A DNA stretch of 64,000 nt from positions 154 through 64,153 of the forward strand of contig MEPC01000039.1 in the NCBI GenBank assembly GCA_001769655.1, given 5' to 3'. This stretch comes from Bacteroidetes bacterium RIFCSPLOWO2_12_FULL_37_12 (GTDB lineage Bacteria; Bacteroidota; Bacteroidia; 2-12-FULL-37-12). This document shows positions 1 to 64,000 of the stretch, piece after piece. Made by a program: the position numbers and the translations under genes. The stretch's first letter is position 1; every line of letters starts with the position of its first letter. The notes under the pieces are model-generated. The model searched no databases. It was given only the letters and a program-made list of their open reading frames with translations, and was not told the DNA's origin.

Positions 1-698
1 TGGTTATTCTGAACTAAATGTTTAAAAGCATCCAATTTATCCACTGATGGAAACCCAGCATCAAATACAGCTATAATAACTCCTTTTCCATTCAATCCCG
101 CATTTCGGAAAAAAGTTCCGCCTAATCTTGAAGTTTGCGCTTCAAGGAGTTTTTGTTCGCCGGATTTTAAGGTAGATAAATCGTTCATGGCACTTCTAAA
201 AACTGAAATTTTTCCTCTCCCAACCCTCTCCAAGAGAGGGACATAATGGTTGTTTTTAGAAGTGCCATTTAGATATTCTGAAGAATTTTCTTTAGAAAGA
301 AAATGACTCTCACTAATTAAAGATGAACCCTCCATCTTTAAAACAAAAGTTAATTCACCGATGAGTTTGGCATTTGTTTTAGAAGTATAAACAGTTAACA
401 TATTAAACCATCTGCTTTCATTGGTAATGGAATCAGTAAGATTTCTTATTATTTCCTTATAGGAAGTATTAAGCGGGAAATCAGTAGAATCGCTGAGAGG
501 CAACCCTTCTTTTAATCGTCTATTAATAGCATTCAAATGAAAAAAAGTGTATGGATTAAAGTCAACTCCTTTTTTATTTTTCAAATAGACATGATACTTT
601 TCAGATTGAGTATTAAACTGTTTTTCTGATGTAGCGTTTAACCCCGTTTTTAAGAGGAAAGAGCAAATAAAAATTAAAAGAAATTTGGTATTTTTCAT
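1..698 (-). CDS. S8 family (subtilisin-like) serine peptidase, N-terminal part; continues past the window start
   Basis: Absent from the ORF track because it is open at the window edge. Own translation from the ATG (complement of 696-698) gives a signal-peptide-like MKNTKFLLIFICSFLL. The frame stays open to position 1 and ends ...GLNGKGVIIAVFDAGFPSVD, a subtilase Asp-box. Confidence 0.7.
   Translation of the reverse strand, partial: MKNTKFLLIFICSFLLKTGLNATSEKQFNTQSEKYHVYLKNKKGVDFNPYTFFHLNAINRRLKEGLPLSDSTDFPLNTSYKEIIRNLTDSITNESRWFNMLTVYTSKTNAKLIGELTFVLKMEGSSLISESHFLSKENSSEYLNGTSKNNHYVPLLERVGRGKISVFRSAMNDLSTLKSGEQKLLEAQTSRLGGTFFRNAGLNGKGVIIAVFDAGFPSVDKLDAFKHLVQNN
187..268. repeat. Palindromic element embedded in frame in the peptidase CDS
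   Basis: A perfect 17-bp inverted repeat, atggcacttctaaaaac (187-203) and gtttttagaagtgccat (252-268), encloses a second hairpin ccctctc-caa-gagaggg (224-240). Confidence 0.8.
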
Positions 699-744
699 TT
701 CAATTAAAAGTGCAAATATAACTTAATTAGATATATTTCTTCTA

Positions 745-850
745 CAAATCCGACCTCACCCCAGCCCCTCTCCAAAAAAATGGAGAGGGGTTAAAAAGCG
801 CCTGGATTTTTATTCGTCTGTGTGGAAATCAAAATATTAATGGATATTTG
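745..850 (+). repeat. About 105-bp intergenic repeat (copy A) with a cccctctcc/ggagagggg hairpin and a promoter-like 3' end
   Basis: Aligns along its length with 43990-44094. Shared blocks are cgacctcacccc.gcccctct.caaaaaa.ggagagggg and ggaaatcaaaatatt. Confidence 0.75.
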
Positions 851-901
851 TTCCCTATTCACTTATGCCACTATTCCTCTATACCCTCTTACCCTCATCT
901 C

Positions 902-1798
902 ATGCAGAGTCCTATAAAACTCCAGAAAAATAAGAAGACAGCCATAGGTACTTCGTACCTTACAGCTATTATAAGCATCACCTTGGTACTTTTTATTGTG
1001 GGATTATTCAGCATGATGGTTCTTTACGTAAGTAAATTATCGAATCATGTAAAAAGTAATGTAGTCATGTACATATACCTTGACAAAAATATTAAGAAAG
1101 AAATTTGTGACAGCATCGAAAAGATACTTTTGACTAAGCGTTACGTTCCCAATACTGGAAAAGAAATAATCCGTTTCGTATCCAAAGAAAAAGCGGCAGA
1201 AACATTTACCCGTCAAACGGGGGAAGAATTTGCCAAATTTTTGGGCTACAATCCTCTGCGGGATGCTTTTGTAGTTAAAATAAAATACGAATATGCGAAT
1301 GACGACAGCATGAAATTTGTAAAAAAAGAGCTTGCAGGCATTCCTGGTGTTTTTGAAACAGATTTTCAGGAATCCTATATTCAGGTGGTAAACGATAATA
1401 TAACCAAAATAGGAATTATCCTGCTCTTTTTTGTTTGCATACTGTTTATCATAGTGGTGATACTCATCAACAACACTATTAAACTTGCCTTATTTTCACA
1501 ACGATTCTTAATTAAAAGCATGCAATTAGTGGGAGCCAGCGAATTGTTTGTGATTCGTCCATTTATATGGAAAGCATTTATTCAAGGATTAAGCAGTGGG
1601 ATTTTGTCTGTGATTCTGTTATTTTTAACCATTCGGTATATCAGTGAATATTTAGAGGATTTAAAAAGTTTACAAAATATAAACGAGCATTATATTATCT
1701 TTGGGGCGGTAATTATTCTTGGGGTATTAATTGCGGTCATTAGTTCGTACCGTGCAATTAAAAAATATTTAAAAATGAGGTTGGATGATTTATACTAA
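902..1798 (+). CDS. ftsX: Cell-division ABC transporter permease FtsX
   Basis: Four-TM FtsX-like layout with LVGASELFVIRPFIWKAFIQG. The first ATG at 902 is preferred over the TTG at 848, which lies inside the upstream repeat. Confidence 0.85.
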   Translation: MQSPIKLQKNKKTAIGTSYLTAIISITLVLFIVGLFSMMVLYVSKLSNHVKSNVVMYIYLDKNIKKEICDSIEKILLTKRYVPNTGKEIIRFVSKEKAAETFTRQTGEEFAKFLGYNPLRDAFVVKIKYEYANDDSMKFVKKELAGIPGVFETDFQESYIQVVNDNITKIGIILLFFVCILFIIVVILINNTIKLALFSQRFLIKSMQLVGASELFVIRPFIWKAFIQGLSSGILSVILLFLTIRYISEYLEDLKSLQNINEHYIIFGAVIILGVLIAVISSYRAIKKYLKMRLDDLY

Positions 1799-1805
1799 AT
1801 AATTT

Positions 1806-1968
1806 TGTTACTGTTCAGTATCCAAATTTATTAAGCCACTAATTGAACAAGAAAAAAAATTTAGCCACTGATTACACTGATTAAACACGATTTTAAGATT
1901 TTTTATAACATTAATCCGTGTAATCAGTGGCAAAATTTTATTTTTTCATTTTGGACTGAACAGTAACA
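1806..1968. repeat. Nested inverted-repeat element between ftsX and the next gene
   Basis: Outer arms are tgttactgttcagt.tccaaa (1806-1826) and tttggactgaacagtaaca (1950-1968). Inner arms are gccactgattacac (within 1861-1877) and gtgtaatcagtggc (within 1918-1934). Confidence 0.75.
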
Positions 1969-1989
1969 TAATTTTAATATTCAAAAAAA

Positions 1990-2226
1990 ATGGCACAACC
2001 AAACATTCCATCCAAAAGTTTCCTTTTCGGGAAAATAAACTACATTTTACTATTCACCGGCTTGACATTAATTGTCCTGGGATTTATCATCATGGGTTTA
2101 GAAAAAGAAGAATTTGGTTTTGGACTGTTGGGGCTTTACATTGGACCTATACTCACGGTTATTGGATTTATAGTAGAGATATTTGCTATAATGATTAAAC
2201 CAAAAGATGAGGCAGGCAACTCTTGA
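1990..2226 (+). CDS. Small two-TM membrane protein, DUF3098-like
   Basis: 78 aa with two hydrophobic helices. It sits between ftsX and uppP, a gene order I recall as conserved in Bacteroidota. Confidence 0.6.
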   Translation: MAQPNIPSKSFLFGKINYILLFTGLTLIVLGFIIMGLEKEEFGFGLLGLYIGPILTVIGFIVEIFAIMIKPKDEAGNS

Positions 2227-2254
2227 GGTATAGGGCATAGGGGTATAGGGGTAT
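2227..2254. repeat. STR-A octamer tandem repeat (GGTATAGG/GGCATAGG), single arm
   Basis: ggtatagggcataggggtataggggtata lies directly after the stop codon of 1990..2226. Confidence 0.8.
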
Positions 2255-2265
2255 AAAAAAAACAA

Positions 2266-3054
2266 ATGACAAATCTCGAAGCATTAATACTTGGAATCAT
2301 CCAAGGGCTAACTGAATTTATTCCTGTATCCAGCAGTGGTCACATGGAGATTGGAAAATTTTTGCTGGGGGTGAAATCGGAGGAGAATTTACTTTTTCTG
2401 GTGGTGGTGCATTTTGCAACGTTGCTTAGCACCTTGGTAGTTTTTCGCAAAGAAATTATTGAGTTGGTTAGGGGCTTGTTTGAATTCAAGTATAATGATT
2501 CCCTTGATTTTTCGTTAAAAATTATTGTTTCTATAATACCGGTTGGCATCGTTGGTTTTTTATTTGAAGAAACTTTTGAGCAGTTATTTACAGGTAAAAT
2601 GTTGCTGGTTGGTTTTTCATTACTGATAACCGCATTACTTCTGTTTTATGCCGGTAAGATGAAAGAAACCAACGGGGAAATTTCCTTCCTGAAAGCGATC
2701 CTAATTGGAATTGCGCAGACCATTGCGTTACTTCCGGGATTATCCAGATCCGGCGCCACTATCAGCACAGCGCTACTTTTGAAAGTTGACCGGAGCAAGG
2801 CGGCTTATTTTTCTTTTATGATGGTCCTCCCTCCTATTGCCGGAGCCATGCTTTTAAAATCATTGGAATATTTTAAAGACCCTTCACTTCATACAATAAA
2901 TTTTTTACCCTTGCTTATCGGTTTTATAGCTGCTTTTATATTTGGTTATATTGCCTGTAAATGGATGATAGAGTTGATTAAGAAAGGGAAATTGATTTAT
3001 TTTTCTATCTATTGTTTGTTGGTGGGATTATTTTCAATTGCAATAGGGATTTAG
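2266..3054 (+). CDS. uppP: Undecaprenyl-diphosphate phosphatase
   Basis: The N-terminal signature GIIQGLTEFIPVSSSGH and a multi-TM BacA/UppP layout. Confidence 0.92.
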   Translation: MTNLEALILGIIQGLTEFIPVSSSGHMEIGKFLLGVKSEENLLFLVVVHFATLLSTLVVFRKEIIELVRGLFEFKYNDSLDFSLKIIVSIIPVGIVGFLFEETFEQLFTGKMLLVGFSLLITALLLFYAGKMKETNGEISFLKAILIGIAQTIALLPGLSRSGATISTALLLKVDRSKAAYFSFMMVLPPIAGAMLLKSLEYFKDPSLHTINFLPLLIGFIAAFIFGYIACKWMIELIKKGKLIYFSIYCLLVGLFSIAIGI

Positions 3055-3090
3055 AGGTTTTATGTTAATGTGTTTCGATATTAATATGAA

Positions 3091-3134
3091 TGTAATACGG
3101 TTGTAATACAATTGTAATTCCGGTTGTAATACAC
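3091..3134. repeat. STR-C tandem repeat (TGTAATAC-containing units)
   Basis: tgtaatacggttgtaatacaattgtaattccggttgtaatacacc. Same family as 25979-26137. Confidence 0.75.
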
Positions 3135-3164
3135 CACTTATTGCTTGTGGTACTTTCTATTTTT

Positions 3165-4928
3165 TTAATAAGATTGATCTGAAATTGAAAGCGTAAATTT
3201 ATACAAATAATAGTCATGATTTTCATAAACAAAGACAAAGAAACCATCTTCTCCCATGATAATTTTTACAGTACCGTTGGGTAAAAATGAATCTATGGGA
3301 ATAAGCTGTAACTTATTAAAATCTTTTCCAAAAATCTCAAGATATTTTTTACCTCCATTCCCAAAAATAAAGCCATAATATTTCCCATTATTTATTTCAT
3401 TGCTTGAAAAATATTCCCAATTAAAGTGTGTATGCAGTGAATCATAGCCAACAGGAAAAGTGTTTAGCCATTTCTTTTCTTCCGTGTCTTCCGTCCCGCT
3501 TAATGATGTCACTACTTTACCTGAATTCAAATTATAAATTTTGGGTGAAGAATGATAATGAACAAAGGATTCATCAAAAAATTCAAATAAAACACCCGAT
3601 AAAAAAAAATTTCCTTTTTCTAAATAATCATCTACGGAAGGTACAGGTTTCATTCCTGCATAGATTATATTTTTCTTCAGGGCATCGAGTTTCATTACAA
3701 CTACTCCTTTATTTCTAAACTTACTGTATATAGTTTGATTAAACCCAGAAGTATCTTCGAATTCGTTGCAAGTTAAAACAGTATCATCTTTGAACAGAAA
3801 AAATTCAAAAGTAGGATTTACGCCTGGCTGTAGTTTTCTATCAATATCATAAATATAATTGATTTTCTGAATATTCAAATGTGAATCAAGTGTAGCAATG
3901 AAAGCGTAATTATTTGCAATGGGTTCTCCCACTTTTATAACCATAGAATCATTAGTGGAAAATTTTAAAACCTCATTTTTTTCTACTCTTTCCAACACCT
4001 GAATCCCAAAGTAAATATAAATATTATTTTTTTGCACACTGGCAGTATATATAGGTACATCGAACCGGTTATACTCGTTCACCCAACCAGCATGGTCATT
4101 TGCATATTTTATTTTTTTAGGGTCTTTGGAAACATATTCCTTGTATAAATCAATGGCATTCAATTTAGTTTTGTTCATAATAAAATCCAACTTTCCTGTG
4201 TTAACATTAAGTAATCCCACTCTATTGGTGGCATCTGCAATCTGAAGAAGATAGTTTGAGTTTACATAATAGAACATGTTTAACTTTGTGTGCAAGGTGG
4301 TAGTTTGGTCTAACTTTACTTTTTCTTTGAACGTTACTTCCAGAAAATCGCATGGAAATAGTAACTTATCCGGGTCTGAATATTTTAATATTTCTGAAAA
4401 GTACAATCTATTGTTTTTAACATACAACAATTTTGACAGAGGACCTTCTCCACCCATTGCTACATATAAACTGTCGTTAATACGTGTGTTTTTTTTAATT
4501 ATATCGTCAAAAGAAATTTTAAGAACATCACCAAAAAAAAGCGAAATATTTTTTTCTGATATGCCTTCATCATTAAGCACAAAATAAACAGAATTACAGG
4601 GCGAATTTTCCTTGATGCGTTTGTATGCTGTATAAATTACATGAGCATTCGTATTAGTGCCACTTCTTACATTTACAAGAAAAACATAATATGAATCATT
4701 TATATCCGGAAAATAATTGAGCATAATCTTAGTAATCAAAGAGTCGTTCCCAAGCTCTTTATAAATTGATAGTTTTTGAGATAAATGATTTTGCTTTTTT
4801 CTGCTCTTAAAAGATGATTTTCCTATAGAAAGATGGCAAGAAAATATAAAATAAAAAAAACAGAAGCAAAATAATGTTGTTTTACCTATGTTTTTCATAA
4901 CTGTATTACGTTTATGCACTTTGGTCAT
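3165..4928 (-). CDS. Hypothetical secreted or lipid-anchored protein
   Basis: A 587-aa ORF with an N-terminal hydrophobic segment ending FIFSC (lipobox-like). No recognisable catalytic motif. Confidence 0.55.
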   Translation of the reverse strand: MTKVHKRNTVMKNIGKTTLFCFCFFYFIFSCHLSIGKSSFKSRKKQNHLSQKLSIYKELGNDSLITKIMLNYFPDINDSYYVFLVNVRSGTNTNAHVIYTAYKRIKENSPCNSVYFVLNDEGISEKNISLFFGDVLKISFDDIIKKNTRINDSLYVAMGGEGPLSKLLYVKNNRLYFSEILKYSDPDKLLFPCDFLEVTFKEKVKLDQTTTLHTKLNMFYYVNSNYLLQIADATNRVGLLNVNTGKLDFIMNKTKLNAIDLYKEYVSKDPKKIKYANDHAGWVNEYNRFDVPIYTASVQKNNIYIYFGIQVLERVEKNEVLKFSTNDSMVIKVGEPIANNYAFIATLDSHLNIQKINYIYDIDRKLQPGVNPTFEFFLFKDDTVLTCNEFEDTSGFNQTIYSKFRNKGVVVMKLDALKKNIIYAGMKPVPSVDDYLEKGNFFLSGVLFEFFDESFVHYHSSPKIYNLNSGKVVTSLSGTEDTEEKKWLNTFPVGYDSLHTHFNWEYFSSNEINNGKYYGFIFGNGGKKYLEIFGKDFNKLQLIPIDSFLPNGTVKIIMGEDGFFVFVYENHDYYLYKFTLSISDQSY

Positions 4929-5115
4929 TCAAATGTAATTTTAATAATGCGCTCTTTTTTTTCATTTTTGTTTTTATTTTTAGTTACTTCAATATTGAAG
5001 TACCCGCAAAATAAAAAAAAATGACATCTCCAAATTTAATATAATTTTTTTTCATTTTTGACTATTTATTGTATAAATGAAAATCATTATGTAAATTTGT
5101 AAAAAAAATGAAATC

Positions 5116-5535
5116 ATGGGATTGACTTATGCAAAAATACAACTTGAAAACCAATACGATGAGTATAGTTGGTTTGAAGGTAAAATAGCAAAAGATAAAG
5201 TTCGTTCTGTTGTTGTAAATATGCTTATTGATACAGGCGCTATCAGAATGGCAATTAATGAAACCATTTTAGCTCAACTGGGATTAAAAAAGGGTTTTAA
5301 AATGAATGCCGCATTGGCAGATGGTAGTATAAAAACTCTGGAATTAGTTTCGGGAATTAAAGTAAGTTTCGGCGACAGAACATGCTATACAGATGCTTTT
5401 GTATTACCAGGCAATACAGAACCTTTACTGGGCGCTATACCTATTGAAGCAATGGATTTGGTTGTAATTTCATCGGAAAATAAGTTGCAATATAATCCAA
5501 AACACCCGGATGGTGCGTTGTTTTCGTTAAAATGA
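5116..5535 (+). CDS. Retropepsin-like (clan AA) aspartic protease
   Basis: 139 aa with the LIDTGA active-site motif (VVVNMLIDTGAIRMAI) and the size typical of single-lobe bacterial retropepsins. Confidence 0.75.
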   Translation: MGLTYAKIQLENQYDEYSWFEGKIAKDKVRSVVVNMLIDTGAIRMAINETILAQLGLKKGFKMNAALADGSIKTLELVSGIKVSFGDRTCYTDAFVLPGNTEPLLGAIPIEAMDLVVISSENKLQYNPKHPDGALFSLK

Positions 5536-5564
5536 ATTCTTTCCCTATAATTTCAATCTATTAT

Positions 5565-5599
5565 TTTCAATAATCTAAGGTAAAAAAACTCTACCTTTG
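5565..5599 (+). promoter_or_regulatory. Putative Bacteroidota-type promoter of rnpB
   Basis: A perfect TAnnTTTG -7 box (tacctttg, 5592-5599) lies about 12 nt upstream of the predicted RNase P RNA 5' end. The -33 region is weak. Confidence 0.4.
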
Positions 5600-5611
5600 T
5601 CCTACAAAAAT

Positions 5612-6018
5612 ACAAGCCGTTCTATCGCTCCGTAGCAATGCGGGGAGGAAAGTCCGGACAACACAGAGCGCCATACTTCCTAACAGGAAGAATTCCTGAA
5701 TAAGGAATATAGAAAGTGCTACAGAAAATAACCGCCACTTCAATTTTTGTCTTTCCCGTAGACAGCCGGAGTGGTAAGGGTGAAAAAGTGAGGTAAGAGC
5801 TCACAGTTACAGGTGGTGACACCTATAACGAGTAAACCTTATGGGTTGCAAGACCAAATATGCTGACGTTTCCGGGTTACACCGGAAGAAGGACTGCTCG
5901 TCCAAGTTAGCGGGTAGGTTGCTAAAGCCGTGCAGCGATGTGCGGCGCAGATAAATGATAGAAAGCTCACCTGATCTAAAAATCGTTAAGAGCTACAGAA
6001 TCCGGCTTACAGGCTTGT
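5612..6018 (+). ncRNA. rnpB: RNase P RNA, bacterial type A
   Basis: Universally conserved blocks ggaggaaagtccgga (5644-5658) and acagaatccggcttac (5995-6010) are present. A terminal P1 pairing acaagcc/ggcttgt closes the molecule at about 407 nt. Confidence 0.9.
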
Positions 6019-6039
6019 ATTTTTTTTATTTTTAAAAAA

Positions 6040-6080
6040 TTGAAAATAGAAAATAGGAAATAGAAAATAGAAAATAGAAA
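6040..6080 (+). repeat. STR-D heptamer tandem repeat (GAAAATA, about 6 units) abutting the tsaC start codon
   Basis: tgaaaatagaaaataggaaatagaaaatagaaaatagaaa is followed immediately by the ATG at 6081. Confidence 0.85.
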
Positions 6081-6641
6081 ATGTCCCCTCATGTTCTTAA
6101 CGCGCTCACTGCTCTCCGGCAAGGGCAGGTTATCCTCTACCCTACTGAAACCGTTTGGGGAATTGGCTGTGATGCAACTCATGAGAGTGCCATTAAAAAA
6201 ATAATGCGTCTCAAAGGCAGGCAGGATGGTAAACCGTTTATTCTACTGATTGAATCTGTAAATATCCTACCGGAATACCTTGCTAAAATTCCCGATAATG
6301 CAATTAATCTTTTGAATTCATCAGTGCCACAAACTGTCATTTTCCCCGAAGGAAAAAATGTTTCCCCATTAGCTATGGGTTCAGACGGCTCCATCGCTTT
6401 TCGTATTGCAAAAAATTCTTTTTGTATGGAACTTCTTAAGGAGTTTAAGAAACCTATTGTTTCCACATCAGCTAATTTTAGCGGAAAATCAACTCCTAAA
6501 AGTTTCCATGAGATTGACCCGCTACTGATATCAAAGGTTGATTATGTAGTAGAGTGGGAATATGAAAATAGTGATTATCAAAAGCCATCTGGAATTGTGA
6601 AAATTATGGATGATGGGAGCGTTGAGGTGATTAGGGAGTAA
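6081..6641 (+). CDS. tsaC: L-threonylcarbamoyladenylate synthase (YrdC/TsaC family)
   Basis: YrdC-domain motif ILYPTETVWGIGCDA and the single-domain length of 186 aa. Confidence 0.88.
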   Translation: MSPHVLNALTALRQGQVILYPTETVWGIGCDATHESAIKKIMRLKGRQDGKPFILLIESVNILPEYLAKIPDNAINLLNSSVPQTVIFPEGKNVSPLAMGSDGSIAFRIAKNSFCMELLKEFKKPIVSTSANFSGKSTPKSFHEIDPLLISKVDYVVEWEYENSDYQKPSGIVKIMDDGSVEVIRE

Positions 6642-6752
6642 CGGTGTCGTTGTAATAAAAAACATACTAAATCTGAAATTTTTTGATTATTTATATAAAA
6701 AAAAGCATTTTTTGGTATTATTTATTGAATGACCTATACTATTCCTCCCCTC

Positions 6753-9719
6753 TCAATTTCCCACAATTACAAACGCCCCCCAATAATAAGGTGATAAGTT
6801 TTTCATTTTCATGTCTATTTGTACTTTTTTCAATGCAGAAACTTTATCCATTCCTGTAAGCCAGTTTGTATAAAAACCGGACATTAGTTCCTGGGTATGC
6901 TCATCAGAGATTTTCCACAACGACATGAGAACAGCTTTTGCGCCTGCCTGCTGAAATGCACGTTGTAAACCGTAAACCCCTTCTCCGTATTCTACATTTC
7001 CTAATCCCGATTCACAAGCCGAAAGCACCACTAATTCTGTGTTATCCAAGTTCAGATTCATAGCTTCAAACGCAGTCAGAATACCATCCTCTCTTTTGGG
7101 ATAACTATTATTTTCGCTATTCACTATCTCATTTTCTTTGAAAGCACTATCCATCGCCATTAGTAACCCTGATTTTAGAAGTGTGTTTGTTGTAAAATAA
7201 ATACTATCAATTCCAAGATACTTTACCCCCCGGATATTTTTTTCTGTAAGAAAATATCCGTGAGTGGCGATATGCAATATTCCCGGACTTTTTTCCTGTT
7301 TCAACGCACTTTCCACAGCAAAATTTTGTTGGAAAAGTTTTGTTTGCCATTTATTGATTTTTAGTAAGGAATCAATATACAGCAATTCTGATTTTGTTCC
7401 GGGTAACTCAGGTAGTTTTCCAAAATCGGACTCTGCCGTGTGATTTTCATAATTAATATTTCCATAAATGGAAGCAGTACTATTTTCTTTATTATTGACA
7501 ATTTTGTTTTGATTCATAATATCTTTTCCGCTTGTAATCATTCGGATATTTATTTCTTCTAAAAGATAGTTACCTGATGCCGGATTCTGAAGTGTATTTA
7601 AATTCAGTTGATTGTAAACCCCGTCAGCTGAAAAGTAAACCGTTCTTATACCCTGCAATTCTTTTGCAATCTTAGCCCAATAGAACTCAAAACCCTCCGG
7701 GTAGGGTTGGTTATGTTTTATAGAAAGTTTATATCCATTAAAATACTTCCCTTCCAATTCATTCCCATTTTGAAGAGTAATGAATCTTAGATTTTGAGAT
7801 TTTGAATTCTGTTTTTTTAAGGCGGTAAGTATCAATACTCCGTAATTTATAGAATCCGTAAATCCATTTTTCATTAAATATGAAATGCTGTCATTAAAAT
7901 GAATCGTATCTGTAACAGTACCATATTTTCTAAAACGGATTATTTCTACAAATGCTTCCCCTTCCTTTAACTTTTGTTGAATATCGTGCCGGTCAATTTC
8001 ATATTTATCTTCTTTGGAATTAAATAATTCAGATTTTTTTGATAATTCCTTTTCCAGATCGTTTAATTCTTTTTCATGATTGGGGATGCTGATTTTTTGA
8101 TTATCCAGTTCCTCTTTGCTCAAGGTAAATAATTTAGCTAAATATTCGCGTTTATTTTTCCATGTGTTGAATAATTTTATTAAAGACGTGTCACGGCTTT
8201 TAAATATATTTTCTCTTATTTTATTTCCTGAATTAAACATTAATCCTTTCGTTGAAAGACGGTAATTTAAGATTTTCTCAAGAACGCTATCGGCATCGTT
8301 AAGAGAGGAGTTTATAGTGTATTTTGCGATAAATGAATAGTAATGTTCAAAATTATTTTTCAGTGTATTGTAAAATTGTCCTTTTTCTTTTTCACTCATG
8401 GAAGGAAAATAATTTCTTACTTGATATAGATTTTTATCCAATGCCTGTTGAAAAAATGAATTTGCTTCAGTGTACTTTCCCATTTTTTCATAAAGCATTG
8501 CGAGATTGAAGAGAGAATTGGCGTACAGGGGATGTTTCTCCCCTAATTGAGCTTTACGGATAGCCATAGACCTGAAAAAATAATTTTCTGCGAGTGCATA
8601 GCGACCCATTGATTTATATAACTCAGCCAGATTATTCATTGGCGGGGCATTATCCGGATGATCTTCTACGTTCTGTGTAGTTTTCAATTGTATGGATTTT
8701 AAAAACATTTCCTCTGATTTAGAGTAACGAACTACGACATAGTATAAATATGCCAGGTTGTTTAAAACAGATGCATAATTTGGATGATTTTCACCAAGAC
8801 GTATTTTTATTATTTCTGATGATTGTAAATACAATTTCTCTGCTGAAGAATATCGCTGGGTATTCATATAAAATAATCCCAATCCATTAAGCGAGTTAGC
8901 AAAAGAAGGATGATTCTCTCCAAAAAGATTTTTTTTGATATTCATGGCTTGCACATATAATTCTTCTGCTGAACGGAAGCGACCTAATGATTGGTATAAA
9001 CCAGCCAGGTTATTTATTACCATTGCATATTCGGCGCGTTTTTCTCCATCTTGACTTTTATGAAGAGCAATGGATTGTAAAAACAATTCTTCTGCTTCCG
9101 GATAACGCCCTGTTGTTTCATACAACGATGCAAGGTTTTGAAGATAAATAGGATTGGTGGAAAAATGATCGGTGGATAGTGCCTTATTTATTTTGATTGC
9201 CTTTAAATATAATTCTTCAGCCAACTGATAGCGACCCGTTATATAATAGAGTAATCCAAGGTTACTAAGAGCCCTGGCATAATCCGAATGGTTTTCTCCA
9301 ATAACATTTTTTTTTATTGCAATGGATTGTAAATACAGTTCTTCCGCTTCAGGATAACTACCCATATTATAGTAAAGTCCTGAAAGGTTATTAAGTGTCA
9401 CTGAATAACCTACGGATTTTTCACCTGTAACATTTTTTCTAATACTTAATTCATCTTTAATATAGGATATGGCTTTTTCATAGTTCGCCGCACGGAAATA
9501 AGTAAAAAAGAGAACAGATAATGCATTGGCATAATTTGTATCGTTTTTGCCGAATTGGATTTCTGCTTGTTTAAGGGCTTTTTCTCCAAATTGCAACGCT
9601 ACTTGAATATTAAATTTTTTGGAATGGTATTGAGCCGAATCAAGAAGTTGCTTGAAGGTCTGTCCATGAGTAGGGACACAGAACACAGATAATACAATTA
9701 CTAAAAATCGTAAATTCAT
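6753..9719 (-). CDS. Secreted TPR-repeat protein with a C-terminal CHAT (caspase-like) protease domain
   Basis: Signal peptide MNLRFLVIVLSVFCVPTHGQ. At least 9 TPR-like repeats (LxxLxxLYxxxGRYxxAEELY). C-terminal ILHIATHGYF ... VVLSACESGLG gives a His/Cys dyad typical of CHAT. Confidence 0.8.
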   Translation of the reverse strand: MNLRFLVIVLSVFCVPTHGQTFKQLLDSAQYHSKKFNIQVALQFGEKALKQAEIQFGKNDTNYANALSVLFFTYFRAANYEKAISYIKDELSIRKNVTGEKSVGYSVTLNNLSGLYYNMGSYPEAEELYLQSIAIKKNVIGENHSDYARALSNLGLLYYITGRYQLAEELYLKAIKINKALSTDHFSTNPIYLQNLASLYETTGRYPEAEELFLQSIALHKSQDGEKRAEYAMVINNLAGLYQSLGRFRSAEELYVQAMNIKKNLFGENHPSFANSLNGLGLFYMNTQRYSSAEKLYLQSSEIIKIRLGENHPNYASVLNNLAYLYYVVVRYSKSEEMFLKSIQLKTTQNVEDHPDNAPPMNNLAELYKSMGRYALAENYFFRSMAIRKAQLGEKHPLYANSLFNLAMLYEKMGKYTEANSFFQQALDKNLYQVRNYFPSMSEKEKGQFYNTLKNNFEHYYSFIAKYTINSSLNDADSVLEKILNYRLSTKGLMFNSGNKIRENIFKSRDTSLIKLFNTWKNKREYLAKLFTLSKEELDNQKISIPNHEKELNDLEKELSKKSELFNSKEDKYEIDRHDIQQKLKEGEAFVEIIRFRKYGTVTDTIHFNDSISYLMKNGFTDSINYGVLILTALKKQNSKSQNLRFITLQNGNELEGKYFNGYKLSIKHNQPYPEGFEFYWAKIAKELQGIRTVYFSADGVYNQLNLNTLQNPASGNYLLEEINIRMITSGKDIMNQNKIVNNKENSTASIYGNINYENHTAESDFGKLPELPGTKSELLYIDSLLKINKWQTKLFQQNFAVESALKQEKSPGILHIATHGYFLTEKNIRGVKYLGIDSIYFTTNTLLKSGLLMAMDSAFKENEIVNSENNSYPKREDGILTAFEAMNLNLDNTELVVLSACESGLGNVEYGEGVYGLQRAFQQAGAKAVLMSLWKISDEHTQELMSGFYTNWLTGMDKVSALKKVQIDMKMKNLSPYYWGAFVIVGN

Positions 9720-11185
9720 AAAATAGGTTGAAAGATTGCGGGTCTTACCCTTTCCTCTCCATCTATTCTTTCCAAAATAACAATGTATGCGAAATTCAGC
9801 AGGAAAAATGCTCCGATTTTGATTTCTTCAAGAAGGTCTGCCAGACAAAGATGAGTTATAATTATAATCTGTGATAGAAAGACAGCAAGTATTAAATTTT
9901 TGATTTTATTATTTTCAGTGTGATAGTAAATTTTTAATGCTTTTCCAATAAATCCGGTTAACAATAGTAAAAAAATAGCCAAGCCGATAAAACCCTGTTC
10001 GGAAAGAATCAGCAGAAAATAATTGTGCGCGCTGGAACGTTCGGGGTTATTGCTAACATACGTTCTGAAAAGTGAAACTGTATATTGGCTGTAATTATTA
10101 TAAAATGTTCCAGGACCAAAGCCGGTTAACGGTTTCTCAATACCCATTTTACCAGCCGCAAGCCAGCGGTATATTCTTTCCACTCCTGAAATATCTCTGA
10201 ATTTTACCGATGCCTGTAAATGTTTGCTGATATCATCTTTAAAGTAAATGGTCTTATAAAAATCAGGAGTATAATCCATAAACCTGTTTTTAGAGCTCAT
10301 AAAAATAATAATGCACAATACACCTATAACACTCATTGACATGATAAGTTTAAATAATCTTAACTGCACTAAACCCCAGCACAAGAGAGCGATAATTAGT
10401 GATAGCCAGGAACTTCGGGTGTAAGAAAAAATAATGGCAAATAAGAAAATTAATGCAGCTAGTATTAAAAAATTCTTTCTTATTGAATGTTTCTGATACC
10501 AGGTAGTTGCAACACAGACGAACGGAAAAAAAGCCGCTAAATAGGCGCCATAATTATAATGATTTAAAAAAAAGGGATAGACAGCCCGGTTAGCATCACT
10601 GAAATGAAACCGGTACGTGGCATGATTTATCAATACATACGCAACTAATAAAAATGATGGTATAAATAGTATCCAGAAAAGTTTTTTAATATGTTGGAAT
10701 GTTTTTATAACAATAATGGCTAGTATCGTGAAGGTTGAGATGTGCCAACATTTTGAAATTAAATATTTAAATGAAACAATATAAAATGTTGAATTTAAGG
10801 AAGATATAAATATCCATAAAACATGAAAAGCTAATAATGCTATTAATGAATTTTTAAATAGATAATTTGATTCATTTGCATCGTTAGCTAATTTCAGAAT
10901 GGTTGCCAACATTAAAACAACCACTAACGGTTCGGTAGGTATATCAATATTATGTCCTTCGTGAGTCAGAAAAGGAATGGTAACAGGCAAAATTAACAAA
11001 CAAAGATAAAAGGCAGATCTTAAATCGTAAATGATAAAATAAGCCGTTAAAAAAAGGATGGGTAAAACGAGTAAGCTGATGTTTTCATTGGAAATGGAAA
11101 TGAAAAGGCATACGAGCCAAAAAATCCCAAAACACCATAATAATAAATTGGGATTTATTCCTTTCAAAATTTTTACATTATTCAT
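9716..11185 (-). CDS. O-antigen ligase / Wzy-like polytopic membrane protein
   Basis: About 11 predicted TM helices, with FSYTRSSWLSLIIALL resembling the Wzy_C core. Its stop overlaps the start of the CHAT gene (ATGA). Confidence 0.7.
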   Translation of the reverse strand: MNNVKILKGINPNLLLWCFGIFWLVCLFISISNENISLLVLPILFLTAYFIIYDLRSAFYLCLLILPVTIPFLTHEGHNIDIPTEPLVVVLMLATILKLANDANESNYLFKNSLIALLAFHVLWIFISSLNSTFYIVSFKYLISKCWHISTFTILAIIVIKTFQHIKKLFWILFIPSFLLVAYVLINHATYRFHFSDANRAVYPFFLNHYNYGAYLAAFFPFVCVATTWYQKHSIRKNFLILAALIFLFAIIFSYTRSSWLSLIIALLCWGLVQLRLFKLIMSMSVIGVLCIIIFMSSKNRFMDYTPDFYKTIYFKDDISKHLQASVKFRDISGVERIYRWLAAGKMGIEKPLTGFGPGTFYNNYSQYTVSLFRTYVSNNPERSSAHNYFLLILSEQGFIGLAIFLLLLTGFIGKALKIYYHTENNKIKNLILAVFLSQIIIITHLCLADLLEEIKIGAFFLLNFAYIVILERIDGEERVRPAIFQPIL

Positions 11186-12299
11186 TCAGCTTGGTTTTCC
11201 AGCTTTGATAATTTTCAACAACGATAGCAGTTATCAGAGAAAGCAGAAAAGTACCGAGAGAGGAAGCCAACACAATTAACCACCGGATGGGTTTATCCTT
11301 TTTGGGTGCAGGTGCCGCTCTTTCCACGATGAAAAGATTAGAAATCTTCTGATTTATAGTAGATAAATAACGTTCATACTTGGCTTTAATCTGGTTTAAT
11401 TCTTCCACTGCGGCTTTTCTCTTATCTTCCAGCACCGAAGTTATTTCAACCCCTTTGGAAAAGGATTCAAGATTGAAACGGGAACCACTTGATGGAGAAA
11501 TTAAACTGTTAATTTTTTCTTCATAGCCCTTTATCATGGCGGCAAGTTCAATGATATTTGAATCGGCGGGATTATAAAATTTTTCCAATAATTTTAACCG
11601 TGCTTTTAAGAGAGATAACTCTGCCTGCGATGCCGCTATACTGTTCGAAAGAACCTCGCTCTGCATCAGAATATTGTAAGTACCATATTTTTTTTTGACA
11701 GAGGTTAAACTATCCGTAATATCCTGAACATATTTCTGCTGTTGGTTATACCGTTGTTCATAAATATCAAGAACTTTCCGTTGATTACCTTTCACCAACC
11801 AATCGTACATCTCATCCATTTTACGAACAACTTCATTGGCAATATCTGCCGCGAGGTTTTTATCGGTATCCCAGACATTTACAGAAAGGGCGCCATGTTG
11901 GGTTTTAAGAATTTCAAAATTTTTCTGAAATTTCTTGGCTACTTTAATCAAATAATCGGGATTATTTACCGTATCAATTTCATAATGACTTAGTAAATTA
12001 AACTTTTCAATAATAAAATTGCTTAACCCCGGTGAATTTCCGATTGACAACATACGGTCTGTTTCGGCTTCAGCACCAAATAAACTGCTTATTTCCTTTT
12101 CTCCAAACAAACTTTGCTGATCTGCGGCTAAAGGGTTACTTGGATAAAAAATACAAGATGATTTAAAGTATGGAGGCATGATGGACTCCGAAGTGATAAT
12201 AATGCTACCTATTAAAGCTAAAATGGTAAGGATACCAATTACTTTCTTCCTACGGAGAAACACTTTAATAACACCTAAAAGGTTAATGGAATCGTTCAT
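11178..12299 (-). CDS. Wzz-like polysaccharide chain-length determinant protein
   Basis: An N-terminal and a C-terminal TM helix flank a long coiled-coil-rich segment. Overlaps the next gene by 8 nt. Confidence 0.6.
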   Translation of the reverse strand: MNDSINLLGVIKVFLRRKKVIGILTILALIGSIIITSESIMPPYFKSSCIFYPSNPLAADQQSLFGEKEISSLFGAEAETDRMLSIGNSPGLSNFIIEKFNLLSHYEIDTVNNPDYLIKVAKKFQKNFEILKTQHGALSVNVWDTDKNLAADIANEVVRKMDEMYDWLVKGNQRKVLDIYEQRYNQQQKYVQDITDSLTSVKKKYGTYNILMQSEVLSNSIAASQAELSLLKARLKLLEKFYNPADSNIIELAAMIKGYEEKINSLISPSSGSRFNLESFSKGVEITSVLEDKRKAAVEELNQIKAKYERYLSTINQKISNLFIVERAAPAPKKDKPIRWLIVLASSLGTFLLSLITAIVVENYQSWKTKLNE

Positions 12300-12326
12300 G
12301 TTGAAAATTTTGGCAAAGATACTATT

Positions 12327-12363
12327 AAATGGTTAAATGGTAATATGGTTAAATGGTTAATGA
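12327..12363. repeat. STR-B octamer tandem repeat (GGTTAAAT/GGTAATAT)
   Basis: aaatggttaaatggtaatatggttaaatggttaatg. Confidence 0.8.
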
Positions 12364-12415
12364 TATACAGGTTTTGTTAAAACCGTCTATATTTGCATAC
12401 TAAAACAAGAAATCA

Positions 12416-13735
12416 ATGAATAAAATCCTTCTGATTTGCAAAAGAGAATACCTGACCAGGGTCAAAAAAAAATCGTTTCTGATAATGACTATTGTAGGAC
12501 CTTTATTGATAGCGCTTGTTTATGGCGTATCCATCTGGTTGGCTATGAATGAAGAAACTACAGATAGTGAAAAAAATATTGTGGTATTTGATGAAAGCAA
12601 ATTCTTTAATGGTAAACTGGAAGATGCTAAAAAAATTCATTTTCATTTTTCTGAAAAAAGTACAGTTGACATTGAAAAACAAAAATTAAAAGAATCGGAT
12701 GATTATGGCATATTATATATACCGTCCACTTTTTCTCCTGATAATCCTAAAGGCATTTATTTGTATTCGTTGTCACAGCCGGGCATTCTCATTCAGGATT
12801 TCATTGAAAAGCAAATTAAACAAATTGTAGAAGATGTTAAGTTTGAAAGGGAGGGTATTAACCGGGCTACTCTCGAAAAGATAAAAACGAAAATAAATAT
12901 AAAAACCATAAAATTAACCGAAAAAGGGGAAGAAAGAGGAAGTGCGGGTGCGGCTTTAGCTATTGGCATGATTTCGGCGCTGATGATTTATATTTTTATT
13001 TTTCTATATGGAGTACAAGTCATGCGGGGAGTACTCGAAGAAAAAACAAGCCGTATTATAGAAGTACTGGTTTCTTCGGTAAAACCATTTCAGCTTATGA
13101 TGGGGAAAATAGTTGGAATTGCGGCTGTAGGATTAACTCAATTTCTGCTTTGGGTCATTTTGTCTGCGGCTGTTACCAGCGCCATTTCCGGATTTTATGG
13201 AAATAAATTTAAAGAAAAAATCCCTTTGAACGAAATTCAAAAAAATGAGGGAATAGAAAATGTGGAAATTAATGAAGAGTCCGTTTCAGGATTCCTCAGT
13301 GCTTTTTCTACTGTCAATTATCCATTAGTGTTGGGTTCATTTTTATTTTACTTTTTAGGGGGTTACCTGCTATACAGTGCATTATTTGCCGCCATCGGTT
13401 CAGCAGTAGATGCTGAATCAGAAACACAACAATTCATGTTGCCGGTAACTATTCCGCTTATTTTAGCCATGGTTATGATCCAATTTATTTTAAAAAATCC
13501 TGACGGTCCGGTAGCATTCTGGTTTTCCATAATCCCATTAACCTCCCCGGTAATTATGATGATGAGAATCCCGTTCGGAGTTCCTGTTTTTGATTTAGTG
13601 CTTTCCATGTGCTTGCTTGTGTTAGGATTTTTGGGAAGTGTCTGGCTTGCCTCAAGAGTATTCAGGGTTGGGATACTTATGTGGGGAAAGAAAGTGACAC
13701 CCCGTGAATTATTCAAATGGTTTTTTTATCGCTAA
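12416..13735 (+). CDS. ABC-2 type transporter permease (NatB/YhaP-like)
   Basis: One N-terminal TM helix, a large extracytoplasmic loop, then 5 TM helices, with YGVQVMRGVLEEKTSRIIEVLVSSVKPFQLMMGKI. No ATPase gene is adjacent. Confidence 0.75.
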   Translation: MNKILLICKREYLTRVKKKSFLIMTIVGPLLIALVYGVSIWLAMNEETTDSEKNIVVFDESKFFNGKLEDAKKIHFHFSEKSTVDIEKQKLKESDDYGILYIPSTFSPDNPKGIYLYSLSQPGILIQDFIEKQIKQIVEDVKFEREGINRATLEKIKTKINIKTIKLTEKGEERGSAGAALAIGMISALMIYIFIFLYGVQVMRGVLEEKTSRIIEVLVSSVKPFQLMMGKIVGIAAVGLTQFLLWVILSAAVTSAISGFYGNKFKEKIPLNEIQKNEGIENVEINEESVSGFLSAFSTVNYPLVLGSFLFYFLGGYLLYSALFAAIGSAVDAESETQQFMLPVTIPLILAMVMIQFILKNPDGPVAFWFSIIPLTSPVIMMMRIPFGVPVFDLVLSMCLLVLGFLGSVWLASRVFRVGILMWGKKVTPRELFKWFFYR

Positions 13736-14688
13736 TGCAAACTACTATTTCCATTATTGATGTTGGGACCAATACGTTCCATATTTTAATTATCCGGTTA
13801 CAAGCCGGTAGAAATTTTCACATTCTTCATAAAGAAAGAATTCCTGTCAAATTGGGGGAAAAGGGAATATCGAAGGGAATCATTGATGACACTGCCTTTG
13901 ACCGTGGCATTGAGACATTGAAATATTTTAAAAATATTTCCGATAAATTTAATGTTTCAACTATTCATGCAGTGGCAACGAGTGGCATCAGGAGTACAAC
14001 TAACGGTGTGAAGTTTGTTGAACAAATTAAAAAACAAACCGGAATAAACATCAAAGTAATTTCCGGAGAAGAAGAGGCAAGGTTGATATATAAAGGAATT
14101 AATTTCACCTTAAACCTTGGAAAATATCCCATTCTGATCATAGATATTGGCGGCGGTTCTGTTGAATTTATCATAGGAAATGAAGAGAAAATATTCTGGA
14201 CAAAAAGTTATGAAATCGGGGCACAGCGATTGTTGGACCGGTTCCATACCAACGACCCAATTCCCACTGAACAAATAGCAAAAATGAATGAATTTCTTGA
14301 AGAAAATCTTCAGGAATTAACTGATAAAATTAAGGAATACGGACCCAGAATTATTATTGGCGCATCCGGGGCATTTGAAACCTTTTCTGATATTTATTTT
14401 AAAGAACAGAATCCATCATTTTTACAATCGGAGGTAACAGAAACAGACATGGATTATTCTCTGTGTGAACAGATTTACAATCAATTAATTTCCTCTACCC
14501 GTGAAGAGCGGCTCAAGATCCCTGGGATGGTTGAATTCAGAGCAGATATGATAGTAGTATCAGCAATATTAGTTTACTTTTTTCTGAAGAAATTCAAATT
14601 CTCTGCTATACGCGTTAGTAATGCGGCTTTGAAGGAGGGAGTGTTGGCGGAGTTGTTGGAAGAAACAATTACGGACATGGATTTATGA
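13735..14688 (+). CDS. Ppx/GppA family phosphatase (exopolyphosphatase-like)
   Basis: ASKHA-fold phosphate-1 motif IIDVGTNTFHILI and IDIGGGSVEF. The ATG at 13735 overlaps the upstream stop (TAATG) and is preferred over the 13717 start in the track. Confidence 0.8.
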   Translation: MQTTISIIDVGTNTFHILIIRLQAGRNFHILHKERIPVKLGEKGISKGIIDDTAFDRGIETLKYFKNISDKFNVSTIHAVATSGIRSTTNGVKFVEQIKKQTGINIKVISGEEEARLIYKGINFTLNLGKYPILIIDIGGGSVEFIIGNEEKIFWTKSYEIGAQRLLDRFHTNDPIPTEQIAKMNEFLEENLQELTDKIKEYGPRIIIGASGAFETFSDIYFKEQNPSFLQSEVTETDMDYSLCEQIYNQLISSTREERLKIPGMVEFRADMIVVSAILVYFFLKKFKFSAIRVSNAALKEGVLAELLEETITDMDL

Positions 14689-14752
14689 AGTTTATTTATT
14701 AAATCCTATCTTTTATGAAATGAGTTTTTGGAACCGCATCTTTTGGTTATTA

Positions 14753-17700
14753 TCAATACACCACGACCAACCTCCCATTCCCAATCACCCTCTCCCCTTC
14801 CCGTACTCTGTATAAATACATTCCCCGCGGTAATAAAGTAAGATTCAACTTAGTGTCACTCTCTATGGTATTCGCAGGAATAGCCAACATTTTTTTCCCT
14901 CGTAAATCAGTGATTTCAAATAAACTCCTGGTTTCTTTATCCAGATTGTGAGTCACCGTGAAAATCCCTTCCGAAGGATTTGGAGATAACTCAAAACTGA
15001 ATTGTTCCTCTTTGGTATCTGCTCGTCTCAACGTGGTAGTGGTAACTTCTGAAATTCTTGCATTGGAATTCAAACAAGCATTATCCCTTTGAGATTTAAC
15101 AGCATTCGCTCTTAAATTAACATCGGTTTGCAAGGTGATGGGTTGCACCGGGTCGTAAAAATACGTCATCACTGCACCGGTGCCATTATGATACAGTTGA
15201 TGATTTAATCGTGGTGCTGTTTCCAACGAAATAAATGTATTTCCTGCTCCGGTAGTTTTTGTTCCCTGATTTTTCAAGTATGTATTTATGCTGTGAATGC
15301 CATATTCTGTGTAAGTCATTTTATTGCATGAAATTTCGGATTTGCTGTGGTCGTCGTCCGATAAATCAATGGCTATGCGATTGTTTGAAAATGTATTTTC
15401 AGCTATTAGCGAACCATTCTCGGTTTGACTTTTCTCTGTTTTTATGGCAATATCTTTTACTTTGAACACATTTTCACGAATCGTAAAATCTTTGCTTTCT
15501 TTGAGTGACACCGCGTTGTTCATATTTTCTGAAAAGTTGTTTCCGTGAATAGTTAAGTTTTTGGATTTCTCAACTAAAATCGCGTCGTCATTTTCACCAT
15601 CAAACGTATTGTTTCTTATTTCTTGTTTTTCCCTACCTATTATGATAATATGCCTGGGCACAAAAGGGTTTGGTTCACAACTGGCGGAGCCCCTGTACAG
15701 TTTGCGAAATTCAATTCCTTCAATAGGCGGCTCCGGACGCTCTCTCCAGGATGGGTTTTCAGGTTTTATTATATCATTACCGTTATCTTCAAAAATATTT
15801 TTACCGTGAAATTCTATAATGCCACCGGATTTGGAATTATCAATGACACCATTTTCCCTTTTACCGGCAAATAACGCAATGTCTGCATGTCTTATTTCTG
15901 AATTCAGCATTGACACTTTACCGCGAACCACGGATGATTCGCTATACAAATTACCCCAGACCTCAACTCCTTGCCAACGTAAACCGGTTGGGCAATCATC
16001 AGTACCTATTGCAATAATTAAACTGGAAATCATTGAAAGGGATGCTGTTTCTTCCACAATGATCTTTGCACAACTTCCCATTCTGAAAATAACATTTTGC
16101 AAAGTCAGGTTTGCATTTCTGATTCTCAATGTACCAAATACCTCGTATTCCGTGTTTGCAAGAGTTGTATTTTGATCTATAATCTTATCATAATAAATAT
16201 CCTTCCAAACATAGTCAGGATCTTTGCCACCACAGGATGACAGCGTACTACAAGAGGGGTCAATGATTACATTTGCTCGCATTGTTTGTGAACATTTGTT
16301 TTGGGGATCGGTTATGGTAAGCGTAAAATACAAATTAGGATAGTTGGGTGGCAAAACGCAAAAAGTAGAGGTGTTGGATATAATGGTTGTTATCTCCGGA
16401 TAGTAAGGAATACAGGTACGGGTAAATGAATCCCACCTCCATCTTACCTCACCCGTGTAAGTCATGGACCAGGAGTAGGAATACTGCGGTACAATGTTAA
16501 GTGACACATTAATAGATTTATCAGAAATGTACCCGGTGCCGGAGTAGCAGATATCTTGTAATGACTGAGTACCTGATAGTGTCTTTTCGTAAACAATAAC
16601 CTCATCCGTTTGCTGGTTTCCGCATTGATCAGAAACCGTAAGGGTGTAGGTGGTTGTATTGGTTAAACCTACCACAGCAGGATTGGGGTCATTGGTTGCA
16701 TCTCCATCTTTATTATTATAGTAGTCACCAGAAATTTCCACCAAAAAGTCAGAAGGAGACCACGAATAACTTAGGTTGGGGAGTGGTGTACTTCCTAACC
16801 TAATTGACCCATTACGTATGGAACATGAATAAATATCATCCCCGGCATCGGCTACAAGCGCTAAAACATTAACAGTAACATTATCCGTAGCGGATTCACA
16901 TTTATAAGTTTTATCGCTCCATGCCTGAAGGGTGTAAGTAGTAGTGACACAAGGTGACACAAAAGGTTTTCGCTCCGTTGAAATGACAGTATTATTACCT
17001 GCTATTGTCCATGAGTATGAATAGGATGGATTATTGGTTTGACCGATTTCAACATAGTCACCATTCTCAACAGGTTTATCGTTGCCGGCATTGACCGTAA
17101 AATTCTGTTTGATAAAATTACCACCCGTAACATTCCAATTGCACATTGGATTGTTACAAAGAATGTTTGCTCCATCTTTAACCTGCAACGTACAAGCGGA
17201 CTGAAGTATAAATTGAGCTCCGGGTTCTACGCAGATGTAGGCGCCGGATTCTACGATGATTTTTGACTGATATTTCATAGTAACTACTGCTGTACTCTTG
17301 AAAACAATTTTGCCGGTTACAATAATTTGAGAATTTCCAAAAATGTTCAATGGACCACTTATTTCACAAACGGCATTTTCGTCTTTTTCTTTATTGACAT
17401 ATATCCGGCTGTTATCATTGAGGATGGTAGTGCCACTTAGCTCCATGTAACTGCCGGCATTTTGAATAATTTGTGAGTTTCTGTTCAATGTTACTCTACT
17501 GCCCGCTTTAGAAATTAGTGGGTCTTTTACATTGAGGGAGAAATGAGATTCGTTGTTTACTTCCAAATCAGAATCATTTTCAAGAATAATTTTTGAACCG
17601 GATTCTTTGGTTACTATGGCGCTATAAGCAGTGTTTGAAGGATCGCCGAGTATTATTTTTCCACCGGATTGGGTGGTGAGGGTGGTGTTTCTACAAATTG

Positions 17701-19963
17701 TAAAATTTTGTGAAGTGTTTGGCGCAGGCGAATCCAGAATGATATTAACTCTCTGACCGAGATAATTATACCCTTGTGGATGGGTTGTGGCAGCATAGAA
17801 ATGTACAGGAGTATTTTGATTAAAACTTAAAATTGCTCCATTAGTAATATTCAGGTCTTCAGTGATTCTTAATAGTTTATAATTGGGAAGATATTTATTG
17901 ATAAAATTAATGGTGGAGTTTGGTTTGACATTCGGAATACCAAGGTTAAAAGATAACGCAGATGAATTTAACTCACGTATATCAGATAAAGTATAAGTAT
18001 AAGTATAATCCTGACCTGATTCTCTACTCCATGTATTATTATCATAACTGTAATATTCATGTGTTATATCTGTAAGCAACATATCTACACCATCTGCCCC
18101 AAGACCTGTAAAATTATTTATATCAAAAATATGCTTGATACTTGCATCTCTTTCGCAGTTTCCTGTAAGTAAAGCATTAAAATACTCCGGTACATCTTCT
18201 ATCACCGTGCCTGAATTTTTGAATGGAAGCAAAATATCCTTTAGTGTCATCTCAAAATTATCTTGACCGCCATCATCAAAAAGAGTAGTTCTATTTGGGG
18301 CTGTACCTGCAGGATAGATATAGGAAGCATAATTATTAGGTCCATCCCAAAGATCAAGCAGGGCTACGCCATACATTAATTCGGATATGTATGGATGATG
18401 AACTTGATTCAATAGTCGTCCTCCGCCAGTTGAAACCAAAGTTCTATAAATTCCATGCATATCCCTTTCGGATTCAATTAATCCCGATTCATTATCCATC
18501 CAAAATAAAATTTCATCCATAATAAAGGCAAATCCGTTTGCAAACCCCTCAGTTATTGTAAGCTGAGGAGATGAATTATTAACCGAAAAACTATGAGTGC
18601 CCCCGGTATTGGACTGGTCATTTCCGTTCTGTAACCACCTCATTACAAAGTGGCCGAATTCATGCCACAGGGTTCGCTCGGAATTCCGGCTTCTTCTGCT
18701 TATATAGATAGTGGGGGCAACTCCGGATAACCACTTGAAATTAGAATTGCATTGATCACAATCCTTCATTTGTATCTCAAGCCCGGGACCTATGATTTCC
18801 CCCATTGCATATTCAACATTCCTCCATGCATTGTTTGCCCAGGAATATTGCCTGGCGCCTTCATGTCCGCCAACTTCAATATCACCGAAATTTAATTTTT
18901 TATTTTGTTCATCGTACCTGATACTTACTTCATTAGTAACCATATCAGAAACACCCCATTGACCATCAAGTTCCACTTCTAATTTACCATCACTGCTTTC
19001 AAGTTCCAACTCAAGATAAATCCTAATCCTATCGTTATATGAGGTATAAGTAAAATTAATTTTACGATTACCACTTCCATCAACCATATAACCTTGTTTA
19101 TCTGTAAAATAATCTGTACTAATAATTTTAGTATCCTTTATATCTCTTGCTCTCCATACTTTTACTTTTGCGAATGAAACAGGTAATTGATTCCAATTAC
19201 CATTGTCATTTTGTGTCCATACGAAAAAACGGCAGTTTTCAATATTAAACCGGTAAGTATTTTCCCATGATCTGTTATTTGCATTACTTTCATCCGTATT
19301 GGTTGCTGTTAACGGCACCTTCACGGTTACTGCATATCCCAATCCATCCATAAAAACTCTTTTAAGTTCGTTATCGGTTAGCATTGTATCGGATGAGGTA
19401 ATATTGGAAAGAGGAATAGAATCCTTGTGAATAAATGTTCTGGGAGGATAAACATTAGATACCGGCAACCATTCTCTTTTTGATTTTATAAAATCTGACT
19501 CATTAAATATCTCAATGGTATTGTAAGGTGTAAAATAAATGTAAGCAATATTTTCTGATTTTTGATGAATTGTATCGCGAGGTTCAAGAAGTATTTTTAT
19601 TTCCTGATAATAATAGGGAAGATTAGTTGGATCAAAAGAAACTTTATACTGAAAGTCCAAAGATTCATCTTTCACAACTGAGGTGGTTGAACTTAAACGG
19701 GCTTGGGCGGATGTATTTTGAATTGAAAAATTAGTAGGAGCAGTGACAAAAACATTTTCATTCCAGGTTTGGTCAAACTGGCTAATAACCTTCAATTCCA
19801 AATCAAAAGAACTGCCCGAAACCGGTACTTCTTTTGAATCAACATGAAGCAAAAACCGGTTTTCTTCCATGCCGATAGAATGGCACTGCCCGGAATTAGA
19901 TGATTGATTGAATGCCTTAAAATGCAACAGCATTAAGGCAAATACTAAAATTATTTTGTTCAT
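14753..19963 (-). CDS. Giant T9SS-secreted surface protein with a zinc-metalloprotease motif, repeated Ig/PKD-like modules, parallel beta-helix repeats and a type A sorting domain (module A2)
   Basis: Signal peptide. HExxH in TLWHEFGHFVMRW. Repeated YSYSW modules. PbH1-like repeats (NLTIHGNNFSEN..., FTIRENVF). C-terminal ELSPNPSEGIFTV...GMYLYRV sorting-domain pattern. Confidence 0.8.
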   Translation of the reverse strand: MNKIILVFALMLLHFKAFNQSSNSGQCHSIGMEENRFLLHVDSKEVPVSGSSFDLELKVISQFDQTWNENVFVTAPTNFSIQNTSAQARLSSTTSVVKDESLDFQYKVSFDPTNLPYYYQEIKILLEPRDTIHQKSENIAYIYFTPYNTIEIFNESDFIKSKREWLPVSNVYPPRTFIHKDSIPLSNITSSDTMLTDNELKRVFMDGLGYAVTVKVPLTATNTDESNANNRSWENTYRFNIENCRFFVWTQNDNGNWNQLPVSFAKVKVWRARDIKDTKIISTDYFTDKQGYMVDGSGNRKINFTYTSYNDRIRIYLELELESSDGKLEVELDGQWGVSDMVTNEVSIRYDEQNKKLNFGDIEVGGHEGARQYSWANNAWRNVEYAMGEIIGPGLEIQMKDCDQCNSNFKWLSGVAPTIYISRRSRNSERTLWHEFGHFVMRWLQNGNDQSNTGGTHSFSVNNSSPQLTITEGFANGFAFIMDEILFWMDNESGLIESERDMHGIYRTLVSTGGGRLLNQVHHPYISELMYGVALLDLWDGPNNYASYIYPAGTAPNRTTLFDDGGQDNFEMTLKDILLPFKNSGTVIEDVPEYFNALLTGNCERDASIKHIFDINNFTGLGADGVDMLLTDITHEYYSYDNNTWSRESGQDYTYTYTLSDIRELNSSALSFNLGIPNVKPNSTINFINKYLPNYKLLRITEDLNITNGAILSFNQNTPVHFYAATTHPQGYNYLGQRVNIILDSPAPNTSQNFTICRNTTLTTQSGGKIILGDPSNTAYSAIVTKESGSKIILENDSDLEVNNESHFSLNVKDPLISKAGSRVTLNRNSQIIQNAGSYMELSGTTILNDNSRIYVNKEKDENAVCEISGPLNIFGNSQIIVTGKIVFKSTAVVTMKYQSKIIVESGAYICVEPGAQFILQSACTLQVKDGANILCNNPMCNWNVTGGNFIKQNFTVNAGNDKPVENGDYVEIGQTNNPSYSYSWTIAGNNTVISTERKPFVSPCVTTTYTLQAWSDKTYKCESATDNVTVNVLALVADAGDDIYSCSIRNGSIRLGSTPLPNLSYSWSPSDFLVEISGDYYNNKDGDATNDPNPAVVGLTNTTTYTLTVSDQCGNQQTDEVIVYEKTLSGTQSLQDICYSGTGYISDKSINVSLNIVPQYSYSWSMTYTGEVRWRWDSFTRTCIPYYPEITTIISNTSTFCVLPPNYPNLYFTLTITDPQNKCSQTMRANVIIDPSCSTLSSCGGKDPDYVWKDIYYDKIIDQNTTLANTEYEVFGTLRIRNANLTLQNVIFRMGSCAKIIVEETASLSMISSLIIAIGTDDCPTGLRWQGVEVWGNLYSESSVVRGKVSMLNSEIRHADIALFAGKRENGVIDNSKSGGIIEFHGKNIFEDNGNDIIKPENPSWRERPEPPIEGIEFRKLYRGSASCEPNPFVPRHIIIIGREKQEIRNNTFDGENDDAILVEKSKNLTIHGNNFSENMNNAVSLKESKDFTIRENVFKVKDIAIKTEKSQTENGSLIAENTFSNNRIAIDLSDDDHSKSEISCNKMTYTEYGIHSINTYLKNQGTKTTGAGNTFISLETAPRLNHQLYHNGTGAVMTYFYDPVQPITLQTDVNLRANAVKSQRDNACLNSNARISEVTTTTLRRADTKEEQFSFELSPNPSEGIFTVTHNLDKETRSLFEITDLRGKKMLAIPANTIESDTKLNLTLLPRGMYLYRVREGERVIGNGRLVVVY

Positions 19964-19967
19964 GATT

Positions 19968-20612
19968 TTATTTGTTAATAAAGTACTTGGTTAAGATCCA
20001 AACAGAACTATCGGGATAAACTTTTTTGACAACACCAATGTTTTTTGAGAGATATATGTGGGAACTATCGCTATAAGTACTTTTAATGTGAATGATTTTA
20101 TTATAATTAATCATTAATTGTGTATCTGATACTTGGAATGTATCAACAAATAAAAATTGACCTGTATTATTACCTATTTTAAGTGGATATTGGTAAATAT
20201 CCCCCCCCCCCCCACCACCAGGAAAAAGTAATACAGAATCAGGCACAACCTCACTAAAAGAAATCAAAGGGTTTAAGGTGAATCCGGGAACATTACTAAA
20301 CCAATCGTAACCAGGATTATCCGGGCTATTAAAAAATATTTCGTTAGAATGTTGAATGAATATTTTATAAAAAAAATCACATAATTCAGGATCGTGGTCA
20401 AATGCTATTTCTTTTGTTGATGAATAACAAAACATTGAATCCATGATACCAAAAGCCCCTTTTTTTTGATAAACCCACCAGCTACCTTGTGGAAAAAACC
20501 AGTAGTCAAGGAATTCTTTTGTGAGTTCTGATGGATTGCAAACAGGTTCTTTCTTGCAGGAGAAACCGAGGGTGAGCAGAAAGGTGAGTAGTAATATTTT
20601 TGGAAGATTCAT
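19968..20612 (-). CDS. Lipoprotein of unknown function (module B2), 4 nt upstream of the giant gene
   Basis: Lipobox LTLGFSC. Paralog of 21339..22019, sharing FP.GSWWVY, the ...Y.INK terminus and an identical 4-nt spacing to the next start. Confidence 0.7.
   Translation of the reverse strand: MNLPKILLLTFLLTLGFSCKKEPVCNPSELTKEFLDYWFFPQGSWWVYQKKGAFGIMDSMFCYSSTKEIAFDHDPELCDFFYKIFIQHSNEIFFNSPDNPGYDWFSNVPGFTLNPLISFSEVVPDSVLLFPGGGGGGDIYQYPLKIGNNTGQFLFVDTFQVSDTQLMINYNKIIHIKSTYSDSSHIYLSKNIGVVKKVYPDSSVWILTKYFINK
20201..20213 (-). repeat. Homopolymeric tract, 13 G on the coding strand, inside the B2 lipoprotein CDS
   Basis: Counted directly as C x13 on the plus strand. It encodes the run PGGGGGGD. 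Confidence 0.95.
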
Positions 20613-20860
20613 GTTATTACAAAGAATAAAAAAAATTAGAATGGAAATAAAATATCAGATAATGAAAATGATTTTTTGAAATTAATTTTTTCTATATACG
20701 AGGGGTGAAATTAATTTATTTCATATTTCAACAAACCATAGATTCTTCTAAAAACATAGCAATTTAATGAAAAATAATTGAAAAAAGCAAGTTTTTGTTA
20801 AATTATTTTTACAGGCATATAATCGCTTTGTGGAATTTGAGTTCTTGCCACAACCACCCT

Positions 20861-21334
20861 TTATGTGTCTAATCCATCATCAGGGCTTACCCAATTTCTT
20901 GGGAGATTAATAAAATCATCATAATCCCAGATTTCTATTGAATTATAAGGTGTGAAATAAACTTTTGCTTGCGTTTCTAAAAAGCCGCTGTCAGGGTAAG
21001 TTACCTGGTGTTTAATGTGTAAGGTAACCGGAAAAAATGGGAGATTAGCCAAAGGATAACTGATTTGAACTTTTATGGTTAGAGTGTCACTGTAATAATA
21101 ATTTCTTGCAGGCAGATTTTCAGCATTTATAACGCTCCACCCCGTTTTTGGAATTGTCTGTATATTTCCTGATAAAGAAGTGCTATCAGAAAAGTAATAT
21201 GATATTTCTATCTCAGTATTTCCATCTAAAGTTTGGTCTTCTTTAGAGACAACTTTGATAAGGGCTTTTGTTTGAGAAAGAGCACTTGATAATACCATTA
21301 AACCAAATGCTAAAATTAAAATAAGCTTTTTCAT
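20861..21334 (-). CDS. Truncated paralog (module A1) of the N-terminal domain of the giant T9SS protein
   Basis: Signal peptide plus KVYFTPYNSIEIWDYDDFINLPRNW, matching YIYFTPYNTIEIFNESDFIKSKREW in 14753..19963. Similarity continues about 45 nt past its TAA stop (RVVVARTQIPQSDY), so it looks like a 3'-truncated copy. Confidence 0.6.
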   Translation of the reverse strand: MKKLILILAFGLMVLSSALSQTKALIKVVSKEDQTLDGNTEIEISYYFSDSTSLSGNIQTIPKTGWSVINAENLPARNYYYSDTLTIKVQISYPLANLPFFPVTLHIKHQVTYPDSGFLETQAKVYFTPYNSIEIWDYDDFINLPRNWVSPDDGLDT

Positions 21335-21338
21335 GTTC

Positions 21339-22019
21339 TTATTTGTTTATGTGATAATTTATCAGTTCCCAGTTTAAAGAATCTGTGTGCGTTTTTTTTA
21401 TGAGCCCAACGCTTTTTGCGTAATAGTATATACCATCGTATTTAGAGGTTGTGTCATAATCGATGTCACAACCAGCACCTGTTTTAACACGACTAATTTT
21501 AAATATTTTAATTTGATGGAAATTAAAATTTTGTGATAATAATGAGTCTCTTAATTCAATGTAATATATATTTTCAGAATAATTAGAATTCCCCAATGAT
21601 ATATTTGAAACGAAAATAATTACTGTTTGCCCAAAACAATGTGTTTTTTCAATTTTGATTGAATAATGACTTTTTTCAAGTTCATCAGCCATTCCAAAAC
21701 AATTAATAATATGTTCAGCGGGAAATGTTTTTGATTTATCCTGTAATAAGTATTCCCATTTATAGTCAATAACCCCGTTTCCATCTCCATCTTCTTCAAT
21801 TATTTTAATTTCCTGACTTATCACCTTCACTGTATCCAGCGCCCCCGTCGCTGAATCCTTATACACCCACCAAGAACCCACGGGAAAAATGACGTAGTCA
21901 TACATATCTTGGGTAAGATAGTAAGTGGGGGGGGCGGGTTTGTCGTCTTTGCAAGCAGAAAACGATAAACAAACGCTGGCAAATGTGAAGAGTAAATTTC
22001 TTGAATTTAGTTTTTTCAT
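21339..22019 (-). CDS. Lipoprotein of unknown function (module B1)
   Basis: Lipobox LSFSAC. Paralog of 19968..20612. Confidence 0.7.
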   Translation of the reverse strand: MKKLNSRNLLFTFASVCLSFSACKDDKPAPPTYYLTQDMYDYVIFPVGSWWVYKDSATGALDTVKVISQEIKIIEEDGDGNGVIDYKWEYLLQDKSKTFPAEHIINCFGMADELEKSHYSIKIEKTHCFGQTVIIFVSNISLGNSNYSENIYYIELRDSLLSQNFNFHQIKIFKISRVKTGAGCDIDYDTTSKYDGIYYYAKSVGLIKKTHTDSLNWELINYHINK

Positions 22020-22058
22020 GTTCAGGGTGCAGAAGGGTTTATATTTAGTAAAGAAGCG

Positions 22059-22570
22059 TTATAAAAGTGGTTTCTTAAGTATGAGGACACAAGTTAGAAA
22101 GAATAAATGAGAAATACAAGTTATTGTAAAATTATTTATAACCGGTGCATAATCACTTTGAGGAATTTGATTTCGTGACACAACCACCCTTGTGGTATCC
22201 AAACTATCATCAGTGCCACTACAGTTTCTTGGGAGATTTATAAAATCATAATAATCCCAGATTTCTATTGAATTATAAAGTGTGAAATACAATTTGGCTT
22301 CTGTTTCCAGATAGTTAGTATCAGGATATGTAATCAGATGTTTAATAGGTATGGTAACCGGAAAGAATGGAAGATTTGCAACAGGATAACTGATATTGAT
22401 TTTTATTGCAACCGTTTCCTGATAATAATAAGTTTTTGAGGTTGGATTCGTAATTACATAGCTCCACCTTGTTTTTAGAGTTATTTGGGGATCGCCTGAT
22501 AAAGATGTGCTATCGGAGAAATTGTACATTAATTCAATTTCTGTGTTTCCATTAAGAGCTTCATCTTCTC
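22059..22570 (-). pseudogene. 5'-truncated copy (module A') of the same N-terminal domain; no signal peptide
   Basis: KLYFTLYNSIEIWDYYDFINLPRNC aligns with A1. In this frame, similarity to A1 (EDEALNGNTEIELMYNFSD against KEDQTLDGNTEIEISYYFSD) extends upstream of the listed Met into the last codons of maf. Confidence 0.6.
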
Positions 22571-23113
22571 CAACTCAGCCAGTACCCTGCTCACCGGTAA
22601 CCCCATCACGTTATAAAAACACCCTTCCACTCTTTTAATGAACCTAAGTCCGAACCAGTCCTGAATACCATAAGCGCCTGCTTTATCATAAGGACAGAAA
22701 TTATTTACATAATAGATTATTTCATTTGGTTTTACCTTATGAAAAAACACCTTGCTTTTTTCACTGAAGGAAATTGATTTAGTGGCACTGCGAAGACATA
22801 CACCCGTTACAACACTATGGCATCTGGCGGATAATGACATTAACATCTTTACAGCTTGTCTTTTGTTTTTTGGTTTTCCGAGAATTTTTTTGCCTAAAAT
22901 AACAACTGTATCCGCCGTAATTATCACTTCATTGCTTTTTGGTTCCGGTAAGGAATTCGATTTTATTTTTGCAAGGCATTCGGCTACTTTATAAATATTA
23001 AATTTACGGGGAATTGTTTCTTCCACATGCGGTTTAATTACCTTGAACGTTAGACCGGCATCCTTTAATAATTGATAACGGCGAGGGGAACTGGAAGCGA
23101 GAATGAGGTTCAT
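22529..23113 (-). CDS. maf: Maf family nucleoside-triphosphate pyrophosphatase
   Basis: LILASSSPRRYQLL N-terminus, AGAYGIQ motif and a length of 194 aa. Confidence 0.9.
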   Translation of the reverse strand: MNLILASSSPRRYQLLKDAGLTFKVIKPHVEETIPRKFNIYKVAECLAKIKSNSLPEPKSNEVIITADTVVILGKKILGKPKNKRQAVKMLMSLSARCHSVVTGVCLRSATKSISFSEKSKVFFHKVKPNEIIYYVNNFCPYDKAGAYGIQDWFGLRFIKRVEGCFYNVMGLPVSRVLAELEKMKLLMETQKLN

Positions 23114-23125
23114 AATTATTGTCTA

Positions 23126-23980
23126 TTATAAAAAAATCATTGAAATCATACCAGTAATCATTAAACCTTTTGTAATATGGTTAAACCATACTAATTTATT
23201 TTCAGTCATTCGGAATCTAAGAATAAACGATAATAATAAAAAGGAAGGTGTAAAAACCAACATCAAAAAATAAATTCTAAATCCAAAAAATTCCCACAAG
23301 TAATGGATACATAAAATCTCTGATACCAATAATATAGCAGTAAGTGTGATTAAATAATTCCACGAAAAAACATCTCCAAGTACAACGGGTATCGTAGAAA
23401 TTCCTGCAAAGGTATCCCCCTTTTTATCCTGCATATCTTTTACGGCTTCACGAATCATATTCAGCCAGAATGCAAAAAATACAAATAACCATGCAAACGG
23501 ATCATACGAATCATGTATAAAAATAAAAATCGCAATTGCCCAGGCGGTAAGCAATGACACATAAATGTTTTTCAAAAAAATAATTTTTTTAATAAAAACT
23601 GAATACAAGAGTATGAATAATAAAGTGAATACCTGTAGCCAGAAAAAAACAGAAGTTGTTATCCATGCCAGCAAAAGAGCTAAAGAAAAAAGGAATGTTA
23701 TTATGCCGAGATATTTCAGTTTGCTTGTTCCCAGAAAAATAAAACCGTTTAATTTATTATTCGCCGAATCAGTTTTTAAATCCATTAAGTCATTAAACAG
23801 GAAACCGGATAAAACCAACAGCACAGAAGATAAAATAATTTGGAATATTGATGCTTGTTCATAAACAGAAAATGGAATAAGGAATCGGGCTGTCAGCCAT
23901 TGGGCTAAAGCAATAATCAACAGGTTATTGATTCTGACAATTTTAAAAAATTGAACTATTTTTTGTACCTTCGCGGACAT
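23126..23980 (-). CDS. UbiA family prenyltransferase
   Basis: Polytopic membrane protein with the Asp-rich motif NDLMDLKTDSANN and a second Asp-rich region REAVKDMQDKKGD. Confidence 0.8.
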   Translation of the reverse strand: MSAKVQKIVQFFKIVRINNLLIIALAQWLTARFLIPFSVYEQASIFQIILSSVLLVLSGFLFNDLMDLKTDSANNKLNGFIFLGTSKLKYLGIITFLFSLALLLAWITTSVFFWLQVFTLLFILLYSVFIKKIIFLKNIYVSLLTAWAIAIFIFIHDSYDPFAWLFVFFAFWLNMIREAVKDMQDKKGDTFAGISTIPVVLGDVFSWNYLITLTAILLVSEILCIHYLWEFFGFRIYFLMLVFTPSFLLLSFILRFRMTENKLVWFNHITKGLMITGMISMIFL

Positions 23981-24026
23981 TGTATTATTTGAGATAAACT
24001 CATACTGATGAGTTTGGTGAAATTAG

Positions 24027-24126
24027 GATAAAGGGTATAAGGATATAAAGGTATAATGGTATAGAGGTAATACTTTGATTACGCCCTTATACCCTATACC
24101 CTTATACCCTATACCCTTATACCCAT
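24027..24126. repeat. STR-A hairpin element (GGTATAAG-type arm facing a CTTATACC-type arm)
   Basis: The left arm aagggtataaggatataaaggtataatggtatagaggta and right arm ccttataccctatacccttataccctatacccttataccc are complementary. Confidence 0.85.
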
Positions 24127-24142
24127 ATTCTTTTAGTAAAAC

Positions 24143-24373
24143 ATGAATAGCGTAATAAATCCTATTAAAACCTTTTTTGAAAAACAGGCATTCGGTGTTT
24201 GTGCCAAACTGGGGGACAAACTCGGTTTTTCTTCTTCAAGCATAAGGATGTTTTTTATTTATGCCTCTTTTATAACTTTAGGTTCTCCTATCCTTATTTA
24301 CTTGTCTTTATATTTTATTATTAATCTCCGTCAGCATTTACGCCGTAACAGAAGCACCGTTTGGGAAATTTGA
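24143..24373 (+). CDS. PspC domain-containing membrane protein
   Basis: GVCAKLGDKLGFSSSSIRMFFIYASFITLGSPILIYL matches the PspC domain pattern. Confidence 0.8.
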   Translation: MNSVINPIKTFFEKQAFGVCAKLGDKLGFSSSSIRMFFIYASFITLGSPILIYLSLYFIINLRQHLRRNRSTVWEI

Positions 24374-25879
24374 TGAATGATGAATTCTATTCTTTTTCCA
24401 ATTGGAAATATTTTTACGACTCGCCTCTTGCTGAATCGAAATTTTAGATGACGCCTTAAAATGATTCCAATAACAAACTGCCAACACAGCGCCAGCAATT
24501 TCTTCCTGTTCACTTAAATTTCCGTTCAGATTTCCGGCGTTGAAGTTGTTTTCAATAAATTTTGTATTTATTTTACCATTTTTGAAATCCAAATGGTTAA
24601 AAACCCATCTGCCAAACAAAAGCGTTGTATTAATGCCTGTAATTTCAAAATCGTCTATAGCCCGTAATATCCTTTGTATGGCGATTTCCCGTGTTTCTCC
24701 CCAAACAATTAATTTTCCTATCATGGAATCGTAATAAACGGGTATTTCCTGATTTTCTTTAAAACCGTCATCCACTCTGATTCCAACTCCTTGTGGAATT
24801 TTATAACTTGATAATTTACCTGAATCGGGCATAAAATTATTTTCAGGATCTTCGGCATTAATCCGCAATTCAATTGCATGACCATTTATCGAAAGATTAT
24901 CCTGATTAAATCGTAATGGATTTCCCATAGCAATAGTTAATTGCTCTCTCACAATATCAATTCCGGTAATCAATTCAGTTACCGGATGTTCTACCTGAAG
25001 GCGGGTATTCATTTCCATAAAATAAAAATTCATATTTTCATCCATGAGAAATTCAAGCGTACCGGCGTTCCGGTAATTACATGCTTTTGCCAATCGTATA
25101 GCACATTCACCCATCTCTTTTCTTTTTTCAGGAGTAAGCAGGCAGGACGGCGCTTCTTCAATTAGCTTTTGATGTCTTCGCTGAATAGAACATTCTCTTT
25201 CAAAAAGATATACCGAATTTCCGAAATTGTCACAAAGCACTTGTAGTTCAATATGACGGGGAGCGGGTAAATATTTTTCAATAAAAACAGAATCATCTCC
25301 GAATGAGGATTTGGCTTCGTGCATTGCGCTATGAATGATTTTGTAAGCATTTTCTTCGGAATATAAAATGCGCATTCCCTTCCCTCCTCCTCCAGCGCTT
25401 GCTTTTACCAATACCGGAAAGCCAATGGTTTTCGCAACTTCTATACATTTTTCAGTGGATGTTATTTTGGTATCGGTGCCCGGTAAAACAGGAACTTTAT
25501 TTTCTTTAGCAAGTTTTTTGGCTGTAAGTTTATTTCCCATCCAACGCATGGATTCGGGAGTGGGTCCGATAAAAATAAGATTGTTTTCAAGCACTTTTTC
25601 AGCAAAATCCGGATTTTCAGATAGAAATCCATAACCGGGATGAATGGCATCGGCACGACATAACTTTGCGGCATTTATTATTTTATCCATTCTCAGATAC
25701 GATTCTGAAGATAGCGCCGGACCAATGCATACGGCTTCATCCGCGTATTGAGTATGTAATGCATTTCTGTCTGCCTCACTGAAAACGGCAACCGTTTTAA
25801 TTCCCATTTCCTTTGCAGTACGCATAATTCGTAAGGCAATTTCTCCGCGGTTGGCAATGAGTAGTTTATTAATTTTCAT
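24338..25879 (-). CDS. accC: Biotin carboxylase subunit of an acyl-CoA carboxylase
   Basis: MKINKLLIANRGEIALRIMRTAKEMGI start, ATP-grasp GGGGKGMR and EMNTRLQVEHPVTE. It has a C-terminal extension of about 60 aa with no biotinyl-lysine motif. Confidence 0.9.
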   Translation of the reverse strand: MKINKLLIANRGEIALRIMRTAKEMGIKTVAVFSEADRNALHTQYADEAVCIGPALSSESYLRMDKIINAAKLCRADAIHPGYGFLSENPDFAEKVLENNLIFIGPTPESMRWMGNKLTAKKLAKENKVPVLPGTDTKITSTEKCIEVAKTIGFPVLVKASAGGGGKGMRILYSEENAYKIIHSAMHEAKSSFGDDSVFIEKYLPAPRHIELQVLCDNFGNSVYLFERECSIQRRHQKLIEEAPSCLLTPEKRKEMGECAIRLAKACNYRNAGTLEFLMDENMNFYFMEMNTRLQVEHPVTELITGIDIVREQLTIAMGNPLRFNQDNLSINGHAIELRINAEDPENNFMPDSGKLSSYKIPQGVGIRVDDGFKENQEIPVYYDSMIGKLIVWGETREIAIQRILRAIDDFEITGINTTLLFGRWVFNHLDFKNGKINTKFIENNFNAGNLNGNLSEQEEIAGAVLAVCYWNHFKASSKISIQQEASRKNISNWKKNRIHHSSNFPNGASVTA

Positions 25880-25978
25880 TTGTGCGCTAAATTAAGGATT
25901 TTTGTTGGATGATTATTATAACTTTCTCATTCTTTTTCTATCTTTACCCTTTAATACAATGATAAAACGTTGGCTTTA

Positions 25979-26137
25979 CGGTAGTAATACGTGGTAATAC
26001 AATTGTAATACTATGGTAATACAATTGTGGTTCAGTTGCAATACGATAGTATTACAACCGTATTACAACCGTATTACAACCGTATTACAACTGCATTACA
26101 ACCGTATTTCAACCGTATTACAACTGCATTACAACTA
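25979..26137. repeat. STR-C hairpin element (GTAATAC units facing GTATTACAAC units)
   Basis: The left arm 25981-26030 carries 4 gtaatac units. The right arm 26049-26136 carries about 9 tandem cgtattacaa-type decamers and ends 2 nt before the ccmB ATG. Confidence 0.85.
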
Positions 26138-26138
26138 A

Positions 26139-26795
26139 ATGATCCCCTCTCAAATTATTTGCCTACTAAAAAAAGACCTCCTTCTGGAGTGGAGAAAAAA
26201 ATATGCACTAAACGGAATACTATTATATGTTTTTTCGATGATCACAATATGCTATCAGAGTTTTCGTAATCCTGACCCGCAAACCTGGATAGCTGTTTAT
26301 TGGCTCATCATGCTTTTTGTTGCCATTAATGCTGTTTCGAAAAGTTTTATGCTTGAAAACCGCAGGAGAAATTTGTATTTATACACTTTAGCCAACCCTG
26401 TTGCTATCATTATCGCAAAAATTATTTATAACCTTCTGCTACAACTTTTCATTGGAGGTATATCCTTACTTTTTTACATGGTTGTAATGGGAAATCCCAT
26501 TCAAAGCATTGGAATTTTTATCATAGTCCTATTTCTGGGATCTTCAGGATTGTCGGCTACGCTTACATTGCTATCCGCAATTTCTCAGAAATCGGAAGGA
26601 AATTTTATTTTACTGCCAGTGTTGAGTTTTCCGGTCATTATTCCGCTTTTGCTGAATCTCATTAGAATTTCCAACGCAACCCTTACAGAAGTGACCTTTA
26701 ATTACCTCCAGAAAGGATTTTTAATGACCGGAGGAATCATCTTAATGGTTTTTGCTCTTTCGGTAATATTGTTTCCCTTTGTATGGAGGGAATGA
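26139..26795 (+). CDS. ccmB: Heme exporter permease CcmB-like protein
   Basis: Six-TM 218-aa protein with an N-terminal LLKKDLLLEWRKKYALNGILLY pattern typical of CcmB. Confidence 0.7.
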   Translation: MIPSQIICLLKKDLLLEWRKKYALNGILLYVFSMITICYQSFRNPDPQTWIAVYWLIMLFVAINAVSKSFMLENRRRNLYLYTLANPVAIIIAKIIYNLLLQLFIGGISLLFYMVVMGNPIQSIGIFIIVLFLGSSGLSATLTLLSAISQKSEGNFILLPVLSFPVIIPLLLNLIRISNATLTEVTFNYLQKGFLMTGGIILMVFALSVILFPFVWRE

Positions 26796-26808
26796 GAGAA
26801 ATTTTTTC

Positions 26809-26957
26809 TTAAACATTTTTCATTTCTTGTTTTGTGTTATGTGTTTTTGTAACTAAAACTTGAGTAGTCCTTGGTAAATGTTACTACTCAGCGTACAGAC
26901 ATTTTTATTTTAAAAAAATAACACTTAACATAAAACACTAAACAAAAAATGTTTAAG
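26809..26957. repeat. About 150-nt hairpin element of the tgttatgtgtt family
   Basis: Arms cttaaacatttttcatttcttgttttgtgttatgtgtt and aacacttaacataaaacactaaacaaaaaatgtttaag, with an inner tgagtagt/actactca hairpin. Related partial copies at 27005-27075 and 33921-34005 share tgt.gctaaag..atctgctgag. Confidence 0.75.
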
Positions 26958-27071
26958 TGCTGGTAGATTATATCATATTTTGGCTTTTCGTTTATAATTT
27001 AATATTTTTTGTTATATGTTATGTGTTTTTGTAGCTAAAGACATCTGCTGAGTTGTAACGGGTAAATAACA

Positions 27072-27104
27072 TAAAAAAAAGGGCTGTCAACCAAACAGCC
27101 CTTT
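27072..27104 (-). terminator. Rho-independent terminator of the M43 protease gene
   Basis: On the minus strand, the stem agggctgt/acagccct with a 7-nt loop is followed by eight T residues. Confidence 0.65.
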
Positions 27105-27133
27105 GCCATGAAAACTAAATTACCTAATGGAAA

Positions 27134-29089
27134 TTATTTTATAACCACAAACTTACGTGTCACTTTTTCATCTTTATTAAAAAGATGAATAGAGTAAACC
27201 CCGTTGACTAAATTGAAAAGAGAAAACTCAACATAATTGTCACCCTGAATGGTATTTATGGTTGTATTAATTACTTCTCTACCGGTGACATCCATGATTT
27301 TTGCATGCAATTGTGTTTCCTGCTCAAAGAAGAAATTCGTAGTAATCTTTTCGTTAGCCGGATTGGGATATACTTTCAAATCAGAGAAATTCTCCAGATT
27401 GTTGTCAAAGGGATTGGAGTCCTCAGCCGTTCTGGATGAATATGCGCTACTGCTTCTATAAGCAATCATTTTATATTTGGTGGAAGTGCTGTATGCACCA
27501 TTGTACCCAACTACTTTTATATAATAGGTTCCAACCGGCGCGTAATTATAAATAACTTTTTCGCTGGTAGTGCCACCATTTTCCGATTTTTTTAACAGCG
27601 TGCCACTTGAGTTGTAGAGATACAAATCATAATCATACGGCAAATAAGAGAGTGTCACTTTTATATTTTTGTACGTGGAAGTATTGGAGAATTTAAACCA
27701 GTCAACATCCGTAGCCGAACAAATATACGGATAGTAGGATGTGCTGGTAGAAATTGATTTTGCCGCGCTCAAGGATTCGTTTGGCTCATAAACATCAGAG
27801 CAAGAACCGGAAGTAGCCGCTGTGGTAGTAAAATATGCGGAAGAAGAAAATGCACTACTTGAACTGGTGCACACGCTTTTTACCTGAAATTCATATTGGG
27901 TGGAAGCTGATAAACCTGAAATGCTTTTTGAAGTACTCGTAGAAGTTGTGGATGTCCAAGTGGTTGTAGAAGTTTTCCTGTATTGAATACTATAACTGAC
28001 TGCGCCGGTAGAAGACCATGCGAGAGTGGCACTACTGCTTGTAATAGAAGAGGATGTTAATCCTGATGGGACATTGCAAGTAGTAGTTGTACCTGTACCG
28101 CAACCGGTTGAAGTTAGCAATCCGGAACGGTAATTATTAATGGCGGCATTCATTCTCGAGGATTGCCCTGTGCTGAACATATTCATACAAGCATCATCTG
28201 TATAATCCATATAATTCATAAACATATCTCCTGAGGAAGTATTACCGCAGGTTTTATGTGGATAAGAAGGGCAACCATAGTTATCTGCCTGTTGAGTGGG
28301 TGTATCTGAAACATTGTCGTTTCCGCAATAGGCATCTCCCCAAATATGGTAAAGATTCAACCAGTGACCTACTTCGTGAGTTGTTGTACGCCCTTTGTTA
28401 AATGGAGCGGTGGCTGTACCGGTGTTTCCAAAATATTTATGACCAATAACTACCCCATCTGTTGAGGATGAACCGCCGGGAAATTGTGCGTAGCCAAGTA
28501 ATCCACCGCCGAGATTACAAACCCAGATATTCAGGTAGCTGGAAGAGGACCACCCTGTTTTTCCGCCGGTAGAAGAAGATTTAACTTTATCATCATCATA
28601 GAAAGATGTAGTGGAAGTTGAAGTACGGGTTATTCCGGTAGTGGCATTTCCGCTGGGATCTTTTGAAGCAAGGCAAAAGTTAATCTGGCAATCGGCGGCA
28701 ACCGAAGAAAAAGCAGATGGAGTATTTACCTTATCAGCATTCAAACGCCTGAAGTCATCATTTAAAATTTTTATCTGGGATTGTATCTGAGCATCACTGA
28801 TGTTTTGTGTGGAAGTATTGTAAACAACGTGAACAACAACAGGAATGGTCACTACTGCTTGTGCATCACGGCTAATTTGGTTAGAAGTAAGGTATTTTTG
28901 AAGTTCTCTTTCCATTTTTTCCATTTTTACCTCAAGTGCCGGATCCTCAGTTTTTAATCTTTCAAGAACATTCATGGTACCACACTTTCTAACCGGAACA
29001 AGGTTTTGTGCGAATGTAATTACACTAAAAAAAGTTACCATGCAAATCATGGAAATGCTATGGTTTAGAATGTTGATACACTTTTTCAT
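27134..29089 (-). CDS. M43 (cytophagalysin/pappalysin-like) zinc metalloprotease with FN3-like and PPC-like domains and a T9SS sorting domain
   Basis: HEVGHWLNLYHIWGD zinc motif, Ser/Thr-rich linkers, and a C-terminal LKVYPNPANEKIT...GVYSIHL pattern. Confidence 0.85.
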   Translation of the reverse strand: MKKCINILNHSISMICMVTFFSVITFAQNLVPVRKCGTMNVLERLKTEDPALEVKMEKMERELQKYLTSNQISRDAQAVVTIPVVVHVVYNTSTQNISDAQIQSQIKILNDDFRRLNADKVNTPSAFSSVAADCQINFCLASKDPSGNATTGITRTSTSTTSFYDDDKVKSSSTGGKTGWSSSSYLNIWVCNLGGGLLGYAQFPGGSSSTDGVVIGHKYFGNTGTATAPFNKGRTTTHEVGHWLNLYHIWGDAYCGNDNVSDTPTQQADNYGCPSYPHKTCGNTSSGDMFMNYMDYTDDACMNMFSTGQSSRMNAAINNYRSGLLTSTGCGTGTTTTCNVPSGLTSSSITSSSATLAWSSTGAVSYSIQYRKTSTTTWTSTTSTSTSKSISGLSASTQYEFQVKSVCTSSSSAFSSSAYFTTTAATSGSCSDVYEPNESLSAAKSISTSTSYYPYICSATDVDWFKFSNTSTYKNIKVTLSYLPYDYDLYLYNSSGTLLKKSENGGTTSEKVIYNYAPVGTYYIKVVGYNGAYSTSTKYKMIAYRSSSAYSSRTAEDSNPFDNNLENFSDLKVYPNPANEKITTNFFFEQETQLHAKIMDVTGREVINTTINTIQGDNYVEFSLFNLVNGVYSIHLFNKDEKVTRKFVVIK

Positions 29090-29776
29090 TATTTGTTTTT
29101 TGAAGGATTAAATTTTTTAATTCCCTTTAACTGTTTAAACCGTTACGATGGTTTTAGTTGCGGAAAGTGGTGGCAAAAATATAAATGGGTTTTACTTTTT
29201 CCAAAAAAAATTTAAGTTTTCTTTTTTTTTATCAAACAGAAGTAACTATCGGTTTTGCTTCAATAAAGCAAATTATTGATAAGATAATATTCTGTTTGTT
29301 TAATAATAATAAGAATTTTTATAATGTTATTTTTTAACTATTTGTTATTATGCTAAGTGATTTCTACTTTTCATAGAATTATCAATATAATTTAGCGAAA
29401 TAAATTTTGAAAATAATATTTTGAAAATTAAGAAATTTAATGATTCGCTGTTATAAATTTTACATTTGATTTTAATTAACTGAATTACTATGAATCTTTT
29501 ATTGTATAAAGAAAATGTGGTGGTTTACCGAAATAAAAGCATATTGGCTTATTCTTTTTTTCAGGTGATGGTGAAATGTTGGAATATCCCGTAGGGACAA
29601 CATATCGGTAGAAAAAAATTACCGCACCTCAATTAAAAGTGCCGTAGGCACGAAATATTTGTATAGACGTTGCCATGTTCATTATATTTCAACACATCAA
29701 AAATAAATTAACCGTATATATTCTATAGTTTTGAATATAAAAAATTTCATTGATATTTGTGAAAAATTTAAACACC

Positions 29777-30385
29777 ATGAAGATGCTTCTTTTTTTACTG
29801 TTAGTCATAGCAATCGTTATACTATGCATAGTATATCTTTTTCCAAAGTTAAATGCCTCCATTGAGAAAAAACTCAAGTTCATTTTGGTCCCGGCAATTC
29901 TTGTCATGGGTTATTATCTATATGCGATTATAAGAGAGCCCATTGAGAAATTGAAAGAAATAGAGCATATTGAAGGGAAAATCAAGGAACGACTTCAATT
30001 AATTAAAATTGCAGAAATATCTTACAAGTCAGTAAAAGGCAAATATGCCGGTGACTGGAATGAATTAATTGATTTTTGCAAGAATGGAAAATTTCCTGTA
30101 ATTATGGCTATAGGAAGTGAAGATGATACTTCCAAAAACAAACTATTTAAAAGAGATACGATGTGGGTGCCAGTTCGTGATTCCATATTTCCGGATAATT
30201 ATGTTATCGATTCTTTGCGTTATGTGCCAGGCAATGAGAAAGCTGACTTCGAAATTTATGCTGGTGAAATCAAAAGAAATTTGACAACCGTATTTGTTTT
30301 TGAAGTGAAAGATCCTAATCCCGTCAATCCGGTTAGAAGAAAAAATAAAAATGAGAAAGCGCTTTGTCTGGGTTCAAGAACGTAG
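29777..30385 (+). CDS. Hypothetical membrane-anchored protein
   Basis: Two N-terminal TM helices followed by a soluble domain. The ATG at 29777 is preferred to the TTG at 29750. Confidence 0.5.
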   Translation: MKMLLFLLLVIAIVILCIVYLFPKLNASIEKKLKFILVPAILVMGYYLYAIIREPIEKLKEIEHIEGKIKERLQLIKIAEISYKSVKGKYAGDWNELIDFCKNGKFPVIMAIGSEDDTSKNKLFKRDTMWVPVRDSIFPDNYVIDSLRYVPGNEKADFEIYAGEIKRNLTTVFVFEVKDPNPVNPVRRKNKNEKALCLGSRT

Positions 30386-30429
30386 GTGAAAACCACTGGA
30401 AATTGGGAATGAATAAATAATTTAATTCA

Positions 30430-31299
30430 TTGAAAAAAATCTACTCATATCCCGGAACTAAAAAGATTTTACCTGAAAATGATTCTGCGATAACTTTAAC
30501 ACTCATTCTTGGTCTGCAGGGATGCGAATTAATGCTCCATTCCGCTGAAAACGGGGAAATACTCCGGCTTGAGAAATATCAATTTTTAGGGTTACATAGT
30601 CAGGCAAAATTAATGCAAACAGTAGCTGATTTATTAATGACAGATGAGTTTTTTCCGGTATTAAAATTTGAAAACGGCGCCTATTTGACCGCTTTTCCTA
30701 TAAAAAAAATAAACATGATTTGGGGCGACACTCCTTTTTCTTTCATTCCTGATAGTTATTCAAATCCTGATTTTGCAAAAGATATACTTAAAATACATTC
30801 ATGGGTGGGTCCTTCGGAAAAAATAAATAATTATCACTTTTCGGATTTTTCATTCAATGTCTTTTACACTTACCCTGAGATGGCAGATAATTTTATTTCT
30901 ACATCCAATACTGAACTCCGACATGCACATCTGATAATTCCACAATTCCTGCTTTCTGTGAAAGAAATTTCAATACAAGGTGCGGTGGCATTTCTTTTTC
31001 AGAAATCCGGTTGGATGACTCTAATTTTATTTCTAAATGGTTCTTTAATATTTGCAAATCATTGTTTTATATCTACTTCTGCGGATGTTCTGCATTTTTT
31101 TCAAAAAACAATAGCTTTCTTTAACGTTTCTGTGGAGGAACTTGCTGTGAACTATTACGCCGAACTTTTTTCTGAAGAAAATTTTCCGGATGAATTGCGA
31201 AAACTTGGAATAAAAACCATCCGGATTTGTACGGATTCTCAATCTAAAAATGGTGAATTAGGAAATTTTCCTGAATTAGGTATGTTGGTTCACTTTTAA
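30430..31299 (+). CDS. Hypothetical protein, possibly DUF3822 family
   Basis: 289 aa directly upstream of rsmD, a context I recall for DUF3822 in Bacteroidota. No motif-level confirmation is possible here. Confidence 0.45.
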   Translation: MKKIYSYPGTKKILPENDSAITLTLILGLQGCELMLHSAENGEILRLEKYQFLGLHSQAKLMQTVADLLMTDEFFPVLKFENGAYLTAFPIKKINMIWGDTPFSFIPDSYSNPDFAKDILKIHSWVGPSEKINNYHFSDFSFNVFYTYPEMADNFISTSNTELRHAHLIIPQFLLSVKEISIQGAVAFLFQKSGWMTLILFLNGSLIFANHCFISTSADVLHFFQKTIAFFNVSVEELAVNYYAELFSEENFPDELRKLGIKTIRICTDSQSKNGELGNFPELGMLVHF

Positions 31300-31369
31300 A
31301 AATTCAAACACTCTGGTTTAAGCTGTAGTAGGTAATGGAGGTTGCGACTTAAACCTTGTAACTTATAAA

Positions 31370-31921
31370 ATGAAAAATAATCAAACACTCCGCATCATCA
31401 CCGGCAAATACAAATCCATCAGGATTTCAGCGCCGGCACATTTGCAGGTACGTCCCACAACCGATATGGCAAAAAGTGGTCTGTTTAATATTCTTGAAAA
31501 TTATTTCTCTTTTGAAAACATGAAAGTGCTTGACCTCTTTTGCGGAACCGGTAATATTTCATACGAATTTTCCAGCAGGGGTTGCATGGATATTGAATCC
31601 GTTGACAGCAACAGGAATTGCATTCAATTTATTAATAACCAACTAAAATCTCTTTCTTTTACAGGCATCAAAACTTTCTGTCTGGATTCAATACGTTTTT
31701 TGGAAAAACAAGCCGGAGAATATGATCTGATTTTTGCTGACCCTCCGTTTGAAATGAAGCCATTGACAAAACTTTTGAGTATTATTTTTGATAACGGTAA
31801 ATTAAAAAAAAATGGGTGGTTTATCTATGAACACAGTGATAGAGATGATTATTCTACGCTTCCCTTTTTTGTTCAAAAGCGAATTTATGGAAGTGTGGCG
31901 TTTAGTATGTTCAAAAAATGA
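31370..31921 (+). CDS. rsmD: 16S rRNA (guanine966-N2)-methyltransferase
   Basis: LRIITGKYKSIRI, RPTTDMAKSGLFNIL, DLFCGTGNISYE and FADPPF motifs. Confidence 0.9.
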   Translation: MKNNQTLRIITGKYKSIRISAPAHLQVRPTTDMAKSGLFNILENYFSFENMKVLDLFCGTGNISYEFSSRGCMDIESVDSNRNCIQFINNQLKSLSFTGIKTFCLDSIRFLEKQAGEYDLIFADPPFEMKPLTKLLSIIFDNGKLKKNGWFIYEHSDRDDYSTLPFFVQKRIYGSVAFSMFKK

Positions 31922-31938
31922 CATACGCAAGGGGTCTA

Positions 31939-33915
31939 TTAATCCAACCTCAAATTCAATCCCACCTGATAATTTCTAAATGGCATTTGCCATGAACGGA
32001 CGATTTGATAATTTTCATTAAAAAGATTATCAATACTACCCGATACTGTAAAACAATAAGTTTTGAAAAACAGTTCGTAAGACGCAACCAAACGAGTCAG
32101 CCAATAGGGGTTGAGATATTCTGTATTATCAGTGCTGGTGTACCTGTAACGAATGTACTGCTCCTGAATGCTTAAGGACACTTTCCTAAAAATCAATGTA
32201 GCAGTCCCGTTTCCGCTGTACATGGGAACATAAATAATTTGTTTTCCTACAGAATAGTCATTTTCAACTTTACTTTTTTCATTGGTGGATAGTATATAAT
32301 TCGTAAGCAGAGAAAATTTTGACTGCCACTTTCCGGTTTTTACATTCAATTTAAAACTCGTTTCCATACCACGACTCCATACCTCCATCAGATTTTGCGG
32401 ACTCCAATAATTTCCGGACGGAAGCCAGATAATCCAGTTTTTCACCGTACGGGTGAATAAAACCGGCTCCGCTAAAAATTCAGTTTTATTTTTTTTATCC
32501 ACAAATTGTAATTTGCATCCTATTTCATGACCATATCCATCTTCAGGGAGTAATCCTGCATTTCCTCCAGGAGACCAGTACCTATCATTAATTGTTGGGA
32601 ACCGGAAAACCCGTGATGACATGGCTTTCAACAGTAACCAATCAAACGTGCGATAATCAATACCTGCTGACCAGGTAAGGGGAGAATTATTTTGAAAAGC
32701 ATATTCTTTTCTTGCGGAAAAATTAAAAATAAATTTATCATTGAACGCATTAAACCTGTAAGAAGAAAAAAGAGCAACTCTGTTTAACGTAGAATTCATG
32801 TCATACTCGGTTGAATTTAATTGTAGATACGTATTGTTTATACCAATTAATATAGAATGTCTGTCCGAAAAACTTAGCTTGGTTTCTTCTTCCATTATAA
32901 AAGAATTGGCTTGATGATTTGAATTTATCATTCGGAGATCGTCCTTATACCTCATGTTTTCATTCAGATAAGCGCCGCGAATGACATATAAAATTTTATG
33001 AGTTGATTTTTTCCAGGAAGAATTCACACGAAAAGACCTGTCATTTTGATTTTCAAAATTTAGGGAATCATAAATGGAAACAGGACGTAATTTATCAATT
33101 TTCTGGTACCATAAGGATAGCGTGGCTGATTGTTTAGCGTTAATATGAAAGGTGTTTTCATTTAGAACTCCATTTTGATTAACGGTAGGATTTTTTTGAG
33201 TGACACTTGCTCCATAAAATAATTTTTTATATGAATCATCGTTTTCAAAATCATTTTTTGCGCTTGCATTAAATATTTTAAAGGTAGAACTTTTCCGTTT
33301 TTGTGTAATAATGCACATAATGTTTTGTGTAAAGTTTGAAAAACTTCCGGCGCTCGCTCCAAAGCTAACCGAAGTGCCTGATTTTTTTTTAATAGGCGAC
33401 GATTTCAGATGCACGGTCCCTCCTACCGAACCACTGCCCCACAAAGCGCCGGCACCTCCGTGTTGTATTTCAACCTCCTCAAGGAAGAATCCTGGTACCG
33501 TTGTCAAATCCAATTGCCCCGTCATCGGATTATTCAGATTTATGCCATCCCACAATACAGCGGTATGCTGAGCACTGCCCCCCCGGAATGAGGTGACAGA
33601 AATATTTCCAGGACCATACGACTTGACAAATAAATTGCTTTCAAATTGCATTAGTTCAGCCAATGACCGGTTAACATGAAGTCCTATAACAGAACTATCC
33701 ATTTTATCGGTTTTAATTCCAGCCGAAAATTGCCTGTTTCGCAGAGAGAATATATTTACTTCCTGTAATGTGATGGTAGTGTCACCGGGAAATGGAAGTT
33801 GTAATTTTAAGGAATCTGACTTCGGAGTAATAATCTGTGCAAGGCAGATGGTTTTGAAGAGTAAAAAAAATGATAAAATGAGAAGGATTATTATTCTGGG
33901 CTTTTCGTTTAACAT
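31939..33915 (-). CDS. TonB-dependent outer-membrane receptor
   Basis: Plug-domain pattern SFRGGSAQHTAVLWDGINLNNPMTGQLDL and a beta-barrel ending in an aromatic-rich terminal strand. Confidence 0.85.
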   Translation of the reverse strand: MLNEKPRIIILLILSFFLLFKTICLAQIITPKSDSLKLQLPFPGDTTITLQEVNIFSLRNRQFSAGIKTDKMDSSVIGLHVNRSLAELMQFESNLFVKSYGPGNISVTSFRGGSAQHTAVLWDGINLNNPMTGQLDLTTVPGFFLEEVEIQHGGAGALWGSGSVGGTVHLKSSPIKKKSGTSVSFGASAGSFSNFTQNIMCIITQKRKSSTFKIFNASAKNDFENDDSYKKLFYGASVTQKNPTVNQNGVLNENTFHINAKQSATLSLWYQKIDKLRPVSIYDSLNFENQNDRSFRVNSSWKKSTHKILYVIRGAYLNENMRYKDDLRMINSNHQANSFIMEEETKLSFSDRHSILIGINNTYLQLNSTEYDMNSTLNRVALFSSYRFNAFNDKFIFNFSARKEYAFQNNSPLTWSAGIDYRTFDWLLLKAMSSRVFRFPTINDRYWSPGGNAGLLPEDGYGHEIGCKLQFVDKKNKTEFLAEPVLFTRTVKNWIIWLPSGNYWSPQNLMEVWSRGMETSFKLNVKTGKWQSKFSLLTNYILSTNEKSKVENDYSVGKQIIYVPMYSGNGTATLIFRKVSLSIQEQYIRYRYTSTDNTEYLNPYWLTRLVASYELFFKTYCFTVSGSIDNLFNENYQIVRSWQMPFRNYQVGLNLRLD

Positions 33916-34012
33916 TAAATATTTTTTGTTTTATGTTATTTATTTTTTCTTGTGGCTAAAGGTATCTGCTGAGCAGTTACTTACATTTATCATTTACATT
34001 TCCCTTTAACTC

Positions 34013-37000
34013 CTACACCCCCACGCCATTCACTCTGATTCCGATTACCTGTTCGACATATTTTTTGGCTTCATCAATTTCATTGACTAATTTCTTAAAC
34101 AGCGGGTCTATATAATTATATTGTTCTGCCTTAACCTGATTCTCAAGTTCCTGCGCTATCTGAACTACAAGAGTGGCACCGATGGTTTTGGAAGCGCCTT
34201 TCAAGGTATGCACCTCTTTTCGAACTTTAATAAAGTCGCTCTCCTCAATTCCGTCTTTCATATTTTCAATAATTTTTTGCGTAGTAGAAAAATAAGTTAT
34301 CAGCACATCTTCCAGAATAGTGGTTTTTCCATCATCACTTTCACCTAAGGAACGCAGTTGTTCCACTACTTCGGGTTTAAGTAGGGGCAAATTAAAATCT
34401 TTAGCCCTTTCGGGAACAATTATAGCGTCATTTATTAAAGGTTGGTCGCCATTAACAATATTCTCCTGATTTTTATTTATAAAATCCGATAACCATTTTT
34501 TCATGATAAATTCAATTTTTTCCATTTCTACCGGTTTCGACATATAGTCATCCATACCCAATGCGATAAATTTTTCATAGTCACCTTCCATCGCATGAGC
34601 AGTCAGTGCCACAATAGGGGGAACTTTTAAATTTTCCATTTTCCTTATTTCCTGCATTGCCTGAACTCCATCCATAACCGGCATGTGTATATCCATAAAA
34701 ATCAAATCAAATTTGTTTCTACCCACAAGCTCAACTGCCTCCATTCCGTTACCAGCCAATGTCACATGGCATCCTATTTTTTCGAGCATCTTTTTAGCTA
34801 CTTTTTGATTCACAAGATTATCTTCAACCAATAAAACAAACGGCTGGCTCAGTTCGAAAAGGTGGAGTGATATGCGACCGTGATTGGTTGAAATCGGTAA
34901 CGGATAATCTTTATAATCAGGTGACTTACTTTGTTTAGCTCCTTCCTGTTGTACTGCTTCTACCTCGAATGTAAACCAGAAATTGGAACCATGATTCACT
35001 TCACTGCTAACACCGATTTCGCCACCCATTAACCGTGTTAATTGCTTGCAAATAGCCAAACCTAATCCTGTGCCTTCATATTTTCTACTTAACGAAGAAT
35101 CAATCTGCGTGAAACTCTGAAAAAGTTTCGATAAGTGATTCGATGCTATTCCTATACCCGTATCAATCACTTCCCCTTTCAGCAAAACCTTTTTATCTTT
35201 ATAAGATGCAAGAGTGACTCGAATTTTTACATTTCCTTTTTCTGTAAACTTAAGGGCATTGCTTATCAGATTATTAAAAATCTGCCCAAGCCGTACTTCA
35301 TCGGTAACGATTTCTTTTGGAATATTTTCCCCTACGTCAATCAGTATCGTATTATCGGTTTTTTTAGATTGTGCTTCAAAAAACAGTACCAGACGTTCCA
35401 GCATTTTCCGGATATTAAAAGAAGAAGGTTTTAATTCCAATTTACCTGCCTCCATTTTTGAAATATCAAGAATGTCATTAATGATGGTTAATAAAGTATG
35501 CGAAGATTTTTTGATGGTTTCGGTGTAGTCCTTTTGTTCTTCATCAAGAGTAGTATCGGCTAAAAGCTCTGCCATGCCGATAATCCCATTCATGGGAGTC
35601 CGTATTTCGTGAGACATATTAGCCAGAAATTCGCTTTTTGCATTCAATGCTTTTTCGACTAATTGTTTTGAGCCGGTAAGTTCTTTATTTAATTTTTCAA
35701 GTTTTGCTTTTTCCCTCACTAATTCTTCCGCCCTCTCGTTCAGTTCTTTAGTACGTTGCCAAACTTTTTCTTCCAATACAATTTTTGTTTTCTTAATGTT
35801 CTTTATACGGAAATTCATCACGAGATAAATGAAAAAGATTAAACCGACGCTGACAACTACATAAAACCACCAATTCCTCCAGAAAGGAGGGAGAATTTCG
35901 AAAGAATAAGAAAGGGGTCTGGTATTCCATACTCCATCGTTATTGGATGCTTTTACTTTGAATGTATATTTTCCGTAAGGTAATTTTGCGTAAGTGACAG
36001 AATTTTTATTAGTGACACCCGACCAGTCATTTTCATACCCTTCCAGCATAAATTGATAATTTACTTTATCCGGAGCGCTTAAACTGATGCCAATAAATTC
36101 CAGTGTAAGGTAATTTTGATTATAATTGAATTTTCCATCTTTCGGAAAATTCGCTTCACGCAGATAGATTTGCAGATTAGTCAATTGCGTGATTGGCTCT
36201 TGATTATTTGAGTGGTCCTCATCCGGATCATATTTAAAAGCGCCCCAAAGTGTTCCAAACCACAAGTTATTATTAATATCAACGGCTACTGCATTCAGAT
36301 TATTTTCGACACCTGAAAATCCTTCATAAGGTCCGTAATTTCGGATAGTGCCATCTTTCTGGTTTATTTTGTCAATATATAGACGGGAAGTAACCCATAC
36401 ATTATTTTCATTATCACAAATTACCCCGTAAATCATATCTGAGCTTAGTCCATCCGCAGTTGTGTAATTGGCTAGGGTAAAAGTGGAAGGTGTATATTTA
36501 TAGATTCCGCCTCCTTGCGAGGTAATCCAGATATTTCCGTTTCTGTCTTCGGAAATGCCGTTAGGATTTTTATTTGGGAAATTAGGAAATTCTATAAATG
36601 GAAACTTTAATTTTTTATCATACAGTAATAGCCCACCTCCATTCGTTGCAAAGTAAAGAGTTCCTTTACTGTCTTTAAATATTTTAAAAACGTAATTTAC
36701 ACCAAGGGTACTTTTTAACACATAATTCTGAAAAGAATTTAAACCACTGGCTTTTGGATTATATTTTGAAACACCAGCCACGCTTCCAAACCAGATATTA
36801 CCTTCTTCGTCTTCGGCAATACACGTTATCAATTGATTTATCAATCCATCACGGGTTGAGAAATTCTGAATCTCCAAGGTATTAGGATTAATCCGGCTTA
36901 CCCCGCCCCCCCAGGTACCTACCCAAACGAACCCTTTTGAATCCTGAAACAACCCAAGAACATGATTATGAGGTAAACCGTTTGAAATGCTGAAATTTTT

Positions 37001-38224
37001 AACGGAACCTTCCTGCAATGACATCCCTTTCAATTCGAACCTTGTTAATCCTTTCTCTGTTCCAAACCATAAAACTCCTTTTTTATCACATATTGCCGTA
37101 AGAATTTTATTGTCAATAAAATTTTCTTTCAAACCGTAGGAAACAAAACGATTTCCAAAATATTCAGATAATCCACCACCGGTTGCTATCCATACATTAC
37201 CTTCCTTATCTGTAATTACCTGCTTTATACTACTGTTTGGCAGACCGTTTTTAGTACTGATATTATCAATCCTGAGATTTATAAACTGTGGATCCTGATA
37301 TAAAGGACCTAAATTTTCTTTAGATAGAAATAATCTTGAGAGACCATCTGATTCCGTTCCGATATAAACAATATTTCCCTGCCCCCAGTACACGGATGTT
37401 ATGACATTGGATGAAAGTCCTTCTCCTACTCCGATATGCTGAAAAGTCCCGTTAAAATTTTTTACTACCTTAGCAGATATAAGATTAGGGTAGCGATTAG
37501 GAGGTGTAAAAAGCGTCAAACCCCCTTCAAGAGACCCTATTAATATTTCCCCGTTTTGATTTACAGAGAGTGATGTAATTAAATTTCCACTTAAACCATT
37601 AGCCGGGGTGAGATAACCAAACGCCGCTTTTTCAGGATTAGAATCGGTTGGGTAATTTAGTATGGTAATGCCGGAACTAGTAGCAAACCAGATTGCACCG
37701 TTTTTATCCTGAATTACCGAATAAACATCATTACTGCTTAGCCCCTTTTCCTGCGTAATATTATAAAGGTAATTTTCATAATAACGATAAACTCCGGACC
37801 CATGAGTGCTAATCCAAATATAACCGTTTGAATCCTCATAGATAGAGGAAATCGCTTTGTCAATTTGTTTTCCTTGATTAACAAATTTGGTGATTTTATG
37901 ATTTTCTATTTTTGAAATTTCCCCCTGTTCATGCCCTACCCAGATAACTCCTTTAGAATCCTGAAAAAGAGCGGTTATATTGTTTGAAGCAAGACCTGAA
38001 GAAATCAGGTAATTTTTAAAAATTTTACCATTATATTTCGACAGTCCTTTTGGGGTTCCTATCCAAATATATCCGTTATTGTCTTGTAGAAGTACCTTTA
38101 ACTCAAAATGAGGTAATCCATGCTCAACATTAAAATTCTTTATGTATAGCGTTTGTGAATAACCGTAATTAGGTAACAGAATTACTGTAATCAACGAAAG
38201 TAATTGTAATATTTTTTTCCACAT
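34013..38224 (-). CDS. Hybrid sensor histidine kinase: periplasmic beta-propeller (Reg_prop/Y_Y_Y), TM, HisKA, HATPase, REC and HPt
   Basis: Many G.IW.GT..GL propeller repeats. H-box [14 protein letters not shown]2 box [25 protein letters not shown]...[11 protein letters not shown], and HPt [12 protein letters not shown]. Confidence 0.9.
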
Positions 38225-38304
38225 GATAGCAAAATTACAAACTTATTATTACTTTTGTAGCTGTAATTTAAATAATGATAATTTTTACTTAACCCACCTA
38301 TTCC

Positions 38305-38811
38305 ATGAATGACGATTCACTCATAAACATTTTCATTGTTGAAGACGATGAAGTTTTCTTAAAAACTCTCAGTCACCATCTTCATCAGGTTAAAAAATAT
38401 AAAATTTCAACCTTTTCCTCCGGGGAGGACTGCCTTGCTAAAATGAGCAGAAATCCTGATATAGTGGTACTTGACTTAAATCTGAAAGGTATGACGGGTC
38501 TGGAAACCCTGAAAAAAATCAGGCAAACCAAAAATGATACTTATGTCATAATTTGCTCAGAGCAGGAAGATATTCAAACCACCCTTGATGTGTTGAAGGA
38601 GGGCGCCTACGAGTATATAATCAAAAACGAGAACTCTGCCACACGGATAAAGAACTCAATCAGTCATATAATCAAAAGCGAAGAAATAAAGAACGAGAAC
38701 TTAGAATTGCGACTAAAAGTTAGTAAATATCAACTCTATATTGGAGCCATTGCATTGGTGGTGGCTATTGCAGGTTTCTTCACATGGTGGTTTAATTTAA
38801 GGGAACGCTAA
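38305..38811 (+). CDS. Receiver-domain-only response regulator with a C-terminal TM anchor
   Basis: IFIVEDDEVF...VVLDLNLKGMTG receiver motifs, a coiled segment, then the hydrophobic LYIGAIALVVAIAGFFTWWF. Confidence 0.8.
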   Translation: MNDDSLINIFIVEDDEVFLKTLSHHLHQVKKYKISTFSSGEDCLAKMSRNPDIVVLDLNLKGMTGLETLKKIRQTKNDTYVIICSEQEDIQTTLDVLKEGAYEYIIKNENSATRIKNSISHIIKSEEIKNENLELRLKVSKYQLYIGAIALVVAIAGFFTWWFNLRER

Positions 38812-38814
38812 AGT

Positions 38815-38903
38815 AAAGGGGTATAAGGTATAGGGGTATAGAAGTATAGAACTTCAATATTTCCTTATACCCTTATACCCTATACCATTATACCCTATAC
38901 CCA
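38815..38903. repeat. STR-A hairpin element with the loop acttcaatatttcc
   Basis: Left arm 38817-38849, loop 38851-38864, right arm 38865-38902. The same loop sequence occurs in the 40105-40288 element. Confidence 0.85.
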
Positions 38904-38917
38904 TTTTCACTAGCTTT

Positions 38918-39445
38918 ATGTTAAAAATGCTTGAGCCGTTTTACAGGTATGTTATTGAAAAAAAGATAAAACTAAATAAATCAAGACGGGAAAATATTAA
39001 CTTTGAGACAGCAAAAGAAATCGGTATTTTATATTCTGCATCCGGACAAAACTCCGCAGAAGTATTTCATAACTTTGTTTATGAATTAAAATTAAAGAAT
39101 AAATCATTTATCATCATTAATTATTCCCCGAAACCCACAGGGATTTCACTAAAATATGATTGCATTAAATTAACTGATAAAGACATAAACTGGATGGGTT
39201 CATATTCGATGCAGGAAATCACAGCTTTTATCAGGAAACCCTTCGATATTTTATATTGTATAAGTGAGACGTTACCCCTTGCCTTTGAACTTATTTTATG
39301 TGACTCAAAGGCAAAATTCAGAGTAGGGAGATTTTATCCCGGGAAAGAAGGGTTATTTGATTTTATGATTGACACTAAACAAAGTGATTCTATTCCTTTC
39401 CTGATAGAACAAATTATTCACTTTTCTGGCGTAATTAAAAAATAG
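38918..39445 (+). CDS. Hypothetical protein
   Basis: A 175-aa ORF with no recognisable motif. Confidence 0.45.
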   Translation: MLKMLEPFYRYVIEKKIKLNKSRRENINFETAKEIGILYSASGQNSAEVFHNFVYELKLKNKSFIIINYSPKPTGISLKYDCIKLTDKDINWMGSYSMQEITAFIRKPFDILYCISETLPLAFELILCDSKAKFRVGRFYPGKEGLFDFMIDTKQSDSIPFLIEQIIHFSGVIKK

Positions 39446-39482
39446 ATTTCCATATTGAAGCAAATTAACTATTTATAAACCC

Positions 39483-40115
39483 ATGAAAAATATTTTACAT
39501 AACCAATTGAAGATGTTTCTTCCTTCAAAGGCGTTACTACCTGTATTAAAAATAATTAATAAGTACAAAATCGAATTAATTATTTCAAACAACCGCTTAA
39601 CAAAATTAGGTGATTATACTTCTCCAATTAAAGAAAAAGGTCATATAATTACAATCAATGGCTCTCTTAATAAATACAACTTTCTGATTACATTTTTACA
39701 TGAATTTGCTCATTTAAAAAATTGGTTACTATTTAAAGATAAAATCTATCCTCACGGAAAAGAATGGAAAAAAGAATTTTCAAAAGTAATTAAACCTTAT
39801 ATTTATACATACAATGTCTTTCCAAAGAAAATTAAACTTCCTTTGCTGGATTATTTAACCGATCCCGCTTCCACAATATACTTCCATGAATTTCTGACTC
39901 GTGCTATAAAAGAATTTGACAAAAAACCAAAAAGTGTATTGCTTGAGGATGTTCCCGATAATGGAATTTTTAAGACAGAAAATGGTGAAATTTTTAAGAA
40001 GGGCGCTCTTCTTAGAAGTAGATACCGTTGCTTGCTCGTTCCAAAAAGAAGAGTTTATCTCTTGGATGCATTGACCGAAGTAAGAAGGACAAGGGGAGGG
40101 GAAAAAGGGGTATAG
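39483..40115 (+). CDS. SprT-like zinc metalloprotease-domain protein
   Basis: FLHEFAHLKNW (HExxH) followed by HGKEW. The last few codons read into the STR-A repeat. Confidence 0.65.
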   Translation: MKNILHNQLKMFLPSKALLPVLKIINKYKIELIISNNRLTKLGDYTSPIKEKGHIITINGSLNKYNFLITFLHEFAHLKNWLLFKDKIYPHGKEWKKEFSKVIKPYIYTYNVFPKKIKLPLLDYLTDPASTIYFHEFLTRAIKEFDKKPKSVLLEDVPDNGIFKTENGEIFKKGALLRSRYRCLLVPKRRVYLLDALTEVRRTRGGEKGV

Positions 40116-40288
40116 GGTATAGGGTATAGGGAAGGGTATAAGGGTATAAGGGAGGGGTATAAGGGTATAGGGGTATAAGGGTATAAGGGTATAGGGGTAT
40201 AAGGGTATAAAGGTATAAGGGTATAGGGGTATAGGGGTATAAAACTTCAATATTTCCTTATACCCTATACCTTTATACCCCATACCTT
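40105..40288. repeat. STR-A hairpin element with a strongly expanded left arm
   Basis: About 134 nt of ggtatagg/ggtataag octamers (40108-40241), the loop aaacttcaatatttcc, then a right arm of only about 30 nt. Confidence 0.9.
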
Positions 40289-40315
40289 AAAAATTTTACT
40301 TTAGCCAAAAAAATT

Positions 40316-41188
40316 ATGCAAAATTTCACTGGAACCGGCGTGGCACTTGTGACACCATTTCTTAAAAACGGAGAGGTGGACTATAAAAGTTTTGGGAAAC
40401 TTCTCGAACATGTTCTTTCCGGGAAAGTGAACTTTCTGGTTGTATTTGGAACGACTGGAGAATCATCGGTATTAACTTATGACGAGAAGCGAAAGATTTT
40501 CAATTACTTAAAGCAAATCGTAAAAAAACAATTACCCATTGTTTACGGAGCAGGTGGAAATTTTACCTCATCGCTTTTGAAAGAAATATCCTCGAATCCC
40601 GATATAAAAAATTCGGATGCAATTCTCTCAGTTTGTCCATATTATAACAAGCCATCCCAGGAAGGGTTATACAAACATTTCAATGCAATAGCCGCTATTT
40701 CTCCTGTTCCGGTTATACTTTATAATGTCCCATCACGTACCGCATCGAATCTTCATTATACTACTTCAGTACGACTTTCGTCACATCCCAATATTATAGG
40801 AATAAAAGAAGCATCAACCGATATTTATCAATGTATGAACATCGTAAAAGCAACAAAAAAAACAGATTTTATTGTACTTTCCGGTGATGATACATTTACA
40901 TTACCTGGAATTTCAATAGGAATGAATGGGGTAATTTCTGTGCTTGCCAATGCCCTGCCTGAAAAGTTTTCTGCCATGACAAATTTTGCTCTTGCATCTA
41001 ATCGTATTAAATCGTCTTCCATAATGCATGAACTCCTCCCCTTCTGCGAGAGTATTTATGAAGAAGGAAATCCATCGGGGATAAAAGAATTGTTATCTCA
41101 ACTCGGTATTTGTAATAATGTTGTCCGGCTTCCCTTAACGGGCATATCCAAAAAGCTTTCGAAGAGGATAAAGGGGTTATTAAACTAA
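40316..41188 (+). CDS. dapA: 4-hydroxy-tetrahydrodipicolinate synthase
   Basis: GTGVALVTPF...VVFGTTGES, YNVPSRT and IIGIKEAS motifs. Confidence 0.92.
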   Translation: MQNFTGTGVALVTPFLKNGEVDYKSFGKLLEHVLSGKVNFLVVFGTTGESSVLTYDEKRKIFNYLKQIVKKQLPIVYGAGGNFTSSLLKEISSNPDIKNSDAILSVCPYYNKPSQEGLYKHFNAIAAISPVPVILYNVPSRTASNLHYTTSVRLSSHPNIIGIKEASTDIYQCMNIVKATKKTDFIVLSGDDTFTLPGISIGMNGVISVLANALPEKFSAMTNFALASNRIKSSSIMHELLPFCESIYEEGNPSGIKELLSQLGICNNVVRLPLTGISKKLSKRIKGLLN

Positions 41189-41196
41189 AAGAAAAT

Positions 41197-41250
41197 GGGC
41201 ATAAGGTATAAGGTATAGGGGCTATACCTTTATACCTTATACCCTATACC
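41197..41250. repeat. STR-A hairpin element (short)
   Basis: gggcataaggtataaggtatagggg pairs with ctatacctttataccttataccctatacc. It ends 11 nt before the cinA ATG. Confidence 0.85.
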
Positions 41251-41260
41251 TCTAACGTTC

Positions 41261-42529
41261 ATGACTGCATGCATTCTCTCTATCGGTGACGAAATTCTCA
41301 TCGGGCAAATTACAAATACCAATGCACAATGGATGGCGCCACGTTTGAATGACGCTGGAATCACCATCAAAACAACACTCACCGTGGGTGATGACATTAA
41401 TGATATTTTGTGGGGGTTAGATTTATGTGAAAAAAATTCAGATATCATTATTATCACCGGTGGGTTGGGACCAACTAAAGACGATAAAACGAAAGAAGCC
41501 GCCTGCAAGTATTTTTCAACAAGTTTGGAATTAAATAATAATTGTTTGAAAGATATCATACGGTTATTCCGTAAATCAGGAAAAGAATTAACCGAAACCA
41601 ATCGTTCCCAAGCCGTAATACCTAAATCCTGCATACCTATCCGGAATAAATGGGGGACAGCACCCGGTATGTGGTTTGAGAAAAAATTTTCAGAGAACAA
41701 TTCCAAACATTTTATTTTTCTACCAGGCGTTCCATTTGAGATGAAGCAAATGATGACTGAATCAATTATTTCAAAATTAACGACACTTCGAAAAAAAAAT
41801 ACGGGTGAGTTCATTATTATTCATAAAACATTGGTTACTTCCGGAATCGGAGAATCATTTTTGTCAGACAAGCTCGAACAATTCGAAAAAGAACTGCCTG
41901 TTAATTTCAAACTTGCTTACCTCCCATCCCCCTCTATGGTAAAACTTCGTCTAAGCGTTTCAGGTACTGATAGAATTAACGAACAAACGAATCTGCGAAA
42001 GCAGATTTTAAAATTAAAATCAATTATCAAAAATTATTTAATAGGAAGTGAAAATGATAAACCAGAAAATGCTCTTGCTAACATCTTAATTCAGAAAAAT
42101 AAAACATTAGCGTGTGCTGAAAGTTGCACGGGCGGGTATTTGAGTCATTTACTCACCAGTATCCCAGGAAGTTCTTCCTATTTTAAAGGTTCTGTGATTG
42201 CCTACAGCAATGAAATAAAGAAAAAAACGCTGGGAATTCCGGAAAAAATTCTGAAGAAATACGGAGCAGTAAGCGAAGAAGCGGCTGTTTGCATGTCAAA
42301 AAATATTAAACAAAAATTCAAGACCGATTTTGGAATTGGAATCACCGGTATAGCGGGACCATCAGGTGGCACTCTGTCAAAACCTGTTGGAACTGTTTTC
42401 ATCGCTTGTTCTATTAAGAATCAAACATTTTGCAAGAAAATTCAATTGAATCAGGATAGATTGAGAAACATTGAGATGAGCGCTATTGTTGCTATGAATA
42501 TGTTGAGGGGGTTGGTTTCAAATGGTTAA
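41261..42529 (+). CDS. cinA: CinA family protein (MoCF-binding domain fused to nicotinamide-nucleotide amidohydrolase PncC)
   Basis: ILSIGDEILIGQITNTNAQWM start, and C-terminal ACAESCTGGYLS...GITGIAGPSGG. Confidence 0.9.
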   Translation: MTACILSIGDEILIGQITNTNAQWMAPRLNDAGITIKTTLTVGDDINDILWGLDLCEKNSDIIIITGGLGPTKDDKTKEAACKYFSTSLELNNNCLKDIIRLFRKSGKELTETNRSQAVIPKSCIPIRNKWGTAPGMWFEKKFSENNSKHFIFLPGVPFEMKQMMTESIISKLTTLRKKNTGEFIIIHKTLVTSGIGESFLSDKLEQFEKELPVNFKLAYLPSPSMVKLRLSVSGTDRINEQTNLRKQILKLKSIIKNYLIGSENDKPENALANILIQKNKTLACAESCTGGYLSHLLTSIPGSSSYFKGSVIAYSNEIKKKTLGIPEKILKKYGAVSEEAAVCMSKNIKQKFKTDFGIGITGIAGPSGGTLSKPVGTVFIACSIKNQTFCKKIQLNQDRLRNIEMSAIVAMNMLRGLVSNG

Positions 42530-42570
42530 ATAGTTAGATGGTTAAATGGTTAGATGGTTAGATGGTTAGT
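42521..42570. repeat. STR-B octamer tandem repeat overlapping the cinA stop codon
   Basis: aatggttaaatagttagatggttaaatggttagatggttagatggttag. The cinA stop TAA is the taa of the first ggttaaat unit. Confidence 0.85.
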
Positions 42571-42584
42571 GTTTAAACAAAAAT

Positions 42585-42848
42585 TCAATTGCCTATTGCT
42601 TCAACACCTTTAATCTCCGGCACCATATTTAAAATTGATTCTTCCACACCGGCTTTTAATGTCATATTTGAAATACGGCAGTTACTGCAATTACCGGTTA
42701 ATTCTACTTGTGCGATCATTTCGTCAGTCACTCCAATCAATCTCACGTTCCCGCCATCTGAAATCAGATAGGGACGAATACTTTCGAGGGCTTTTTCAAT
42801 CCGTTCTAAAAGCTGTGTATTTGAAGTTGAATTTTCCACGATTTTCAA
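42585..42848 (-). CDS. NifU-like (Nfu C-terminal domain) Fe-S cluster scaffold protein
   Basis: IRPYLISDGGNVRLIGV...TGNCSNCRISNMTLKAGVE. The track ORF starts at 42905, inside mrp. A TTG at 42848 or GTG at 42839 just after the mrp stop gives the usual length of about 85 aa. Confidence 0.8.
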   Translation of the reverse strand: MKIVENSTSNTQLLERIEKALESIRPYLISDGGNVRLIGVTDEMIAQVELTGNCSNCRISNMTLKAGVEESILNMVPEIKGVEAIGN

Positions 42849-42849
42849 T

Positions 42850-43959
42850 TTATCTGACAATCTCGACCACTTTTGTAGCATCAAATTTTGCGTTCCGGAT
42901 AGCAACCTGTTGTGCCACTGATTTAGCTAATTCCATAAATGCTATTGACATGGGATGACCTGTTTTCAAAACTATTGGGGCGCCTTTATCTCCACTTTCA
43001 CAGATGCCCTGCACTAAAGGAATTTGCCCTAACAGAGGTACCTTTCGTTCTTCTGCGAGTTTTTTTCCACCATCCTTTCCAAATATAAAATATTTATTGC
43101 CGGGTAATTCTTCAGGAATAAAATAAGCCATGTTTTCTACTATACCAAGTACTGGAACATTTATCCGTTGTGATGCGAACATATCCAATCCTTTTTCTGC
43201 ATCTGCCAGTGACACTTCCTGTGGAGTAGTAACAATAATAGCGCCTGTCACGGGTACCGTTTGTACCAACGTAAGATGAATGTCACCGGTGCCGGGAGGT
43301 AAATCAATTAATAAATAATCAAGTTCTCCCCACTCGGCATCCGTTACAAATTGTCGCAAGGCAGAACTTGCCATGGGTCCTCTCCATACTACCGATTGTT
43401 TTGGGTCCACTAAAAATCCTATAGATAATATTTTTACTCCGTACGCTTCTACCGGAACCATTAAATTTCTTCCATTTTCATTTTTTAACATGGGTTTTGC
43501 ATCCCGTAAGTTAAACATGATTGGCATGGAAGGACCATAAATATCTGCATCAATCAAACCCACTTTGGCATTATTTAATGCTAACCCAACAGCGAGATTC
43601 GCGGCAATGGTAGATTTTCCGACTCCGCCTTTTCCGGATGCAATGGCGATAATGTTTTTTACACCAGGAAGTACTTGCCCTGCATCGGAACGTAATGTGG
43701 TTACCTGATGAGTAGTGTTGATATTTATCAAAAGGTCTTTTGAATGATCGTTTAAAATAGCGTTCTTACAATCACTTTTCATTTTTTCAATTAATGGGCA
43801 AGCCGGAGTAGTAAGAAGCAATATGAAATTGACAGTATTCCCTTCGATTATAATATCCTTTATCATCTCAAGAGAAATCAGATCTTTCCCTAAATCGGGT
43901 TCAATGACTTTTCTAAGTGAATTGGTTATGGATTCGTGAGTGGGTTTCATATAATGCAT
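42850..43959 (-). CDS. mrp: Mrp/NBP35 (ApbC) family iron-sulfur cluster carrier ATPase
   Basis: An N-terminal DUF59-like segment, the deviant Walker A IAIASGKGGVGKST, and a CxxC-like C-terminal region. Confidence 0.9.
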   Translation of the reverse strand: MHYMKPTHESITNSLRKVIEPDLGKDLISLEMIKDIIIEGNTVNFILLLTTPACPLIEKMKSDCKNAILNDHSKDLLININTTHQVTTLRSDAGQVLPGVKNIIAIASGKGGVGKSTIAANLAVGLALNNAKVGLIDADIYGPSMPIMFNLRDAKPMLKNENGRNLMVPVEAYGVKILSIGFLVDPKQSVVWRGPMASSALRQFVTDAEWGELDYLLIDLPPGTGDIHLTLVQTVPVTGAIIVTTPQEVSLADAEKGLDMFASQRINVPVLGIVENMAYFIPEELPGNKYFIFGKDGGKKLAEERKVPLLGQIPLVQGICESGDKGAPIVLKTGHPMSIAFMELAKSVAQQVAIRNAKFDATKVVEIVR

Positions 43960-43989
43960 TAACTTTGTAAAATTACGAAATTTCTTCTA

Positions 43990-44094
43990 AAAATCTGACC
44001 TCACCCCTGCCCCTCTACAAAAAAGGAGAGGGGTAAAAAATTAGTTGAATTTTTATCAAGATTAATTGGAAATCAAAATATTCACATAAATTTG
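43990..44094 (+). repeat. About 105-bp intergenic repeat (copy B) with a hairpin and promoter-like boxes
   Basis: Aligns with 745-850. It contains TTG (44066-44068), an 18-nt spacer, then TAAATTTG (44087-44094), 27 nt upstream of the DUF309 start. Confidence 0.75.
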
Positions 44095-44120
44095 AATCAA
44101 TAGAAATATTTCTTACTATA

Positions 44121-44504
44121 ATGATGAATCCCGGAGAGAACAATGAATTTTTAAAAGGTGTAAATTTTTTTAATAATCACGATTTTTTTGATGCTCACGA
44201 TACTTTTGAAGCGGTATGGCATGAAGTACATGGACCTGCAAAGGAGGCATATCAGGGATTAGTTCAATTGGCTATTGGATATTATCATTTTTGTTTCGGG
44301 AACTTAAAAGGAGCAGAAAGCATGCTCACAAAAGGGTTAATAAAATGTGAGAATAAAAAAAGTCATCTTTCCCAACTAAATATAGATGAAATTATTTTAA
44401 AAACTGAAAAGTGTCTTATAAAGCTAAAAGAAATACAAAGGGGCGAAAATGAATTGAAGACGTTCAATATTGAGGAGATTCCAAAAATATTATACCGAAG
44501 GTAA
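44121..44504 (+). CDS. DUF309 domain protein
   Basis: GVNFFNNHDFFDAHDTFEAVWH...YQGLVQLAIGYYHFCFGNLKGA matches the DUF309 pattern. Confidence 0.75.
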   Translation: MMNPGENNEFLKGVNFFNNHDFFDAHDTFEAVWHEVHGPAKEAYQGLVQLAIGYYHFCFGNLKGAESMLTKGLIKCENKKSHLSQLNIDEIILKTEKCLIKLKEIQRGENELKTFNIEEIPKILYRR

Positions 44505-44540
44505 TCTGGATTTCAAATATTAAAGAGAATTGGGTGAAAA

Positions 44541-44585
44541 AATGGTTAGTTGGTTAGGTGGTTAAATGGCTAGATGGTTGGGTGA
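44541..44585. repeat. STR-B octamer tandem repeat
   Basis: aatggttagttggttaggtggttaaatggctagatggttgggtg. Confidence 0.8.
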
Positions 44586-44624
44586 AAATAATTTCACAAT
44601 TTTTTTACTATTTAACTATTCGCA

Positions 44625-45458
44625 TCAGTTAAATATCACTTTGGTAGAATTCCCGCTATATTTAACAGAAAAAGTGCCCATTCCAATCTGAGAAAAATCT
44701 ATAAACTGACCTTTACCTTTAAATAGTAGTTGTCCGTTATCTCCCATCACCTCAAACTGGGTTTCTTTTTCGAATCTGAAAATCGGGTCTATCCGTGTAA
44801 GTTTGGTTTGTTTTCCACCGAAATTACTTACCGTAATAAGCTCAGAGATCGTAAATTTATTATTTGGTTTTATACATTTTACACGGTAAACCAAGTCACC
44901 GGAAGGTGGTGTTTGGTCTAAGTATTCAAAAATCATAACACTCGATGCCTTTGTTTTAGGTTTTAAAGTAGAAACACTATCCACAATAACCCAATCGTCG
45001 GAGAGACGTCTTTCAATTTCGTATCTTTTGTCTTTCGCCGATTTCATCACAATCCAAGTCATGAGTATCTGGTTATTTACATTCTGACCGGTAAATGAAA
45101 TTAAATAATCCTGAGGAGGTTCTTCAAATATCCCATTCTTGTACTTACATTCTACCCCATAAACAAAAATAGCTCTTTCTTTGGATGTCCATGTTTCTGT
45201 AAATACGCTATTCTGTTTTGAACGCCATGCACCTGTTTTATCAAAACTACCTTTGATTTCAAGCCCATCCAATTCAAACGACTCTAACTCAGAAGGTTTT
45301 TCCTGAGGTTCATGCCAGGTTAATTTTAGGGTTTTAGCAGATTCTTTTGACACCTCAATTTTTGACGGACATTGCCCGTAAGTATTTAAAACTGTGGTTG
45401 AAAAAAAAGCAGTTAATAAAACGATATGTGTTATTTTTTTGGTCACGGAATTTTTCAA
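44625..45458 (-). CDS. Hypothetical secreted protein
   Basis: Signal peptide. No catalytic motif recognised. Confidence 0.5.
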   Translation of the reverse strand: MKNSVTKKITHIVLLTAFFSTTVLNTYGQCPSKIEVSKESAKTLKLTWHEPQEKPSELESFELDGLEIKGSFDKTGAWRSKQNSVFTETWTSKERAIFVYGVECKYKNGIFEEPPQDYLISFTGQNVNNQILMTWIVMKSAKDKRYEIERRLSDDWVIVDSVSTLKPKTKASSVMIFEYLDQTPPSGDLVYRVKCIKPNNKFTISELITVSNFGGKQTKLTRIDPIFRFEKETQFEVMGDNGQLLFKGKGQFIDFSQIGMGTFSVKYSGNSTKVIFN

Positions 45459-45542
45459 ATAACAAATATAAGGATATTATTTTAATTTACAATACTTACC
45501 TAATTTGTCATATCTTAGTGCCCTCAATCAGAAGCCAAAAGT

Positions 45543-46673
45543 ATGAAATTTCTACGCATTGGGTTTGATGCCAAAAGAATTTTTAATAATATAAGCGGAT
45601 TAGGTCAGTACGGTAGATTTCTGTCAAACGCGCTTATGGAGGTATTCCCTGAACATCATTATTATATGTTTACTCCATATATAAGGTATGCAGGATACCT
45701 CAAAGAGTTTAAGCATAAAAGAAGTTTAACCGTTGTAAAACCTAAAACACCGATTCTTAAGAATTTGTGGAGAGTTTTTTTCACTTCGCGGCATTTTTAT
45801 TACCATAAGCTGGATATTTTTCATGGTCTATCCAATGAATTGCCCTTTCAAAGCATACAGTCGAAAACCAAATTGGTGGTTACGGTACACGATATCCTTT
45901 TTGAGAAACATCCTGAGTTTTATAAAAAAATTGACAAGCATATCTATCGTTTAAAAATGGCTTACGCCTGCAGGAAAGCAGATAAAATTATCACAGTAAG
46001 CGAAGCATCCAAATTGGACATTTGTGAACACTTTAAGATTGAACCGGAAAGAATTGAAGTGGTGTATCAGGGCTGTATGGACGATTTTTATATAAAAACC
46101 AGCAAGGTAGAACTCGAAGAATTCAAGAAAAAATATAATTTACCGGAACATTTCATTTTACAGGTTGGCACCATCGAGGAAAGGAAAAATGCCCTTATTA
46201 CATTGAAAGCATTGAATTTATTAAAACCTGATGCCCCTTATTTAGTGTTGGCAGGAAAGCAAACATCTTATATGAAAATACTAATTGAGTTTATTAATAA
46301 AAATAAATTAGAAAACAGGGTAAAATTCATTCATACACTACAAAACCAGGAAATGCCCTTTTTATACCAATGCGCAAGTTTATTTTTGTACCCATCCTTA
46401 GCTGAGGGATTTGGCATTCCGGTTCTCGAGGCAATGCTATCGGGTTTACCGGTGATATGCTCAAACAGACCTGTTTTTCACGAAGCAGGAGGTGATGCGG
46501 CGTTGTTTTTTAGTCCGGAAGATGAATCAGAATTTGCACACACCATAAAATCTGCACTTTCTGATGAATCGTTAAGAAATAAAATGATTAATTCAGGTCT
46601 GGAACATCTTAAGAAGTTTAATTCTAAGGAGATTGCAAGTAAGATGATGAATGTGTATGAAGGGATATTGTGA
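45543..46673 (+). CDS. Glycosyltransferase, GT4 (GT-B fold) family
   Basis: C-terminal EGFGIPVLEAMLSGLPVICSN motif. Confidence 0.85.
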   Translation: MKFLRIGFDAKRIFNNISGLGQYGRFLSNALMEVFPEHHYYMFTPYIRYAGYLKEFKHKRSLTVVKPKTPILKNLWRVFFTSRHFYYHKLDIFHGLSNELPFQSIQSKTKLVVTVHDILFEKHPEFYKKIDKHIYRLKMAYACRKADKIITVSEASKLDICEHFKIEPERIEVVYQGCMDDFYIKTSKVELEEFKKKYNLPEHFILQVGTIEERKNALITLKALNLLKPDAPYLVLAGKQTSYMKILIEFINKNKLENRVKFIHTLQNQEMPFLYQCASLFLYPSLAEGFGIPVLEAMLSGLPVICSNRPVFHEAGGDAALFFSPEDESEFAHTIKSALSDESLRNKMINSGLEHLKKFNSKEIASKMMNVYEGIL

Positions 46674-46680
46674 TACGGAC

Positions 46681-46716
46681 AAAAAAAAACCCCTCGCCTA
46701 AGACGAAGGGTTTTCT
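46681..46716. terminator. Bidirectional Rho-independent terminator between convergent genes
   Basis: Stem acccctcg/cgaagggt (one mismatch) with an A9 run on one side and TTTT on the other. It reads as hairpin plus T-run on both strands. Confidence 0.5.
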
Positions 46717-46733
46717 TAAATTATTAATAGTTT

Positions 46734-47891
46734 CTACTTTTTATCCAATCTTTTCAACTCATTTTCAATATCTGTGGCGATTGGTTTAAAGTATTTCTCT
46801 GCTTTTTCTTTAGAACCATCGTTGAATTTCACATATACCATCATGGTTGAATCACCTTCGGTGCTGGTATCAGGTGGAGTTTCTAATATTTTTTCAAAAT
46901 AAACAGAACCAAGTTTTCTTCCGTTCTTTAAAATATCAATTAAGATAAATTTATTAATACGGGCGGCTTCATTTTTATTCAAAGAATCATTCATAAGACC
47001 TTCAATATCTGCACTTCCCTGTAATCTTAGTGCTTTATATTCTACGTGACCGGAAGCATTTTTTAAATCTTTCTTAGTATCATCTTTGAAATTCAAGGTA
47101 GCGGCAATGTCAACTAATGTCGTTGAAGGTTCTTTAGTAAGGTTTAATGTACCTGAAATGGTTGCTCCTGCATTATTTAAGGAAGCAGTAAATTTGAAAG
47201 GTTTTACATATAATGGGTTTATACTCACTGTTATTGGTATACCATCGCTCTGATAGGAAGCCGTTGCAATCAACTCGGCAACTATCACGTTATTTAATTT
47301 AAGATTTACATCAATTTTTGTGGGTGGATAATCATTCACACCATCCTTAGTAATAGTTGCCTGTTCAAAAGCATTGAGTGTTAACGTTGCATTATTTGTT
47401 GTTTTTGTACTATCTGAAGGGAATTTCAAAATAACTTTATCAGCGGGTTGACCTTTACCGGAAGTATCCCAACGTTCTTCAGAAATCATCCAACTATAAG
47501 TACCGGCGTGTTTACTTATTTCAAACTTGCCATCTTCACCGTAAGTACGGAGGTTTGAAACTTTTTCATTTTTCTGATATTTTTCAATCAGGTCAACCAC
47601 ATTAGAAGTAATAGAATGAGTTACCTGTTTTAAACCCAAAGCCGAATTATCCTTTTGGGCTAATTCTCCCATGTGGACAAGGGATTGAGTACCTTCACTG
47701 TTTATAATTTCTTTAGTGTCACTACTTGCAGTGCTTGAAGTAGATGTCAATTCATTATTTGCTTCAATAGCAGACACAATATCGTTGGTACCGCTATCGT
47801 CTTTTTTGTCTTCTTCTTTTTTACAGGCATTGAATACCAACAAAGTTGTCAGTAGCCCTGCAGAAAGCATAAATCGTAGTGTTGTTTTCAT
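46734..47891 (-). CDS. Hypothetical lipoprotein
   Basis: Signal peptide with the lipobox LVFNAC. Confidence 0.55.
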   Translation of the reverse strand: MKTTLRFMLSAGLLTTLLVFNACKKEEDKKDDSGTNDIVSAIEANNELTSTSSTASSDTKEIINSEGTQSLVHMGELAQKDNSALGLKQVTHSITSNVVDLIEKYQKNEKVSNLRTYGEDGKFEISKHAGTYSWMISEERWDTSGKGQPADKVILKFPSDSTKTTNNATLTLNAFEQATITKDGVNDYPPTKIDVNLKLNNVIVAELIATASYQSDGIPITVSINPLYVKPFKFTASLNNAGATISGTLNLTKEPSTTLVDIAATLNFKDDTKKDLKNASGHVEYKALRLQGSADIEGLMNDSLNKNEAARINKFILIDILKNGRKLGSVYFEKILETPPDTSTEGDSTMMVYVKFNDGSKEKAEKYFKPIATDIENELKRLDKK

Positions 47892-48181
47892 GATCGTTTT
47901 GGTTTAGTTTTAAAATTTCACCGCAAATGTACTATTTTTTCTGAGAAAAACAAGTTTTTGTTCTCATTTATTTTCCCACAAAAACACGATGAGATAAAAT
48001 TATAAATAATGTTTTATAAATAGCTGTTATAAAGATATTTGTGTATTATAATCTAAAGTTTTAAATAACTTTTTTAGAAAAAATTCACAATTTCTTTGAT
48101 TTATCAAACTAAAGTAGTATCTTAGTAGAAATTTTAATTTTAAAACAATAAATAAATATAGTTTGCGTTTATCAATAGTAT

Positions 48182-48775
48182 ATGCGGCTTTACATACCAT
48201 CAGAAGATAAGGACTTAATCGTGAGATACCGGCAAGGGGATGAACTGGCACTAAAAGAGTTAATACGCCGTCATAAAAGTAAAATTTTTACAACCATATA
48301 TCTGATTGTAAGAAACAGGCAGGAAGCGGAAGATTTATTTCAGGATACATTTATTAAAGCCATTCACGTAATCAGAGCAGGAAAATACAGGGAGGAAGGT
48401 AAATTTTTACCATGGATTTGCAGGATTGCTTATCATTTATCCATTGATGTCATCAGAACTAAAAAAAATAATCCATGCTTAACCGCCGACTCAAGTGATT
48501 ATGCTTCTTCAAAATTATGTGCAAAGGAAGAAAATAAAGAAGAGCAATTGATACAGGATGAAAAGGAAAAACTTATTCATGAACTAATGAATACATTACC
48601 CGCCGAGCAAAAAGAAATTATTTTGCTGAGGCATTTTTCGGATATGACTTTTCGTGAAATAGCAGCTTTAAAAAAAATTTCAATAAATACGGCGCTGGGT
48701 AGAATGCGTTACGCATTGTTAAATCTTAAAAAATTAATAAAAACCAATAATTATGCTCATGAACTTTACTACTGA
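48182..48775 (+). CDS. ECF (sigma-70 family, group 4) RNA polymerase sigma factor
   Basis: Region 2 pattern LFQDTFIKA...WICRIAYHLSID and a region 4 HTH FREIAALKKISINTALGRMRYA. Confidence 0.85.
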   Translation: MRLYIPSEDKDLIVRYRQGDELALKELIRRHKSKIFTTIYLIVRNRQEAEDLFQDTFIKAIHVIRAGKYREEGKFLPWICRIAYHLSIDVIRTKKNNPCLTADSSDYASSKLCAKEENKEEQLIQDEKEKLIHELMNTLPAEQKEIILLRHFSDMTFREIAALKKISINTALGRMRYALLNLKKLIKTNNYAHELYY

Positions 48776-48983
48776 AGAACGCATGATAATGAAAATTTAT
48801 GGGGAAACCACCGCAAGTGAAGCCCGTGAATTAAATCATGTTATTGACTCCGACATTTCTTTAAAAAAGGAATACGTGGAATTAAATGGAACATTTAGGT
48901 CTGTTTCTGGGATTCGACTGAACCCGGATGATAGAATCATAAAAAACATTATGGAATATTCATTAATTTCGAGGCGGAATTAA
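48753..48983 (+). CDS. Small hypothetical protein overlapping the sigma-factor stop (possible anti-sigma partner)
   Basis: A 76-aa ORF overlapping the upstream gene by 23 nt. Called on position only. Confidence 0.35.
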   Translation: MLMNFTTEERMIMKIYGETTASEARELNHVIDSDISLKKEYVELNGTFRSVSGIRLNPDDRIIKNIMEYSLISRRN

Positions 48984-49007
48984 AATTTCAAACATCATTC
49001 TTCCCCA

Positions 49008-49646
49008 TTGAACCGTCAAGAAAAATTCAACTTCTTCATTCGTTACTTTTCTACTCATCAACCGGATGCAAAAACTGAGTTGCATTACGAAAATCCTTTT
49101 GAATTGCTGGTTGCTGTTATATTGAGCGCTCAATGCACCGATAAACGGGTGAATCTGGTAACACCTCCCCTGCTTTTACGATTTCCCACTCCTACAAAAA
49201 TGGCTGTTGCTACGTTTGATGAAGTTTTTCCATTTATAAAAAGTATTTCCTATCCGAATAATAAAACCAAACATCTGATTGGAATGGCAAAGGGATTGGT
49301 TGATAAATATAATTCCCAGGTACCCTCAGAAGTTGAGGAACTGATGACCTTGCCAGGTGTGGGTAGAAAAACAGCGAATGTGATTGCATCGGTGGTTTAC
49401 AAACAACCAAAAATGGCTGTGGACACGCATGTATTCAGAGTGGCGGAGCGCATCGGATTGAGTAAAAATTCTAAAACGCCTTTAGAAACGGAGAAACAAT
49501 TAATAAAGTATATTCCGGAAGATAAAATTCATCTGGCGCATCACTGGCTGATTTTGCATGGGAGATATGTGTGTACTGCCCGGAAACCGAAGTGTGATGA
49601 GTGTGGGGTGAGGGAGGTGTGTGATTATAGAAGGAAGGATGGTTGA
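49008..49646 (+). CDS. nth: Endonuclease III
   Basis: FELLVAVILSAQCTDKRVN, the HhH-GPD motif LPGVGRKTANV, and the C-terminal 4-Cys cluster CTARKPKCDECGVREVC. Confidence 0.92.
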   Translation: MNRQEKFNFFIRYFSTHQPDAKTELHYENPFELLVAVILSAQCTDKRVNLVTPPLLLRFPTPTKMAVATFDEVFPFIKSISYPNNKTKHLIGMAKGLVDKYNSQVPSEVEELMTLPGVGRKTANVIASVVYKQPKMAVDTHVFRVAERIGLSKNSKTPLETEKQLIKYIPEDKIHLAHHWLILHGRYVCTARKPKCDECGVREVCDYRRKDG

Positions 49647-49712
49647 TGCAGGATGTTGGATATTGAATTTTTAAAATGTATAATTTTTTCTTACTTTTAC
49701 ACTTTAAAAATT

Positions 49713-49749
49713 ACCAAACCATTTAGCCATATAACCATTTAACCATTTT
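49713..49749. repeat. STR-B repeat in inverse orientation
   Basis: accaaaccatttagccatataaccatttaaccatttta is the reverse complement of GGTTAAAT-type units. Confidence 0.8.
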
Positions 49750-49782
49750 ATAATATTTCACCCTAATATTCAAAAATCAAAC

Positions 49783-49790
49783 TACCTTTG
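49783..49790 (+). promoter_or_regulatory. Putative -7 promoter box (TAnnTTTG)
   Basis: tacctttg lies 20 nt upstream of the ATG at 49811. Confidence 0.35.
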
Positions 49791-49810
49791 TCCCATAATA
49801 CAATAACAAC

Positions 49811-52102
49811 ATGAAAAACCTCTACAAATTACTTTTTTTCCTCATCTGCTCTTTGTCCTCCATGGCTCAATCAAACTGGGTAAAAAAAAATATTCCATCA
49901 ACTGCTGACCTGGAGCAAGTCGTTTTTTCCGATTCATTGCATGGGTGGATTGCTACTTATGATGGAAACATTCTGAAAACCACCGATGGGGGTGAAAATT
50001 GGTCATTGCAAAACGCAGGAAATGCATTGCCGCTTTATTCTTTGTATTTCACCGATTCGTTAAATGGTTGGACAGGGGGATATCTGGGAAAAATTCTACA
50101 TACAAACGATGGGGGCTTGAGTTGGACTTTGCAATCAAACGGTTTGACAGATATCGTTAACTCAATTTACTTTTTAGATGATTCTCTTGGTTTTGCCGCC
50201 GGTTCCAGGGGAAACATACTTCAAACACTAAATGGAGGACAGAACTGGAATGAAATATATCTGAATACAAATTTTTCTATCAAATCCGTTTACTTTCTGA
50301 ATTATCAGTCAGGATTTGCGGTTGGCACCAACGGATTTTTCCTAAAAACAATTGACGGTGGATTAACCTGGAATCAAATTATTAGCGGTCATACAGAATC
50401 ATTTAACGCTGTAATATTCATAACACCGGATTTGGGATTTTTGGTGGGAACCGGTGGATTAATACTAAGAACAATGGATGGTGGAAATTCCTGGCTTAAG
50501 ATGATTTCTCCTTCCACCTCAAATCTCAACTCCATTATTTTTGAAAATGAAATGATTGGCTGGATTTGTGGCGCAAACGGAGTCATTCTGAATTCAAAGA
50601 ATGGTGGCTCCTCCTGGTCTAATTCTTCACTTTTAAGCCAGGGAACCTACACCTCAGTGTCTTTATTGGGCTCAGAAAATTTATTTGTGTGCGGATATTC
50701 CGGTTCTGCCCTGAAATTTTATCCGGTTCTAACCGAAACACAAACAGTTCAAAACCCAGGTGACACGTTGGATTTTTCCAATCTTGGATTATTATTGTCA
50801 TTTCAGAATTTTACTCCCCCTGTTACAGGTCAACCACAGGTGCAGGTTTCAGGTCATTCTAAAGCGCCAATACATAGTCCTGTTCAGGATTCCATCGCCG
50901 GTTTATTTAACAAATTTTACTGGAATATTGAATCAAATCTCGATAGTTTTAATGTGACGATGTGTGTTTTATTTGATTCTACCCGGTTTAATACAACCTC
51001 ACTGCAACAATTGAATCTCATGTATAGCACGGCGGAAGGCAACCCGTGGAAAGTAATTGAAGTAATTCCTTTCAGAATGTCGGGTAGAATTTGCGCCACC
51101 ATTAATCACTTTTCCAATTGGACGATAGGTTTATCACGACCGGATGCCAAAGTCAGAATTGACACCATCTTATATAATAGCACTCAGGATTTTCAGGACA
51201 TTAAGATTAAAAATGATTTGTCGGGAATGGAATATGGTTACCGGCAAAAACCCGGACAAACGGATACTATATTTGCAAGACAGTATGCTATTAATCCCGG
51301 GGGAGATTTACCTGCAGAAATTACAGGTTTTCTTGGAAGTTATTATGAATTCAGAAGTTCTACCATAGATACCGTGTTTATGTATATAGACATTGCCTCA
51401 CAGGTTGGTTACAACGAATCTGAAAAAACCAACTATGTTTTATTATTCAGACCAGACCCTTCATTGGAATGGACCATTGTTTCAACACAGAGAGTTCGCA
51501 GAGGGCAAAAAGAAGCCATTTTTTCCAAACGGGCAGATTTCTCCGGTCAATATATTATTGGAAAATCCTATAGCAACAACGAGTTCTTTGAAGTAATTCC
51601 AACGGTAATTCCAGGATGTTTAAATGATACATCTTATTTTTCTGCTGTAGTTGCAGGTGGTATTGGAAATACAACGATTTCATGGTCGGGAGGAGAAGGG
51701 TTTACCGGAAATGGTGCTGAAGCATGGTATATTTTTAAAACCGTTGATACTGTTTTTTATACGGTTTCTGCAGAGGATGAAAACAAAGCCGTTTCATATA
51801 TTGATACTGTTTTTGCCATTGACTGTGTGACGGGTATTGATTATGAGAATGAATTAAATTCCTTTGATTTATTTCCAAATCCAATAAAAAACGGAACTAT
51901 TACTATTTCAATTCCGTGGAAAGAGAAAACGGAGGTTAGCTTATTAAATTCAATCGGAGAAGTACTACATGTAAATATTATTCCATTCGATTCAAACAAT
52001 CGTACTTTAAATTTTAATACTCTTAATCTTCCAAAAGGTGTATATTTAATAAAGATACAATCACGGAGTAAGATAATTGGAAAGTTGATGATAATCAATT
52101 AA
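49811..52102 (+). CDS. Secreted BNR/sortilin-type (Ycf48-like) beta-propeller protein with a T9SS sorting domain
   Basis: At least 8 repeats of T.DGG..W, and a C-terminal FDLFPNPIKNGTITISI...GVYLIKI. Confidence 0.8.
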   Translation: MKNLYKLLFFLICSLSSMAQSNWVKKNIPSTADLEQVVFSDSLHGWIATYDGNILKTTDGGENWSLQNAGNALPLYSLYFTDSLNGWTGGYLGKILHTNDGGLSWTLQSNGLTDIVNSIYFLDDSLGFAAGSRGNILQTLNGGQNWNEIYLNTNFSIKSVYFLNYQSGFAVGTNGFFLKTIDGGLTWNQIISGHTESFNAVIFITPDLGFLVGTGGLILRTMDGGNSWLKMISPSTSNLNSIIFENEMIGWICGANGVILNSKNGGSSWSNSSLLSQGTYTSVSLLGSENLFVCGYSGSALKFYPVLTETQTVQNPGDTLDFSNLGLLLSFQNFTPPVTGQPQVQVSGHSKAPIHSPVQDSIAGLFNKFYWNIESNLDSFNVTMCVLFDSTRFNTTSLQQLNLMYSTAEGNPWKVIEVIPFRMSGRICATINHFSNWTIGLSRPDAKVRIDTILYNSTQDFQDIKIKNDLSGMEYGYRQKPGQTDTIFARQYAINPGGDLPAEITGFLGSYYEFRSSTIDTVFMYIDIASQVGYNESEKTNYVLLFRPDPSLEWTIVSTQRVRRGQKEAIFSKRADFSGQYIIGKSYSNNEFFEVIPTVIPGCLNDTSYFSAVVAGGIGNTTISWSGGEGFTGNGAEAWYIFKTVDTVFYTVSAEDENKAVSYIDTVFAIDCVTGIDYENELNSFDLFPNPIKNGTITISIPWKEKTEVSLLNSIGEVLHVNIIPFDSNNRTLNFNTLNLPKGVYLIKIQSRSKIIGKLMIIN

Positions 52103-52203
52103 TGGGAGTGTATTAGGAAGCTATAATAATTTAACATTATAACATTATTCCAAAATTCCAATCTCGCATCTTACCTAAAATAAAAAATAATTTTCAAAAA
52201 TAG

Positions 52204-52234
52204 TTGTTACTATTAAATATTAACAGTATTTTTG
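52204..52234 (+). promoter_or_regulatory. Putative 16S rRNA promoter
   Basis: TTG (52204-52206), a 20-nt spacer, then TATTTTTG (52227-52234), about 170 nt upstream of the mature 16S 5' end. Confidence 0.4.
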
Positions 52235-52276
52235 CACCCTATTTGAAAAAACCTTTTGAATAAACTGGTTTTAACG

Positions 52277-52305
52277 TTCTTTGAAATTCGGAAAGAAACA
52301 GCAAG
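52277..52305 (+). other. 16S leader half of the processing stem (pairs with 53977-54005)
   Basis: ttctttgaaattcggaaagaaacagcaag is complementary to the trailer ctcttgttgtttcttccgttttcagagaa: about 24 Watson-Crick pairs, 2 G-U pairs and 2 small bulges. Confidence 0.7.
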
Positions 52306-52404
52306 CTAGAAAAAAGTAAGGTAGAAATACCCTTGATTTTCTTAATAGAACCAGAAATGGTTTAATAAACAAAGGTTCAAATCTGAAGACACTAGATCAA
52401 ACTT

Positions 52405-53933
<1,529 letters not shown>

Positions 53934-53976
53934 GGAGATTTTGAACCGGGTGATGTCTGGTTTCACCAGCTCACCA

Positions 53977-54005
53977 CTCTTGTTGTTTCTTCCGTTTTCA
54001 GAGAA
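53977..54005 (+). other. 16S trailer half of the processing stem
   Basis: See 52277-52305. It lies 46 nt after the 16S 3' end and 18 nt before the convergent helicase stop codon. Confidence 0.7.
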
Positions 54006-54022
54006 TTTTTTATCAATCTACT

Positions 54023-57000
54023 TCATCTCATCCAATACCTAACAAAATTACACCACCCACATTCCTCTTTCCCGCATCCCTTTGAAAATTCACGGTTCAT
54101 TATCTTCTGATAAACATCCTTTATCAGATTTGTAACAAATTTTACATCTTCAGAGGTAAATATTACTTTCTCCTTTATGAAATCATCTTTCTTTTTATGC
54201 TTTTCTATAAAATCAATTTCCCCGCTGATGACAATTCCCGGCAGTGATTTTTTTGTGTCAAGAAGAATCTTATAAAATACCAACTGCCGCCAGTAATCGC
54301 CTCCGTAAGGTTCTGTTTCTGCATCCGGTCTGACTAATTTCTTAATCCCATTTTCAACATTACCGGTTTTGTAATCAACCACATTAACAGCACTGCCTTC
54401 TATTTCAATTTTATCAATAATTCCGTTTATGGGTATTCCATCTAAAAATAAATTAGGATAATGTTTTTCAGGCAACACATTTTTGTGCCAGGTTCTAACA
54501 TACTTTTCGTAATACTCAGGCAATATTTTTTCGCCATAATCAATCCGGTTTTTCCATTCTGCCTCTGTAAAACACTCTTTATTCCGTTTCATGCCTTCAT
54601 GAAAATAAGTGATGAATTCTGTCAGCACAGGAAATATATAATTCGTCTTCTGCATGACAGAAAATATTTTCTCAAGGGCATGATGAATGGCGCTACCAAA
54701 ACCAAGCGCCTCATTCTTGGCAGTTGGAACCTGTATCAAATGCTTGTAGTAAAAAGAAACCGGACAATCAATGTAACTGGATAAGTGAGTGGGTGAAAGG
54801 GAGTATTTTTTTAATAATTCATCGAGATGAATTTTATCGAGCAATTCGATCTCCGGAGCATCTTCTTCCATCATAGCCAACGACTGAAATTCAACTAATT
54901 CATCTTCGGATAAATTCCGGTTCTCAAAGGTTATGTCATCTGATTCCATTAATTCAGCCACATAACGCGATTTTTCCAACCCTTTTTCATTAAAATTCTG
55001 ATTGGAAAAAGAAATGATTAAGCCCTCTTTTGCACGCGTCAACGCCACATAAAATAACCGGCGGGCTTCTTCTGCTTCTTCCTCATCACTGAAATTTTTT
55101 ATTATCAGGTTATCCGGAAAAGAAAAAGGCATACGCCCTCCGGCAGAATCCCAAATATTTGCTGTGCATCCGATTAAAAAAACATGATGGAATTCAAGTC
55201 CTTTAGAACCATGGGCTGTTAAAAAATTGACCCCCTCCCCTATTCCGGTGATGCGGATGATTTCAAGGGCTATTTCATGCTTTTCCATCTTTTCAAGAAT
55301 TAATAAAAATTCACGGACGTGCATGGAAGGATTTTTGGCAGTTTCTGATTTTATAAAATCAAAAAATGCGGTCAGCAGATTCATTAAGTAATATTTATCG
55401 GGTGACTTTAATATAAAAGAAAGAATACCGCCACGAGTAATAATCTTTTCAAACCATCCCTGCAAGGTCAAATTAGCAATGGCTCCCGTCCAAAAAGTAA
55501 AATCATCATGAATACGTGAAATATTTTCAATTCCGGAAATACCTGTTTTAAACATCCTTTCTCTGGATGCCATCATATCGCGAAGATGAATTTTCTGTTT
55601 GTGGCACTCAAGTGTCATTAAGGCAATGTCACCGGCATTAATTCCAAAAAAATCAGCATGTAATAATTCAAACAACAGAATATTTCCGCTACCGGGTTTT
55701 TCATATTCTTTAGAAAGATAGGATAGCAACCGGATTATTTTCTTTATAAAAACTGCTGAGAGAATATTTTCTTTTCTTTTAACGAGGACAGGAACCTTTT
55801 TATGATTTAAATATTTTAATAGCGGATCGGGCTGAATATGCTGACGATAAATTACTGCAATTTCAGAGGGATTAGCGCCATTTTCCAGCAAGCGCATAAT
55901 TTCATGGGCAAGGTCAGCATACTCATGATAAATATTCGGGTACTGAAGAATAGCAGGCATAGTGACACTTGAGCCAATTTTTATATTACTTGCTTTGAGA
56001 TTTTTATCAATACCGGGCATGATTCCGGATAAGCGTTTGTTATTTCGTTTAATAAAGGAAGTAGCCGTATTGAGAATTTTCTGTGTAGAACGATAATTTT
56101 CCACCAGCGTGATTTTTGTTATGGAACCGGAATACTTAGTGGCAAAGTCCTCCATATTCTCCACGTTGGCTCCCTGAAACCTGTAGATGGATTGGTCGTC
56201 GTCTCCCACAATAAATACGTTGGGATTATCCCAGAAACTGACGAGTTTTTTCAGGATTTCATTCTGGGAACCATTGGTGTCCTGATATTCATCCACCAGA
56301 AAATACTGGTATCTTTCCTGGTAGGAACTTAGCAAATCCGGTTTTTTAGCGAACCCATCGTTCACCCAGTTAATCATATCATCGTAATCATAACGACTTG
56401 CCTGCATCATAAACGTCCGGTAATTTTTCAATTCAAATACCGCTGAACGCAACCGTTCTTTTTTTTCTGTTTCTTCCCGTATTCTTGCCACTTTTAAGTC
56501 CCCAACATTTGCATCTTTTGTTTTTTTCTTATAGCGGAATTCTTCTTTGTCAGGCAGTCCTTTTAAATATTCATCTATTTTCTGAGAAATAAATTCAGGA
56601 GTCCAACCTTCTTTTTGCATGATGCTAAAAAGTTTCAGCAAATTGATGATGTCACTGTGATAATCGCCTTTGAATCTTTTTAGAGGATGATTAACGGGAA
56701 GATCCATCAGCATTTTTTCTACCAGTTCAAATTTTTCGAGGTCAGAGACCGGTTGGAGGTCTTTGAAACCGAAATACTCCTGATTTTCCTGAATGATTTG
56801 ATTGCAAAAAGCGTGAAAAGTATAAATGTGAAGATTATAGGCGATGGGTCCGATGAGTGACACTAATCGCTCGCGCATGGCAATGGTTGCGGCATCTGTA
56901 TAAGTGAGGCATAGTATTTCATGGGGTTGAACCTGGAGGTCTGCATGTGATAATAATTTCCCGATTCTTGCTGAGAGAATCTGTGTTTTGCCGGTACCCG

Positions 57001-57115
57001 GACCTGCTATGACCATAACGGGACCTTCGAGTGAGTCCACAGCTTTTTTCTGAGCCGGGTTTAATTTTTTGAGTTCGGCTGAGAAAGATTGGTGATATTT
57101 GGAATCGGGGGGCAT
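54023..57115 (-). CDS. UvrD/PcrA-like superfamily 1 DNA helicase fused to a C-terminal PD-(D/E)XK nuclease domain
   Basis: Walker A VIAGPGTGKTQ, FLVDEYQDTN, VGDDDQSIYRFQGA, and a C-terminal nuclease region ending in the Cys cluster CGKEECGWCNF. Confidence 0.88.
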   Translation of the reverse strand: MPPDSKYHQSFSAELKKLNPAQKKAVDSLEGPVMVIAGPGTGKTQILSARIGKLLSHADLQVQPHEILCLTYTDAATIAMRERLVSLIGPIAYNLHIYTFHAFCNQIIQENQEYFGFKDLQPVSDLEKFELVEKMLMDLPVNHPLKRFKGDYHSDIINLLKLFSIMQKEGWTPEFISQKIDEYLKGLPDKEEFRYKKKTKDANVGDLKVARIREETEKKERLRSAVFELKNYRTFMMQASRYDYDDMINWVNDGFAKKPDLLSSYQERYQYFLVDEYQDTNGSQNEILKKLVSFWDNPNVFIVGDDDQSIYRFQGANVENMEDFATKYSGSITKITLVENYRSTQKILNTATSFIKRNNKRLSGIMPGIDKNLKASNIKIGSSVTMPAILQYPNIYHEYADLAHEIMRLLENGANPSEIAVIYRQHIQPDPLLKYLNHKKVPVLVKRKENILSAVFIKKIIRLLSYLSKEYEKPGSGNILLFELLHADFFGINAGDIALMTLECHKQKIHLRDMMASRERMFKTGISGIENISRIHDDFTFWTGAIANLTLQGWFEKIITRGGILSFILKSPDKYYLMNLLTAFFDFIKSETAKNPSMHVREFLLILEKMEKHEIALEIIRITGIGEGVNFLTAHGSKGLEFHHVFLIGCTANIWDSAGGRMPFSFPDNLIIKNFSDEEEAEEARRLFYVALTRAKEGLIISFSNQNFNEKGLEKSRYVAELMESDDITFENRNLSEDELVEFQSLAMMEEDAPEIELLDKIHLDELLKKYSLSPTHLSSYIDCPVSFYYKHLIQVPTAKNEALGFGSAIHHALEKIFSVMQKTNYIFPVLTEFITYFHEGMKRNKECFTEAEWKNRIDYGEKILPEYYEKYVRTWHKNVLPEKHYPNLFLDGIPINGIIDKIEIEGSAVNVVDYKTGNVENGIKKLVRPDAETEPYGGDYWRQLVFYKILLDTKKSLPGIVISGEIDFIEKHKKKDDFIKEKVIFTSEDVKFVTNLIKDVYQKIMNREFSKGCGKEECGWCNFVRYWMR

Positions 57116-57147
57116 GTGAGAACTTGATTTTTAATTTGACTCGTCCT

Positions 57148-57233
57148 GAAAAAAAATTCTGTCCGGAAGCGGATTCGGTGCGACAGTGACTTTTTTTTCT
57201 TGTAATAAGAGCGCAACGAAGTGTTAGTTGTTA
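57148..57233 (-). repeat. Island repeat R0 (degenerate core only)
   Basis: aaaaaaaattctgtccggaagcggattcggtgcgacagtgac...gcgcaacgaagtgttagttgttat aligns with the cores of R1, R2 and R4. The right hairpin arm is lost. Confidence 0.65.
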
Positions 57234-57853
57234 TCGCCTGTTTTTATTTCTTCATGTTTGTCATCTGTCAAGTTTAAATTACCATTTTCTGTCAATGTAC
57301 CAATTTTAGAATTAATCAAAACTATGTCACTGTTTGGAATTGGTTGTCCTAAACTGTCGCATTGATACTCATAATTTATTGAATCAGCACAATAAATTGT
57401 AAGGTCTTTATTTACAATTCCTGTTTCAGAGCAATAAGTAATCCCGCAATCACCGCCACAGCCATTTACAATTAGATTGGTTTGGTCTAAAAGAATTCCA
57501 TATTTGTTATAAGTAGCTAACATCGGGTAGTAGTTATCGGCAGGATAAAAAAAAATAAGAGAGAAGAATTTTGAAGTGTCAGGAAGTATGCCAAAACATT
57601 TTATTCCGTCAAGATAATCCGCCTTTATATAAAGTGTGTCGTTGGATTTTGGGTCTATGCCTACCATTTTGTCAAGGTCAAAGTTTTCAATATAGTCAAC
57701 GTATCTGAAAATAAAAGGTAAGTCGATGATTGTAAACTTTTTCAAGAACTGTCTGAATGTATCAGGTTGAGCATTATAAGTTTTTTTCTCTGCTACTTTG
57801 TTATGGCAGGAAAACAAAAATAATGTTGATAAAAATGTTGTTAAAATTCTCAT
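57224..57853 (-). CDS. Hypothetical lipoprotein (cassette 1)
   Basis: MRILTTFLSTLFLFSC lipobox. The ATG at 57853 is preferred to the TTG at 57871. The stop codon lies within R0. Confidence 0.6.
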   Translation of the reverse strand: MRILTTFLSTLFLFSCHNKVAEKKTYNAQPDTFRQFLKKFTIIDLPFIFRYVDYIENFDLDKMVGIDPKSNDTLYIKADYLDGIKCFGILPDTSKFFSLIFFYPADNYYPMLATYNKYGILLDQTNLIVNGCGGDCGITYCSETGIVNKDLTIYCADSINYEYQCDSLGQPIPNSDIVLINSKIGTLTENGNLNLTDDKHEEIKTGDNN

Positions 57854-57887
57854 TTTTGTAGTCGTCCTCAAGTAACCGATAATTTCA

Positions 57888-58243
57888 TTCCATCTAAAAA
57901 ATTACCTTTCAATAGCAAAATTACATAAAATTCGAATGTGATGAAAGCGATATAGAGAAGGTAAAAAAAATAGAGTGGAATGTAAATTAAAAATTTGGAA
58001 TCTACCTGTAGTAGTATTTTGCTTTTAGGAAAGTCAAAAATCCAGAAAATAAAAAAAATTCTCTCAGGAACTTCTTTAATACAATATTGTAAACATAGCG
58101 AATTTACCTTTTTAACGAAAACCCCATAAAGAAAAAAACTCAACAATCAAAGAGGGGAAAAAATCTTCCGTCCAGAGGCAGATTTAGTGCAACAGTGGCT
58201 GAATTGCATGTCCTAAGGACGCAACGAAGCCATAGTTGTTATA
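57888..58243 (-). repeat. Island repeat R1 (full length, about 355 bp)
   Basis: Aligns end to end with 61656-62004. Shared blocks are tcc.tctaaaaa, agcgatat, gtcaaaaatccagaaaataaaaaaa, ttaacgaaa, ccagaggcagatttagtgcaacagtgg and ggacgcaa.gaa.c.tagttgtta. Confidence 0.85.
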
Positions 58244-58262
58244 TGCAGTTTTTTGTCATTCG

Positions 58263-58574
58263 TTACAGGATTCTCAATGAAATCTTGCGACCAAGTCCAA
58301 GTTCTAAAAGCCGGTAAAGTGTTGATAGTTGAATGTCACTGTGTCCATTTTCAATTCTTGAAATGAAGCTCTTTTTTGTCCCCGTTTTATCAGCTAATTG
58401 CTCTTGTGTCATTGAAGATGATTGTCTTTCTTCTTTAATTACTTCGCCAATAGCAAATGCTTTAGCTTTGATTTCAAAATTAGTTCTTTTTATTGTCCCA
58501 ATTTTACCGTAACGACTGTCAAGGTGTTCGTCAAAAGTTGTAATGTTCTTAATGTTTTGATTTTTTGTTTTCAT
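58263..58574 (-). CDS. XRE-family HTH antitoxin (HigA-like)
   Basis: The HTH segment MTQEQLADKTGTKKSFISRIENG. It starts 6 nt after the ancestral toxin stop. Confidence 0.8.
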   Translation of the reverse strand: MKTKNQNIKNITTFDEHLDSRYGKIGTIKRTNFEIKAKAFAIGEVIKEERQSSSMTQEQLADKTGTKKSFISRIENGHSDIQLSTLYRLLELGLGRKISLRIL

Positions 58575-58579
58575 TTTAT

Positions 58580-58926
58580 CTAATTTTTATTTTTTTTCGA
58601 AAAATATTCATCTTTAAATTTTAGTGCTCTTTCAATTTCTGATTGAGGTGTCTTTTGTGATTTTTTTTGAAAACCGTTGAATAACACAACAACTTTCCCC
58701 TCATCAAAACAACAGAATATCCTGTAAATATTACTCTGAAACTCAACTCTGATTTAATAAAGTCCTTCTGTTCCGGTAATATGTCAAAGAACTTTTTCGG
58801 GATTCTATCAGTAACCGTCACCACAAATAAAACGTGGTCTATCTTTTCTTTTACTTTCTCAGTTTGCTCGTTAAAGAAGTTCAAAAAGTAGTCCTTGAAA
58901 TAAATTATTTGTCTTACTTTTTCCAT
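58580..58926 (-). pseudogene. RelE/ParE-superfamily (HigB/Gp49-like) toxin, inactivated by a frameshift and an in-frame stop
   Basis: The track frame gives ...DRIPKKFFDIL and then nonsense. A second frame reads HITGTEGLY*IRVEFQSNIYRIFCCFDEGKVVVLFNGFQKKSQKTPQSEIERALKFKDEYF, the conserved toxin core, with TAA in place of a sense codon and TGA further upstream. Confidence 0.75.
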
Positions 58927-59031
58927 TATTTTCTTTTCGTGACAAAGTTAACTAATAATGGAACAAATTCCAAATGGTTACTGTAAAATATTTTATAAAG
59001 TGCAGCTTTATTAAAATAGCATATAACGTCA

Positions 59032-59114
59032 GTCCGTCTAAAAACTAAAATTCACCAGCAAAAATACACAAGACCCGGATGAAATAGAAGCGATATACGG
59101 AAGGAAAAAAATAT
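59032..59114 (-). repeat. Island repeat R3 (distal third only)
   Basis: gtccgtctaaaaacta..ttcaccagcaaaaataca...cggatg.aatagaagcgatat.cggaagg is nearly identical to the distal end of R2. Similarity stops at about 59114. Confidence 0.8.
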
Positions 59115-59175
59115 TACTACTCAGGTAGGGGCTTGCTCTTGCAATTTCCTACGTTAGCTTGTGTGCCCAATTACG

Positions 59176-59183
59176 TATATTTG
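59176..59183 (+). promoter_or_regulatory. Putative -7 promoter box of the R-M operon
   Basis: tatatttg (TAnnTTTG) lies 17 nt upstream of the ATG at 59201. Confidence 0.35.
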
Positions 59184-59200
59184 CCCAAAAATATACAAAA

Positions 59201-60184
59201 ATGAATGTAAAGGAAAGGACGCTCAATGCGAAAAATGCCGAAAGAAAAGTAAAGAAATATAAATCCAAAGGATCTAAATTTCAAGTTCTCCATGAGGATG
59301 GAGTCATATATGAAACCGAAGAAACGTCTAAAATTATTGATATAGGGATTGACAAATCTTGCCAATGTGTTGGGAACAAGATAAACTGTCTTACTGCAAA
59401 AGATTGGTTAAAAAATCAACTCGGCGTCTGGGAGTTTTATTATGAGAAGCGCGATATAAGAGATAAAACTGTCCACCCGGCAACTTTCCCGATTTCAATG
59501 GCTCGTAAAGTCATTGAACTTTTTTCTCACGAAGGCGAACTTGTACTAGACCCATTTGTTGGTAGCGGAACTACGCTTGTTGCTTGTCAAGATACAAACC
59601 GTAATGCTGTTGGTTTTGATTTGCAAAAAAAATATGTGGATCTCAGTAACAAAAGATTGTCTAATCAACAATTATTTAATAGTTCAAAGCAATTGGCAAT
59701 ATTAGATGATGCAAGAAATATAAGTCAGCATTTGAAACCGCGATGTGTTAAGTTGATTTGGACTTCACCTCCTTATGCGAACTTATTGAACCGTGAAAGA
59801 AAAAATAAATCTCGTAGAGATAGAGATAACGGACAACTCGGGAAAGTTGAACAATACTCCCAAGACGAAAGAGATTTGGGAACTTTAGAATTAGAAATTT
59901 ACGCAAAACAAATGGGTGATATTTATGAATCACTCTTGTCAGTATTGCGTGATGATGGGCATTGCGTTATAAATGTCCCTGATATGTGGTGGGATAACAA
60001 ACGAATAACTATTCATATTTCATTAATTGAAGAATTGCGAAAAAGGGGTTATGAATTCCGAAATACAATTATTTGGGATAGAAGAAATGTAGTAAATAAC
60101 ATTGGGATTTTTGGGTGGCCGTCCAATTATATTACGATGGGAACTACATTTGAATATCTTTTACATTTTAAGAAACCGAAATGA
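59201..60184 (+). CDS. DNA methyltransferase (N4/N6 MTase family, SPPY motif; probable N4-cytosine specificity)
   Basis: HPATFPISMARKVIELFSHEGELVLDPFVGSGTT (AdoMet motif I) followed by IWTSPPYANL (motif IV). The ATG at 59201 is preferred over 59159. Confidence 0.8.
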   Translation: MNVKERTLNAKNAERKVKKYKSKGSKFQVLHEDGVIYETEETSKIIDIGIDKSCQCVGNKINCLTAKDWLKNQLGVWEFYYEKRDIRDKTVHPATFPISMARKVIELFSHEGELVLDPFVGSGTTLVACQDTNRNAVGFDLQKKYVDLSNKRLSNQQLFNSSKQLAILDDARNISQHLKPRCVKLIWTSPPYANLLNRERKNKSRRDRDNGQLGKVEQYSQDERDLGTLELEIYAKQMGDIYESLLSVLRDDGHCVINVPDMWWDNKRITIHISLIEELRKRGYEFRNTIIWDRRNVVNNIGIFGWPSNYITMGTTFEYLLHFKKPK

Positions 60185-60978
60185 AAATAGATTTGCTCAA
60201 CATTCCTAAGGAAGTATTATTAAAAAAATTAAAAGCAATTCGGCGGAAAGGTTGGATTCACACAAACCGTTCGAAGAACGATGGTGCTGTCGGAAATACA
60301 CTGGAAGATTTATTGGAAATTCCTGAAAATAATTTAGCTATTGCAAATACCGTTGATTGGGAACTGAAAGCACAACGCAAGAGCACCGGGTCAATGATTA
60401 CCTTGTTTCATATTGACCCACAACCGAGAAAACCCGAAAGTGTTGTCACAAGAATTATTTTACCAAATTATGGATGGTCTCACAAAGAGGCAGGAAAAAA
60501 ATATCCGAAAACTGAAATGAGTTTCCGTGCTACACTAAATGGCGTTTCCTATACCGATAGAGGATTTAAATTGAATGTTGAGAGTGTCAGACGAACTGTT
60601 GAAATTGTTTTTAATCCAAAAAAAACTCACAAGAAACACTACGATTGGTATAATAGAGTTGTTGGTTATCATGGAGAAGTTGAAAAAGTATTTGCATCTT
60701 GGTCATTTGATGATTTGCAAAAAAAATGTATCGGTAAAATTTGCAATACTATTTATGTGGTTGCAGATAGTCGAACTGTCAATGGGCAAGAAGAATTTAA
60801 ATATGAAAAAATTGAACTTTTAGAAGATTTTGCTTTCAATAATTTTCTTCGTGGTCTCATCAATGGAAAAATACTTGTTGATTTTGATGCCCGTACCGGA
60901 CATAACCATGGAACAAAATTTCGAATCAAACAAAACAATTGGCCGGTCTTGTTTTCCAAAGTTACAGAATTGAAGTAA
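60181..60978 (+). CDS. Type II restriction endonuclease, MutH/MvaI/BcnI-like (tentative)
   Basis: Its start overlaps the MTase stop (ATGA). VDWELKAQRK fits a D...E.K nuclease core. The family assignment is from memory of this fold, not from a search. Confidence 0.5.
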   Translation: MKIDLLNIPKEVLLKKLKAIRRKGWIHTNRSKNDGAVGNTLEDLLEIPENNLAIANTVDWELKAQRKSTGSMITLFHIDPQPRKPESVVTRIILPNYGWSHKEAGKKYPKTEMSFRATLNGVSYTDRGFKLNVESVRRTVEIVFNPKKTHKKHYDWYNRVVGYHGEVEKVFASWSFDDLQKKCIGKICNTIYVVADSRTVNGQEEFKYEKIELLEDFAFNNFLRGLINGKILVDFDARTGHNHGTKFRIKQNNWPVLFSKVTELK

Positions 60979-60999
60979 GTGTTTTTTACAAACTGAAGT

Positions 61000-61550
61000 C
61001 CCAATTCCATTTTGTACGACAGTCCTGCTTTTGTCATACAGCTGTGGGAACCACAAGAGTGAAACATTACAAAACGCCCTTCTGCCAAATGTGTCCTGTA
61101 TTAAATCAATGTACAAAAAATACGGGAGGAAGAGGAAGGGTAATTGAGCGGAACGAAAATCAGGATGCAGTGGATAGAAATAATTTCAGAATAAAAACAC
61201 AAAGAGAGCTTTACAACAGACGGCAACAAATTTGCGAGCATCCCTTTGGTACGATTAAACGACAATGGGGATTTACCTACACCTTACTCAAAGGATTACA
61301 AAAAGTGGACGGAGAGATGGGAATCATTTTTATCTGCTACAATTTAAGAAGAACCATTTCAATATTCGGAGTAAAAAAACTATTGAAGAAACTTAAAAAA
61401 TGGAAACCGGATTATCCGCCAAAGGACGGATTCGGTAAGGCGAACAAAAATACACTTAGCCAAGGAGGGAAAATTTTGTTTTTGCATAAAAGTGACACAA
61501 TGCGAGGTGTTGTGGCACTAGTAAAATTTTCATATTGTCTTACGGCATGA
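61000..61550 (+). mobile_element. IS1182-family transposase, 3' fragment only
   Basis: FCQMCPVLNQCTKN...YNRRQQICEHPFGTIKRQWGFTYTLLKGLQKVDGEMGIIFICYNLRRTISI matches the C-terminal third of IS1182-type DDE transposases. The N-terminal two thirds are missing. Confidence 0.7.
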
Positions 61551-61655
61551 AAAAATGGAACGCTCTTAATGCTTCTGTTGGGTTGTAATAGAATTTAAAA
61601 CGGGATTTTGAAATGGAAATCTTTAAAAAATAGGTTTTTTCACAATCTGACGGCA

Positions 61656-62004
61656 GTCCGTCTAAAAACTACCTTTCACCAGCAAAAATACATAAAAAAC
61701 GGATGTAATAGAAGCGATATGCGGAAGGGAAAAAAATAGTGTGGAATAAAAATTAAAAATTTGAAATCAACCTGTAGTGGTATTTTGATTTTAGGGAAGT
61801 CAAAAATCCAGAAAATAAAAAAATAAGTTCTCTCTGAAACTTCTTGAACATATTTTTGTAAACAAAACCACTCTACTTTTTTAACGAAACCCATAGAAAA
61901 AAAACACAACGATCAAGGGGGGAAAAAACTTCCGCCAGAGGCAGATTTAGTGCAACAGTGGTTGAATTGCATGTTATAAGGACGCAATGAACCTTAGTTG
62001 TTAG
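61656..62004 (-). repeat. Island repeat R2 (full length)
   Basis: See R1. Confidence 0.85.
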
Positions 62005-62159
62005 TGATAGGTGTTCTCTTTTGTCCGTCTTGTCAGCCGATACTTTCTTCGGATTTGTTCCAAGCGTTTGCGTCTCAACGCTGGATTTTTTTCATACTCT
62101 TTTTGCAATTTTTTTCTTATGGAACGCATTTCTTTAACTGCATCAAATTCTTTTTCCAT
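62001..62159 (-). CDS. Small basic helical protein (52 aa) downstream of the PIN gene; candidate partner
   Basis: Below the track size cutoff. Own translation: MEKEFDAVKEMRSIRKKLQKEYEKNPALRRKRLEQIRRKYRLTRRTKENTYH. The start is 8 nt after the PIN stop, and the stop lies inside R2. Confidence 0.45.
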   Translation of the reverse strand: MEKEFDAVKEMRSIRKKLQKEYEKNPALRRKRLEQIRRKYRLTRRTKENTYH

Positions 62160-62167
62160 TGTTTTAT

Positions 62168-62620
62168 TTATTTTAAGATTTCTCTTGGGTTACGAATTTC
62201 AAGCATTGTATAACCGTTCATCAAATTTACCGCATTGTATTTCCTAATACGGTCAAGGTTAACAATGTGTTTAAAGTTCCAACTTACCAAAACATCAACT
62301 TTGTTAACTGTAGCAATAGCAATGTGCAAAGCATCTTCGTGAGATTTTTGAGTTACTGCTTTCTCCTTGATATATTTGTCAGCAAGTTCTTCCGCTTGTT
62401 CGTCATTAAAAACATATTCTTTATGGTCGTTGGGAATAGTGTCAAGGTGATTGCAAACTTCTGGTCTTGAAAAAGAAAGTTCGTCAAGCGTGATGTCAGA
62501 AATTACAGCAATTTTATTTCCACTCCGAAAATCGTCAAATAACTTGTCCGACCATTCCTTAAATTCTTTGTCAAAGCAACCACCAACTACTGAAGTGTCA
62601 ATGTAAATCCGTTGTTTCAT
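62168..62620 (-). CDS. PIN-domain nuclease (VapC-like)
   Basis: Acidic residues in the typical PIN context: IYIDTSV, DELSF, EDALHIAIA and VSWNFKHI. Confidence 0.75.
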   Translation of the reverse strand: MKQRIYIDTSVVGGCFDKEFKEWSDKLFDDFRSGNKIAVISDITLDELSFSRPEVCNHLDTIPNDHKEYVFNDEQAEELADKYIKEKAVTQKSHEDALHIAIATVNKVDVLVSWNFKHIVNLDRIRKYNAVNLMNGYTMLEIRNPREILK

Positions 62621-62638
62621 AGTTTATTTATCTGTCCG

Positions 62639-62646
62639 CAAATTTA
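62639..62646 (-). promoter_or_regulatory. Putative -7 promoter box of the PIN operon
   Basis: On the minus strand, taaatttg (TAnnTTTG) lies 18 nt upstream of the PIN ATG. Confidence 0.35.
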
Positions 62647-62861
62647 AGAATTTTATTTCAATTGTTCCATCACGGTGCGGTCGTCATACGCTTACCGCTA
62701 ACTGCAGTTTGTGAAAAATCCCACCTTAATTTGTGATAAATATCCATTAAAACTTTTATTTACACACAGACGAATAAAAATCTAGTCCACTGTTTCAGCG
62801 CTTTTCGTGCTCATTGCACAATCATATATTTGTGCAAAATTTAACTTAATTTAAAAAATTT

Positions 62862-62960
62862 ATGAAACATACATGTGGACTAGATGTGCACAAAGATACG
62901 ATTTTTTGTGCCATCTATAATGGTAAAAAAAGCAGCGAAGTAAAAGAGTATTCAACTCGG
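62862..62960 (+). mobile_element. IS110-family transposase, N-terminal fragment (about 32 codons)
   Basis: MKHTCGLDVHKDTIFCAIYNGKK matches the N-terminal GxDVHKD motif of IS110-family transposases. Similarity is lost after about 62960. Confidence 0.65.
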
Positions 62961-62989
62961 CAAGGTTACTTTTGGTTACAAAGATTACC

Positions 62990-63309
62990 GCAAAGGGGCG
63001 CAAAAACTGGAAATGACACTGGAAGGTATGGAATTCATAAGAAGGTTTTGTATGCACATACTGCCCTCAAAATTTGTGAAAATACGCCATTACGGAATAC
63101 TCAGTGCCACAAGTAAAAAAACGACTCTTCCACAAATCAAATCTTTGTTACCGGAACAATCCCAGATTAAAAAAGCACCGGAAGAACCCAGAGAATTAAA
63201 TGAATTTAAACCGGGTATATGTCCTTATTGCAAAACAGAAACGATGCTTACGATAGAAATATTTTTTAAGCGAGGACCTCCCGTGTCATTTCTAAAAAAC
63301 AGTGCATGA
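62990..63309 (+). mobile_element. IS91-family (HUH/Y2) transposase, C-terminal fragment
   Basis: FIRRFCMHILPSKFVKIRHYGILS followed by CPYC matches the tail of IS91-family transposases. Confidence 0.65.
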
Positions 63310-63643
63310 ATAAAAATTTTAAATTTTACATCGCAAAAAAAACTGCAAATGAGCAAGATGGGAGTGCTATTTTCATCAAAGAAAAAAACAAGATAAAATT
63401 TTTTGAACTATTCAAAAAGCAAATCCAAAAAAGAAATTTATTATTTAAAAAGATGAAGAAAAAAAATCTTTATAAAAGAAACAGCAAGAACATCAACATA
63501 GTTACTCTATCTATTTAACGAAATCCCCATAGAGGAAAAAAACACAACAATCAAGGGGAAAAAAAACTTCCATCCAGAGGCCGATTCAGTGCAACAGTGG
63601 CTTCATTGCATATCCTATGGACGCAACGAAGCCTTAGTTGTTA
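63295..63643 (-). repeat. Island repeat R4 (core plus diverged extension; distal end replaced by the IS91 fragment)
   Basis: The core ttaacgaaatccccatag...ccagaggccgattcagtgcaacagtggcttcattgcat...ggacgcaacgaagccttagttgtta is conserved. The extension still aligns in blocks (cagtgcatgaataaaaatt, aaatccaaaaaagaaa). Confidence 0.75.
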
Positions 63644-63654
63644 CCAGCTGCCTT

Positions 63655-64000
63655 TTATTTGATAATTGAAATAAGGTTCTTTTCAGCCAATTCCAATATT
63701 GTGTAAGTTTTACCTTCAACCACCACCTTCATTTCAAATATTTCAGATATAGGTGAAATATAGGAAACATTTGGACCGTCATCATTGAAATCAAAACTTG
63801 TACTATTTACACCTATAATTTGTCCCGCTTCATTCGCAACTGGAGCACCACTTGCTCCACCCAATATTTTCATATTTGTTTCATAACAATGTCCTGGGAG
63901 CATATAACTATCCCGACCATTTGGAAATTCTTGGGTTACGTTACCAAAATGCCAAGAAGTATTAAAGTCTAATATCCATTTTCCTTCTTCCCTTTTGATT
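63655..64000 (-). CDS. Trypsin-like (S1/S1C) serine protease, C-terminal part; continues past the window end
   Basis: GGASGAPV active-site serine context. The frame stays open from 63903 up to position 64000, so the listed Met is not the start. Confidence 0.65.
   Translation of the reverse strand, partial: IKREEGKWILDFNTSWHFGNVTQEFPNGRDSYMLPGHCYETNMKILGGASGAPVANEAGQIIGVNSTSFDFNDDGPNVSYISPISEIFEMKVVVEGKTYTILELAEKNLISIIK

What the first reader, a model, noticed from the sequence alone, without database searches (positions are those of the whole stretch)
57148..64000. Repeat-delimited array of unrelated cassettes (lipoprotein, HigBA-like, PIN plus small ORF, protease) next to the helicase gene: integron-like layout with no integrase in view
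Five copies (R0-R4) of one conserved element lie in the same orientation. In four of them the core sits immediately 3' of a minus-strand gene or gene pair, with stops at 57224, 58263, 62001 and 63655, and sometimes contains the stop codon. The bracketed genes are functionally unrelated, small, and typical cargo for integron cassette arrays or defence islands (toxin-antitoxin pairs, a PIN nuclease, a lipoprotein, a protease). The array ends at a decayed copy (R0) 33 nt from the helicase start and runs off the window at 64000. No tyrosine or serine recombinase is visible in the window, and the repeat only partly fits the canonical attC box consensus. It could therefore be a lineage-specific cassette system, a cluster of attC-like sites lacking the integrase, or simply a locally amplified intergenic module.
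Basis: partly seen in the sequence, partly recalled or inferred. Interest (0 to 1): 0.8.

Follow-up and report, generated by a model that had tools for sequence, protein, structure and literature searches.

The report
Decayed IS91-type transposon ends, not integron
The repeats that separate these small accessory genes are the hairpin-bearing ends and miniature derivatives of a known kind of rolling-circle insertion sequence (IS91 family, ISWz1-like) from Bacteroidota, so the region looks like an integron cassette array but is not one.

Summary
The repeat is real. Four co-oriented core copies lie at 57.1-63.7 kb and nowhere else in the window. A fifth "copy" is only a 90-nt piece of the element's other end.

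Each core starts at TAACAAC, directly 3' of a minus-strand gene, and folds into a ~55-nt hairpin followed by a second small hairpin and a T-run.

The same hairpin sits 162-272 nt past the stop codon of an IS91-family transposase in about 11 lineages. These include five complete plasmids of cultured Bacteroidota that RefSeq annotates as "tyrosine-type recombinase + IS91 family transposase" (ISWz1-like). Near-identical copies of the element carry the hairpin into unrelated flanks, so it is the transposase-distal (oriIS-type) end.

In the window:
- R4 is a right end with a transposase remnant.
- R1 and R3 are complete ~360-nt derivatives with no ORF and two different ends.
- R2 is a left-end fragment.
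- R0 is a right-end stub.

No recombinase is present. The recombinase of intact relatives lacks about 35 residues where integron integrases carry their specific insertion. Flanks share a target pattern (A-rich, C-W-R-Y, N3).

Verdict: a new member of a known kind. The integron reading is not supported. How the alternating array arose is unresolved.

The parts
57148..57238 (-). R0: decayed right-end (oriIS-type) stub. It has a hairpin-1 remnant, a hairpin-2-like segment and a T8 run. It lies between the lipoprotein stop and the helicase start (57115).
   Evidence: Covariance-model hit 57170-57238, 62.9 bits. Alignment. Sequence.
57224..57871 (-). 215-aa lipoprotein-like ORF (an ATG at 57853 is also possible). 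Its last two codons and its stop lie inside R0 (…GAT AAC AAC TAA).
   Evidence: No Pfam, NCBIfam or PADLOC family.
57878..58241 (-). R1: complete ~360-nt element with no ORF. The oriIS-type terminus TAACAAC is at 58241, followed by hairpin 1, GTTGCAC, hairpin 2 and a T-run. The ter-type end near 57878-57886 is decayed here.
   Evidence: (families D1-D6). TAATTTTG motif 24 nt before the terminal motif.
58263..58574 (-). 103-aa HTH (XRE/HipB-type) antitoxin-like gene. Its stop lies 21 nt before R1.
   Evidence: HTH_3 at 5.8e-13. TIGR03070 below its cutoff.
58621..58926 (-). 101-aa ORF upstream of the HTH gene. It may be a toxin partner, but this is unverified.
   Evidence: No family hit in Pfam, NCBIfam or PADLOC.
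59021..59111 (-). R2: only the ter-side ~90 nt of the mini-element, ending …TTTTTAGACGGACTGACGT. It has no hairpin core.
   Evidence: 86% identical to 61645-61735 (D2). Alignment. TATTTTTG motif retained.
59159..60184 (+). Type II N4/N6 DNA methyltransferase, on the opposite strand to the other cargo genes.
   Evidence: PF01555 at 1.1e-31. PADLOC MTase_II 438 bits.
60181..60978 (+). MvaI/BcnI-family type II restriction endonuclease.
   Evidence: PF15515 at 1e-57. PADLOC REase_II 222 bits.
61044..61358 (+). C-terminal remnant of an IS1182-family DDE transposase.
   Evidence: tblastn 57.5% identity to L024 IS1182 residues 361-431. PF13751.
61645..62003 (-). R3: complete ~360-nt element with no ORF. 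The oriIS-type terminus is at 62003. The ter-type end …GACGGACTGCCGTCAG lies at about 61645.
   Evidence: Hairpin 2 plus T-run is flagged terminator-like at 61945-61931.
62001..62159 (-). 52-aa ORF whose stop codon is the first TAA of R3.
   Evidence: No family hit.
62168..62620 (-). 150-aa PIN-domain protein.
   Evidence: PIN_3 at 2.8e-4, below its cutoff. The same protein occurs on 15 contigs.
62862..62957 (+). First 32 codons of an IS110-family transposase. The gene is intact in other strains (L004, L005).
   Evidence: tblastn 100% over residues 1-32..
62944..63306 (+). C-terminal ~115-120 codons of an IS91-family HUH (Y2) transposase. It reads toward R4.
   Evidence: PF04986 at 1.4e-9. 45% identity to L024 and L034 transposases, residues ~261-378.
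63310..63643 (-). R4: right (oriIS-type) end of that truncated IS91 copy. The terminus TAACAAC is at 63643. Hairpin 1 (63581-63648), hairpin 2 and the spacer back to the transposase stop follow.
   Evidence: 91.4 bits. The block 63144-63643 is 92.6% identical to L021, where it has a different upstream gene.
63655..64000 (-). 3' part of a 258-aa trypsin-like serine protease gene. The full length is seen in L003.
   Evidence: Trypsin_2..

Best explanation
Identity. The R element is the transposase-distal, oriIS-type end of an ISWz1-like IS91-family rolling-circle insertion sequence. This is the Bacteroidota subgroup that encodes a Xer/IntI-like tyrosine recombinase immediately upstream of the HUH (Y2) transposase.

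Ends of the element. The right end carries two subterminal palindromes. Hairpin 1 is TAACAAC-TAA-GGCTTCGTTGC…GCAATGAAGCC-ACT-GTTGCAC, and hairpin 2 follows it. The terminus is exactly TAACAAC. The other end (ter-type) is different and carries one small palindrome (…TTTTTAGACGGACTGNCGT).

What the window holds. It has no autonomous copy, only relics.
- R4 is a right end still attached to the last ~115 codons of tnpA.
- R1 and R3 are complete ~360-nt derivatives with both ends and no ORF.
- R2 is a ter-side fragment.
- R0 is an 85-nt right-end stub.

Inferred, not shown.
- These pieces were mobilised in trans by a full-length copy, through a single-stranded intermediate of the strand that reads 5'-TAACAAC….
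- They inserted next to a preferred target (A-rich run, C-W-R-Y, 3 nt). Because that target resembles the element's own ter end, insertions accumulate head to tail.
- Skipping of the ter end (one-ended transposition) may have carried adjacent DNA, such as the restriction-modification pair lying between R3 and the extra ter fragment R2.
- As side effects, each element supplies stop codons in two frames and a hairpin plus T-run behind the upstream gene. Each also carries an outward-facing TAnnTTTG box 24 nt before its ter end, in front of the next gene.
For: 1. Left boundary. In 19 distinct copies conservation starts exactly at TAACAAC and the upstream DNA is unrelated.

2. The hairpin moves with the IS. 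L024 and L019 share a 2.4-kb block containing a 323-aa tyrosine recombinase and a 375-aa IS91 transposase (NF033538, 443 bits). The block has 27-nt imperfect inverted repeats, and its right end is the hairpin. Three copies with identical hairpin and post-hairpin sequence (L015, L020, L024) sit behind three unrelated genes.

3. Constant position. Hairpin 1 is found 162-272 nt past the transposase stop, always convergent. This holds in the window (R4), L024, L027, L028, L031 (twice) and five complete plasmids of cultured Arenibacter, Myroides, Chryseobacterium, Sphingobacterium and Tenacibaculum. RefSeq annotates these as 'tyrosine-type recombinase/integrase' plus 'IS91 family transposase'. The transposases are only 45-65% identical to each other.

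4. Pairing. 85% of cells are paired against 18-45% when partners are slid. Five pairs have double changes in 23 cells. 0 of 500 shuffles reach the observed covariation score.

5. R4 and L021 share 500 nt (transposase remnant plus end) at 92.6% identity but have different upstream genes.

6. Two-ended mini-elements. R3, L016a, L026a and L026b share both boundaries in different contexts, and R1 has a decayed far end at the same position. The variant L022b and the fragment R2 share the far end.

7. Match to published IS91-family anatomy. oriIS lies at the right end with 1-2 subterminal palindromes and terIS has one. There is no target duplication. The target resembles the ter cleavage motif. Ter skipping occurs at 1-14%. 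The functional intermediate is a bottom-strand ssDNA circle (PMC13181058). IS801 produces 229-, 360- and 679-nt right-end miniatures and captures DNA beyond its left end (PMC3189936).

8. Target pattern. In 19 copies, position -7 is C in 16, -6 is A or T in 18, -5 is a purine in 18, and -12 and -11 are A in 17. Six independent copies reproduce it, with -7 C in 6/6 and -6 A or T in 6/6. The mini-element's own last 7 nt (CTGNCGT) fit the pattern.

9. The whole window holds only remnants of IS91, IS110 and IS1182 transposases and no recombinase.
Against: - No intact copy of the window's own lineage was recovered. The closest transposase relatives are 65% identical or less, and every database hit is 201 aa or shorter. 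The in-trans mobiliser is therefore assumed.
- The ter-type end of the window's mini-elements lacks the GTGCAAC inverted-repeat tip seen in L024 and in the plasmid copies.
- Canonical IS91 members are described as lacking inverted repeats and as having a target tetranucleotide that directly abuts oriIS. Here there are 27-nt inverted repeats, and the conserved C-W-R-Y sits 3 nt away.
- The near-absolute co-orientation with the gene on the hairpin's 5' side is not explained by anything known about IS91. All 19 copies show it, and there is one exception among the five plasmids (catB in L033).
- No transposition intermediate or event was observed. Every step about movement is inference.
Confidence: 0.85

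Rival explanations
1. Integron-type cassette array, or a CALIN (cluster of attC sites lacking an integrase). On this view the hairpins are attC sites recombined by an IntI integrase lying beyond the contig end, and each ORF plus its downstream hairpin is one cassette.
For: - The hairpin has attC-like architecture: AAC…GTT boxes, a 3-nt unpaired spacer and an imperfect inner stem.
- It lies 3' of small accessory ORFs, all in one orientation, and sometimes contains the stop codon.
- The contig ends about 700 nt beyond the window, so an integrase further on cannot be excluded.
Against: - The mobile unit's boundary is at the 5' edge of the hairpin, and the hairpin travels with the downstream DNA. 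In a cassette it would stay with the upstream ORF and be cut in the 3' GTT box.
- The hairpin is linked to IS91 transposase genes at a fixed distance in about 11 lineages.
- TAACAAC matches RYYYAAC at only 4 of 7 positions.
- The only associated recombinase lacks the IntI insertion.
- No recombinase is present in the 64 kb.
Confidence: 0.03
2. The outer ~48 nt of hairpin 1 is an independent, pre-existing site at the 3' ends of accessory genes. ISWz1-like elements would then merely target it, as IS1111-attC elements target attC sites, rather than carry it as part of the IS.
For: - The inverted repeats of the full-length IS end at TGTTGCAC, so the outer part of the hairpin lies outside the inverted repeat.
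- L023 keeps the hairpin only up to CCACTGT, and L022a only 12 nt further.
- L019 and L032 have GTTGCAC again just outside their left ends.
Against: - Three copies with identical hairpin and post-hairpin sequence (L015, L020, L024) sit behind three unrelated genes. Copies that are old (R1, R3, R4) differ from each other by 16-29%.
- The hairpin co-diverges with the transposase lineage. TAACAAC/GTTGCAC goes with one lineage and TAATAAC/GTTGAAC with another, and the inverted-repeat tip at the left end changes in step.
- Short right-end stubs are what IS91-family one-ended events are known to produce (PMC3189936).
Confidence: 0.07
3. The repeat is a structured RNA or a terminator-promoter module selected for gene regulation and spread by homologous recombination, with no transposition involved.
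For: - Pairing is maintained by compensatory changes.
- Hairpin 2 plus a T-run looks like an intrinsic terminator.
- A conserved TAnnTTTG box faces the next gene.
Against: - No Rfam family matches the region.
- Both boundaries are sharp and are followed by unrelated DNA in several genomes.
- The element is physically continuous with IS91 transposase genes.
- The single-sequence fold z-scores are weak, between -0.8 and -2.0.
- Regulatory effects are more simply explained as by-products of the inserted element.
Confidence: 0.03

Closest known systems
ISWz1 and related Bacteroidota IS91-family elements (tyrosine recombinase plus IS91 transposase), known from tet(X)/catB/bla clusters of Myroides, Chryseobacterium and Elizabethkingia (PMC9751785, PMC11194056)
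   Same: - The same two-gene organisation is seen in the full-length relatives (L024, L032-L036).
- They carry the same right-end hairpin with terminus TAA(C/T)AACTAAG at 162-226 nt past the transposase stop.
- The same target pattern lies outside the terminus.
- Accessory or resistance genes are sandwiched between copies.
   Different: - The window has no intact copy, only a transposase remnant, two 360-nt derivatives without an ORF, and stubs.
- Its transposase remnant is only about 45% identical to the L024 and Chryseobacterium (L034) transposases.
- The papers read here name the elements but do not describe their ends, the hairpin or target choice, as far as I could find.
IS91, IS801 and IS1294: the canonical rolling-circle insertion sequences, with one-ended transposition and IS801 miniature right-end derivatives (PMC13181058, PMC3189936)
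   Same: - The two ends are different. The right end has one or two subterminal palindromes and the left end has one.
- There is no consistent target duplication.
- A short target motif resembles the left-end cleavage motif.
- Right-end miniatures of a few hundred nt exist.
- Capture of DNA lying beyond the left end is known for these elements and is inferred here.
   Different: - Here there is an additional tyrosine recombinase gene and 27-nt terminal inverted repeats.
- The conserved target letters (C-W-R-Y) are offset by 3 nt and preceded by an A-rich run.
- The mini-elements have a defined second end of their own.
- There is strong co-orientation with the neighbouring gene.
Integron attC sites, cassette arrays and CALINs
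   Same: - Imperfect hairpin with AAC…GTT boxes and an unpaired spacer.
- Location 3' of small accessory ORFs in one orientation.
- Arrays of unrelated cargo.
- The recombinase of the autonomous relatives belongs to the 'integron-like' subgroup of tyrosine recombinases (bioRxiv 10.1101/542381).
   Different: - There is no IntI, and the recombinase lacks the IntI-specific insertion.
- The unit boundary is at the 5' edge of the hairpin, not in the 3' box.
- The hairpin is linked to an HUH transposase.
- Cargo genes are not each tied to a hairpin of their own.
ISCR elements (IS91-like 'common regions') with outward-facing promoters (PMC6218425)
   Same: They are IS91-type elements that sit beside unrelated accessory genes and may drive their expression from an end.
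   Different: ISCR promoters lie at the oriIS end. Here the conserved TAnnTTTG box lies at the ter-type end, and its activity is untested.

Membership tests
Integron (cassette array / CALIN) | An IntI tyrosine recombinase carrying the IntI-specific insertion, next to the array | tested here: not met
   - No tyrosine or serine recombinase similarity anywhere in the 64 kb (tblastn seeds).
- The recombinase of intact relatives has 28 residues where IntI4 (2a3v) has 63, and it aligns end to end with XerA.
- NCBIfam integron-integrase models score below their cutoffs (174 against 265; 102 against 435).
- DNA beyond 64,700 nt does not exist in the assembly.
Integron (cassette array / CALIN) | attC site with RYYYAAC … GTTRRRY boxes around an imperfect palindrome | tested here: inconclusive
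   AAC and GTT are invariant and pair as CAAC/GTTG, with a 3-nt unpaired spacer and an inner stem. However, TAACAAC fits RYYYAAC at 4 of 7 positions and GTTGCAC fits GTTRRRY at 6 of 7 (read from the sequence).
Integron (cassette array / CALIN) | A hit to the attC covariance model of IntegronFinder or HattCI | not testable with these tools
   That model is not available here, and no Rfam family reached its gathering threshold anywhere in 57-64 kb.
Integron (cassette array / CALIN) | Cassette boundary inside the 3' box (G|TT), so each hairpin belongs to the ORF upstream of it | tested here: not met
   Conservation breaks at the 5' edge (TAACAAC). The hairpin is shared together with the downstream DNA while the upstream genes differ. 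This is seen for R4 against L021 and for L015, L020 and L024.
IS91 family (ISWz1-like subgroup) | HUH Y2 transposase (Zn_Tnp_IS91 plus Y2_Tnp) | tested here: met
   The window has a C-terminal remnant at 62944-63306 (PF04986 at 1.4e-9; 45% identity). Relatives have full-length genes (NF033538 443 bits; RefSeq annotation). No intact gene is present in the window.
IS91 family (ISWz1-like subgroup) | A right end downstream of tnpA with one or two imperfect subterminal palindromes (oriIS) | tested here: met
   Hairpin 1 and hairpin 2 lie 162-272 nt past the transposase stop in about 11 lineages.
IS91 family (ISWz1-like subgroup) | A different left end with a single subterminal palindrome (terIS) | tested here: met
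   The mini-elements end in …TTTTTAG-ACGG-ACTG-CCGT at a shared boundary in five contexts. Full-length copies share GCTACC-N4-GGTTTAGTKCAACA at the left end. Homology between the two kinds of left end is only partial.
IS91 family (ISWz1-like subgroup) | No target-site duplication | tested here: met
   The flanks outside the two ends of R3, L016a and L026b share no repeat. L026a has TAGC on both sides, which I take as chance.
IS91 family (ISWz1-like subgroup) | A short target motif next to oriIS that resembles the ter cleavage motif | tested here: met
   C-W-R-Y at -7 to -4 after an A-rich run in 19 copies plus 6 independent copies. The mini-element's last 7 nt, CTGNCGT, fit it. It differs from the canonical CTTG/GTTC in sequence and in its 3-nt offset.
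IS91 family (ISWz1-like subgroup) | Rolling-circle transposition through a single-stranded circle | not testable with these tools
   This needs an in vivo or in vitro assay.
MITE (miniature inverted-repeat transposable element) | Terminal inverted repeats and a target-site duplication | tested here: not met
   The two ends of the 360-nt units are different. No inverted copy of the right-end tip exists in the window, and there is no consistent duplication.

The most novel reading that the evidence does not exclude
The array may be the product of a cassette-like capture system that runs on rolling-circle transposition rather than on an integron integrase.

On this reading, a ~360-nt non-autonomous IS91 derivative (ori hairpin, outward promoter, ter end) together with the gene just beyond its ter end moves as one unit by ter read-through. 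Each unit lands next to the ter-like motif of a resident unit, and this builds co-oriented arrays of terminator-promoter-gene modules.

The autonomous relatives encode the tyrosine recombinases closest to IntI, and their ori end is an attC-shaped single-strand hairpin. These elements could therefore also be a living relative of the ancestor of integrons, with the recombinase acting on the folded hairpin.
Probability: 0.12. Interest if true: 0.8.

Novelty: new member of a known kind. Interest (0 to 1): 0.4.

Why it matters
1. Annotation. In Bacteroidota, the ends of IS91-type elements mimic the layout of integron cassettes, with a hairpin carrying AAC…GTT boxes behind small accessory genes. They could be mistaken for attC clusters that lack an integrase.

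2. Tracing resistance genes. The autonomous relatives (ISWz1-like) flank tet(X), catB and beta-lactamase genes in Myroides and Chryseobacterium. Knowing their exact termini, the hairpin and the target pattern (A-rich, C-W-R-Y, N3) makes it possible to delimit what they moved.

3. Genome evolution. The window shows how such elements decay into 360-nt derivatives and stubs that end up as the intergenic regions of a defence or accessory island. In that position they may supply terminators and promoters.

4. Open question. It is not explained why the hairpin end almost always faces the 3' end of a co-oriented gene.

Tried and rejected
- Rfam, whole window, gathering threshold. Only 16S rRNA and RNase P were found, and nothing in 57-64 kb.
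- Scan of species-representative genomes with a 19-base core pattern. It gave four hits, in Polynucleobacter, Enterococcus and a Gemmatimonadaceae MAG, which is the chance level I had estimated. The source species is not in that collection.
- Extending past 64000. The source contig is only 64,700 nt.
- Synteny through the flanking helicase. The nearest homologue is 50% identical, so no close genome is available.
- Search for an inverted left-end copy of TGTTGCACTRAATC in the window. Only the four known sites matched at 2 mismatches or fewer, all on the minus strand. The rest was at background level.
- Idea that the flank motif is a remnant of a ter end, or that the two flanks rebuild a terminator hairpin split by the insertion. 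L024's flanks can be read that way, but R3, L016a and L026b cannot, so I dropped it.
- Sigma-70-type promoter scan. It gave 30 sites against 24.6 expected, which is uninformative, and the scan does not model Bacteroidota promoters.
- Considered and rejected: a CRISPR-like array (no short regular spacing); REP/RAYT or IS200/IS605 relics (no such transposase, and IS91 linkage instead); a DGR target hairpin (unrelated target genes, no reverse transcriptase); a guide-RNA scaffold of IS110 or TnpB type (the flanks show a fixed target pattern, and the element is linked to IS91 rather than to IS110).

Full report
THE OBSERVATION

The repeat is real and local. Repeat finding and a four-way alignment show a conserved element on the minus strand with 5' ends at 63643 (R4), 62003 (R3), 58241 (R1) and 57233 (R0, decayed). 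Core patterns match nowhere else in the 64 kb. The 24-nt pattern gives 2 matches against 0.00 expected. The 14-nt pattern matches at 2 mismatches or fewer only at the four sites.

Two ORFs end on a TAA inside the element's first ten bases, TAACAACTAA. Independent ENA, NCBI and JGI assemblies reproduce the gene order at 99-100% identity.

Two corrections are needed. First, the fifth 'copy' (59021-59111) has no core and matches only the far end of the long repeat. Second, R1 and R3 are ~360-nt units (57878-58241 and 61645-62003), not ~130-nt cores.

ANATOMY

Read on the minus strand, each copy begins TAACAAC-TAA-GGCTTCGTTGC…GCAATGAAGCC-ACT-GTTGCAC. This forms a ~55-nt hairpin. A second small hairpin with a T-run follows it, and then a C-run…G-run segment ending in CGTTAAA.

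A metagenome scan with a pattern that fits all four window copies returned 12 loci. In every copy the sequence to the left of TAACAAC is unrelated. A second lineage keeps the hairpin through compensatory changes (GGCTTC/GAAGCC becomes GGTTTC/GAAACC, and GTCC/GGAC becomes GGTC/GACC), but what follows the hairpin is different there.

A covariance model of the hairpin found no further copies in the window. On 19 distinct sequences, 85% of cells pair, against 18-45% when the partners are slid. Five pairs show double changes in 23 cells. 0 of 500 shuffles reach the observed covariation score. That alignment was fitted to the model, so these counts lean its way. The hand alignment gives the same direction.

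WHAT IT BELONGS TO

In locus L024 the hairpin abuts a 2.37-kb element with two genes. One is a 323-aa tyrosine recombinase. Its stop overlaps the start of a 375-aa IS91-family transposase (NF033538, 443 bits; Zn_Tnp_IS91 plus Y2_Tnp). The element has 27-nt imperfect inverted repeats, TGTTGCAC plus a GC-rich palindrome, so the 3' arm of hairpin 1 is the tip of the right inverted repeat.

L019 carries the same block at 99.6% identity, and its contig stops exactly at TAACAAC. L015, L020 and L024 have identical hairpins and identical sequence after them, as far as the contigs run, yet they sit behind three unrelated genes, and their flanks differ right up to TAACAAC. The hairpin therefore moves with the IS, and TAACAAC is its terminus.

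The window's own R4 has the last ~115 codons of an IS91 transposase in the same position and orientation. The 500-nt block of transposase remnant plus end is 92.6% identical to L021, where the upstream gene is different.

Relatives of that remnant on long contigs (L027, L028, L031) all have the hairpin 232-244 nt past the transposase stop. L031 also has a second, more diverged copy, whose terminus lies about 336 nt past the other remnant's stop.

Five complete plasmids of cultured Arenibacter, Myroides, Chryseobacterium, Sphingobacterium and Tenacibaculum were also examined. RefSeq annotates them with 'tyrosine-type recombinase/integrase' plus 'IS91 family transposase'. All five have the hairpin 162-226 nt past the stop, with terminus TAATAACTAAG. 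The Myroides element is called ISWz1 in the literature (PMC9751785). The tetX-catB11-IS91-XerD cluster of Chryseobacterium is the same kind of element (PMC11194056).

FIT TO WHAT IS KNOWN ABOUT IS91

Published work describes the following (PMC13181058):
- Two functionally different ends.
- oriIS at the right end, with one or two imperfect subterminal palindromes.
- terIS at the left end, with one palindrome.
- No target duplication.
- A short target motif that resembles the ter cleavage motif.
- Skipping of the ter end in 1-14% of events, which mobilises adjacent DNA.
- A bottom-strand single-stranded circle as the functional intermediate.

IS801 produces 229-, 360- and 679-nt right-end miniatures and captures DNA beyond its left end, with the transposase acting in trans (PMC3189936).

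The window's pieces match this picture.
- R1, R3 and three copies in other loci share both boundaries. The far end is …GGTGAAAGGTAGTTTTTAGACGGACTGNCGT, which contains a small palindrome (decayed in R1), and unrelated DNA follows it.
- R2 is the last ~90 nt of such a unit.
- R0 is an 85-nt right-end stub.
- Full-length copies share a left-end motif, GCTACC-N4-GGTTTAGTKCAACA. This is the inverted partner of the GTTG(A/C)AC at the hairpin.

TARGET PATTERN

Outside TAACAAC, 19 distinct copies share a degenerate pattern. There is an A-rich run (A in 17/19 at -12 and at -11). Position -7 is C in 16/19, -6 is A or T in 18/19, -5 is a purine in 18/19, and -4 is a pyrimidine in 15/19. Three variable bases follow. 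Six copies not used to find the pattern reproduce it: C 6/6, A or T 6/6, purine 5/6, pyrimidine 6/6.

The three copies with identical hairpins (L015, L020, L024) differ in these bases, so the pattern belongs to the target and not to the element. The mini-element's own last seven bases (CTGNCGT) fit it. This agrees with the IS91 rule that the target resembles the ter site. It also offers a reason for head-to-tail accumulation, though that is inference.

WHY IT IS NOT AN INTEGRON

- The window has no similarity to the tyrosine or serine recombinase seeds.
- Against the IntI4 structure, the recombinase of intact relatives aligns in two pieces, with 28 residues where IntI4 has 63. It aligns end to end with XerA. 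Its integron-integrase model scores are below their cutoffs.
- Smyshlyaev et al. already place IS91-borne recombinases in an 'integron-like' subgroup that lacks the IntI insertion.
- The unit boundary is at the hairpin's 5' edge, and the hairpin goes with the downstream DNA. This is the opposite of a cassette.
- The attC covariance model itself could not be run.

THE GENES BETWEEN THE COPIES

- A lipoprotein-like ORF with no family hit.
- An HTH antitoxin-like gene, with an unassigned 101-aa partner upstream of it.
- A type II methyltransferase and an MvaI/BcnI endonuclease, both on the opposite strand.
- An IS1182 remnant.
- A PIN protein with a 52-aa ORF.
- An IS110 stub.
- A trypsin-like protease.

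WHAT REMAINS INFERENCE

- Mobilisation in trans by a full-length copy.
- Capture of the restriction-modification pair by read-through from R3 to the extra ter fragment R2.
- Terminator activity of hairpin 2 plus the T-run. The scan flagged it only in R3.
- Promoter activity of the TAnnTTTG box, which is conserved 24 nt before the ter motif in all six copies. Its reading as a Bacteroidota -7 box rests on my own knowledge.

All 19 copies have the hairpin facing the 3' end of a co-oriented gene. Among the plasmids the only exception is catB in Myroides. Nothing known about IS91 explains this.

In Tenacibaculum a gene is sandwiched between two full-length copies. In Myroides, tet(X2) lies just beyond the ter end in the hairpin's sense. 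The alternating layout is therefore a family trait and not a peculiarity of this window.

VERDICT

The integron interpretation is not supported. The feature consists of relics and miniature derivatives of an ISWz1-like IS91-family element embedded in an accessory-gene island. It is a new member of a known kind and of moderate interest. There is a low-probability but interesting possibility that these elements work as a rolling-circle cassette system related to the ancestry of integrons.

Noticed in passing
window 52405-53931 (+), with 53932-54022 and 50000-64000: A complete 16S rRNA gene (1528.7 bits) is followed 92 nt later by the stop of the convergent helicase gene. No tRNA is found in 50000-64000, and Rfam reports no 23S or 5S rRNA anywhere in the window. 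The 16S gene appears to be unlinked from the rest of the rRNA operon.
   Followed up: partly
window 62862-62957; L004 840-2045; L005 1140-2345: The window keeps only the first 32 codons of an IS110-family transposase, fused to the IS91 remnant. Other strains (99% identical across the PIN gene) carry the intact 401-aa IS110 gene there, with different DNA beyond it. This locus therefore varies between strains, but the breakpoint is at the IS110 element and not at an R boundary.
   Followed up: partly
L028 5520-5789 (-) and L031 1365-1625 (-): In two unrelated genomes a small GIY-YIG endonuclease ORF sits on the opposite strand immediately upstream of the Y2_Tnp part of an IS91 transposase. In L031 it lies between the zinc-ribbon part and the Y2 part. 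This could be a homing-endonuclease insertion that splits the transposase gene.
   Followed up: no
protein search of window 62962-63306: All 116 database relatives of the transposase C-terminal fragment are 201 aa or shorter, with a recurrent length near 191 aa. Many lie on contigs of 1-2 kb. Either these genes are mostly broken or split in this clade, or assemblies routinely break inside the element.
   Followed up: no
L018 7-324 and L024 4147-4476: Two loci share about 200 nt of non-coding sequence (78% identical, rich in ACA/CAG motifs) between the nearest gene and the hairpin. This suggests a further conserved segment or small element upstream of the hairpin in that lineage.
   Followed up: no
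L019 about 1845-1880 and L032 about 1950-1995 (left-end flanks): Just outside the left inverted-repeat tip, both elements have …CAACA-(C/A)GGGTAACC-GTTGCAC-AA…. This forms a 7-bp stem with the inverted-repeat tip. L024 lacks the second GTTGCAC. It is unclear whether this belongs to the left end or is a remnant of a resident hairpin used as the target.
   Followed up: partly
L033 (Myroides odoratimimus p63039) 641-7056: tet(X2) lies just beyond the left (ter-type) end of one int-IS91 copy, in the hairpin's sense. catB lies between that copy's hairpin end and a second int-IS91 copy. This arrangement would allow capture by ter read-through.
   Followed up: no
One annotated assembly (L002) does not call it at all. 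It may be degenerate or a novel toxin.
   Followed up: partly
window 5609-6025 (+): A bacterial class A RNase P RNA gene (257.8 bits).
   Followed up: no
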